This document shows, one piece after another, positions 1-32,000 of a stretch of DNA of 32,000 nucleotides (positions are counted from its first letter, which is position 1; each line of letters begins with the position of its first letter). Origin of the DNA: Candidatus Saccharimonadota bacterium (GTDB taxonomy: Bacteria; Patescibacteriota; Gracilibacteria; UBA1369; 2-02-FULL-48-14); NCBI GenBank assembly GCA_016699145.1, contig CP064962.1:1306974-1338973 (forward strand). The letters are read 5' to 3'. The notes below the pieces were generated by a model, which was given only the letters and a program-made list of their open reading frames with translations, had not been told where the DNA came from and ran no database searches. A program made the position numbers and the translations under genes.

Positions 1-588
1 ATGATGATCAGCATTGCCGGGCCCATCGCAGAGGTTTTTGACTACCGACAGGGCAATTTCATCAGCGATCCCTCGGACTTCACGGAGCGGGTCCGAATTT
101 TTGACAATGTCACTCAACTCATCATCACTTTCCTCAAATATCTTTTAGGAGGACTCGCCACGCTCATGGCCGTTCGGGCGGGAGCCATGCTCGTGATGTC
201 AGGGGACAATGACGACGACGTGAGTAAGGCAAAAAAACAACTCACGCTCAGTCTAGCGGGTTTGATGCTCATTTTCGTTTCCAATTTGGTGATCCGTCGT
301 ATTTTCTATGTTGCCACTTACAGCACCAATGCCGAAGCCACCATCGTGCAACTGGACCAAAACGAATTCATTCGCCAACTCGTGGCTGTCACCAATTTGA
401 TGATCAGTTTCTTAGGCCCCATCATGATGCTGGGCATTGTGATTGGAGGCTTCCTTTACGTGACTTCTCAAGGGGAAGAAGAAAAGACGGGTCTCGCCAA
501 AAAAATCATCACCAATTCCATCATTGGAATCGTCATTATTTATGGAGCTTTTGCCCTTGTTTCAACTCTTATTGCAGGTCAATTCTAA
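1..588 (+). CDS. T4SS-pilin-like (TrbC/VirB2-type; resembles Pfam T4SS_pilin PF18895) membrane protein with two helical-hairpin modules. The 5' end may be cut by the window edge.
   Basis: Two copies of the pattern TM helix, short acidic/basic loop, TM helix: ...AGAMLVMSGDNDDDVSKAKKQLTLSLAGLMLIF... and ...GGFLYVTSQGEEEKTGLAKKIITNSIIGIVIIYGAFALV. The second matches my recollection of the T4SS_pilin consensus (G-x-x-Y-x-T-S-x-G-x-x-E-x-x-x-x-AKK-x-I-x-x-x-x-I-G). The ORF begins at base 1, so the true start is unknown. The next gene begins 3 nt downstream. Confidence 0.7.
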   Translation: MMISIAGPIAEVFDYRQGNFISDPSDFTERVRIFDNVTQLIITFLKYLLGGLATLMAVRAGAMLVMSGDNDDDVSKAKKQLTLSLAGLMLIFVSNLVIRRIFYVATYSTNAEATIVQLDQNEFIRQLVAVTNLMISFLGPIMMLGIVIGGFLYVTSQGEEEKTGLAKKIITNSIIGIVIIYGAFALVSTLIAGQF

Positions 589-591
589 TTC

Positions 592-1533
592 ATGAAAAAA
601 ATCCTCTTCACTTTCGCCCTCGCTGTGCTCGCCTCCACCGCACCCCATGTGGCAGCCACGAGCATTCAATTCCAAGAAATTTTGGATGATTTTCAAGAAG
701 ACGTAGCCAGCGAAAGTCAAGATGTGCAAGAAGGAGCAGAAGGCATCACCTTGCCCAATTTCAGTGAAGATGCTGAGGAAGGGGCCGACATCATTGTGTT
801 GACCATCCGCCGTTTTTTGGACTTTTTTAAACTGATTGTGGCTCCTTTTGCCGTGCTGTTCGCCGTCATCATGGGGGTACGCATGGTCTCTGCAGGTCAA
901 GAAAATGAAGAAGTGGCAGGACAAGCAAAAAATTTCATCCGCTACGCCTTGGAAGGTCTCATCATTATTTTTATGTCCGATTCCATTGTGAATGTGATGT
1001 TTGGCGCCGAAGGAGAAGTCTTCAGAGAAGGACAAGCGGGAGTGCAAGAGTTTGCAACGCGCAGCAGCAATCTTTTTAAAGGGATTTATACTTTGGTTCA
1101 AACCGTCATCGCCTCCATTGCCGTCTTTGTACTGGTCATGGCCGGGATGCGTTACGTGGTGGGTTCCACCAGTGACGACCAAATCGGTAAAGCCAAAAAT
1201 CAGATCAAATGGGCCTTTGTGGGTCTTTTTGTGATTGGGATTTCTGAATTTGTGGTCAAAGATATCCTCTTTGAAAACTATGGACAAACTCTGGGAATCG
1301 AATCCGCCAAAGAACTCTTTGTGGATCTCACCAATTTTGTTTCAGGCACTTTGGGAACCTTGGCTTTCGTCATGCTCATTTACGCAGGTTTTTTATACCT
1401 CACCGCTTCTCAAAACGAGGACAATGCCGCTAAAGCCAAGAAGATCATTTTTGCCGCTTTGATTGGAATTGTGATCGCCATTTCGGCCTTTGCCATCACA
1501 AACACCTTTGTGGAGCTTGATGCTTCCCGATAA
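592..1533 (+). CDS. Secreted or membrane T4SS-pilin-like protein with three tandem pilin hairpins
   Basis: Signal peptide MKKILFTFALAVLASTAPHVAA. Three hairpin loops each lie between hydrophobic helices: VSAGQENEEVAGQAKNFIRYALEGLIIIF, VVGSTSDDQIGKAKNQIKWAFVGLFVIGI and LTASQNEDNAAKAKKIIFAALIGIVIAISAFAI. The gene is tightly packed between pilin-like neighbours. Confidence 0.7.
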   Translation: MKKILFTFALAVLASTAPHVAATSIQFQEILDDFQEDVASESQDVQEGAEGITLPNFSEDAEEGADIIVLTIRRFLDFFKLIVAPFAVLFAVIMGVRMVSAGQENEEVAGQAKNFIRYALEGLIIIFMSDSIVNVMFGAEGEVFREGQAGVQEFATRSSNLFKGIYTLVQTVIASIAVFVLVMAGMRYVVGSTSDDQIGKAKNQIKWAFVGLFVIGISEFVVKDILFENYGQTLGIESAKELFVDLTNFVSGTLGTLAFVMLIYAGFLYLTASQNEDNAAKAKKIIFAALIGIVIAISAFAITNTFVELDASR

Positions 1534-1547
1534 CTCTCTATAATACT

Positions 1548-4500
1548 ATGGAAAGAATCCTCGCCATGACTTTAAAACCTCGTACCTTTCTCGCGACCCT
1601 GCTCCTCTTGAGCGGTCTCCTAACGGCCGTTCCGGTGGCTCAAGCCATCAGCGTTCCCATTGGGGATCAAGACTTGGAACAAGGGGATTTACAACCTGAA
1701 GATTGTGCCAATTTGGATGAAAGCTTAGCGGGTGCATTTGGCTGTGACACCAGCGATACCGTCACCGATTTTGTGGACTTCACCGGGGAATTGGAAGGAC
1801 CCGATGCCGCCGGTTACGACGAAGCTCTCACCGAAAACACCAATGCGCGCGATTTCATTCAATCCGTCGTCAACTTTGCACTTTCTTTTGTGGGACTGAT
1901 TTGTGTGGTCACCGTCATTTACGGAGGTCTCTTGTATGTGACCAGCCGTGGGGACGAAGAGCAAACCTCCAAAGCCAAAAAAGCCATCACTTATTCAGTG
2001 ATTGGAATTGTGATCATCATGGGGTCCTTTGCCTTTGTGAACACCATTTTGCAGGTGGGCGGCGGGGGAAGCACAGGAGACGGCAACGGCACGGCTTTGA
2101 ATGGAGAGACCATCAATGAATCGGGCGCCGCCTTCGACGTGAAAGACGTGCTCGACGAAATCGAACAAATCACCGAAGAATATGTGGAAGCCTATCAAAC
2201 CTTGCTCGCAGTGAATAAAGAAGTGTCCTCGATGCAAGCCTTAGAAATGCCCGTAGTGGTGGAAGTGACAGAAAGGGAAAGAAGTTTAGGAGGAGTGATC
2301 GACTTCACCACCGAATATTTTACCGGTGAAGACGACGATTTCGCCGACACCTATACGGTTTTGGAAGAAGCGAGAGTGGATGCTTACACCACCAGCCTCG
2401 CTCGTGCCGCTCAAAACATCATGTCCGAAACCGATGCCCTGAGTGACACTTATGAAGACGCTTATCAATTGTATCAATATTTGCAATACGGCAGCCGAAA
2501 TTTTGTGGCAGACGGTGACCCTGAGGCAGAGGCGTGTAACACGCTGAGTTTCAACGTTCGCGATAGAGAAGTGAATGGGAATTTGGGCTGGACCCGAACC
2601 GATGCCGAGGTGCAAGTGGTGGATCCTTACATTTGCAACTACATTGCCGCCATTTTGCAAAGCGCGGAATCCGACTACTTAGAAGTGATTGGAGATTCAG
2701 GTGTGGGGCTCATCGGTCGCTTTGAAGAATTGAAAGCGCTTTTCGACGTCAGTGAAAATGCAAGCGGTTCCAATCTCACCGGCATTGTGATGGCTTTGTC
2801 CAACGCACAAACCGCTTTGACCAATGCAAAAACCGTGATCAGCAACAGCACTATTCAAGAGATCCAATACGCTATGAACGAGCTTTATGAATTGGTGAAA
2901 AATGTCGAATTCGTTCAAGTGAGACTCACCGCTACGGTGGTGGAGGGCAATGCGCCTTTGTTGGTGCGTTTTGATATTTTGGGTACGGAAGATCCCAGCG
3001 GAAACACAGTGGAAGATGCTCAAATTCAATGGGATTTGGATGGAAATGGAGTTTATGACGAAGCCGCAGTGGGTGAAGATTTAGGCGCAGATTCCATCAG
3101 TTACATTTTTGATCAAGCAGGCACTTATAGAGTCAAAGTACGGGTGCTCAGTTCAGAACCCGACATTGCAGCAGGAGTTTCCACAGTGAGCATTCGAGTG
3201 CAGCCCGCAAAATCCCTCATCGTCATCAACGCCACAGTCGGTTCCAATGGCCCTCAAGCCATCGCCAACTTCATTCAGTCGCCAGCCATCAATAAGCCCA
3301 AGTTCAAAGTCACGGCCTCGGAAGCCTCCTCAGAAGCAGGGATTTTATTCGACGCCTCAGAAAGCACTGATGGAGAAGGAAACGTGTCTGGAATTCGCTA
3401 TTATGAATGGGACTTTGGGGACAATGAAACAGAAGCCGGCAATTTTGAGCAAGCGGCCACCATTCGTCATTTCTATGCTCAAGAAGGAGTCTATGACGTG
3501 TCGCTGACCGTCACCGATCAAGATGGCGTGAAAGACAGCAAATACTTTAAACTTTACGTTGCCACCCCTGCAGCTCGCATCAATGCGTCTCCGGCCCTGG
3601 GCATCGCAGGCACGACCTTCACCTTAGATGGATCTTCCTCCACCGCGGATGTCGGTTCGATTCGAAACTATCAATGGTCAGTGAGCAAGCAAGGAGGCGC
3701 CGCCATAAACCTTTCTCAAAACACCGGAAGCAGCATTCAAGTCACTTTAAACGAGCCTGGAATTTATGATGTGAACCTGAACGTATCCGACACTTCCTCT
3801 AAATCGGATGCAGCCACCGCCTTCGTGGTGGTGGAATCTCAAGCTCCTGTGGTGACTTACACCTATGAAATTGAAAATGAAAATCAGCCCTCCATTGTCA
3901 CTTTCGACGCTCGAAACAGTTACGATCCCGACCCCAACGACCGCTTGGAATTTTCTTGGGATTTCGGCGGCTTTGAAGGGGAGGATTACATCATTCTAGA
4001 AGAATCGGAAGATCAATCGGAAGTCACCGTTCAATTCTTAGACACCGGGGCTTACACCGTGCTGCTCACGGGTCACGATCAACACCCGCAGGCCATTCAA
4101 AAAAGCGACACAGCCACCGCCACCATTCAGGTGAATTCTATTTTGGATGTCGACCTCACAGTGAGCGGAGATGAAGCGCGGCATTTGAACCAAGATGGAG
4201 AAGCCGAAGTGGAATTCACTGCAGAAAGTGAATTCGGCTCCGCCTTTCAAATTGAATATGGAGACGGGGAAGTGGATTTTACCGACACACTCACCAATGG
4301 AAGAGCCATTTTCACTCATACTTACAAGCAAGCGGGGGTCTTTTATGTGAAACTCACCACCTACGATGACTCCGAACAGGAAGAAACCAACACCGACACT
4401 GTTCGTGTCTACATTGGCTCGGGCAACGCCCCCATTGCCGTGATTGGAATTGGAGCCGAAAACACCGACATCGGTACAGGGCCCAGTTTTGTGGGCAGCG

Positions 4501-6395
4501 TGAAAACAACCTTCACCTTCTCTGCAAGCAATTCTGTGAATGTGGACGGCAGCAATCAAAACCTAACTTACAGTTGGAATTTTGGAGATGGCAGCACGGC
4601 GAATCAAGCGACCGTTACCCATAAATTTACAGAAAAAGCCACCTACAACGTCACCCTCACTGTGAAAGATAAAAACGACCCCAGCATCAGTGATGAAGCC
4701 GTGGTTCCCATTCAAATTCAAGGCATTGAGCCCAAAATCCAAAGCATTTCAGTGGTTCCCGTAAGCACCACCGAACTCACCACACCCCTCAAGGTCAACG
4801 TCTCGGTTACTGCTTCTGATGACGATGGAAAAATCACTTACATAAGAGGCTGGTATTACGACTTGGACGATTCCGCCACTCCACTCGGAACCGTGATTTC
4901 AGAATCCGGAAACTTCACTCTCACGCTCAACACCAACGGAGAAGAAGGTGAAAATAAAGAATACGGTTTTGCCGTGGAAGTCACCGACAACGACAACCAA
5001 ACAGTGTCCAGTTTTGATCAACTCGATCCCGCAGACATCCCCACGCTTTCTGTCATCAACGGGCCCAACGACAGTCCCGTAGCCTCTTTTTCAGTGGATA
5101 AATCTTCTCGTTACGTGGGGGAAGAAGTCACCTTTTCAAGCCTTTCTTACGACCCCGATGGAGAAATCGTGACCTACTGGTGGGACATTGAAGGCGATGG
5201 ATTTTACAACAATGAGCCGACCCAAGTCAGCTCCTACACTTATGAATTTTCTCAAGTGCACAGTGAAGGCATCCCCGTGCGCTTAAAAGTGGAAGACAGT
5301 GCGGGCGCTACGGCTGAATCCGAACCCGTGATGATTTATGTGGACTCTTTGGCAGAAGATCCTGATGCCAAGTTTTTAACCGACATCGATGGCACTTATG
5401 TTCAGTTCCGTAACAATTCTTTTGTCGACAGTGAAAACGGCGCAGAACTCGCCGGCACGTATTGGGATTTTGACCTGCAAAACGACAGCGATGGCAATGG
5501 AGTCAAAGACGACGACTTCGATTCTTTTGAAGAAAATCCCACATACAATTACGAAGAATTCGGTGTTTATAAAGTCAAAATGACCGTGGTGGACACCGTT
5601 GGACAAAGCGACACCGTGACGCAAGACATTGAAGTCAAAGAAACCGCCGCACCCGTGGCTGCCTTCACCTTCACCGTAGATGAAAAAAACGTTACTTTTA
5701 GGAACACCAGCACCGTGGACACCGAACATGGAGTGGACGTGCGCACTTACGCCTGGGATTTCGACACCACTCTAGATTCCAATGGCGATTCAGAAACGGA
5801 CAATGACACTGATGCAGAATTGAAAAACCCAAGCCACGAATACGCGGATTACGGCACTTATGAAGTGACCCTCACCGTGGTGGATACCTATGGAAAAATC
5901 GACACGGTCACTCAAACGGTGGAAATTGAAAATCCCATTCAAGCCTTGAATGCCATCTTAAGCAGCGTGCCTCAAGCCAATTCTTTGTCTCAAATTCTAT
6001 TGAGGCAAGATGGCCAAGAAGTCAGTTTCTATTTTGGAGCCGAAGGGGGCAGTGAAGACTATCATTTCAGCTTGGATAAAAACATTTTTTACGACAGCAA
6101 CGCGGATGGAATACGCGACAACGACGAAGATTACAGCTCTTCTTCACCGGGTTCTTGGAAAACTCCTTTCTTCATTTCTTACGGACAAATCGTGACCAAA
6201 CTCACCGTAACCGACAATGAAACCGGCGACAGAGACATCAGCACCCTTCAAGTGGTCTTTGAAGGACACTTGGGAAGTGCTAATCTGTTCAATGCCACGC
6301 CCAAACAAATGGCACTGCTCATCTTGAGCGCCGCACTCACGGCTGCACTTGGAGTGAGCATGGCCTTTCGTTACAAACCTTTACCACGCCGCTAA
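1548..6395 (+). CDS. Giant (1615 aa) surface protein: signal peptide, one T4SS-pilin-like hairpin, a helical region, about 11 PKD/Ig-like domains and a C-terminal TM anchor
   Basis: Signal peptide ...LLLLSGLLTAVPVAQA. Pilin hairpin GGLLYVTSRGDEEQTSKAKKAITYSVIGIVIIMGSFAFV. Gly-rich linker GGGGSTGDGNG. PKD-type motifs recur about every 90-100 aa (IQWDLDGNG, YEWDFGDNE, YQWSVSKQ, FSWDFGG, IEYGDGE, YSWNFGDGS, YWWDIEGDG, TYWDFDLQNDSDGNG, YAWDFDTTLDSNGD). C-terminal tail MALLILSAALTAALGVSMAFRYKPLPRR. An alternative start at M7 (1566) gives a more canonical signal peptide. Confidence 0.8.
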   Translation: MERILAMTLKPRTFLATLLLLSGLLTAVPVAQAISVPIGDQDLEQGDLQPEDCANLDESLAGAFGCDTSDTVTDFVDFTGELEGPDAAGYDEALTENTNARDFIQSVVNFALSFVGLICVVTVIYGGLLYVTSRGDEEQTSKAKKAITYSVIGIVIIMGSFAFVNTILQVGGGGSTGDGNGTALNGETINESGAAFDVKDVLDEIEQITEEYVEAYQTLLAVNKEVSSMQALEMPVVVEVTERERSLGGVIDFTTEYFTGEDDDFADTYTVLEEARVDAYTTSLARAAQNIMSETDALSDTYEDAYQLYQYLQYGSRNFVADGDPEAEACNTLSFNVRDREVNGNLGWTRTDAEVQVVDPYICNYIAAILQSAESDYLEVIGDSGVGLIGRFEELKALFDVSENASGSNLTGIVMALSNAQTALTNAKTVISNSTIQEIQYAMNELYELVKNVEFVQVRLTATVVEGNAPLLVRFDILGTEDPSGNTVEDAQIQWDLDGNGVYDEAAVGEDLGADSISYIFDQAGTYRVKVRVLSSEPDIAAGVSTVSIRVQPAKSLIVINATVGSNGPQAIANFIQSPAINKPKFKVTASEASSEAGILFDASESTDGEGNVSGIRYYEWDFGDNETEAGNFEQAATIRHFYAQEGVYDVSLTVTDQDGVKDSKYFKLYVATPAARINASPALGIAGTTFTLDGSSSTADVGSIRNYQWSVSKQGGAAINLSQNTGSSIQVTLNEPGIYDVNLNVSDTSSKSDAATAFVVVESQAPVVTYTYEIENENQPSIVTFDARNSYDPDPNDRLEFSWDFGGFEGEDYIILEESEDQSEVTVQFLDTGAYTVLLTGHDQHPQAIQKSDTATATIQVNSILDVDLTVSGDEARHLNQDGEAEVEFTAESEFGSAFQIEYGDGEVDFTDTLTNGRAIFTHTYKQAGVFYVKLTTYDDSEQEETNTDTVRVYIGSGNAPIAVIGIGAENTDIGTGPSFVGSVKTTFTFSASNSVNVDGSNQNLTYSWNFGDGSTANQATVTHKFTEKATYNVTLTVKDKNDPSISDEAVVPIQIQGIEPKIQSISVVPVSTTELTTPLKVNVSVTASDDDGKITYIRGWYYDLDDSATPLGTVISESGNFTLTLNTNGEEGENKEYGFAVEVTDNDNQTVSSFDQLDPADIPTLSVINGPNDSPVASFSVDKSSRYVGEEVTFSSLSYDPDGEIVTYWWDIEGDGFYNNEPTQVSSYTYEFSQVHSEGIPVRLKVEDSAGATAESEPVMIYVDSLAEDPDAKFLTDIDGTYVQFRNNSFVDSENGAELAGTYWDFDLQNDSDGNGVKDDDFDSFEENPTYNYEEFGVYKVKMTVVDTVGQSDTVTQDIEVKETAAPVAAFTFTVDEKNVTFRNTSTVDTEHGVDVRTYAWDFDTTLDSNGDSETDNDTDAELKNPSHEYADYGTYEVTLTVVDTYGKIDTVTQTVEIENPIQALNAILSSVPQANSLSQILLRQDGQEVSFYFGAEGGSEDYHFSLDKNIFYDSNADGIRDNDEDYSSSSPGSWKTPFFISYGQIVTKLTVTDNETGDRDISTLQVVFEGHLGSANLFNATPKQMALLILSAALTAALGVSMAFRYKPLPRR

Positions 6396-6397
6396 TT

Positions 6398-8593
6398 ATG
6401 GATGTCACGCCCAATCCAATTCCAGAAAACAATCCAAATTTGGAAATGAAACCGAGTCCTGAGCCTGTGCCAAATGCTCCGTCACCTTTGCAAAATCCAG
6501 CGCCTCTGCAAAATTCCGCCTCTTTGCCCAATCCTGCTCCCAAAAAAACTCTGACTCCCGAAGAAAAAAAAGTCCAGCGCCAGGCCACGTTAAAACGCTT
6601 GGCCACGGTTTCAGTCGCCCTTTATGTCTTTCTTTTGTTGTTGATTTTTGCCTGGGGCACCTTCACCGCAGGGGTAGAACTCACGGTTTTTGATTACCTG
6701 CCGCTCAGCCAGAACACCTTCAGTGGAGCCTTGATGACTTTGTTTCATATTCTCTTAGGAGCCAGCGTTTTTATTTTGTTCTTCTACAGTTTAGTGGCTC
6801 TCCTTAAGTCCATGTTCACCAAAAAAGAAGAGGTGGAAAAAAAGAAAAAAGCGTCTCGAAAAGCATTGCTCGGAGGCTTGACCTTTCTCCTGTTTGCAGC
6901 CGCTTGGTTGGCGGGCATTTGGTATTTGGGGCCTCGTTTGGTGCTTACCGATCTTTACGAGTCTCCCATCAAAACCATTCCCACTCAAACGCTGGGTTTG
7001 ACTTCTCCCGTTGAAATTCGTTTCGATGCCAGTGGAATTCCGGTGGACACCAAGCTTTATAGAATTCTTTCTTACACCTGGGATTTTGGAGATGGAGCCA
7101 CGGCCAATGGAGTCAGCACTGCACACACTTACACGCAAAAAGCCACTGGAAACGGAATTTACACCGTGCTTCTTTCCGTGCGTTATGCCGATCTGAGCAC
7201 GGGTGAACAATTTGAAGACACTTTCAAAACCACCGTGGCCATTGCCAATGAAAAGACAGCCGCCTATTTCACGGCCAATCCTGAAGCAGGGGAATTGCCC
7301 TTGAAAGTGCATTTCGACGCCACCAGTTCTTATGATCCCGACGGGGAAATTGTGGCCTACGAATGGGATTTCGACAACGACGGAAGTTTTGATGATGGAG
7401 AAGGAGAAGAAATCGATCACACCTTCACTCAAGAAGGGGACTACCTCGTGTCTTTGCGCGTCACCGACAACAGTGGTGAATACAACACGGCCAGTCTCAC
7501 CATTGAAGCGGGAAGCATTGGAGGCTTGCGTGCCGTCATCACCACCAACGTCGCAGAAGGGGAAGCCTACTACTTGGACGAAGAATATAAATTCGATGGC
7601 TCTCTTTCACAAATTGGAGAAGGGAAAATCACTCAATACAGCTGGGATTTTGGAGATGGCAGTGTTGCCGTAAAGACGCGTTCCGTCAATCACCGTTTTG
7701 AAGCAGTGGGAGTTTATACGGTGGTGCTCACCGTGACCGATCCCGAAGGCAACAGCGATGAAAGCACGCTCGAAGTTCGGGTGGTGGAAGAAGGCTCCGC
7801 TCCCGAGGCAAAAATTTCTACGCTTCCAGCTTTAGAAAATAGAGCCGTTACGGGTCCGGTTCCTTTAGAAGTTCGTTTTGATGCCACTGCTTCTTTCGAT
7901 GAAGAAAACGACATCGTGGACTATGAATGGGATTTCGACAACGATGGAACGGTAGATGACACTGGGGACACCGCTACCCACACGTATCAAGTAGAAGGCT
8001 CTTTTGAAGCCCGCCTCATCACCACCGACTCGGTTGGGAATGTGGACGAAGCCCTCGTGCCCATTGAAGTGACAGCTCAAGGACTCATCGCTCGTCTCGA
8101 AATCGATCAAAGCAATGGAGAAGTGCCGCTCACCGTTGAATTCGACGCCAGCGCATCGACCTACAAAGAAGGCAACATTGTCTCTTATGAATACGATTTT
8201 GGGGATGGAAGTGACAGCTACATTGGAGGCTCCAGCGTCACATATCGTTACAATGCCGTGGGTACTTTCACCGCCAGCGTCACCGTGATCGCGAGCGACG
8301 GAAAAAGAGGCAGCACCAGCGTTCAAATTGTCGTTCGTCCTGTGGCTTTGACGGCTTGTTTCACCGTGAACACCGATTCCGGACAAGCACCCCTCTTCGT
8401 TTCTGTGGATCCTTCCTGTTCGGAGGGCACCGTGGATTCCTATCATTGGGATTTTGGCGACGGGGAAATCAGTTTTGACCGCAAACCCGAAACCCACACC
8501 TATTCCACTCCCGGCACCTACACCATCACTTTAGAAGTGACCAGTGCAGAAGGAATCGTCAGCGTCTTTGAAAATGAAATCACCGTGCGCTAA
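6398..8593 (+). CDS. Membrane-anchored PKD-domain protein (731 aa) with a Pro-rich N-terminus, three TM helices and six PKD domains
   Basis: N-terminus is rich in P/N/L (PSPLQNPAPLQNSASLPNPAP). Three hydrophobic helices; TM2, a charged loop and TM3 (LVALLKSMFTKKEEVEKKKKASRKALLGGLTFLL) loosely resemble the pilin hairpin. Six PKD motifs: YTWDFGDGA, YEWDFDNDG, YSWDFGDGS, YEWDFDNDG, YEYDFGDGS, YHWDFGDGE. The start lies 2 nt after the upstream stop. Confidence 0.8.
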   Translation: MDVTPNPIPENNPNLEMKPSPEPVPNAPSPLQNPAPLQNSASLPNPAPKKTLTPEEKKVQRQATLKRLATVSVALYVFLLLLIFAWGTFTAGVELTVFDYLPLSQNTFSGALMTLFHILLGASVFILFFYSLVALLKSMFTKKEEVEKKKKASRKALLGGLTFLLFAAAWLAGIWYLGPRLVLTDLYESPIKTIPTQTLGLTSPVEIRFDASGIPVDTKLYRILSYTWDFGDGATANGVSTAHTYTQKATGNGIYTVLLSVRYADLSTGEQFEDTFKTTVAIANEKTAAYFTANPEAGELPLKVHFDATSSYDPDGEIVAYEWDFDNDGSFDDGEGEEIDHTFTQEGDYLVSLRVTDNSGEYNTASLTIEAGSIGGLRAVITTNVAEGEAYYLDEEYKFDGSLSQIGEGKITQYSWDFGDGSVAVKTRSVNHRFEAVGVYTVVLTVTDPEGNSDESTLEVRVVEEGSAPEAKISTLPALENRAVTGPVPLEVRFDATASFDEENDIVDYEWDFDNDGTVDDTGDTATHTYQVEGSFEARLITTDSVGNVDEALVPIEVTAQGLIARLEIDQSNGEVPLTVEFDASASTYKEGNIVSYEYDFGDGSDSYIGGSSVTYRYNAVGTFTASVTVIASDGKRGSTSVQIVVRPVALTACFTVNTDSGQAPLFVSVDPSCSEGTVDSYHWDFGDGEISFDRKPETHTYSTPGTYTITLEVTSAEGIVSVFENEITVR

Positions 8594-9948
8594 GTTCGAT
8601 TGGGGTGGACCAAATTTTCTAAAGCGATGAGCTTCTTGTATTTTTCAGGAACTTTTTTCACAAAAGGGATTTTTTTAGCTTTGGATTCTTTCACCCACTC
8701 CGCCACTTCATGATAACCGAGCACGGGCGCCAAGGCTGTGGCCATCGCCGTACTGTTTTCCAAAACGATCTTCATTTGAGATGCGTTGGCCTCAATTCCT
8801 TCAATACAATGTTCGCGCAAAATTTGAAAACCCTGTGTCATGATTTCAATGGCATGCAAAAGATCGAACATGATGAGCGGTGTGTACCAATTGAGTTCCA
8901 ATTGACCGCGCTGTGCAGCCAGCGCAATGGCATGATCCATGGCCATGCTTTGCACGCAGATCATGCTCACACATTCTAAAACCGAAGGATTCACTTTTCC
9001 TGGCATGATAGAAGACCCAGGCTCCACTTCAGGCAGTTGAATTTCTGCAAAAGCCCCACTGGAGAGCAGGCGTAAATCATCGCTCATGCGTAAAACTTCA
9101 CTGGCGAGCCCTCGCAAAGCTCCAGAAACAGAAGCAAAAACCGCCATGCTGTTGTTGTTCTCAAAAGGATTCAAAGCTTGAAACTCAATGTCCAAACGTC
9201 GACTCAAATTTTTACGCATTTTTTCAGTAAATTTTGGATGAGTGTTGATGCCACTTCCTGTAGCAGTGGCCCCAATGCCGGTGTAGGTCAATTCTTCGGC
9301 TGCAAAATCCAAACGCTCCAAAGCATGTTCCAGAGCACTGGCATAGGATTTGAATTCTTGGCCCAGCGTTACGGGCACGGCATCCTGCAAATGAGTGCGG
9401 CCCACTTTCAAGATTTTTTCAAATTTCTTTGCTTTCTTTTCCAAAGCTTCAATCAAATCCAAACCACTCACCACCAGTCCTCCCAAATCCATCAGGGCTG
9501 CGAGCCGAATGGCCGTGGGAATCACATCGTTGGACGATTGACTCATGTTCACGTGATTGTTGGGGTGCACCCGCTTGTATTCCCCCTTTTTTCCACCCAA
9601 AAGTTCACTGGCTCGATTGGCTAAAATTTCATTCAAATTCATATTGAAAGGGGTGCCAGCTCCCGCTTGATAAACATCCAACTGAAAATCTGCATCGAAT
9701 TTTCCATCTAAAAATTCTTCTCCTGCTTGAACAATGGCCGCCGCACTTTTTTTAGGCAGATGACCCAACGCCGCATTCACTTCCGCCGCTGCCATTTTAA
9801 TGAGAGCCAAGCTGACACGAAAAGAATCGGGCGCTTTGAGATTTGAAATTTTAAAATTGGCTAAGGCCCGCGCAGTGAAACTCCCCCCATAACTCTCTGA
9901 AGGGACCTGAACAGAACCCAATGCATCGATTTCAGTACGAGTTTTCAT
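8590..9948 (-). CDS. aspA: Class II fumarase/aspartase-family lyase, most likely aspartate ammonia-lyase
   Basis: Family signature GSSIMPGKVNPS, plus GRTHLQDAVPVTLGQEF and SQSSNDVIPT. The N-terminal motifs YGG..T.RAL.NF.IS and VYQAGAGT resemble E. coli AspA (YYGVHTLRAIENFYIS, VYQGGAGT) more than FumC (LWGAQTQRS, IWQTGSGT). The PGK in the SS loop is FumC-like, so the substrate call is tentative. Confidence 0.85.
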   Translation of the reverse strand: MKTRTEIDALGSVQVPSESYGGSFTARALANFKISNLKAPDSFRVSLALIKMAAAEVNAALGHLPKKSAAAIVQAGEEFLDGKFDADFQLDVYQAGAGTPFNMNLNEILANRASELLGGKKGEYKRVHPNNHVNMSQSSNDVIPTAIRLAALMDLGGLVVSGLDLIEALEKKAKKFEKILKVGRTHLQDAVPVTLGQEFKSYASALEHALERLDFAAEELTYTGIGATATGSGINTHPKFTEKMRKNLSRRLDIEFQALNPFENNNSMAVFASVSGALRGLASEVLRMSDDLRLLSSGAFAEIQLPEVEPGSSIMPGKVNPSVLECVSMICVQSMAMDHAIALAAQRGQLELNWYTPLIMFDLLHAIEIMTQGFQILREHCIEGIEANASQMKIVLENSTAMATALAPVLGYHEVAEWVKESKAKKIPFVKKVPEKYKKLIALENLVHPNRT

Positions 9949-9963
9949 GAGAAGGAGGAAAGT

Positions 9964-10602
9964 TTAAAAGAGATTTTCTTCAGGCTTAGTTTTACCTAAA
10001 AATCCTTGCGCGACAATATAGGTTTCATAGCTTCGGTCGCGACAAGCTTCGGGTTTAAAAACATTCACCGTTCTAAAATGACGTTTCACTTTTCGCAAAA
10101 CGCGTTGAAACTCACTGCCTTCAAAAATCTTTCCAACAAAATAGCCGCCTGGTTTTAAAATCTGTATAGCCAAGTAAGCCGCTTGATCGGTGAGTTCCGC
10201 CGAAAGTCCGGTGTCCATGTCTTTCACACCACTGGTTTTTGGAGCTAAATCGCTGGTCACGCCATCGACTTTCTGAAACCCATTCTTTTCAAGGGTTTCA
10301 AAAAAAACTTCTTTCTCAAAAATGTCCCCTTGCGCGGTTTTCATGTTGGCTTGAGGGAAAGTTTCCATTGCCTGCAAATCCACTCCCAATACCTGCCCTT
10401 GCATTCCAACGAGTTCGGCAATCACTTGCATGAAACTGCCCGGAGCTGCTCCTAAATCCACCACCATTTGTCCAGGTTTAATCAGATGAAATTTCTTTTG
10501 TATATCTAAAAGTTTAAAAGCGCTGCGCGCTCGATAGCCCTTTTGTTTGGCGAGCAAAAAGTACTTGTCTTGAACTTGGTAAGGGTGAGGTTTTTTAGGC
10601 AT
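9964..10602 (-). CDS. rlmE: 23S rRNA (uridine-2'-O)-methyltransferase RlmE/FtsJ
   Basis: YRARSAFKLLDIQKKFHLIKPG..VVDLGAAPGSFMQV and ..VTSDLAPKTSG.. are classic FtsJ motifs. The ORF track starts at a GTG (10620). I prefer the ATG at 10602, which sits 1 nt after the rsmG stop. Confidence 0.9.
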   Translation of the reverse strand: MPKKPHPYQVQDKYFLLAKQKGYRARSAFKLLDIQKKFHLIKPGQMVVDLGAAPGSFMQVIAELVGMQGQVLGVDLQAMETFPQANMKTAQGDIFEKEVFFETLEKNGFQKVDGVTSDLAPKTSGVKDMDTGLSAELTDQAAYLAIQILKPGGYFVGKIFEGSEFQRVLRKVKRHFRTVNVFKPEACRDRSYETYIVAQGFLGKTKPEENLF

Positions 10603-10603
10603 C

Positions 10604-11320
10604 TTATAAAGGTTTAGCACTGGGAACCCCCACTCGTCGAGGGTAGGATGCAGACAAGGATTTCACTTTTTCAAAGCGTAAAATCACGCGCTCTTCAGAA
10701 CCCGCAAGGGAATAGATAAAAGAATCGCGATACAGCAGCCCCAATTCCGCTTGAGCTCTTTGAGAAGTTGTCAATTCTTCCAGGTATTCAGGTCCCTTCC
10801 AAGCGTAAAGATGCCCACCAACTTTTAAAAAACTTGAGGAGTATTCCAAAAGCACCGGCAAAGCCGCTAAAGCGCGTGCCGTCACAAAATCAAAACGCTC
10901 CCGATATTTTTTTTCATGACCCAATTCTTCCAAACGTCCCACAAGCGTGCTGGCATTTTTAAGTTTCAAAGCCTCAATCATCTGCTGCACGGCTTTCATT
11001 TTTTTTTCACGAGCATCCACCAAAGTGAACTTCACCTCCGGGCAACTCACTGCCAAAGCCAACCCTGGCAATCCGCCCCCGGTGCCCACATCCATACCCT
11101 GGGCCCCTTTTTTCACCATCCAAAATTCAAGCACCGCCAGACTGTCGGGCAAATGCTTCTCCCCAATCTTCAATCGATCTCCCGCTGAAAACAGATTAAG
11201 CTCCTGGCTCTTCTGTTCCAATAGGCTCTGGAGTAGGGGAAGGTTCATGGGGTTCAGAAACGGGTTCAAGGGGCTCTTCATTTTCAATGCCTTCAGGATT
11301 CTCAAGGGGTTCTTCCGCAA
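10604..11320 (-). CDS. rsmG: 16S rRNA (guanine527-N7)-methyltransferase RsmG/GidB
   Basis: HLPDSL...DVGTGGGLPGLALAV..PEVKFTLVDAREKKMKAVQ...DFVTARALA is typical GidB. The start is uncertain. Internal ATGs at 11281 and 11248 would shorten the overlap with the upstream lipoprotein gene. Confidence 0.85.
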   Translation of the reverse strand: MRKNPLRILKALKMKSPLNPFLNPMNLPLLQSLLEQKSQELNLFSAGDRLKIGEKHLPDSLAVLEFWMVKKGAQGMDVGTGGGLPGLALAVSCPEVKFTLVDAREKKMKAVQQMIEALKLKNASTLVGRLEELGHEKKYRERFDFVTARALAALPVLLEYSSSFLKVGGHLYAWKGPEYLEELTTSQRAQAELGLLYRDSFIYSLAGSEERVILRFEKVKSLSASYPRRVGVPSAKPL

Positions 11321-11705
11321 GGGGTTCTTCCACCGCAGGCTCGCCCTGCAAAGTCAGCTCAATGGAAGCCGAAGCCGTCTCGGTGGTCGTAGGGTCAAAA
11401 ACAGTAGCGGTCACTTCACAAGCCGCCCCTGTAGGTAAATCTTTCATCAGAGTCAAAGGAAGTTTGTGCACGGTAGAAACAGGACTATCCTCGTCCACAA
11501 TCGGCAAAAGTTCCAAGGGTTCAGCCCCGTCACAGCTCACTTTGGAGATGTAAGCCAAGGTGGGCTGACTCACCACAAAGTCCAAGGTGCTGACTGCAGG
11601 ATCCACCACCGAGCCTGGGGCATTGGTGAAGGTGAGGGTATAAGGTGCAACTAAAGAACAGCCGGCGCTGAGCAGCAAAGCGGCAAAGGAAAGAGTCTTT
11701 TTCAT
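11196..11705 (-). CDS. Putative lipoprotein with an E/P-rich C-terminal tail, function unknown
   Basis: Lipobox signal peptide MKKTLSFAALLLSAGC. The acidic Pro-rich tail EEPLAEEPLENPEGIENEEPLEPVSEPHEPSPTPEP overlaps the annotated 5' end of rsmG. Confidence 0.6.
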   Translation of the reverse strand: MKKTLSFAALLLSAGCSLVAPYTLTFTNAPGSVVDPAVSTLDFVVSQPTLAYISKVSCDGAEPLELLPIVDEDSPVSTVHKLPLTLMKDLPTGAACEVTATVFDPTTTETASASIELTLQGEPAVEEPLAEEPLENPEGIENEEPLEPVSEPHEPSPTPEPIGTEEPGA

Positions 11706-11735
11706 GGCGTTTTAAAAGGATTCAAGAAGACGATA

Positions 11736-12449
11736 CTAGCGGTATTGAACCAATGCAAGAGCTGCGATCACCGCCGTTTCCATGCGCAGCACCGTTTCTC
11801 CCAATAAAAACACTCGAGCATCCTTTGCTCTTAAAGCAGAGAGTTCCTCAGAACTGAGTCCGCCTTCAGGACCAATGAAAAGATTCACATCTTCTGCATT
11901 TGAGGGTAAAAGAGCAGCCAAAGGCCCATCGTAGTCCCACGCATCACCCACCAAGCTTGTGCCTTTAGGAAAGTTCATGAGCAAATCTTTAAAAGAAAGC
12001 AGTCCATGCAAGTGAGGCAAATGATTGCGCTCGCATTGTTCTGCCGCTTCTTTCATAATGGCAAGCAAACGGTCATTTTTACGCAATTCATGCACTTGAG
12101 TGCGTTCGGTTTCGAGTGGAATCAGCTCGGTGACGCCCATTTCGCTGGCTTTTTCAACGATCCATTCAAAGGTGGACGGTTTTTTTGAAAGAGCCACATA
12201 CAAACGCAGCGCTCGTTTAGGCGCAGTCACTCGCTCACGCGCTTCGATTCTAAACATGGCTTCCTTGGAGTGAAATTCTTCTAAAACAGCTTTGGCTTTG
12301 CCCCCGCGATTGTCTAAAAGCACGCAAGTATCCCCTTTGCGAAAACGCAGTACATCCTTCATTTGATGTAAAAGATTTTTTTCAGTGATATGAACTGAAG
12401 GGGCGCTCAAATCTGCATCCAAAAAAAAGTGTTGAATTTGTCGCATCAT
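11736..12449 (-). CDS. rsmE: 16S rRNA (uracil1498-N3)-methyltransferase RsmE
   Basis: PUA-like N-terminus (HQMKDVLRFRKGD) and C-terminal SPOUT motifs (FIGPEGGLSSEEL, LLGETVLRMETA). Overlaps the polX stop by 4 nt (ATGA). Confidence 0.85.
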   Translation of the reverse strand: MMRQIQHFFLDADLSAPSVHITEKNLLHQMKDVLRFRKGDTCVLLDNRGGKAKAVLEEFHSKEAMFRIEARERVTAPKRALRLYVALSKKPSTFEWIVEKASEMGVTELIPLETERTQVHELRKNDRLLAIMKEAAEQCERNHLPHLHGLLSFKDLLMNFPKGTSLVGDAWDYDGPLAALLPSNAEDVNLFIGPEGGLSSEELSALRAKDARVFLLGETVLRMETAVIAALALVQYR

Positions 12450-13423
12450 TGAAAGTGGTGACGTTCTTGCGGAGTCATATAAGGCATTTCCAGTGCTTCA
12501 AACATTTCTTCCTCCGTTTTGCCAGCAAGTTTTTCTTCCCCCTGATACACGCCATATTCATTGATTTTGAGGCCTCGTTTCAAAGCCAAAGTGCGCACAT
12601 GGATATTGAATTGCTTGGGGCCGGTGAAATAAAAAAGAGCCGCTCCAAAACTGTCTTCATCCACCACGCGAAAATCCACCTGAAGGTTGCCATGAATCAC
12701 CACGCTGGATTTGGTTTCCCCTTCGGCAAGCACAGTTTGAACTTTAGGGTAAGCAATGAAATACTTCATAAGTGCTGCAACCGTTTCAGTACTCATATTT
12801 TTCCCTCCGGTAGCCAAAAGATCCAAATCGCCAATGGTGCTTTGCCCTCTTCGCAAACTGCCCGCATAAACCACTTCTTTAATGAGAAGATTTTTTCGCA
12901 AATAACTCAAATAGGCTTCGGCCTCCGGCAAAGCCACTTCATGAGGAGTGCGTGTCTTACTTTGAGTGTTTTCATTCAACGCCACCAAAATGGCGGACTG
13001 ACTTTTTTCACCCATCCCTGGCAGAGTCGCCAGGGCACCGCTTTCGGCGGCACTGCGGAGTTGCTCCAAACTTTGAATGCCCAATTGCTCATAAAAGAGC
13101 TTCACTTTTTTAGGACCGATGCCGCGCACTCGCAAAATGTCCAAAATGCCCGGAGACAGTTTTTTCATGAGTCGTTCATGCATTTCACAGTGCCCGGTTT
13201 CTAAAATTTCCACGATTTTTGCATGCAAATCTTTGCCAATGCCAGGAATTTCCTCTAAATCTGCATCGCGATTTTTATGCATTTCTTTCAGGTCACTCAG
13301 CCCCCGAATGACTTCTGCTGCTCGGCGATAGGCTCGCACGCGAAACACATTTTCCCCAAGCACGTCGAGCATGTCGGCGATCTCTTCAAAAATTTGAACA
13401 ATGTGATCGTTTGCAAGAGACAT
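12446..13423 (-). CDS. polX: Family X DNA polymerase, Pol-beta-like core only (no PHP domain)
   Basis: N-terminal 8-kDa/HhH region (IFEEIADMLDVLGENVFRVRAYRRAA, GIGKDL, GIGPKK). Nucleotidyltransferase motif GSLRRGQSTIGDLDLL. Ends at ...MPYMTPQERHHFQ, the linker that normally precedes the PHP domain in bacterial PolX. Confidence 0.85.
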   Translation of the reverse strand: MSLANDHIVQIFEEIADMLDVLGENVFRVRAYRRAAEVIRGLSDLKEMHKNRDADLEEIPGIGKDLHAKIVEILETGHCEMHERLMKKLSPGILDILRVRGIGPKKVKLFYEQLGIQSLEQLRSAAESGALATLPGMGEKSQSAILVALNENTQSKTRTPHEVALPEAEAYLSYLRKNLLIKEVVYAGSLRRGQSTIGDLDLLATGGKNMSTETVAALMKYFIAYPKVQTVLAEGETKSSVVIHGNLQVDFRVVDEDSFGAALFYFTGPKQFNIHVRTLALKRGLKINEYGVYQGEEKLAGKTEEEMFEALEMPYMTPQERHHFQ

Positions 13424-13489
13424 GAATCCAGCTAAGTCACATTCAGTATAGAAGCTTTCTTTTTCTTAAGGAACCCCTAAAATACAAAC

Positions 13490-14724
13490 ATGGACATTCT
13501 TGTGATTGGAGGAGGGGCAGCCGGCATGATGGCCGCAGTGGAGGCTGTGCAAAATCCTCAGGCCAAAGTGATGCTCATCGAAAAAAATCCAGGCCTCGGA
13601 CACAAAGTGCTCATTTCGGGTGGAGGTCGCTGCAACGTGACCACCGGTTTTCACGATCTTCGAGCTCTTGTTCAACGCTATCCACGTGGAGGAAAATTCT
13701 TGCAATCGGCTTTTTATCGTTTTTCACCTCAGGCTGTGATGGATTGGTTTGAGACCCACGACGTGCCCTTAAAAGTGGAGGCAGACGGACGCGTTTTTCC
13801 TCAATCCGACAATGGCAAGGATGTGCTGGGCGCTCTCGAAAAATCCCTTCAAGCAAAGGGAGCAAAAATTCTGCTGCGAAAAGAAGTCGCCTCCATTCAA
13901 AAAGAGAGGCGTTTTCTCGTAACTCTCAAGTCCGGCGAAAGCTTCGAAGTGGACAAAGTCATTCTCACAACCGGTGGACAGGCCTATCGACACACGGGTT
14001 CCACAGGGGACGGCTATAGCTTTGCCGAAAGCTTGGGACATCACATCACACCGCTCGCTCCCAGCCTCAACTCTTTCATTGTGAAAGAAAATGGCCTCGT
14101 GAATTGGCGGGAGTTTCCCTCAAAAAAGTTCAGCTCAAAATCAAAACGAAGCAAAAATATGAATGGACGGGACCCATCCTCTTCACTCATAGAGGCATCA
14201 CGGGGCCAGCTGTTTTTGCGCTTTCTTCCATGATCGCTTTTGAAAATTACAGTGAAAAAGAACCGCTACTCCTACTCTTAGATTTTTGCCCGGACACCAA
14301 GGCCAATGTGCTGGAAGAAGAGCTAACGAAAGAACTCAAAGAAAACCCAAAAAAACAATTCAACAATCTGCTCGCTCGCTTCGTTCCTCGCTCGCTCGCC
14401 TTAAAACTCTGCGAAGCTCTGGCCCTCCCCGAAGAAAAAATCAGTGCCGAACTCAGCAAAAAAGATTTTCACCGAACACTTGAACTGCTTAAAAATTGCC
14501 CCATACAACTCATCGGGCGTGCCGCCGGGGAAGAATTCGTCACTGCCGGGGGAGTGGACACCGATGAAGTCGATCCTCGCAGCATGGAATCCAAAATCTG
14601 TCCCGACCTTTATTTTGCCGGAGAAATTTTAAACGTGGATGGCTTCACGGGCGGTTTCAATTTACAAGCCGCTTGGGCCACCGGACATCTGGCAGGGGTC
14701 AGCGCCGCAGAACTCAAGGCTTGA
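13490..14724 (+). pseudogene. HI0933/YhiN-family NAD(P)/FAD-dependent oxidoreductase, split by a 1-nt frameshift in an A-run near 14084-14092
   Basis: The N-terminal ORF (13490-14233) has MDILVIGGGAAGMMAA and ISGGGRCNVT. The C-terminal ORF (14104-14724) has FTHRGITGPAVF and GEILNVDGFTGGFNLQAAWATG. Homology-like continuity switches frame at gtgaaagaaaatgg. Adding one A would give ...PSLNSFIVKEKWPRELAGVSLKKV... Confidence 0.8.
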
Positions 14725-14734
14725 AGCTTCTTGT

Positions 14735-14763
14735 TTTGCAAAGGCCATAAGGTGGTTTATAAT
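14735..14763 (+). promoter_or_regulatory. Candidate promoter TTTGCA-17-TATAAT for msrB
   Basis: TTTGCA at 14735-14740 and TATAAT at 14758-14763. The ATG at 14785 is 21 nt downstream. Confidence 0.4.
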
Positions 14764-14784
14764 GAAATTCGTCTATTCCACTCC

Positions 14785-15180
14785 ATGCCTCCATTCAATA
14801 AGGAAGAGCTCAAAGCCCGTCTGACCGCCGAGCAATATCGAGTGACCCAAGAAAAAGGCACCGAAGCTCCTTTTACAGGTGAATACGACCGAGTTTTCAC
14901 GCCTGGTACTTATCAATGTGTGGTTTGTGGAAGCCCTCTTTTTGTTTCTGACCATAAATTCGATGCTGGTTGCGGTTGGCCCAGTTTCGACCGCAGCGCC
15001 GACAAAAACGCAGTGACTGAACACGAAGATTCCAGCCATGGCATGCGCCGAACCGAAGTCGTGTGCACTCAGTGCGGGGCTCATCTCGGTCACGTTTTCA
15101 ACGATGGTCCTCGTGAAAGCACGGGCCTTCGTTACTGCATCAATTCCGCCTCGCTCAAACTTAACCCCAAAGTCCCATGA
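14785..15180 (+). CDS. msrB: Peptide-methionine (R)-S-oxide reductase MsrB
   Basis: CVVCGSPLF...GCGWPSF...[16 protein letters not shown]...RYCINSASL: two CxxC zinc motifs and the catalytic RYCINS. I prefer the ATG at 14785 over the TTG at 14731. A TATAAT box lies at 14758-14763. Confidence 0.9.
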
Positions 15181-15680
15181 GCATCAAAGACCTTTTCCAC
15201 CGTTTCTCAACCCTTGTGGCAGCAGCCACGGGTTCGCCTTTTTCTTTTATTTTAGCGGTCTTCATCATCGCCGTATGGGGCATCACGGGGCCTGCCTTTG
15301 ATTTTTCAGACACCTGGCAACTGGTGATCAACACGGGCACCACCATCGTAACTTTCTTAATGGTTTTCCTCATCCAAAACACTCAAAATCGCGACGCAAG
15401 GGCTATGCATTTAAAGTTGGATGAACTCATTCGCTCCATCAAAGGGGCTCGCACAGAACTGGTAGACCTGGAAGAACTCACCGACGAAGAGTTGGATCTT
15501 TTAGAAACCGAATTCCGACGTTTGCACAATGAAAGTTATGGGCATGTGCTCAAGGACTTGCACAAAAACATCAAACTCGCAGCCCGTAACCGCGCCGCAG
15601 CAGCTCCCAATTCAAAAGGCCAAGGCCGAGGCAACAAGTCGATAAAAAAGCCAAACTCATCCACACATTCACGTCGCTGA
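15177..15680 (+). CDS. Low-affinity iron permease family (PF04120-like) membrane protein
   Basis: [48 protein letters not shown] matches my recollection of the conserved core of this family. The start overlaps the msrB stop (ATGA). The basic low-complexity C-tail overlaps the 3' end of the convergent permease gene. Confidence 0.75.
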
Positions 15681-16344
15681 ATCCAAAAAAGCCAAAGCGA
15701 AATCCATCCACCATATAAAGAATAGGATTGAATTTCGACAAAGTTTGAAACAGGGGAGGCAAACTTTCTATGGAATAAAAAACGCCGCCAAAATAAGTGA
15801 GAGGCGTGAGGATGAAGGTCTGAAAAACGCTGATGTCGTCGAATTTGCGTGCAAAAAGGCCGTTTAAAAAGCCGGCTAAAGCAAAGAGCGTAGAGGTTAA
15901 AAACAAAAAAGCAACAATGAAAAAAGGATGCATCACCTGCACTTCCACAAAAAAGAAAGCCACGGCAAAAATCAAAACACCCACCAAAAGACCTCGCAGC
16001 ATTCCACCAAAGGTATACCCGGCCAAAACGACTTCCTTCGAAGTGGGGGAGACAAGGATTTCTTCAATAGAATGTTGGAATTTACTGCCAAAAAAAGAGC
16101 TCACCACATTCGCAAAGGAACTGTTGATAACGCCCATCATCACCAGTCCCGGTAAAATAAAACTCATATAAGGCACTCCTTGCATTTCTTGGATTTGCGC
16201 CCCGATGAAAGCACCAAAAATAATGAAATACAGGCTTTGATTGATGAGAGGGGGCAACAAAGTTTGCGGCCAAATCCGCATGAAGCGCGTCACTTCTTTG
16301 CCCACGATGGTTTTGAATGCAATCCATTGAATGCTCCACATCAT
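15571..16344 (-). CDS. yadH: ABC-2 type transporter permease (YadH-like)
   Basis: Appears collinear end to end with E. coli YadH as I recall it (W.A.K.I..KE..RFMRIW.QTL.PP...LYFIIFG...LTPLTY.GGVFYS...L.RG.GLR at the extreme C-terminus). This supports the full length down to 15571. Confidence 0.85.
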   Translation of the reverse strand: MMWSIQWIAFKTIVGKEVTRFMRIWPQTLLPPLINQSLYFIIFGAFIGAQIQEMQGVPYMSFILPGLVMMGVINSSFANVVSSFFGSKFQHSIEEILVSPTSKEVVLAGYTFGGMLRGLLVGVLIFAVAFFFVEVQVMHPFFIVAFLFLTSTLFALAGFLNGLFARKFDDISVFQTFILTPLTYFGGVFYSIESLPPLFQTLSKFNPILYMVDGFRFGFFGFSDVNVWMSLAFLSTCCLGLGLLNWELLRRGYGLRV

Positions 16345-17246
16345 GATTCCATTAGGTTAAGAAAAAGTTGTTCCAATCGATTGCCTTTTCGTTCAATAGA
16401 AAGTGCCGTCATGCCTGCTTTGGAAAGCGCCTCAATTAAATCCGTAAGGGTGTCTTCTTTTTTCAGGGTCACCTCGAGTCCATTTTCTTCCGCTTCTTTC
16501 ACGGAATAGGCTTTAAGTAGATCCAATTTTCTAAGCTGATCCACTTGAATGTGATACACCGACTCATCCAAAGAATGCAGCACGCTTTTCATGCTGCCAT
16601 GACGAACCACTTCTCCTTTTTTAATGATCGCAACATTTTTGCACAGCTGCTCCGCTTCTTCCAAATAATGTGTGGTGAGTAAAATGGTCACGCCTTTTTT
16701 ATTGAGTTCTCGCAAGTAATCCCACATGCTGCGTCGAAGTTCCACGTCCACTCCAGCCGTGGGTTCATCCAGCAATAAAAGTTCAGGTTCATGAATCAGG
16801 GCGCGTGCGATCAAAAGTCGCCGTTTCATTCCCCCAGAAAGCGTGCGGGAGGCCTGGTGGCGTTTTTCCCAAAGACCCAAAGCTTTCATCAGAACTTCAG
16901 CTCGTTTTTGAGCCTGAACTTTGGGGACTCCAAAATAGCCCCCTTGCGTCACCAAAATATCCTCTACTTTTTCAAAAATATTGAAGTTGAATTCTTGAGG
17001 AACCAAACCCACTTTCATCTTGGCCTTATTCGGTTCTTTCACAACGTTATGATCAAAAATGGACAAAGTACCGCTGCTCGGGTTCACCAAGCCCGTGAGT
17101 CCACCGATCAGCGTGGTTTTACCCGCGCCATTCGCCCCCAAAAGAGCAAAAAAATCCCCTTTCTTCACCTCAAGATCCACTCCTTTTAGAGCCTCCACTC
17201 CATTGGGGTAAACTTTTTTAAGTTGATGGATAGAAATGGCGTTCAT
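16341..17246 (-). CDS. yadG: ABC transporter ATP-binding protein (YadG-like)
   Basis: Walker A GANGAGKTT, signature LSGGMKRRL, Walker B LLLLDEPTAGVD. The ATG at 17246 is preceded by a strong SD (minus strand: gtataAGGAGGgggATG). Overlaps the permease start by 4 nt. Confidence 0.9.
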   Translation of the reverse strand: MNAISIHQLKKVYPNGVEALKGVDLEVKKGDFFALLGANGAGKTTLIGGLTGLVNPSSGTLSIFDHNVVKEPNKAKMKVGLVPQEFNFNIFEKVEDILVTQGGYFGVPKVQAQKRAEVLMKALGLWEKRHQASRTLSGGMKRRLLIARALIHEPELLLLDEPTAGVDVELRRSMWDYLRELNKKGVTILLTTHYLEEAEQLCKNVAIIKKGEVVRHGSMKSVLHSLDESVYHIQVDQLRKLDLLKAYSVKEAEENGLEVTLKKEDTLTDLIEALSKAGMTALSIERKGNRLEQLFLNLMES

Positions 17247-17296
17247 CCCCCTCCTTATACGCCACCCACAAAGCTCCGGCAATCATTCCAGTGAAA

Positions 17297-17974
17297 TCAT
17301 TCGAGAGGTGAAAATTGATAACCCAAACAGGGAACCGTTTGAATGAGCATGGACTTGGGGTTAACTCGAAGTTTTTTCCTCAAACGACTGATGTAAACAT
17401 CAATGGTGTTGGCCCCCACATAACTGCTTTTATCCCACACATAATCGATGATGCGTTCACGAGTGGTGACTTGACCCACATTTTGAAGCAACAATTCCAA
17501 TAAAAAGAATTCTTTTCGCGTCAAAAAACTGCGCTTTTTTTTGTAAGAAGCCAATCGCTGACTGCGATCCAAAATAAAATCGCCAATTTGAATGCACTTG
17601 CCTTGTTCGTGCAAAGGGTTTTTCAAAAGGATGTCTTTGACGACAATGGGAATTTCGTCCACAGAAAGCGTTTCATCCAAAAAAAGACACTGTTTTAAAA
17701 AACGTTTAAGGGGAGCTGTTTGAAACACATCTTGCACCACTTTGCCCAAAAAAATAAGAGGAAGCTTAGAACTGACATTCAAAAGAAAAGGATAAATTTG
17801 GCTCCATTCTTTAGCACTCAAGGGGTCAGGAAAGAAAAGGGCATCCGTTTGAGGCTGCCAATCTTTTTCTAAACTCGAAGGCAAGCACAAAAGACTTTTG
17901 ATATTATGCCGCTTCAAAGAGTCTTGCACCAAAGTGCTGTGTAAAAGTTGCGAAGTGATGATGAGCGTATGCAT
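17297..17974 (-). CDS. OmpR/PhoB-type winged-helix transcriptional regulator with a degenerate (pseudo-)receiver domain
   Basis: C-terminal Trans_reg_C-like LTRKEFFLLELLLQNVGQVTTRERIIDYVWDKSSYVGANTIDVYISRLRKKL...IQTVPCLGYQF. The N-terminal roughly 115 aa have receiver-like spacing but lack the acidic pair (MHTLIITSQ instead of ..IVDDD/E), the LT/SA threonine (FLGK) and the KP lysine. Confidence 0.75.
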   Translation of the reverse strand: MHTLIITSQLLHSTLVQDSLKRHNIKSLLCLPSSLEKDWQPQTDALFFPDPLSAKEWSQIYPFLLNVSSKLPLIFLGKVVQDVFQTAPLKRFLKQCLFLDETLSVDEIPIVVKDILLKNPLHEQGKCIQIGDFILDRSQRLASYKKKRSFLTRKEFFLLELLLQNVGQVTTRERIIDYVWDKSSYVGANTIDVYISRLRKKLRVNPKSMLIQTVPCLGYQFSPLE

Positions 17975-18174
17975 AAAAAACGTTAAGAACTTTCATTCTA
18001 AGCTCAAAGTCCAGAATTTCCTCCTAGCGCCCAGCACAAACAGATTGAAAAAGCGCTGTTGCCCCATCAAAAACACCCTCTGTGCCACCTCTCTGTCAGA
18101 TAAAGATGACAACACCTTGCACTTTACTTTTCCCCCTTGCAACTCCATCCTACAACCCATTCTTGCTGCTCCCT

Positions 18175-18891
18175 ATGCTAGAGAATCTGACCCAATTGGG
18201 TTTCACTAAAAAGGAAGCCACTGTCTATGTAACCTTGCTTAGGAATGGTCCTACTTTGGCCAGCACCCTGGCCTTGCGCACGGGGCTCAAGCGAGTCACC
18301 GTTTATGGAGTTTTAGATTCGCTGACTTTGCGAGGTTTGGTCAGTTTTGAAGGAACCGAAGAGGGGAGGCGTTATTTGCCCCATCATCCCGAATGCCTGC
18401 TTTACAGTTTGGAGCAAGAAAAAGCAGCCCTACAAATGAAGTGGAATCAAACCCGGGACTGCATTCAAAACCTCAGCCAACCCCTTTTTTCTCAAACTTT
18501 GGATTCTCGGCAAGTGCTGTTTTTTAGAGGAACGCTGGAAGTGCACGCGGCCTTGGAAGAATTCTTTGATCCTTTGCAAGATTTGCACGGACTTTTGCCT
18601 CAAACACTCACTTCAAATGAAAAAGATTTTTTCCGAAAGCTTTTTTCAAACACGCAAAAACATTATAGAAAAGCCAAAATGCTCGCCCATGCTCCACTTT
18701 TAAAATGGATGAAAAATCATTTCAAAATTCAAACGCTGGAACACGTTTACAACTCTAAAAAAGGAACGCTTTTTGTGCAAAGCGAAAAAGTTTTCTTCCT
18801 TTGCGAAAGGCAAGAATTGGAACTCATGCTCATCCGCAATTCCGATTATTCAAAAAGGGTTTTTGAAGTCCTCATGGAGCCTTATTTATAG
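18175..18891 (+). CDS. TrmB-family HTH transcriptional regulator
   Basis: N-terminus MLENLTQLGFTKKEATVYVTLLRNGPTLASTLALRTGLKRVTVYGVLDSLTLRGLV is a typical TrmB wHTH. The family's HTH sits at the extreme N-terminus, so I prefer the ATG at 18175 over the GTG at 18082 or the ATG at 18106. Confidence 0.75.
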   Translation: MLENLTQLGFTKKEATVYVTLLRNGPTLASTLALRTGLKRVTVYGVLDSLTLRGLVSFEGTEEGRRYLPHHPECLLYSLEQEKAALQMKWNQTRDCIQNLSQPLFSQTLDSRQVLFFRGTLEVHAALEEFFDPLQDLHGLLPQTLTSNEKDFFRKLFSNTQKHYRKAKMLAHAPLLKWMKNHFKIQTLEHVYNSKKGTLFVQSEKVFFLCERQELELMLIRNSDYSKRVFEVLMEPYL

Positions 18892-19568
18892 GCCTCTGGA
18901 GACGGACTTAAAAATTCAGGATCACTCGCATGAAGCGTGGTCATCACTTCGGTAAAAGGATGGAAAAAGCGCAACTCCCATGCATGAAGAAAAAAGCGCC
19001 CCTTGCCCTTGAGTTTACGTTGATATTGGTTATCAAAATTCCGATCTCCATATTCTCGGTCTAAAACCAAAGGATGCCCAATCATGGCCAAGTGCTGACG
19101 AATCTGATGTTTGCGCCCAGTTTCAATCCGAACCGAAAGCAGAGTCACATTCGCCATTTTTCGAAGCACGCTATAATGCGTCACAGCAGGAACTTTTTTA
19201 TCGACGCTGCGAGCCTGAAGCGGAATGCGAATGGTTCCTTCATTTTGCTTGGGAATCCACTTCACCAGAGCAAGATAGGTTTTTTCGGTCCGTGGATCTT
19301 TAAAAATTCCCTCCAAAGCCGCTCGATCCCGAGGATATTTGCCAAACAACATGATTCCTGAAGTCGGTCTATCCAAACGATGCAAAGGGTAAGGTTTGAA
19401 ATTCTTTTTTGCATTCAAGGCCCAAAGTCGCACCCAGCCCTGCAAAGTTTTGGCTTCTGGAATACGGTCCGCAGGCACCGCAGCCAAAGTTGCCGGTTTT
19501 TCAAAAGCCAACAAATGCTCGTCTTCATAAAGCAGCTGGGGTTCAGGGACTTTACTCTCCTTTTGCAT
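18882..19568 (-). CDS. RluA-family pseudouridine synthase (no S4 domain)
   Basis: Catalytic motif HRLDRPTSGIMLF, plus ..TGRKHQIRQHLA..GHP...D..YG. Confidence 0.85.
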   Translation of the reverse strand: MQKESKVPEPQLLYEDEHLLAFEKPATLAAVPADRIPEAKTLQGWVRLWALNAKKNFKPYPLHRLDRPTSGIMLFGKYPRDRAALEGIFKDPRTEKTYLALVKWIPKQNEGTIRIPLQARSVDKKVPAVTHYSVLRKMANVTLLSVRIETGRKHQIRQHLAMIGHPLVLDREYGDRNFDNQYQRKLKGKGRFFLHAWELRFFHPFTEVMTTLHASDPEFLSPSPEAYK

Positions 19569-20115
19569 TGAGTTGTTCTTCTAAAAGTCGATCGTTCAAA
19601 AGCACTTTCACCTCTAGAGGAGCACTCACCTCCGAATTGGCCACAGCAGTCTCTTTGATTTGTTGCACGATGCGAGGATCGTCACAGGTTCCTCCTGAAG
19701 AAAGAGTGCCTGAAAGTTCCACCGTCAATTGACTGGAACTGAGCAAAACGGAATCCACGCTGAGCTCAGCCTCATCCAACGCCGTGTACAAACCGGACTG
19801 CCCATAACTGGGATCTTTAATGGCGAACAAAGCCTCAAGCGCAGCCTCAATTTTTTCTTCAGGGGTCAAAAGCCCCTCCGCACTTTGAGTGACCAAAACC
19901 AAGGAATCACCACAGCCCACCAAGGGGCCGCTTTCCCCATTGTCTTCCAAGGCGATGAGCCCAATCTGCAAATCCACCTTATTTCCACCTTCTTCATCCT
20001 CCGAAACAGCCTCATCTAGGGCTGCATCCTCTTCACTAGGCTCCTGAACAGAACCTAGATTGGCACAGGAACTTAAAAGAAGGACACCGAAAACAAGGGG
20101 ATAGAAAGATTTCAT
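19552..20115 (-). CDS. Lipoprotein, GerMN-like domain
   Basis: Lipobox MKSFYPLVFGVLLLSSC. An acidic linker is followed by ..GCGDSLVLVTQS..TPEEKIEAALEAL...GLYTAL....LTVELSG..., which resembles the GerMN fold pattern. This is a recollection, not a search. Confidence 0.5.
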   Translation of the reverse strand: MKSFYPLVFGVLLLSSCANLGSVQEPSEEDAALDEAVSEDEEGGNKVDLQIGLIALEDNGESGPLVGCGDSLVLVTQSAEGLLTPEEKIEAALEALFAIKDPSYGQSGLYTALDEAELSVDSVLLSSSQLTVELSGTLSSGGTCDDPRIVQQIKETAVANSEVSAPLEVKVLLNDRLLEEQLNAKGE

Positions 20116-20471
20116 GCTTTTTTCTTATTTTTTTTGCCCATTTTCTTGGCAACTACAGGAGCAGGCAAGTCGCAAGAGCAGTCGCCGCTGCCGCAATCGC
20201 AGCAATCAGAGGGGTCACAGGCGCTCACGGGGGAGCTGGAGCCGACCATCCACTTGAGTCCGCTCACAACCAGAATGCTGGGCCAAAGATAATTCCAAGT
20301 TTCAGCCGGAACCACCTCAAAGCGTTGAAGGAGCACCACCGCTCCAACGACAAAAGCAACGAGTCCGAACCAAAGGCGGTCATCTTTAGTGCAAGAAAAC
20401 ATAAAGCGTGGATTAAAAATCAAATTCATTATCCACTTAAAAAAAACTTTTGCAAGGGCGTGACAAGGCAT
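20112..20471 (-). CDS. Small membrane protein (LiaF-N/DUF5668-like two-TM region) with a Cys-rich, Lys-rich C-terminal tail
   Basis: RLWFGLVAFVVGAVVLLQRF....WNYLWPSILVVSGLKWMV followed by ACDPSDCCDCGSGDCSCD and KKMGKKNKKKA. The start is uncertain; ATGs at 20429 and 20402 are alternatives. The 3' end overlaps the next gene by ATGA. Confidence 0.55.
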   Translation of the reverse strand: MPCHALAKVFFKWIMNLIFNPRFMFSCTKDDRLWFGLVAFVVGAVVLLQRFEVVPAETWNYLWPSILVVSGLKWMVGSSSPVSACDPSDCCDCGSGDCSCDLPAPVVAKKMGKKNKKKA

Positions 20472-20488
20472 AAAAATCGTGCTATAAT
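20460..20488 (+). promoter_or_regulatory. Sigma70-like promoter with an extended -10 (GTGACA-17-TGcTATAAT) for the DUF3467-like gene
   Basis: GTGACA at 20460-20465, a 17-nt spacer, TG at 20480-20481 and TATAAT at 20483-20488. The ATG is at 20520. Confidence 0.5.
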
Positions 20489-20519
20489 TCTAGGAAATAA
20501 ATTTAACCTTAAGTTTTTT

Positions 20520-20996
20520 ATGACCGATCAAAATCCAATTCCTCAAGGTGGCCAAGCCGCTCAACAAGGCGGACAACCCCCTCTGCAAGTTAAAGTCCCC
20601 GATGAGGTCCAAAAGGGAGTTTATAGCAACGCCGTTTCGGTGAACGTGAATTCCAACGAAGTGGTGCTCGATTTCGGTTACCTTCTGCCCAACACTCCGG
20701 CCCCAGTCATTGAAGTGGTCAGCCGTGTGAACATGAACCAACGGACCGCAGAATCCTTCCTCAGTGTGCTTGCAGGAGCCATCGAAGATTTCAAGAAAAA
20801 GCAGGCTCAACAACAAGCTCAAGCACCGATGGGCCCGGCTCCAATGCCTGGCGCAGCCCTGCCTCAACAACCTGGACCCATGGGTCCCGCTCCGATGGGC
20901 CCCGCACCGATGGGTGGAATGCCTCAGCAACCTATGGGTCCGGCTCCCATGCCTGGCGCCCCAATGGGACCCGCTCCAATGCCTTATCCGGCTTAG
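20520..20996 (+). CDS. DUF3467-like protein with a MGPAP-repeat C-terminal tail
   Basis: Core GVYSNAVSVNVNSNEVVLDFGYLLPN...VVSRVNMNQRTAESFLSVLAGAIEDF fits my recollection of DUF3467. The tail is QAPMGPAPMPGAALPQQPGPMGPAPMGPAPMGGMPQQPMGPAPMPGAPMGPAPMPYPA. I chose the ATG at 20520; the longer ORF from 20325 would run through the divergent gene and the promoter. Confidence 0.65.
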   Translation: MTDQNPIPQGGQAAQQGGQPPLQVKVPDEVQKGVYSNAVSVNVNSNEVVLDFGYLLPNTPAPVIEVVSRVNMNQRTAESFLSVLAGAIEDFKKKQAQQQAQAPMGPAPMPGAALPQQPGPMGPAPMGPAPMGGMPQQPMGPAPMPGAPMGPAPMPYPA

Positions 20997-21009
20997 TCCA
21001 TTCTTGATT

Positions 21010-21053
21010 AAAAAGCTTAAGTCTCCTAAACTGCGTACACTTAAGCTTTTTTT
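21010..21053 (+). terminator. Rho-independent terminator after the DUF3467-like gene
   Basis: Perfect 10-bp stem aagcttaagt (21013-21022) / acttaagctt (21039-21048), extendable by A:T pairs, with a 16-nt loop followed by a T-run up to the glyQS ATG. Confidence 0.55.
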
Positions 21054-22415
21054 ATGTCCAATTTGATGGAAGACGTCATGTCCCTCTGCAAACGCCGTGC
21101 TTTTGTCTACCCCGGCAGCGAAATCTATGGAGGACTGGCCAACACGTGGGATTACGGACCTTACGGCTCTCAACTCAAAAAGAATATCCTCGACTTTTGG
21201 TGGAAGACTTTTGTGGAAAGCCGCGACGACATGATGGGCCTGGACAGTGCCATTTTGATGAACCCTCGCGTTTGGGAAGCGTCTGGACACGTGTCCAACT
21301 TTTCAGATCCACTGATGGATTGTAAGAGCTGCCAAGAGCGCGTGCGTGGAGATAAAATTTTGGAAGAACACCTCAAAACAACCATCGCCGGGCTCTCCAA
21401 CGATGAAATCTTTAATAAGATGATGGAAGAAAAAATCCCATGTCCCAAGTGCAAGAAAATAAACTGGACCGAACCCCGCGCTTTCAACCTGATGTTCAAA
21501 ACCTACCAGGGAGTGATCGAAGACACTGCAGCCCAGGTTTACCTTCGCCCCGAAACCGCTCAGGGCATCTTTGTGAATTTTAAAAACATCCTCGACTCCA
21601 CTCGCAGCCGCCTCCCGTTTGGAGTGGGGCAGTACGGAAAATCTTTCCGCAATGAAATCACACCCGGAAACTTCATTTTCCGCACCCGTGAATTCGAACA
21701 AATGGAAATCGAGTACTTCGTGCGCCCTGAAGACGCCGAAAAAGTCTTCGATCAATGGGTGGAAGACTATAAAGCCTTTTTCAAAGCCCTTCGAATTCCC
21801 GAAGATAAACTGCGCCTACGTTACCATGAAAAAGACGAACTTTCTCATTACTCTTCTAAAACCGTCGACTTTGAATACGAATTCCCCTTCGGTTGGGGAG
21901 AACTGATGGGAATCGCGCACCGTGGCTCTTTTGACCTCGATCAACATATGAAGTTTTCTGGTGAAAAGCTGCAATACCGCGATCCTCAAAGCAACGAGCT
22001 GCTCACTCCTCACGTGGTGGAACCCGCGCTCGGTCTCACTCGCGCCTTTCTCATTGTGTTGCTCAGCGCCTACGAAGAGCAAGCCCTCGAAAACCGCGAA
22101 ACCCGCACCGTGCTGCACTTTGCGCCTCAAATCGCTCCTGTTCAGGTGGCCGTATTTCCTCTTCAAAAGCAACAATCCGAAAAGGCGACTGAACTTTACC
22201 GCAGCCTCAAAAAGCAATTCCGCGCGGAATACGACGAAAGCGGAGCCATCGGGAAGCGCTACCGCCGCCAAGATGAAATCGGGACGCCTTTTTGCATCAC
22301 CTACGATTTCGATTCCGATACAGACGGCTGCGTGACGGTGCGTGAACGCGACTCCATGACTCAAGAGCGGGTGAAGGTGGAGGAGCTTGAAACTTATTTG
22401 AAAGAAAAACTCTAG
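21054..22415 (+). CDS. glyQS: Glycine--tRNA ligase (homodimeric class II type)
   Basis: LCKRRAFVYPGSEIYGGLANTWDYGPYG..LKKNI...WW, FRNEITPGNFIFRTREFEQMEIEYF and a C-terminal anticodon-binding region (GKRYRRQDEIGTPFCITYD). Confidence 0.95.
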   Translation: MSNLMEDVMSLCKRRAFVYPGSEIYGGLANTWDYGPYGSQLKKNILDFWWKTFVESRDDMMGLDSAILMNPRVWEASGHVSNFSDPLMDCKSCQERVRGDKILEEHLKTTIAGLSNDEIFNKMMEEKIPCPKCKKINWTEPRAFNLMFKTYQGVIEDTAAQVYLRPETAQGIFVNFKNILDSTRSRLPFGVGQYGKSFRNEITPGNFIFRTREFEQMEIEYFVRPEDAEKVFDQWVEDYKAFFKALRIPEDKLRLRYHEKDELSHYSSKTVDFEYEFPFGWGELMGIAHRGSFDLDQHMKFSGEKLQYRDPQSNELLTPHVVEPALGLTRAFLIVLLSAYEEQALENRETRTVLHFAPQIAPVQVAVFPLQKQQSEKATELYRSLKKQFRAEYDESGAIGKRYRRQDEIGTPFCITYDFDSDTDGCVTVRERDSMTQERVKVEELETYLKEKL

Positions 22416-22428
22416 GATGACATCTCAT

Positions 22429-22458
22429 GAAAGCCTCTTCCAAAACAGGGGCTTTTTT
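22429..22458 (+). terminator. Rho-independent terminator after glyQS
   Basis: Stem agcctc (22431-22436) / ggggct (22448-22453) with one G:U pair, an 11-nt loop and then T6 (22453-22458). Confidence 0.45.
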
Positions 22459-22466
22459 GCTATAAT
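22458..22466 (+). promoter_or_regulatory. Extended -10 element TGCTATAAT upstream of the coupling-protein-like ATPase gene
   Basis: The same 9-mer as at 20480-20488. TATAAT is at 22461-22466 and the ATG is at 22487, with no SD in between. Confidence 0.45.
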
Positions 22467-22486
22467 AATAAGATTTAAATCTACGC

Positions 22487-25207
22487 ATGGCACAGCTCAG
22501 CAAAATCTGGGAATTCATCCTCGGAATGTGGGATAAAGTGAAGGGCCTATGGACCGCTCTGCAAAGCCATTTTCCATGGATTCAAGAAAATTATATTGAC
22601 TTGATCCTCGGCCTACTGGGCCTGTGGGTCATGATTCGCGTGGGGCCTTGGTTTGTGCGCCAAGCCTACGACTTTTATGAATCTCATAAACGAGTGGTCA
22701 TTCAAATCACCATGCCTCGCGAGGAGTCTCAAAAAGACAAAGAAAACGCAACCGAAAAGGACTTTCGCGAAAAAATGGGCGTCATGGAACAACTCTATCG
22801 TGCTATTCATGAAATCCATGAATTGAATCTATGGAATCAAATCATGGTCAAATGCTTTGCGCGCGACAGCATCACTTTTGAAATTTTTGCCAAGCACAAA
22901 GACATCACTTTTTTCTGCACCATTCATCCCTATTACAAAGACGTTTTAGAAAAACAGATCACTTCATTTTACCCCACGGCGGAAATCGCTTACATTGCAT
23001 CGTCCACGCTCAAAGCCGAAGAAGGAAAAAAACATCTGACCAAAAAAGGCTATTACCTTTACACCAAAAACACCAACTGGCTGCCGCTCAAAACCTATAA
23101 AACCATTGAAAACGATCCACTGAACGATTTGACCAATGTTTTGTCGCAACTCAAAGAAAATGAAAAAGCCATGCTTCAAATGATGATCCGTCCGCGAGAT
23201 GAAAAATGGCAAAAAGAGGCCAATGCCTATGCCACTGCAAAATTCAAAAATGAGGAACCTCAAAAACGAGGAATTTTACGCACCCTCGTAAGACCCTTGA
23301 GTTGGCTCTTCACAGCCATGATTTTTGGCTACGACCAAGCCGAAAAAAACAGCCCTCCACCCGGAGCAAAAAGTGGAGACTCTTACGTGCGTATGCTGCA
23401 AACCGAAGAAGAAATTGCCAAACGCATCGGTGAAAAATCCAACCAAGTCGGTTTCGACACTGTGATTCGCATCATGGCCGCCTCCGATGAAGGAGAATCC
23501 CGTTGCGACTCCATTTTGGACGGACTTTTTGTGGCCTTCAACACCACCAAAGATGCCGCTTCAAACTGGTTCCAAGCGAGGCGCCTCATCCCCATCGACT
23601 TCATCAACAGTCCCATTCTTTACATGAGTCTCATCGATCGCAATTTTCAGTTCGGAGAAAAATCATCCATTTTAACTCCCGAAGAGCTCGCCACTATTTT
23701 TCATTTTCCAAACAGCCGTTACAACTACACACCGCTCATCAAATGGATGTCTTATAAAGTGCTTCCTGCTCCCACCGAAATGGGTACAGATGGAATTTTC
23801 TTGGGTTACAATGTGTTCCGTGGAGTCAAAAAACCCGTGCATTTCCGCAAAAAAGATCGCGCTCGCCACCACTACATCATCGGGCAAACCGGTACAGGTA
23901 AATCATCCTACATCAGTCAAATGGCTCGCCAAGACATTGCCAATGGCGATGGAGTGTGTGTGATAGACCCGCACGGGGACCTCATTGAAGACATTTTGCA
24001 ATACATTCCTAAAGAAAGGGCCAAGGATGTGATCGTCTTCGATCCAGCCGATTCTGAGCGCCCCATGGGACTCAACATGCTCGAAGCCAAAACTCCCGAG
24101 CAGCAAGACATGGCCTCCAGTCAAGCGACTGAAATTTTTATCAAAATCTTCGGAGATGAAATTTTTGGACCTCGCATTCAGCATTATTTCAGAAACGCCT
24201 GTCTCACTCTTATGGAAGACCCCGACGAAGGCGCCACACTCATCGATGTGCCTCGTATTTTCGTGGATGAGCAATTCATGCGTTACAAGGTTTCTAAGGT
24301 GAAAAATCCTGTCGTCAAATCTTTCTGGGATCATGAATACGCCAACACCGGTGACCGCGAACGCCAAGAAATGATTCCTTATTTCTCCGCGAAATTCGGC
24401 CCGTTCATCACGAACTCCATCATGCGCAACACCATCGGTCAGGCCAAGTCGGCCTTCAACATTCGCGAGTGCATGGATCAGCAAAAAATCCTTCTTGTGA
24501 ATCTTTCAAAAGGGAAGCTTGGAACACTCAATACGCAGCTGCTTGGACTTGTGCTCGTGGCTCAAATCCAAATGGCCGCAATGAGCCGTGTGGATACGCC
24601 CGAAGAACAGCGCAAAGATTTTTATCTTTACGTGGATGAATTCCAAAACTTCGCCACCGACACATTCTGTTCTATTCTCTCGGAAGCTCGTAAATACAAA
24701 CTCGTGCTCATCATGGCTCACCAATACATCGGTCAGCTCACGGTGACAAAAGGGGGCAGCACCAGCACTCAAATTCGCGACGCTGTGTTCGGTAACGTGG
24801 GAACCATGCAATCCTTCAAAGTGGGTGCCGATGATGCGGAATATTTATCTAAAGAATACGCGCCAGTGCTCACGGAGCAAGATGTGATTGGAATCGCCAA
24901 TTACAAGGCTTATATGAAGATGAATTTGAACAACACCGCATCTCGTCCTTTTTCACTGGAAACCGTATTCGACGAAAGTCAAAAAAATGAGAAAGTACGT
25001 CAGGTGATCAAAGAATATTCCCGCATGAAATATGGAAGAAAACGCAGCTTTGTGGAGCAAGAAATTGCAGCCCGCATCGGGGTGAATGTAGAAGAGCTTG
25101 GAAAGGACGTAAAAGCCGATTACACTGCAACTGCGCCTCAAGCGGCAGCCGCTGAAGAACCGCTACATCAGCCCATCACTTCGCCGACACAAAATGCAGG
25201 TTCCTGA
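22487..25207 (+). CDS. VirD4/TraD/TraG-like type IV coupling-protein-family P-loop ATPase (FtsK/HerA superfamily) with an N-terminal TM segment
   Basis: N-terminal hydrophobic helix (LILGLLGLWVMI). Walker A HHYIIGQTGTGKSS, Walker B FYLYVDEFQNFAT. Downstream LIMAHQYIGQL...FGNVGTMQSFKVG..DAEYLSKEY resembles the T4CP C-terminal motifs. The assignment within the superfamily comes from motif recollection, not a search. Confidence 0.6.
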   Translation: MAQLSKIWEFILGMWDKVKGLWTALQSHFPWIQENYIDLILGLLGLWVMIRVGPWFVRQAYDFYESHKRVVIQITMPREESQKDKENATEKDFREKMGVMEQLYRAIHEIHELNLWNQIMVKCFARDSITFEIFAKHKDITFFCTIHPYYKDVLEKQITSFYPTAEIAYIASSTLKAEEGKKHLTKKGYYLYTKNTNWLPLKTYKTIENDPLNDLTNVLSQLKENEKAMLQMMIRPRDEKWQKEANAYATAKFKNEEPQKRGILRTLVRPLSWLFTAMIFGYDQAEKNSPPPGAKSGDSYVRMLQTEEEIAKRIGEKSNQVGFDTVIRIMAASDEGESRCDSILDGLFVAFNTTKDAASNWFQARRLIPIDFINSPILYMSLIDRNFQFGEKSSILTPEELATIFHFPNSRYNYTPLIKWMSYKVLPAPTEMGTDGIFLGYNVFRGVKKPVHFRKKDRARHHYIIGQTGTGKSSYISQMARQDIANGDGVCVIDPHGDLIEDILQYIPKERAKDVIVFDPADSERPMGLNMLEAKTPEQQDMASSQATEIFIKIFGDEIFGPRIQHYFRNACLTLMEDPDEGATLIDVPRIFVDEQFMRYKVSKVKNPVVKSFWDHEYANTGDRERQEMIPYFSAKFGPFITNSIMRNTIGQAKSAFNIRECMDQQKILLVNLSKGKLGTLNTQLLGLVLVAQIQMAAMSRVDTPEEQRKDFYLYVDEFQNFATDTFCSILSEARKYKLVLIMAHQYIGQLTVTKGGSTSTQIRDAVFGNVGTMQSFKVGADDAEYLSKEYAPVLTEQDVIGIANYKAYMKMNLNNTASRPFSLETVFDESQKNEKVRQVIKEYSRMKYGRKRSFVEQEIAARIGVNVEELGKDVKADYTATAPQAAAAEEPLHQPITSPTQNAGS

Positions 25208-26378
25208 AGAATACAATGTGCTCCACATTGGGCCAGAAACAAGCTCTGCCGCCCAAGACAAAAAAATTCTGACCGTTCTCAAAAAATTGCAGTTTTCCAA
25301 AGTGGGAACTCGGGTCTTAATTGGACTGGCTTTGGTGACAGTTTTTGGATTGGGAACTTCACTGTATGGCACCGTGCAAAGCACCGAAAATCGAGTGGAT
25401 GCGCTGATCGACGAATTGGGTAAACTCAGTGCATCCAATTTTGAATTGAGCGAACAAGTCACTTCTCAAGACGCCGTTCTTCGTTCCATTGAGGAAGATT
25501 TTTCAAACTTGGGAAGCGCCTTAGAAAAAGGAGATAAAGACGAAATTGGAGCCTTATTCACCAGCATTTTAGAAAAGTTTGAAGACACGCCCAATGCCTT
25601 GGACTTGAGCCAAGACGTCCAACTTTCTGAAATCGAAGACGAAACGTTCGACATCCTTTTGTTGGGCACCAATGGAGCTCACACCGACACCATCATGGTG
25701 GCCAGCGTGAACAAAGAAAAAGAAAAAATCAGCCTTTTTTCCGTGCCTCGCGACCTCTATGTGAATGGCCGAAAAATAAATGAATATTACACCTATTATG
25801 GAGTGGAAACTTTGAAGCGCATGCTTGAAACCGTCACCGGCCTTCAAATCGATCAATACGCCCAGGTGGACCTAAAAGGTTTCGTTGAAATTGTGGCTGC
25901 ATTAGGGGGGGTGGACGTCTACGTGACCGAGTCTATTTACGATGGACTTTATCCGAATTCAAAAGGAGGTTACTCGCCCTATTCCATTGAGAAAGGAAAA
26001 CATCATTTAGACGGGAATGAAGCCTTGAAATACGCTCGCAGTCGAGAATCCACCTCGGATTTTGATCGTGCCGAACGGCAACAAGTGATTTTAGCGGCAG
26101 TGCGTGAAAAAATCACTCAACTGGACAGTGTGATGGAACTCAAAGAGCTCACAGAAGTGCTGCAAACTGCCCTCAGTCACAGCACCACCGACCTCGATGT
26201 GCTCGACCTTGTCTCTTATTATTTCGATTACAAAGACTACGATTTGAACACGGGCTTTGTGCTGAACAGCGGGAATTATCTTTATTCCCTGATCAACGAA
26301 GGGGGAGCCTACATTTTGCTGCCTCGCACGGGCAATTATGAAGAAATCCACGGCGTGATTTCTGACCTCGTGAACTAG
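25194..26378 (+). CDS. LytR-CpsA-Psr (LCP) family cell-envelope phosphotransferase
   Basis: N-terminal TM (VLIGLALVTVFGLG) and LCP core FDILLLGTNG..HTDTIMVASVNKEKEKISLFSVPRDLYV...IDQYAQVDLKGFVEIVAALGGVDV...LDGNEALKYARSR. The start overlaps the ATPase 3' end by 14 nt. Confidence 0.85.
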   Translation: MQVPEEYNVLHIGPETSSAAQDKKILTVLKKLQFSKVGTRVLIGLALVTVFGLGTSLYGTVQSTENRVDALIDELGKLSASNFELSEQVTSQDAVLRSIEEDFSNLGSALEKGDKDEIGALFTSILEKFEDTPNALDLSQDVQLSEIEDETFDILLLGTNGAHTDTIMVASVNKEKEKISLFSVPRDLYVNGRKINEYYTYYGVETLKRMLETVTGLQIDQYAQVDLKGFVEIVAALGGVDVYVTESIYDGLYPNSKGGYSPYSIEKGKHHLDGNEALKYARSRESTSDFDRAERQQVILAAVREKITQLDSVMELKELTEVLQTALSHSTTDLDVLDLVSYYFDYKDYDLNTGFVLNSGNYLYSLINEGGAYILLPRTGNYEEIHGVISDLVN

Positions 26379-26442
26379 AGCCTAAGTCAAAAAAGGGGAA
26401 GGTCTTGTTTTTGTCCAAACCCAGCTATAGGATGCTTTCACA

Positions 26443-27051
26443 ATGATTCAAAACACCCCTTTTATTGTTGTCGATTTAGAAACCACGGGCCTCGAGCCCA
26501 ATTTGGATAACATCATTGAAATCGCTGCGGTCAAAGTCTTGAACGGCCAAATCATTGATGAGCAAACTCATTTAGTGAACCCTCACATTTTCATCCCTCA
26601 AGAAACCACAGACATCACAGGCATCACCACCGATATGCTCAAAGAATCTGCACTTTTTGCCGATATTGTGGACGATTATTTAGGCTGGTTTGCGGAAGGA
26701 GGAGTTTTTGTAGCGCACAATGTGGATTTTGATCGAAATTTTTTCAACTCACATTTACGTCGCATGCAAAGGATCGAACTTTCCAATCCTTATTTGTGCA
26801 CGTTTAAGTTGGCAAAAACCGTACATCCCAATTTGCCTCGTTACGGCCTAGGTGTTTTGGCCGAAACCTTTGGCATTCAAATGCCTCAAGCTCACCGAGC
26901 CATTCACGATGCCCGTGCCACCGCCGAACTTCTCATCAAGTTCATGTCCACCCTCCACGCCGGCGGCCTCCGCCAGCTCAAAGACCTGCCTTGCATCCAA
27001 AACCTACCCAAAGTCACCGCCATGCAAGAAGGCCAGGCGAGTTTGTTTTGA
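26443..27051 (+). CDS. DnaQ/epsilon-like DEDDh 3'-5' exonuclease
   Basis: Exo I FIVVDLETTGL, Exo II FVAHNVDFDRNF, Exo III HRAIHDARATAEL. Confidence 0.85.
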   Translation: MIQNTPFIVVDLETTGLEPNLDNIIEIAAVKVLNGQIIDEQTHLVNPHIFIPQETTDITGITTDMLKESALFADIVDDYLGWFAEGGVFVAHNVDFDRNFFNSHLRRMQRIELSNPYLCTFKLAKTVHPNLPRYGLGVLAETFGIQMPQAHRAIHDARATAELLIKFMSTLHAGGLRQLKDLPCIQNLPKVTAMQEGQASLF

Positions 27052-27063
27052 GGAAGAATGTAC

Positions 27064-27702
27064 TTACAATTGTCTGTCCAAAGTCTCCAGAATGGTCAGC
27101 AGTTTTTGAACCCCAGAGACTGAAGGAGCCAATCCAAAAGCTGCAAACACTTTTTTTAAATCAGCATTGCCATAGGCGAGACCTTCTCCAGCAAACTGCA
27201 AATCAATAGGGTTATCATAGATTCCCAATCGTGAGCCTGTCAAAAAAGGAGCATTAGCCTGTGTGTACATACCTCTAAAATAATTCTCGTAGTCCTGTGG
27301 CTCCAGCGAGATCACTTCCAGTAAGTACGCAGGTACAAGTTGAAGGATACCATCAGTATGATCGAAAGATCTGAATTTATTATCAGGATTAATCCTCACA
27401 AACCCTTGTTTCTCATGAATTTCCACAGCTAATTTTTTGCCAGTGGGTGAGGTGATAAAGAGCTTTTTGGCATTTTCATGAAAATCGGTACTTGCATACT
27501 TTGTCTCTAATGTTGTTTTCAATTTCTCCAGTAGGGCCACAACTTTTTGAACTTCAGAGCTGAGTTCAGCTTCAGGGTGAAGTTCCAGGTTATCTGCCAC
27601 AGCATTCCTTACCCCACTATTAATTAAAAAGAGCGTAGGAGTCGCAACAACTTCAGTGGAAGAAGAGGGTGTTTGAGGGTGCATCCGCTGCTTCGTCCGC
27701 AC
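27064..27702 (-). CDS. Hypothetical protein with no recognisable domain
   Basis: A 212-codon ORF (GTG start; an alternative ATG at 27684) with ordinary amino-acid composition. It lies between the exonuclease gene and the IS5-family element. I recognise no motif. Confidence 0.4.
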   Translation of the reverse strand: MRTKQRMHPQTPSSSTEVVATPTLFLINSGVRNAVADNLELHPEAELSSEVQKVVALLEKLKTTLETKYASTDFHENAKKLFITSPTGKKLAVEIHEKQGFVRINPDNKFRSFDHTDGILQLVPAYLLEVISLEPQDYENYFRGMYTQANAPFLTGSRLGIYDNPIDLQFAGEGLAYGNADLKKVFAAFGLAPSVSGVQKLLTILETLDRQL

Positions 27703-27774
27703 ATCCGGCTAGACTTGCAAGTACAAGGATATTCCTAGATAAGCTCATAAGTAGGGTTTCAAAACTAGGAGCTG

Positions 27775-28222
27775 TTAACATAAGACTTTGAGTAAAAGTG
27801 CCACAAGGCAGAGGGAGATAAAGGAGGCATACATCAGGTCTAATTTGTCATAGCGAGTTGAAATTCTTCTGTGATTTTTCATTCGGTGAAATAGGCGTTC
27901 AATCTCGTTGCGGTAGGCATAAATGTTCTTGTTGTATTCCCACGGAAATTTCATTTTGCCTTTGGAGGAACGACTGGAGTTATGCCTTTTTCTTTGCACA
28001 GCTCCAGAACTTTGTAGCATGAATAACCTTTGTCCATAGCCAAATGATCTACTGTTTTTGGAAACGAATAATCTCTCAAAATTTGTTTTCCAACTTTCAC
28101 ATCGCTCACTTCACCACCTGTTAAAACAAAGTGCATCCCATGATCTGGATCTCCAGCAATCATGTGAATTTTTGTAGTGTACCCACCTCTACTTCGGCCT
28201 AACGCTTGTGGCCCCTTTTTTT
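27775..28222 (-). pseudogene. IS5-family transposase OrfB (DDE domain), reached by a -1 frameshift on A7 and carrying an additional frameshift near 27951-27962
   Basis: The -1 frame after the A7 run reads KGPQALGRSRGGYTTKIHMIAGD..., the canonical GRSRGG.TTKIH motif. The second part, ..KFPWEYNKNIYAYRNEIERLFHRMKNHRRISTRYDKL, is in yet another frame. The two fragments (27951-28163 and 27775-28020) join only across ...ccaaaggcaaaatgaaatttccg... Confidence 0.75.
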
Positions 28223-28552
28223 CATGGCTCCCGCTGCACTGTGGTGCGCTCTATTTGTTGTACTGTCCAGGAAAGCTATTCGCACTTGAAGTACATCTGC
28301 TACTTCAAGTGCTCTAAGCATTTGTCCAAAAAGTCCAGATTCGCTCCACCGTTTGTATCTTGTATAAATCGTGTGCCAGTCATTCTCTTTTTCTCTGTAA
28401 TCGTAGGGCATTTGTCTCCATGCGCACCCTGTTTTAAGTACATAACAAATGGCATCCATGCAACGTTTCAGTGGAATCTTTTCAGGCTTTCTGGGCTTTG
28501 GAAAATAAGGCTGGATCAGTTTGAACTGTTCATCCGTTAGCATCTGGTACAT
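28199..28552 (-). CDS. IS5-family transposase OrfA (DUF4096-like HTH part)
   Basis: LTDEQFKLIQPYFPKP...RCMDAICYVLKTGCAWRQMP......W.TIYTRYKRWSESGLF is typical of IS5/IS427-group OrfA. It ends just after an A7 run (minus strand, 28216-28222). Confidence 0.85.
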   Translation of the reverse strand: MYQMLTDEQFKLIQPYFPKPRKPEKIPLKRCMDAICYVLKTGCAWRQMPYDYREKENDWHTIYTRYKRWSESGLFGQMLRALEVADVLQVRIAFLDSTTNRAHHSAAGAMKKRGHKR

Positions 28553-28652
28553 GGCGTTAGGGTTAGAGTAACTTCACTCTACACCACTCCTCTATTTATG
28601 TTAACAGCTCCTAGTATCATTAAAGCATGAATTGAGACAAATGTCAAACTGC

Positions 28653-29588
28653 TGTAATGGTTCAATAGCTTTGCATCACCCCTGTGCAAAGATATGGACA
28701 TGGCATACACACAAAATCCCCATCTGCCTCGGGTGCGAATGGAGGCAGCAAAGTTAGTTCTGGGAAAAGGCTGGAGCACACGCGAAGTGGCCAGACACAC
28801 AGGTTTTAACCAAAGCAGCATTGTGCGGTGGGTGGAAAAGCTCAGAGGCAATAACTATGGCCACACCATTCCCACAGAAAGCTCACGTCCCCATTCGCAC
28901 CCCAGTGAGCTTTCTGCAGAGACAGTGCAGAAAGTCATAGAGTACAGACTCAAGTACCAGCGGTGTGCAGAAGTGATTCACTATTTTCTGGAAAGAGATG
29001 GCTACGAAGTGAGTCTTTCCAGTGTGAAGAGAACACTCAAAAGGAACGAGATGACCAAATACAGCAAGTGGAAGAAGTGGCACCAGTATGAGGAAAGACC
29101 GCGGCCTGAAAAACCAGGCATATTGGTGCAAATAGACACGATTGTGGATGGGCCTTATTATGACAGACTTTATGTATACACTATGCTGGACGTGTGCAGC
29201 AGATGGGCCTCTGCTATGCCGGTGATGAAGATTGGAACCCACGCAAGTTGGGAGTTTATTCAGCACTCACAAGAAGACATGCCCTTTGAACTTAAAATGA
29301 TCCAGACAGACCATGGAAGTGAGTTTTCCAAGTGGCTCACTAAAACGCTTGTAGCTAATGAAATTCAGCACAGGCATTCAAGAGTACGAACACCCACAGA
29401 CAATGCCTATGTGGAGAGATTCAACAGAACCATCCAGGAGGAATGCCTCTCCCGAGTCCCAAAGACTTTAGAGGCTTACAAAAAAGCAATCCCTGACTTC
29501 CTTCACTATTACAATTTTGAACGTCCTCACATGGGTCTTCACATGCTAACTCCTAACGAAGTGATGCAAAGCTATTGATTACAAAACA
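28653..29588 (+). mobile_element. IS481-family insertion sequence, copy 1 (936 bp, intact)
   Basis: Ends are TGTAAT... and ...AAAACA with imperfect IRs sharing a 17-bp core: caatagctttgcatcac on the left and gtgatgcaaagctattg on the right. Flanked by a direct repeat ACTGC (28648-28652 and 29589-29593). A near-identical second copy lies 662 bp downstream. Confidence 0.85.
28694..29578 (+). CDS. IS481-family transposase (HTH plus rve/DDE integrase core)
   Basis: HTH WSTREVARHTGFNQSSIVRWV. DDE triad context LVQIDT, IQTDHGSEF, DNAYVERFNRTIQEE. C-terminal YYNFERPHMGL. Confidence 0.9.
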   Translation: MDMAYTQNPHLPRVRMEAAKLVLGKGWSTREVARHTGFNQSSIVRWVEKLRGNNYGHTIPTESSRPHSHPSELSAETVQKVIEYRLKYQRCAEVIHYFLERDGYEVSLSSVKRTLKRNEMTKYSKWKKWHQYEERPRPEKPGILVQIDTIVDGPYYDRLYVYTMLDVCSRWASAMPVMKIGTHASWEFIQHSQEDMPFELKMIQTDHGSEFSKWLTKTLVANEIQHRHSRVRTPTDNAYVERFNRTIQEECLSRVPKTLEAYKKAIPDFLHYYNFERPHMGLHMLTPNEVMQSY

Positions 29589-29646
29589 ACTGCTCAAATT
29601 GCAGCTCGCTGAACTTCAAGCTATGCTCTAAAACACAGAAAACATT

Positions 29647-29802
29647 ATGACTAAATTGCTTGAAAAAAGACGAAATAAGGCCTTGCCTACAACACTGGTT
29701 TTGCCTGAAAGCTGGTACAAAGCAGCTGGTTTCGCTAAAAGTAAAAAAAAGGCCTTGGAAAAGCATTTGAAGCAAATTAGAAGTGAATGGGATAACCGAT
29801 GA
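29647..29802 (+). CDS. Small ORF (51 aa), possible ribbon-helix-helix-type antitoxin
   Basis: My own translation; the ORF is below the track cutoff. MTKLLEKRRNKALPTTLVLPESWYKAAGFAKSKKKALEKHLKQIRSEWDNR. The TLVLPE strand followed by two helices is reminiscent of RHH antitoxins. The stop overlaps the next ATG (ATGA). A promoter-like TTGCAG-17-TATGCT lies at 29599-29627. Confidence 0.3.
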   Translation: MTKLLEKRRNKALPTTLVLPESWYKAAGFAKSKKKALEKHLKQIRSEWDNR

Positions 29803-29870
29803 ATATTAATACGAATATTTTGATAGCTTTCATAACTGGAGAAGAAACAGTGATTAGTTTTTTAAAGTGA
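29799..29870 (+). pseudogene. Possible truncated PIN-domain (VapC-like) toxin N-terminal remnant (23 codons)
   Basis: MNINTNILIAFITGEETVISFLK* resembles the PIN N-terminus (M..LDTNvLIa.l.G....), with N in place of the first catalytic D and a premature stop. It has an ATGA overlap with the upstream small ORF. Confidence 0.2.
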
Positions 29871-30250
29871 TCTGAGAATTTGCCGAAAATTAAAATTAAC
29901 ATTAAATTAGGACCGATTATTCTCATCCTATGAATTCTCGAGAAAAAGAAAGAAAAAAACTTCTTCCCGAATGGATGCGATTTTTCCTTTGGCTTTTTTT
30001 CATTGCTTTTCTCCTATCGCCATTGATAGCTATTACGACTTTAGTTTTTGAAGACTCCAAACTCACTTTCAATATTTATGGAATTCATTACCACGGATAT
30101 GGGTTACACTGGATCATACTTCCAGTTTTTCTCTTTTTATCATCTGTATCTGTGATGGGATTTGGAATGCTGTGGGGTAAAAAGTGGGGAATTTACCTCG
30201 GACTTTTTCACGGCTTTGTCGGAATTTTCCTCCCGATATTGTCAAGTATT

Positions 30251-31182
30251 TGTAATGGTTCAATAGCTTTGCATCACCCCTGTGCAAAGATATGGACATG
30301 GCATACACACAAAATCCCCATCTGCCTCGGGTGCGAATGGAGGGCAAAGTTAGTTCTGGGAAAAGGCTGGAGCACACGCGAAGTGGCCAGACACACAGGT
30401 TTTAACCAAAGCAGCATTGTGCGGTGGGTGGAAAAGCTCAGAGGCAATAACTATGGCCACACCATTCCCAGAAAGCTCACGTCCCCATTCGCACCCCAGT
30501 GAGCTTTCTGCAGAGACAGTGCAGAAAGTCATAGAGTACAGACTCAAGTACCAGCGGTGTGCAGAAGTGATTCACTATTTTCTGGAAAGAGATGGCTACG
30601 AAGTGAGTCTTTCCAGTGTGAAGAGAACACTCAAAAGGAACGAGATGACCAAATACAGCAAGTGGAAGAAGTGGCACCAGTATGAGGAAAGACCGCGGCC
30701 TGAAAAACCAGGCATATTGGTGCAAATAGACACGATTGTGGATGGGCCTTATTATGACAGACTTTATGTATACACTATGCTGGACGTGTGCAGCAGATGG
30801 GCCTCTGCTATGCCGGTGATGAAGATTGGAACCCACGCAAGTTGGGAGTTTATTCAGCACTCACAAGAAGACATGCCCTTTGAACTTAAAATGATCCAGA
30901 CAGACCATGGAAGTGAGTTTTCCAAGTGGCTCACTAAAACGCTTGTAGCTAATGAAATTCAGCACAGGCATTCAAGAGTACGAACACCCACAGACAATGC
31001 CTATGTGGAGAGATTCAACAGAACCATCCAGGAGGAATGCCTCTCCCGAGTCCCAAAGACTTTAGAGGCTTACAAAAAAGCAATCCCTGACTTCCTTCAC
31101 TATTACAATTTTGAACGTCCTCACATGGGTCTTCACATGCTAACTCCTAACGAAGTGATGCAAAGCTATTGATTACAAAACA
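30251..31182 (+). mobile_element. IS481-family insertion sequence, copy 2 (932 bp, defective)
   Basis: Same ends as copy 1. Flanked by a direct repeat GTATT (30246-30250 and 31183-31187). By eye it differs from copy 1 only by two 2-nt (CA) deletions, located between 30343/30344 and between 30469/30470. Confidence 0.85.
30292..31172 (+). pseudogene. IS481-family transposase, frameshifted twice in the N-terminal HTH region
   Basis: From ATG 30292 the frame ends after about 37 codons (MDMAYTQNPHLPRVRMEGKVSS...RF*). The HTH segment is in a second frame and the DDE core (30417-31172) is in a third. The DDE part is identical in protein sequence to copy 1. Confidence 0.85.
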
Positions 31183-31310
31183 GTATTTGGGCTTCCATGA
31201 TAGGCAATACGCACCTCCCCTCAGAGCTGATTCTTTTTATTCCTTGGACACTTCACCTCTGGAAGATCAGAAAGAAGTGGCTCGAGGATTAAAACTCGTC
31301 TTCAACAAAT

Positions 31311-31385
31311 TGGTTGCGGGGGTTGGATTCGAACCAACGACCTCCGGGTTATGAGCCCGACGAGCTGCCACTGCTCTACCCCGCA
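31311..31385 (-). tRNA. tRNA-Met (CAU), initiator-type, CCA encoded
   Basis: Minus strand reads TGCGGGG TA GAGC AGTGGCA GCTC G TCGGG CTCATAA CCCGG AGGTC GTTGG TTCGAAT CCAAC CCCCGCA A CCA. It is very close to E. coli tRNA-fMet as I recall it. It has three G:C pairs at the base of the anticodon stem, and position 1:72 is U:A. Confidence 0.9.
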
Positions 31386-31457
31386 GGGGGACTATACGGA
31401 AAAAGAGTCCTGCGAGCAAGGGCAAGAGGCCCCTTCGTTAAGGGGATATTTCAGATT

Positions 31458-31534
31458 TGGTGGCTGGAGGCAGATTTGAACTGCCGACCCCGGGCTTATG
31501 AGTCCCGTGCTCTAACCAACTGAGCTACCCAGCC
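31458..31534 (-). tRNA. tRNA with CAU anticodon, either elongator Met or Ile2 (lysidine type), CCA encoded
   Basis: Minus strand reads GGCTGGG TA GCTC AGTTGGTTA GAGC A CGGGA CTCATAA GCCCG GGGTC GGCAG TTCAAAT CTGCC TCCAGCC A CCA. The cloverleaf folds with a G7:U66 wobble and an A31/G39 mismatch. Confidence 0.85.
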
Positions 31535-31572
31535 GCGAGGAGCAGTTTATTCAAAAACCCCTTTTTTGGCAA

Positions 31573-31986
31573 CTAAGATTTATACGGATTCGAACTGAAG
31601 AAAAACTTCCACCATTTTTTAGGGTTGGACCAGCTGGAACGAATCTGTTCCGACAGAGCAGCCGTATCTTCATCTTGAGAAAGCACCACCAAATCCTCAT
31701 CAGGGATCACCACCACCTTTTCACCTGGATTGATAAGATTGAGGTTTTGCTTTGCGATTTTATCGATGTATTCATCTGAAATGTAGTACTGCAAATCATC
31801 CAATTTTTGTTTATTTTCTTCTTGGAGTTCAGCATTTCGCTTTTTAGAGTCGGCAATGTGTTGCTCAATCTGATAATTGTCGTAAATCGAAACCGTGAGA
31901 TTGTAAAGCATGTAAGCCACCACAAAAAAACCAATCACCAAGGTGAGACGCATCATATCGAACGGACTGTCGTAGCTTTGAGCCAT
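31573..31986 (-). CDS. FtsB/DivIC-family septum formation initiator
   Basis: N-terminal TM (LTLVIGFFVVAYMLY), a coiled coil (IEQHIADSKKRNAELQEENKQKLDDLQ) and the family motif SDEYIDKIAKQNLNLINPGEKVVVI. Confidence 0.8.
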   Translation of the reverse strand: MAQSYDSPFDMMRLTLVIGFFVVAYMLYNLTVSIYDNYQIEQHIADSKKRNAELQEENKQKLDDLQYYISDEYIDKIAKQNLNLINPGEKVVVIPDEDLVVLSQDEDTAALSEQIRSSWSNPKKWWKFFFSSNPYKS

Positions 31987-32000
31987 GGTCTTTGTTAAAC

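What the first reader, a model, noticed from the sequence alone, without database searches (positions are those of the whole stretch)
1..8593. Operon of concatenated T4SS-pilin hairpins (2x, 3x, 1x, 1x degenerate) ending in two PKD-array proteins
Seen in sequence: four consecutive + strand genes are separated by only 3, 14 and 2 nt. All four contain the same module, a TM helix followed by a short loop (T/S-x-G-acidic...AKK/AKN) and a second TM helix. The first (possibly partial) protein has two modules, the second has three, the third has one, and the fourth has one degenerate module.

Established knowledge: the module looks like the TrbC/VirB2-type pilin fold, specifically the T4SS_pilin family that is abundant in CPR bacteria. 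Classical conjugative pilins are single-hairpin subunits.

Inference: polypeptides carrying 2-3 hairpins in tandem, next to hairpin-adhesin fusions, suggest a filament or envelope assembly built from covalently linked pseudo-oligomers with dedicated adhesive minor subunits. I am not aware that this arrangement has been characterised.

No VirB4, VirB6 or other machinery gene is adjacent downstream. The machinery may lie upstream of the window.
Basis: partly seen in the sequence, partly recalled or inferred. Interest (0 to 1): 0.8.

Follow-up and report, generated by a model that had tools for sequence, protein, structure and literature searches.

The report
Fused multi-hairpin pilin and adhesin operon
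An uncultivated Peregrinibacteria bacterium carries a conserved four-gene operon in which the small helical-hairpin subunit of conjugative pili is fused three times per protein, or fused to long PKD adhesin arrays; the arrangement is real and widespread, and I found no paper describing it.

Summary
Four co-directional genes (1-588, 592-1533, 1548-6395, 6398-8593) are separated by 3, 14 and 2 nt.

Pfam T4SS_pilin (PF18895) hits:
- Gene 1: 2 hairpins, E 1e-15.
- Gene 2: 3 hairpins, E 4e-28.
- Gene 3: 1 hairpin, E 6e-11, followed by 9 PKD domains.
- Gene 4: 6 PKD domains and no significant pilin hit. The proposed degenerate hairpin has only weak support.

Gene 1 is cut by the window edge. Its full-length orthologues have a signal peptide and 3 hairpins.

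The cassette is syntenic in 29 Peribacteria/Peregrinibacteria species, between secE-nusG-rplKA and a lyase/rlmE pair. It therefore belongs to the vertically inherited core genome. No VirB4 or VirB6 gene lies upstream in any relative. A VirD4-like ATPase sits 14 kb downstream in the window.

Hairpin concatenation is not unique to this locus. A library search found proteins with up to 8-17 hairpins, some in archaea. Several sit next to, or are fused to, PKD proteins, and none of 9 sampled sits near VirB4.

Best reading (confidence 0.5): a membrane-rooted assembly of covalently linked VirB2-type hairpins that carries PKD adhesins. Whether it extends as a pilus is unresolved.

The papers I searched describe only arrays of separate pilin genes. 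I rate this a new variant of a known kind.

The parts
1..588 (+). Gene 1, the 3' part only (195 of about 310 codons). It is a triple-hairpin T4SS_pilin protein. The window starts inside helix 2 of hairpin 1. Hairpin 2 is at about nt 115-318 and hairpin 3 at about nt 367-585.
   Evidence: Pfam PF18895, 2 stretches, E 1.1e-15. Orthologues are 302-357 aa with a signal peptide and 3 stretches.
592..1533 (+). Gene 2, 313 aa. It has a Sec signal peptide (aa 1-22, ...HVAA|T) and an acidic N-terminal segment, followed by three hairpins at nt 796-1011, 1072-1281 and 1315-1527.
   Evidence: PF18895, 3 stretches, E 3.6e-28. NF045849, 57.3 bits against a cutoff of 40. AF2 pLDDT 82 with helices 64-101/106-137, 147-190/195-226 and 236-274/276-311. 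119 homologue clusters, mostly about 310-350 aa.
1548..6395 (+). Gene 3, 1615 aa. In order: signal peptide; acidic segment; one canonical hairpin (nt 1854-2066); a roughly 300-aa domain with no family hit (nt 2070-2987); the PKD array (about nt 2988-6230); and a C-terminal TM helix with a basic tail (nt 6312-6392).
   Evidence: PF18895 E 6.3e-11, and PKD_4 9 stretches E 3e-69. Hydropathy. The C-terminal GANLFNATP motif, TM and basic tail are conserved. The hairpin is closest to the third hairpins of genes 1 and 2, with hhalign probability 99%.
6398..8593 (+). Gene 4, 731 aa. In order: proline-rich N-terminal segment (presumably cytoplasmic); TM1 (aa 68-86); a hairpin-like TM2, K-rich loop and TM3 (aa 108-183, nt 6719-6946); and six PKD domains.
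   Evidence: PKD_4 6 stretches, E 3e-87, with no PF18895 hit. NF045849 E 1.8e-4, below its cutoff. hhalign probability 7-53%. The counterpart in L030 has a single TM anchor.
22487..25207 (+). VirD4/TraD-like coupling-protein ATPase, 906 aa. It is not adjacent to the cassette, and any link to it is unproven.
   Evidence: TrwB_AAD_bind E 1.7e-12, with a TraG-D_C hit exactly at its 22-bit cutoff. The TraD and VirD4-like NCBIfam hits are far below their cutoffs. A similar ATPase lies 3.7 kb from a 7x-hairpin/PKD gene pair in L037.

Best explanation
The four genes form one operon. It encodes a membrane-rooted surface assembly built from VirB2-type helical hairpins.

- Genes 1 and 2 are Sec-exported proteins. 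Each has three hairpins in a row, so all hairpins share the N-out/C-out topology with the basic loop in the cytoplasm. These are covalently linked pseudo-trimers that form the structural core.
- Gene 3 carries one hairpin of the same type, fused to about 1,400 residues of ectodomain that includes 9 PKD domains.
- Gene 4 carries a hairpin-like membrane anchor and 6 PKD domains.
- Genes 3 and 4 dock into or beside the hairpin lattice through their membrane parts. They present PKD arrays for attachment to a partner cell or a surface.

Shown: the family membership of the hairpins, their number, the predicted hairpin fold, the signal peptides, the operon conservation and the recurrence elsewhere.

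Inferred: that the four proteins co-assemble, that they act in adhesion, and the geometry of the assembly (short tube, ring or pilus).
For: - T4SS_pilin hits are above threshold in genes 1-3. Multi-hairpin relatives also pass the TrbC/VirB2 threshold at 51-84 bits.
- The hairpin of gene 3 is most like the third hairpins of genes 1 and 2 (hhalign 99%, 37-46% identity).
- Gene order, sizes and tight or overlapping junctions are kept in 29 species, down to 27-39% identity.
- Signal peptides plus an even number of TM helices give a topology compatible with linking the hairpins.
- AF2 predicts three hairpins.
- The same pairing of a multi-hairpin gene with PKD membrane proteins occurs in unrelated contexts: L030 (8x + 1x + 1x-PKD + PKD protein), L037 and L035.
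- Separate VirB2-like pilin arrays are essential in a cultivated patescibacterium (PMC10633639). No T4SS adhesin has been found in the phylum (PMC12102498).
Against: - There is no direct evidence that the four proteins interact or leave the membrane.
- No VirB4, VirB6, VirB3 or VirB8 gene lies within about 10 kb in 29 orthologous loci, nor within the DNA recovered around 9 other multi-hairpin genes (up to 10 kb each side; one contig is only 4 kb).
- Fold searches found no significant match to solved pilins. The best pilin hit was 8dfu at rank 15, E 3.7, and the PDB sequence profile search found none.
- Gene 3 is anchored at both ends, which does not fit a subunit carried away on a growing pilus.
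- The hairpin of gene 4 is unproven.
Confidence: 0.5

Rival explanations
1. True T4SS pilus. Genes 1 and 2 are major pilins, as linked trimers, that a VirB4-type machine encoded elsewhere extracts from the membrane and polymerises into an extended lipid-containing pilus. Genes 3 and 4 are minor or tip adhesins. This is a more specific form of the best explanation, so its probability is contained within that one.
For: - Family membership in T4SS_pilin.
- VirB4 is present in 2,417 of 3,035 Patescibacteria assemblies, and its components are scattered in the class Gracilibacteria (PMC12102498).
- A T4CP-like ATPase lies in the window.
- The topology matches membrane-stage VirB2/TraA (established knowledge).
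Against: - No VirB4 lies near any of the 38 loci examined.
- The C-terminal TM anchor of gene 3 is conserved.
- Translationally coupled genes at roughly 1:1:1:1 are unlike a major/minor pilin ratio (inference).
- Chains with up to 17 hairpins, in archaea next to housekeeping genes, are hard to thread through a pilus assembly site.
Confidence: 0.2
2. Static polytopic membrane proteins. Genes 1 and 2 are six-helix integral membrane proteins that evolved from pilin hairpins. They now act as a channel or platform, functionally like VirB6 or a transporter, and form no repeating lattice. Genes 3 and 4 are ordinary membrane-anchored adhesins.
For: - Six TM helices per chain with conserved extracellular linkers.
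- VirB6 is undetectable in Gracilibacteria (PMC12102498).
- 'Extended VirB6' proteins combine polytopic cores with large hydrophilic domains (PMC12857230).
- The whole-chain fold search gave no pilin match.
Against: - No hit to TrbL/VirB6 or any transporter family above threshold.
- A variable copy number (2-17) of near-identical hairpin units is typical of an oligomer-forming subunit rather than a fixed transporter fold.
- The hairpin of gene 3 is closely related to those of genes 1 and 2.
Confidence: 0.22
3. Polyprotein precursors. Genes 1 and 2 are cleaved between hairpins into single mature pilins, which saves gene space in a small genome.
For: - In other lineages multi-hairpin genes sit inside arrays of single-hairpin pilin genes (L033, L038).
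- The inter-hairpin linkers are conserved.
- Classical pilins are proteolytically matured (established knowledge).
Against: - No conserved signal-peptidase-type AXA site lies at the ends of the hairpins (alignment).
- AF2 models the linkers as short structured helical connections.
- No dedicated protease is encoded in the operon.
Confidence: 0.08

Closest known systems
VirB2-like pilin gene arrays of Patescibacteria (Southlakia epibionticum T4SS locus SEML1_0006-0019; survey in PMC12102498)
   Same: Same Pfam family (PF18895), same phylum, several divergent hairpin paralogues side by side, and a chromosomal, relaxase-free setting.
   Different: Those are separate single-hairpin genes (2-11 per array), and VirB2-like genes lie near virB4 in 1,135 of 1,948 assemblies. 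Here the hairpins are fused 3 per chain or fused to PKD arrays. The operon stands alone next to secE-nusG, with no VirB4 within 10 kb.
Classical conjugative pilins VirB2, TrbC and TraA (PF04956)
   Same: Leader or signal peptide, two hydrophobic helices joined by a short basic loop, and N-out/C-out membrane topology. Relatives of this family pass the PF04956 threshold.
   Different: Those have one hairpin per polypeptide and are encoded with VirB3-VirB11. The window proteins score below the PF04956 gathering score (23.1 and 19.7 bits against 27.9). There is no significant sequence or fold match to solved pilins.
Mbov_0395/MMCAP2_0565 pilin-like protein of Mycoplasma ICEs (NCBIfam NF045849)
   Same: Gene 2 scores above the model's cutoff (57.3 against 40), and gene 3 scores 39.2. 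The host is a monoderm.
   Different: That is an 80-aa single-hairpin protein of a mobile element. Here the proteins are multi-hairpin or adhesin-fused and sit in the core genome.
Archaeal Ced/Ted conjugation-type pili (for example the Aeropyrum pernix pilus, PDB 8dfu)
   Same: A helical-hairpin pilin in a cell without an outer membrane. It was the only pilin among the top fold matches (TM 0.59/0.61).
   Different: The match is not significant (E 3.7, rank 15). Those pilins are single hairpins.
Fused proteolipid (c) subunits of V/A-type ATPases (own knowledge, used as an analogy only)
   Same: A helical-hairpin subunit of a cylindrical homo-oligomer that has been duplicated in-frame into 2, 3 or more hairpins per chain.
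   Different: There is no sequence relationship, and the function (an ion-translocating rotor ring) is different.
T4SS surface adhesins (VirB5 at the pilus tip, PrgB in Gram-positive systems)
   Same: The role proposed for genes 3 and 4 is contact with a target cell.
   Different: There is no homology. Here the adhesive part is a PKD array covalently joined to a pilin hairpin.

Membership tests
Pfam PF18895 T4SS_pilin | Whole-protein score above the gathering score (26.6 bits) | tested here: met
   Gene 1 scores 57.9 bits, gene 2 97.9 and gene 3 42.6. The gene 1 orthologue in L009 scores 75.6 bits with 3 stretches.
Pfam PF18895 T4SS_pilin (gene 4) | Whole-protein score above the gathering score | tested here: not met
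   No PF18895 hit at E<=1. The only signals are NF045849 at E 1.8e-4 and 21 bits, below its cutoff of 40, and hhalign probability of 53% or less.
Pfam PF04956 TrbC/VirB2 | Score above the gathering score (27.9 bits) | tested here: not met
   Gene 1 scores 23.1 bits and gene 3 19.7 bits. The threshold is met by multi-hairpin relatives P0137 (83.8), P0172 (68.7), P0184 (60.8) and P0120 (51.2).
VirB2-type conjugative pilin | Cleavable leader followed by a two-helix hydrophobic hairpin with a short basic loop | tested here: met
   Signal peptides with AXA sites are present in genes 2 and 3 and in gene 1 orthologues. Hydropathy and charge were mapped. AF2 hairpins were obtained.
VirB2-type conjugative pilin | Fold matches solved pilins | tested here: inconclusive
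VirB2-type conjugative pilin | Encoded with the T4SS machinery (VirB4, VirB3, VirB6, VirB8) | tested here: not met
   None is present within about 10 kb in 29 orthologous loci. In the window there is only a VirD4-like ATPase, 14 kb away. The whole genome was not searched.
VirB2-type conjugative pilin | Polymerises with phospholipid into an extracellular pilus | not testable with these tools
   This needs cryo-EM or cryo-ET, or multimer modelling.
PKD-domain surface protein (PF18911/PF00801) | Repeated PKD domains above threshold, placed outside the membrane | tested here: met
   Gene 3 has 9 stretches (229.5 bits) and gene 4 has 6 stretches (287.2 bits). Both arrays follow an in-to-out TM helix.
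CPR Pam pilus (donor-strand-exchange pilins; PamR, NF058578) | Score above the model cutoff (300 bits) | tested here: not met
   Scores are 44.5 and 36.5 bits, confined to Ig/PKD-like stretches. That system is built from Ig-fold pilins (bioRxiv 10.64898/2026.03.03.709456).

The most novel reading that the evidence does not exclude
The multi-hairpin proteins define a surface organelle that does not depend on VirB4. It would be shared by CPR bacteria and some archaea (Altiarchaeales). Covalently concatenated VirB2 hairpins, 3 to 17 per chain, would self-organise into a membrane-rooted tube or ring. That structure would carry PKD or other ectodomains and mediate contact, and perhaps exchange, with partner cells. 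It would be distinct from the VirB4-linked arrays of single pilin genes.
Probability: 0.2. Interest if true: 0.85.

Novelty: new variant of a known kind. Interest (0 to 1): 0.62.

Why it matters
Patescibacteria are the only monoderm bacteria whose type IV secretion loci encode VirB2-like pilins. Recent reviews name these systems among the most interesting open cases, but no filament has been seen and no adhesin identified.

A core-genome operon that fuses the pilin hairpin three times per chain and also joins it to PKD adhesin arrays offers three things:
- A candidate adhesin for these systems.
- A natural 'linked oligomer' that constrains how the hairpins pack.
- Evidence that part of this pilin family may work apart from VirB4.

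The same fusion principle reaches 8-17 hairpins per chain in other uncultivated bacteria and archaea, so the finding extends well beyond this one genome.

Tried and rejected
- **Exact look-up of gene 2** found no contig on record, so the DNA upstream of the window could not be read directly. Synteny in relatives was used instead.
- **The first alignment** was too diverse for the genome scan. A narrower one worked.
- **Homologue searches with the gene 3 N-terminus** gave one hit, then none. The roughly 300-aa domain after the hairpin therefore stays uncharacterised and could not be modelled with a deep alignment.
- **The PDB sequence profile search** found no pilin.
- **A C-terminal sorting-signal model** for gene 3 was sought in NCBIfam and not found.
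- **The Pam pilus system of CPR** was considered and rejected. It uses an Ig fold with donor-strand exchange, and the window proteins give only sub-threshold PKD-like hits.
- **A mobile-element origin** was rejected because the cassette holds the same chromosomal position, between secE-nusG-rplKA and lyase/rlmE, in about 25 species.
- **The 657-aa protein downstream of gene 4** in some relatives was checked as a possible VirB4. It has no ATPase or any other Pfam hit.
- **The supplement of PMC12102498** held no entries for Peribacterales.
Full report
**1. What is in the sequence**

The first 8.6 kb of the window hold four + strand ORFs:
- Gene 1: 1-588.
- Gene 2: 592-1533, 313 aa.
- Gene 3: 1548-6395, 1615 aa.
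- Gene 4: 6398-8593, 731 aa.

The next gene, a Lyase_1 family enzyme, is convergent and overlaps the end of gene 4.

Pfam results:
- T4SS_pilin (PF18895) in gene 1: two stretches, E 1.1e-15.
- T4SS_pilin in gene 2: three stretches, E 3.6e-28.
- T4SS_pilin in gene 3: one stretch, E 6.3e-11.
- PKD domains: nine stretches in gene 3 and six in gene 4.
- Gene 4 has no pilin hit.

NCBIfam places gene 2 above the cutoff of the Mycoplasma ICE 'pilin-like conjugal transfer protein' model NF045849 (57 bits against 40). Gene 3 falls just under it.

**2. Corrections to the observation**

- **Gene 1 is cut by the window edge.** Its first residues align inside the second helix of the first hairpin of its orthologues. 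Those are 302-357 aa long, with a signal peptide and three PF18895 stretches. The real array is therefore 3x, 3x, 1x+9 PKD, ?+6 PKD.
- **Gene 4 has three hydrophobic helices.** The second and third, joined by a lysine-rich loop, have the topology of a pilin hairpin. Homology is not established:
  - hhalign probabilities against the seven true modules are 7-53%.
  - The best NCBIfam hit of its first 200 residues is the same pilin-like model, but at 21 bits, below the cutoff of 40.
  - The gene 4 counterpart in another lineage (L030) has only a single TM anchor.
- **Gene 3 ends in a conserved motif** (G-A/S-N-x-F...), followed by a TM helix and a basic tail. Its roughly 1,400-residue ectodomain is therefore tethered at both ends, unless the tail is removed.

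**3. Anatomy of the hairpins**

Genes 2 and 3 have Sec signal peptides with AXA sites, as do the gene 1 orthologues, followed by an acidic segment. Each module is a long helix, a short loop (acidic first, then K-A-K-K) and a second helix. With a cleaved signal peptide and an even number of helices, every hairpin is N-out/C-out with the basic loop inside. From established knowledge, this is the membrane topology of VirB2/TraA, and it allows hairpins to be linked head to tail.

AlphaFold2 on gene 2 (89-sequence alignment, pLDDT 82, pTM 0.61) gives three hairpins at 64-101/106-137, 147-190/195-226 and 236-274/276-311. A single gene 3 hairpin also models as a hairpin, with pLDDT 79.

Profile-profile comparison splits the modules into two types:
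- The third hairpins of genes 1 and 2 and the gene 3 hairpin form a 'canonical' type (probability 99%, 33-46% identity).
- The first and second hairpins form another.

**4. Conservation and context**

The source is a Candidatus Peregrinibacteria bacterium. A 100% identical protein, IPG41_07145, lies on a 1.34 Mb contig. Gene 2 has 119 homologue clusters, mostly about 310-350 aa.

In 29 species-level genomes of Peribacteria/Peregrinibacteria the four genes keep order, size and tight or overlapping junctions wherever the contig reaches, down to 27-39% identity.
- Upstream of gene 1 in about 25 of them lie secE, nusG, a conserved ORF, rplK and rplA on the other strand.
- Downstream lie the lyase and rlmE, as in the window.
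- None has a VirB4-, VirB6- or other machinery gene within 9-10 kb.
- A 657-aa protein that follows gene 4 in a few deep-branching genomes has no Pfam hit.

The cassette is thus a vertically inherited core operon and not part of a mobile element. The suggestion that the machinery lies just upstream is not supported. The window does hold a VirD4/TraD-like ATPase at 22487-25207, between a class II aminoacyl-tRNA synthetase gene and a LytR-family gene. Such ATPases are common and usually unlinked to virB4 in this phylum (PMC12102498).

**5. The phenomenon is general**

I searched a profile of the six window hairpins against 1.84 billion representative proteins.
- 52,938 family members were found at E<=0.001.
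- 152 scored E<=1e-30. All of the 150 listed have at least two stretches.
- The top hits have 2-17 matched stretches: 8 in an 820-aa protein, 10 in a 1,039-aa protein of an Altiarchaeales archaeon, and 17 by this profile (11 by Pfam) in a 1,775-aa protein.
- These relatives pass the TrbC/VirB2 gathering score at 51-84 bits, which ties the family to classical pilins.

Nine genomic contexts were read:
- L030 repeats the logic of this operon in a different neighbourhood: an 8x hairpin protein, a single pilin, a pilin-PKD fusion, and a PKD protein 35% identical to gene 4.
- In L037, a 7x protein is followed by an 803-aa protein with weak PKD hits, and a coupling-protein ATPase lies 3.7 kb away. 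In the syntenic L039, the following 864-aa protein has no Pfam hit.
- L035 has 7 hairpins and 2 PKD domains in one chain.
- In L033 and L038 the multi-hairpin gene sits inside an array of single pilin genes. In L040 (a 4-kb contig) a second multi-hairpin gene precedes it.
- In the archaeal loci L034 and L036 the gene lies beside housekeeping genes.
- None has VirB4 within the DNA available.

**6. Comparison with what is known**

The literature I could search describes the following:
- Arrays of 2-11 separate VirB2-like genes in Patescibacteria, with VirB2-like genes near virB4 in 1,135 of 1,948 assemblies.
- An essential six-pilin array in Southlakia epibionticum.
- No detected T4SS adhesin in the phylum (PMC12102498, PMC10633639, PMC12857230).

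No paper found mentions several hairpins in one polypeptide or pilin-PKD fusions. The recently described Pam pili of CPR are Ig-fold, donor-strand-exchange filaments and are unrelated.

The structural membership tests were uninformative. Foldseek against the PDB gave only generic helical hairpins. The Aeropyrum conjugation pilus ranked 15 at E 3.7. The PDB sequence profile found no pilin.

**7. Interpretation**

The best-supported reading is that the operon builds one membrane-rooted assembly. Genes 1 and 2 provide linked triple hairpins as the core. Gene 3, and probably gene 4, join through their membrane parts and display PKD arrays for adhesion.

The support is:
- The shared hairpin type.
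- The strict four-gene conservation and coupling.
- The recurrent pairing of multi-hairpin genes with PKD membrane proteins.

It is not shown that the proteins interact, that they leave the membrane, or that a VirB4 machine is involved.

Three points argue against a long classical pilus and for a short stalk, ring or in-membrane lattice, though they do not exclude a pilus:
- The double anchoring of gene 3.
- The roughly equimolar genetic layout.
- The lack of VirB4 linkage here and at nine other loci.

The rivals are a true T4SS pilus assembled by distant machinery, a static polytopic membrane protein, and a polyprotein cleaved into single pilins. Fused c-subunits of rotary ATPases (own knowledge) show that hairpin subunits of cylindrical oligomers can be concatenated in evolution.

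**8. Verdict**

The family assignment is right. The upstream-machinery idea is wrong. The filament idea is untested. This is a new variant of a known kind, namely patescibacterial VirB2-like pilins. It is of good but not exceptional interest, because function and geometry remain inferred.

Noticed in passing
window 22487-25207 (+): A 906-aa VirD4/TraD-like coupling-protein ATPase (TrwB_AAD_bind, TraG-D_C) with a roughly 450-aa N-terminal part of unknown nature. It stands alone between a class II aminoacyl-tRNA synthetase gene and a LytR_cpsA_psr gene. A similar ATPase lies 3.7 kb from a 7x-hairpin/PKD gene pair in L037.
   Followed up: partly
window 6290-6392 (gene 3 C-terminus): A conserved motif G-(A/S)-N-(L/N)-(F/I/V)-(F/N)..., followed by a TM helix and a basic tail, is kept across both deep branches of the orthologues although the TM sequence changes. 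It looks like a sorting or processing signal. No NCBIfam sorting-signal model matched. Sortase A is reported in Peribacteria genomes (PMC4736985).
   Followed up: partly
window 2070-2987 (gene 3 residues about 175-480): A domain of about 300 residues between the hairpin and the PKD array has no Pfam or NCBIfam hit. The homologue search for it returned nothing, although orthologues clearly exist in loci L001-L027.
   Followed up: partly
L034 6128-9247 and L036 10001-15328: Archaeal (Altiarchaeales and a related MAG) proteins have 10 stretches and 17 stretches (11 by Pfam) of VirB2-type hairpins in one chain, with cysteine-rich linkers. Both sit in the same place, between a ribosomal L39e gene and an Mrp-type antiporter operon.
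   Followed up: partly
window 13490-14233 and 14104-14724 (+): An HI0933-like flavoprotein is split into two overlapping ORFs in different frames. This may be a frameshift, a pseudogene or a sequencing error.
   Followed up: no
window 28199-31172: A cluster of insertion-sequence remnants. It holds an IS4/5-type DUF4096 ORF (28199-28552, -) and two IS3-family integrase-core copies (28694-29578, and 29930-31172 split in two ORFs). Two tRNA-Met genes follow at 31311-31534 (-).
   Followed up: no
window 12446-13423 (-): A family X (DNA polymerase beta-like) polymerase gene in a small CPR genome.
   Followed up: no
L009 (OZ246396.1, bases 17182-38081 of a 1.3 Mb chromosome): In this complete chromosome the cassette lies about 27 kb from the start of the record. 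If the record starts at dnaA, this would fit the reported placement of T4SS genes near the origin in Patescibacteria (PMC12102498).
   Followed up: no

Follow-up and report, generated by a model that had tools for sequence, protein, structure and literature searches.

What is a conjugative-pilin-type hairpin doing near the N terminus of a very large PKD protein? The question is raised by gene C (1548..6395), the third of four genes, A to D, in a 32,000-nucleotide stretch of DNA (the window, to which all positions refer) from an uncultivated Peregrinibacteria bacterium. CPR/Patescibacteria presumably lead a life attached to other cells and, to our knowledge, the contact molecules of CPR are known only for a few cultivated Saccharibacteria. 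The ORF of gene C is intact and encodes 1615 aa, identical to NCBI QQR54922.1, 'PKD domain-containing protein [Candidatus Peregrinibacteria bacterium]'. ORF analysis, Pfam, hydropathy, a self-iterated HMM and the NCBI identity confirm that this is a surface protein in which the hairpin is joined to a long PKD chain. All coordinates given for genes A to D and their parts are on the + strand.

Gene C begins with a Sec-type signal peptide (aa 1–33; 1548..1646), recognized by hydropathy and sequence. Its hydrophobic stretch spans aa 12–33 in the hydropathy scan and ends AQA|IS, with cleavage predicted after AQA. The gene could equally well start at another in-frame ATG, at 1566. An acidic pre-hairpin region follows (aa 34–100; 1647..1847; net charge −18 over aa 36–100), which is conserved in orthologue alignments A1 and A3 and carries both the motif FxxFxGxLxxPxxxGYDxxLT and a Cys53/Cys66 pair that 90% or more of the orthologues retain. 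The VirB2/TrbC-type helical hairpin itself comprises TM1, a short KAKK loop and TM2 (aa 101–172; 1848..2063). The hydropathy scan places its hydrophobic helices at aa ~102–133 and 145–172 and KAKK at aa 142–145; in the AF2 model (pLDDT ~78) the helices run from 100 to 132 and from 137 to 170, with KAKK just past the turn. The Gly-rich linker GGGGSTGDGNG (aa 171–181; 2058..2090) comes next, within a region of low AF2 pLDDT (aa 169–195). The original prediction had named a signal peptide, a single hairpin and this linker, and all three were located by the hydropathy scan and motif coordinates.

Profile comparisons place the hairpin in the pilin family. Gene C scores 42.6 bits against PF18895 (T4SS_pilin) as a whole protein, the gathering score being 26.6, and its isolated 86-aa hairpin segment scores 49.1 bits. 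Against PF04956 (TrbC) the isolated hairpin reaches 27.3 bits, just under the cut-off of 27.9, and against NCBIfam NF045849 (the Mbov_0395/MMCAP2_0565 family) the hairpin of gene C reaches 39.2 bits, just below the cut-off of 40. Orthologous hairpins match PF18895 in 35 of 35 cases and PF04956 in 33 of 35 (E≤0.01). These orthologue matches, together with a PF18895 score above gathering, bear out the proposal that the N-terminal hydrophobic pair is pilin-like. PDB sequence searches with an N-terminal profile and with a hairpin-only profile returned no conjugative pilin. The protein has the cleavable leader, the two long hydrophobic helices and the short basic loop of the pilin superfamily, but it is not a small, single-hairpin mature subunit: ~1440 residues follow the hairpin. 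Retention of the hairpin in orthologues, which had been put forward as a check, was seen in 48 of 48 full-length loci and in 88 long cluster representatives, a set of relatives that was found through the N-terminal region, in a search of protein representatives and a metagenome scan, and from which hairpin-less family members would be missed. A homologue search from the C-terminal profile of gene C returned fragments only.

The region beyond the linker is strongly acidic. Its first part is a helical-bundle module (aa ~183–455; 2094..2912) that accounts for the acidic helical segment of ~280 aa originally described: AF2 places helices at 198–231, 274–315 and 361–451, and the net charge over aa 173–470 is −38. 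The module, which includes a small Cys330/Cys363 beta insert, varies more than any other part of the family. A PDB fold search with the AF2 model of aa 1–482 gave generic helical-bundle, GPCR and 14-3-3 matches at E>0.01, a whole-chain search being ill-suited to a 70-residue hairpin, and the helical module has no recognizable relative in PDB fold or sequence searches.

The second part is a colinear array of 10 PKD domains (aa ~456–1450; 2913..5897), which the self-iterated HMM starts at aa 470, 598, 688, 781, 886, 987, 1080, 1191, 1282 and 1380. The array scores 229.5 bits against PF18911 and 169.7 bits against PF00801, the tandem profile matches on an exported protein that mark a PKD surface protein, and it aligns colinearly across 38 orthologues. 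About 11 PKD domains had been proposed; ten stand by HMM, and the 11th Ig-like unit is the C-terminal beta domain (aa ~1455–1565; 5910..6242). This domain, delineated in alignment A2, is conserved in the family (conservation 0.41–0.42) and holds the Asp-rich motif DKNIFYDSNADGIRDNDEDY, which suggests that it may bind Ca2+. The net charge is −130 over aa 471–1560 and +3 over aa 1561–1615, the segment containing the C-terminal helix and basic tail. This distribution along gene C agrees with the predicted topology, in which the KAKK loop and the basic tail are cytoplasmic and the whole PKD array is outside.

The hydrophobic C-terminal helix and basic tail were likewise found where predicted. The anchor consists of GSANLF (aa 1576–1581), a 6-aa spacer, a TM helix (aa 1588–1607) and the tail RYKPLPRR (6273..6392; hydropathy and motif coordinates). 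It occurs in about two thirds of the family, and the whole module is absent from about one third, including one clade. The original prediction had offered that this end may be a cleaved sorting signal. On that account GSANLF, the TM helix and the basic tail would be cut by a sortase-, exosortase- or rhombosortase-like protease or transpeptidase, which would free the far end of the protein or attach it to the wall. The tripartite order of motif, TM helix and basic tail speaks for this, as does the motif G-x-x-[NSD]-[LIVM]-[FLI], which lies ahead of a variable TM helix in those orthologues of alignment A2 that have one. Moreover, Peribacter genomes are reported to encode sortase A (PMC4736985). 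Yet sorting signals are recognized by a signature motif abutting the TM helix and basic tail and by curated models, whereas here a spacer (6 residues in gene C and roughly 6–12 in others) parts motif from helix, no LPXTG, PEP, GG or PGF signature is present (the absence of LPXTG had already been remarked on), and NCBIfam CTERM/sorting models do not match the C terminus even at E≤10. The same tail was found on 0 of 530 neighbouring proteins in related loci (~20 kb sampled per genome), the window has no sortase-like gene or other candidate sorting enzyme, and a whole clade lives without the module. The absence of an NCBIfam match, the third of the family that lacks the module, the absence of the tail from the 530 neighbouring proteins sampled and the lack of a sortase-like gene in the window all count against a cleaved sorting signal, which we consider very unlikely.

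The genes around gene C show that its hairpin has company. Gene B (592..1533; 313 aa) encodes a signal peptide, an acidic stretch and three tandem T4SS_pilin hairpins, B1–B3, seen both with PF18895 (97.9 bits in three stretches) and with a family hairpin HMM; it scores 57.3 bits against NF045849. Gene A (1..588) is cut by the start of the window, which retains the 3' part, 195 of about 310 aa. The truncated product matches PF18895 in two stretches (57.9 bits), and the family hairpin HMM finds hairpins A2 and A3 at aa 25–103 and 116–192; full-length gene A orthologues have 300–380 aa and three hairpins. The expectation that the upstream genes would be pilin-like is right as to homology, but each is a tandem hairpin array (three hairpins in B; two of three visible in A) rather than a single pilin. 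AF2 models B as helix pairs H61–100/106–137, H148–190/195–231 and H236–274/276–312 (pLDDT 72, pTM 0.44). These hairpin helices, 32–43 residues long, are confident and have no fixed mutual arrangement, and a model of this kind (pTM 0.44) is consistent with hairpins that need partners. A fold search of the PDB with this model likewise yielded nothing beyond generic helical-bundle, GPCR and 14-3-3 matches (E>0.01).

Gene D (6398..8593; 731 aa) is the last gene of the operon. Its product has a Pro-rich N terminus, three hydrophobic helices and 6 PKD domains (PF18911, 287 bits in six stretches), with a KKEEVEKKKK loop between the last two helices. Aligned with the hairpin profiles by hhalign, the D N terminus gave probabilities of 40–60% for B1, B3 and C1 and of 6–15% for the other four, reversed controls staying below 3%; the family hairpin HMM had no significant match on D in HMMER. 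The last two helices are possibly a divergent eighth hairpin. Against the ICE family NF045848, D scores 17 bits where the cut-off is 90, which is not significant.

Genes A, B, C and D are co-directional and abutting, with intergenic gaps of 3 (A–B), 14 (B–C) and 2 nt (C–D), and form one operon; the gene after D is convergent. A promoter-like site at 1517–1544 was discarded, such sites being at chance level in the region (6 found versus 8.6 expected). No related locus of sufficient length lacks any of the four genes: all 40 loci that include upstream flank carry A and B, and in all 41 that include downstream flank C is followed by D. The cassette always adjoins a conserved gene of ~181 aa, read as nusG, and in size and order its neighbours correspond to the secE-nusG-rplK-rplA annotation of locus L001. 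Across loci this NusG-type protein of 181 aa shows ~81% identity, the sequences of C and D only ~33%; even so, C keeps its length (about 1500–1800 aa) and domain count, and D always has 6 PKD domains. Hairpin copy number is likewise fixed, at 3+3+1 in A, B and C, and 268 of 271 hairpins find their best match in another locus at the same position. Hence, the seven hairpins are non-equivalent parts and not interchangeable variants. Literature on pilin–PKD fusions, PF18895 and Peregrinibacteria surface proteins held no description of the gene C architecture or of the cassette. What first appeared as a fusion in one genome is a strictly conserved four-gene envelope cassette and not a one-off, and it is apparently undescribed.

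Such conservation bears on whether the hairpin is a mere membrane anchor acquired by domain shuffling, in which case C would be a free-standing surface protein, adhesin or S-layer-like, kept next to A and B by common regulation rather than by physical assembly. PKD arrays are indeed common in surface adhesins, more distant loci have further Ig-like, RTX or SLH surface-protein genes nearby, the TM helices of D are not clearly hairpins, and NCBI labels gene C simply as a PKD domain-containing protein. The distribution of conservation within gene C argues otherwise. Column identity is 0.54–0.55 in the hairpin versus 0.13–0.20 in the adjacent helical module, and the mean pairwise identity of the C hairpin (0.55) is the highest among the hairpins. 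Together with the pre-hairpin motif it is the best-conserved part of a fast-evolving protein, whereas generic anchors are usually the least constrained. Judged from the alignments, this conservation far exceeds the need of a generic anchor, and the C hairpin has signature residues of its own. The presence of A and B in all 40 upstream-flanked loci and the positional orthology of the hairpins add to these difficulties, and we regard a shuffled anchor as unlikely. Instead, the peak of conservation at the C hairpin supports a specific assembly role with A and B.

What kind of assembly might this be? The original prediction was that the PKD array decorates a polymerised conjugative-type pilus. A and B would then be pilins, possibly cut to single hairpins, and a T4SS would polymerise them into a VirB2-type pilin–lipid filament in which C is a minor pilin displaying a PKD adhesin on the outside. 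Several features are in keeping with this: the hairpin belongs to the VirB2/TrbC superfamily, the helices have pilin-like lengths of 32–43 residues, and both hairpin ends are extracytoplasmic, so that a C-terminal fusion would face outward. The same orientation of a hairpin C-terminal fusion is expected from solved pilus geometry (the F-pilus structure). One clade of the family has no C-terminal anchor, and essential pilin arrays exist in cultivated CPR bacteria (PMC10633639, PMC12102498). The window also encodes an orphan ATPase of the VirB4/VirD4 superfamily (22487–25207), 16 kb downstream of the cassette, and hence T4SS-dependent extraction into a filament could still occur in the source genome. 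However, no homologue of this ATPase was found in the 83 related loci examined, and genes for VirB4, VirD4, VirB3 and VirB6 are absent within 10 kb in related loci with checked flanks. The markers of T4SS linkage (VirB4, VirB3/PrgI and VirB6/PrgH) are therefore missing from that distance around the cassette in those loci, and a decorated pilus finds no support in gene context. Moreover, covalent three-hairpin proteins such as A and B and a position-specific 3+3+1 set are unlike either a homopolymeric major pilin or the variable arrays described in other CPR classes. A second membrane anchor lies at the far end of C in two thirds of the family, gene C included, and D is equally conserved yet has no clear hairpin. 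A classical pilus is thus doubtful.

We favour the reading, at a probability of roughly 0.55, that the product of gene C is the subunit that carries the ectodomain in a lineage-specific, chromosomally fixed envelope assembly of VirB2-like hairpins. Following Sec export and leader cleavage, the C hairpin would be embedded in the cytoplasmic membrane, its basic loop facing the cytoplasm and its two ends the exterior, and would pack there with the six hairpins of A (three) and B (three) into a defined hetero-oligomeric scaffold. Since gene C always travels with A and B, co-assembly with their products is the simplest interpretation. The acidic ectodomain of C, ~1400 residues that comprise the variable helical module, 10 PKD domains and the beta domain, would project outward beside the 6-PKD ectodomain of D, and these Ig-like stalks or arms could cross the wall and S-layer to contact another cell or a surface. 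About 11 Ig-like domains would make a stalk estimated at roughly 40 nm. In the source lineage, the C-terminal TM helix and basic tail would re-anchor the distal end of C in the membrane.

A defined membrane-embedded scaffold with Ig-like stalks is a better fit than a classical pilus into which an adhesin subunit is occasionally built, because VirB4, VirB3 and VirB6 are absent within 10 kb in the related loci, because A and B are tandem-hairpin proteins and because the C-terminal anchor is present in about two thirds of the family. Its absence from about a third would suit filament display and counts against a scaffold. The hairpin helices, like those of true pilins, also exceed the length needed to cross a bilayer, a feature that likewise sits less well with a scaffold. 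We infer a membrane platform rather than a filament, with stalks that probably reach outward and serve in attachment; adhesion of the gene C protein to a host or prey cell is plausible.

Taken further, the scaffold reading suggests, tentatively, that A–B–C–D is an unrecognised surface organelle of Peregrinibacteria. Seven VirB2-derived hairpins, or eight should the D N terminus be a divergent one, would form a fixed hetero-oligomeric membrane ring or short stalk, independent of any T4SS and bearing two PKD arms of defined length. If so, the conjugative-pilin fold would have been repurposed as a permanent envelope scaffold for cell–cell contact.

The cassette covalently joins a VirB2-type hairpin to a long Ig-like array in a single-copy, core-linked, lineage-wide operon. 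Among 3,035 Patescibacteria genomes surveyed, VirB2-like pilins were widespread and a T4SS adhesin was not detected (PMC12102498). Should the hairpins assemble, in a filament or a fixed scaffold alike, this would be the first instance of a giant surface protein with the conjugative-pilin fold as its attachment module, and the cassette would give cryo-ET, proteomics and multimer modelling something concrete and conserved to aim at in Peregrinibacteria. The cassette also indicates that Pfam 'T4SS_pilin' matches in CPR genomes are no automatic proof of a pilus or of conjugation.

Comparison with known systems sets the cassette apart. Fusing or pairing an assembly module with a binding module has precedents in the modular type IV pilins PilB and PilC of Streptococcus sanguinis, in the VirB5 tip protein and in PrgB of Gram-positive bacteria, which is LPXTG-anchored. 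The likeness is one of analogy only: type IV pilins have an unrelated assembly module, with one N-terminal helix and a class III leader, and PrgB was not detected in Patescibacteria (PMC12102498). Pam pili (PamA/PamB) are CPR-specific surface filaments that also use Ig-like folds, but their assembly proceeds by donor-strand exchange and involves no VirB2 hairpin (bioRxiv 10.64898/2026.03.03.709456). A match of gene C to PamR (NF058578) was set aside: at 44.5 bits against a cut-off of 300 it is weak, and it is confined to a PKD domain (aa 621–661), so it reflects generic Ig-like similarity.

Hairpin pilins offer further comparisons. VirB2/TraA/TrbC pilins share with gene C a Sec leader, two long helices, a short basic loop, extracytoplasmic ends and profile homology. 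They are, however, small and single-hairpin, whereas gene C adds ~1400 residues and a second anchor, has tandem three-hairpin proteins as partners and belongs to a cassette without linked T4SS genes. Classical pilins are built by a T4SS (VirB3, VirB6 and VirB4) into fivefold pilin–lipid filaments (PMC12624023). The Mycoplasma ICE pilin-like protein (NF045849) is likewise a VirB2-like hairpin of a monoderm, but it is short, ICE-borne and devoted to conjugation, whereas gene C is chromosomal, core-linked and has a giant ectodomain. The VirB2-like arrays of Patescibacteria, in Southlakia epibionticum ML1 and in the 'Sec secreted array' of TM7x, belong to the same Pfam family, likewise occur in CPR and also line up several pilin-like genes (PMC12102498, PMC10633639). 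The T4SS pilins of Southlakia epibionticum ML1 are essential (PMC10633639, PMC12102498). Such arrays, most abundant in Microgenomatia and Saccharimonadia, consist of 2–11 separate, highly variable genes, often near virB4 (PMC12102498), whereas in the Peregrinibacteria cassette three genes supply a fixed set of 3+3+1 hairpins, fused to or encoded alongside PKD proteins, and the cassette lies beside nusG instead of near virB4.

The C gene (1548–6395, plus strand) is open over 1,615 codons. Its product is already deposited as QQR54922.1, identical over the full length, under the generic NCBI label 'PKD domain-containing protein [Candidatus Peregrinibacteria bacterium]' on a 1.34 Mb contig. Translation could start equally well at a second ATG, at 1566. 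The 3' end of a sigma-70-like site (1517–1544, plus strand; TTGATG, 16 nt spacer, TATAAT; 10/12 matches) lies 4 nt ahead of the annotated ATG, such sites being no more frequent in this region than expected by chance; if the site is used, translation must begin at 1566. A Kyte–Doolittle scan identified exactly four hydrophobic segments: a signal peptide (aa 12–33, ending AQA↓IS), two helices of a hairpin (aa ~102–133 and 145–172) connected by a loop with KAKK, and a last helix (aa 1588–1607) followed by RYKPLPRR. Beyond the linker GGGGSTGDGNG (aa 171–181) the chain is strongly acidic up to the last helix (net charge −38 for aa 173–470 and −130 for aa 471–1560), and the hairpin loop and C-terminal tail are basic. 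This distribution is consistent with the positive-inside rule and agrees with the topology originally proposed, with loop and tail inside and the array outside. An AF2 model from a 15-sequence alignment, of only moderate confidence overall (mean pLDDT 60), places the hairpin helices at 100–132 and 137–170 (pLDDT about 78) and folds aa ~198–451 into a helical bundle with a small beta insert.

Profile searches identify the hairpin as pilin-like. PF18895 (T4SS_pilin; gathering score 26.6) scores 42.6 bits on full-length C and 49.1 bits when the hairpin segment is searched alone. PF04956 (TrbC/VirB2) falls just below its mark (27.3 versus 27.9 bits), and an NCBIfam Mycoplasma ICE pilin-like family reaches 39.2 bits for a cut-off of 40. 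All 35 orthologous hairpins tested match PF18895 and 33 of the 35 match TrbC. Neither sequence search nor whole-chain Foldseek found a solved pilin structure, so the assignment rests on profile homology rather than structure.

The remainder of C is dominated by PKD domains. Pfam PKD_4 matches 8 stretches (229.5 bits), and an HMM iterated on C itself resolves 10 domains, starting at aa 470, 598, 688, 781, 886, 987, 1080, 1191, 1282 and 1380. With a family-conserved C-terminal beta domain (aa ~1455–1565; Asp-rich motif DKNIFYDSNADGIRDNDEDY), an earlier count of about 11 Ig-like units was fair.

C is a member of a family, not a fortuitous fusion. An exhaustive phmmer search with aa 1–470 returned 23,127 proteins at E≤0.001, and 88 of the best 150 cluster representatives are 1300–2666 aa long and match through a pre-hairpin motif and the hairpin. 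The 22 representatives examined at full length share one plan: leader, Cys-bracketed acidic stretch, hairpin, Gly-rich linker, helical module, junction motif ending 'EGNAPLxVxFD', PKD array and C-terminal beta domain. A Candidatus Peribacteria MAG is the source of one related locus. The core of the original prediction, a pilin-type hairpin acting together with the upstream gene products, survives on both points that could have told against it: the hairpin resembles pilins in profile searches, with PF18895 above its gathering score, and the 88 long relatives, found with aa 1–470 as query, match through the hairpin rather than keeping a PKD array without it. In L002 (2428–7439) hairpin and PKD array occupy separate overlapping ORFs of 262 and 1460 aa, and in L015 the N-terminal part of C is disrupted, L013 and L014 having an intact 1595-aa gene in an otherwise identical gene map. 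In both cases a frameshift or an assembly error seems more likely than a naturally split form.

C is the third gene of a plus-strand cassette. Genes A (1–588, cut by the window start), B (592–1533), C and D (6398–8593) lie 3, 14 and 2 nt apart, and the gene after D is convergent; we therefore read the four as one operon. A metagenome scan gave 80 loci; genes were called in all 83 fetched loci, which were scanned with a family-derived hairpin HMM and a PKD HMM. Gene order is the same everywhere among them: a conserved minus-strand gene of ~181 aa, whose neighbours match secE-nusG-rplK-rplA in size and order (Pfam-annotated in L001 and L002), and on the plus strand A (about 300–390 aa, three hairpins), B (about 310–380 aa, three hairpins), C (about 1500–1800 aa in nearly all loci, one hairpin plus PKD) and D (about 710–840 aa, always six PKD domains, no hairpin match). 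For the 48 loci with full-length C, A and B are both present in 40/40 with enough upstream sequence and D in 41/41 with enough downstream sequence; every exception to the complete cassette is a contig end. The 181-aa NusG-type proteins are 68–100% identical (median 81%) versus about 33% for C, indicating one lineage with a fast-evolving C that nonetheless keeps its hairpin, length and domain count.

Close relatives flank the cassette with housekeeping genes (fumarase-type lyase, RlmE, RsmG, RsmE), distant ones with more Ig-like, RTX or SLH surface proteins. The interval between rsmG and rsmE encodes a small Pro/Glu-rich exported protein (11196–11705, minus strand) whose N terminus resembles that of a lipoprotein (LLSAGC). 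Its gene overlaps the 5' end of the listed rsmG ORF and is conserved among the ten most closely related loci. Two overlapping plus-strand ORFs in different frames share an HI0933-like flavoprotein: 13490–14233 encodes the Rossmann part, 14104–14724 the barrel and Rossmann C-terminal part. A frameshift, a pseudogene or a sequencing error could each explain the split. Near the window end, integrase core domains of the IS3 type (rve, rve_3) occur in two plus-strand ORFs (28694–29578, which has HTH domains as well, and 30417–31172). The pair probably represents two copies of an insertion sequence, one of them perhaps truncated.

The upstream 'pilins' A and B are tandem three-hairpin proteins with six TM helices each; in the window, only hairpins A2 and A3 of A are visible. 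When each of 271 hairpins in complete cassettes was paired with its best match from a different locus at ≤60% identity, the partner occupied the same position in 268 cases, and each of the seven positions has its own signature residues. Judged by sequence, the seven hairpins (A1–3, B1–3 and C1) are non-equivalent positional orthologues across more than 40 loci. Mean pairwise identity is highest for C (0.55), followed by A3 (0.50) and the others (0.35–0.42). Along C, column identity is 0.54–0.55 in the hairpin, drops to 0.13–0.20 in the helical module right after it, the most variable part, and is 0.26–0.49 in the PKD array, which aligns colinearly with few gaps. The AF2 model of B contains three helix-loop-helix hairpins with helices of 32–43 residues (pLDDT mostly 72–90), confident individually but not in their mutual arrangement (pTM 0.44); Foldseek with this model returned nothing informative. 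CPR proteins with 4–8 hairpin stretches per chain also appeared in the global search, for example P0059 (820 aa, 8 stretches). D may carry an eighth, divergent hairpin: after a Pro-rich start and a TM helix, aa ~60–175 include a TM/loop/TM unit with the loop KKEEVEKKKK (KKxDxxKKK). Against the hairpin profiles, hhalign gives this unit 40–60% (E about 1e-4) for the three best positions, 6–15% for the other four and under 3% for reversed controls; HMMER gives no support, and the Mycoplasma ICE families NF045848 and NF045849 (NCBIfam) reach only 16–17 bits on D.

About 57–60 of 89 long family members end, like C, in a hydrophobic helix and basic tail, and about 29–32, one coherent clade, terminate just past the C-terminal beta domain ('...QEIKFK'). 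In one family alignment (A2), TM-bearing members have a loose motif, G-x-x-[NSD]-[LIVM]-[FLI], ahead of the helix, by 6 residues in C (GSANLF) and roughly 6–12 in the others. A cleaved, family-specific signal, in line with the earlier suggestion of a sorting signal, is now a minor possibility: NCBIfam sorting-signal models do not match C even at E≤10, the tail recurs on 0/530 other proteins of the fetched loci, the window has no sortase-like gene and a whole clade lacks the module. Sortase A is reported from Peribacter genomes (PMC4736985), but C has no LPXTG motif. Hence we regard the tail as a genuine second membrane anchor, though a dispensable one. Among the loci, the anchor-less clade is represented by L025, L031, L035, L042, L043, L049, L051, L057, L058, L062, L063, L066, L067, L072 and L078. 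Several of these loci have extra large same-strand Ig-like proteins after D (PKD, FlgD_ig, fn3, CARDB, RTX; 600–1100 aa), and an extended operon is suggested for this clade.

C had been proposed as a pilus-displayed adhesin. Its pilin-type hairpin stands; the pilus itself has become less convincing. A homopolymeric filament with C as an occasional adhesin subunit would suit the long helices, the clade without a C-terminal anchor and an orphan VirB4/VirD4-superfamily ATPase in the window (22487–25207, plus strand; 906 aa; TrwB_AAD_bind 47 bits, DUF87, TraG-D_C), whose Walker A region (~aa 460) matches TrwB structures. This ATPase, however, is 16 kb away from the cassette and stands between genes for a class II aminoacyl-tRNA synthetase (21054–22415) and a LytR_cpsA_psr (LCP) protein (25194–26378), with no other recognizable T4SS genes nearby and without a homologue among the 83 loci fetched. 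The constant 3+3+1 complement of non-equivalent hairpins, their covalent tandems in A and B, the lack of T4SS genes within 10 kb in the related loci checked and the second anchor in most C family members fit better with a defined hetero-oligomeric membrane scaffold, in which the A, B and C hairpins would associate and carry two Ig-like stalks, C and D. A tentative reading, to which we assign a probability of roughly 0.3, makes this assembly a surface organelle that repurposes the pilin fold independently of a T4SS. Judging from the PKD arrays, the variability of the helical module and the lifestyle ascribed to CPR bacteria, the function could be attachment to host, prey or surface, or an envelope-structural role.

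We found no description in the literature of a pilin–PKD fusion, of tandem-hairpin proteins or of the cassette; the architecture and setting of the VirB2-like pilin domain here are both new and conserved. Classical VirB2 pili are fivefold homopolymers whose subunits are recruited by VirB3 and VirB6 and extracted by VirB4 (PMC12624023). A survey of Patescibacteria T4SSs found no adhesins and mentions neither tandem VirB2-like hairpin proteins nor PKD fusions (PMC12102498). The pilin arrays it describes are variable sets of separate genes, often near virB4, whereas the cassette described here is a fixed 3+3+1 set without linked T4SS genes.
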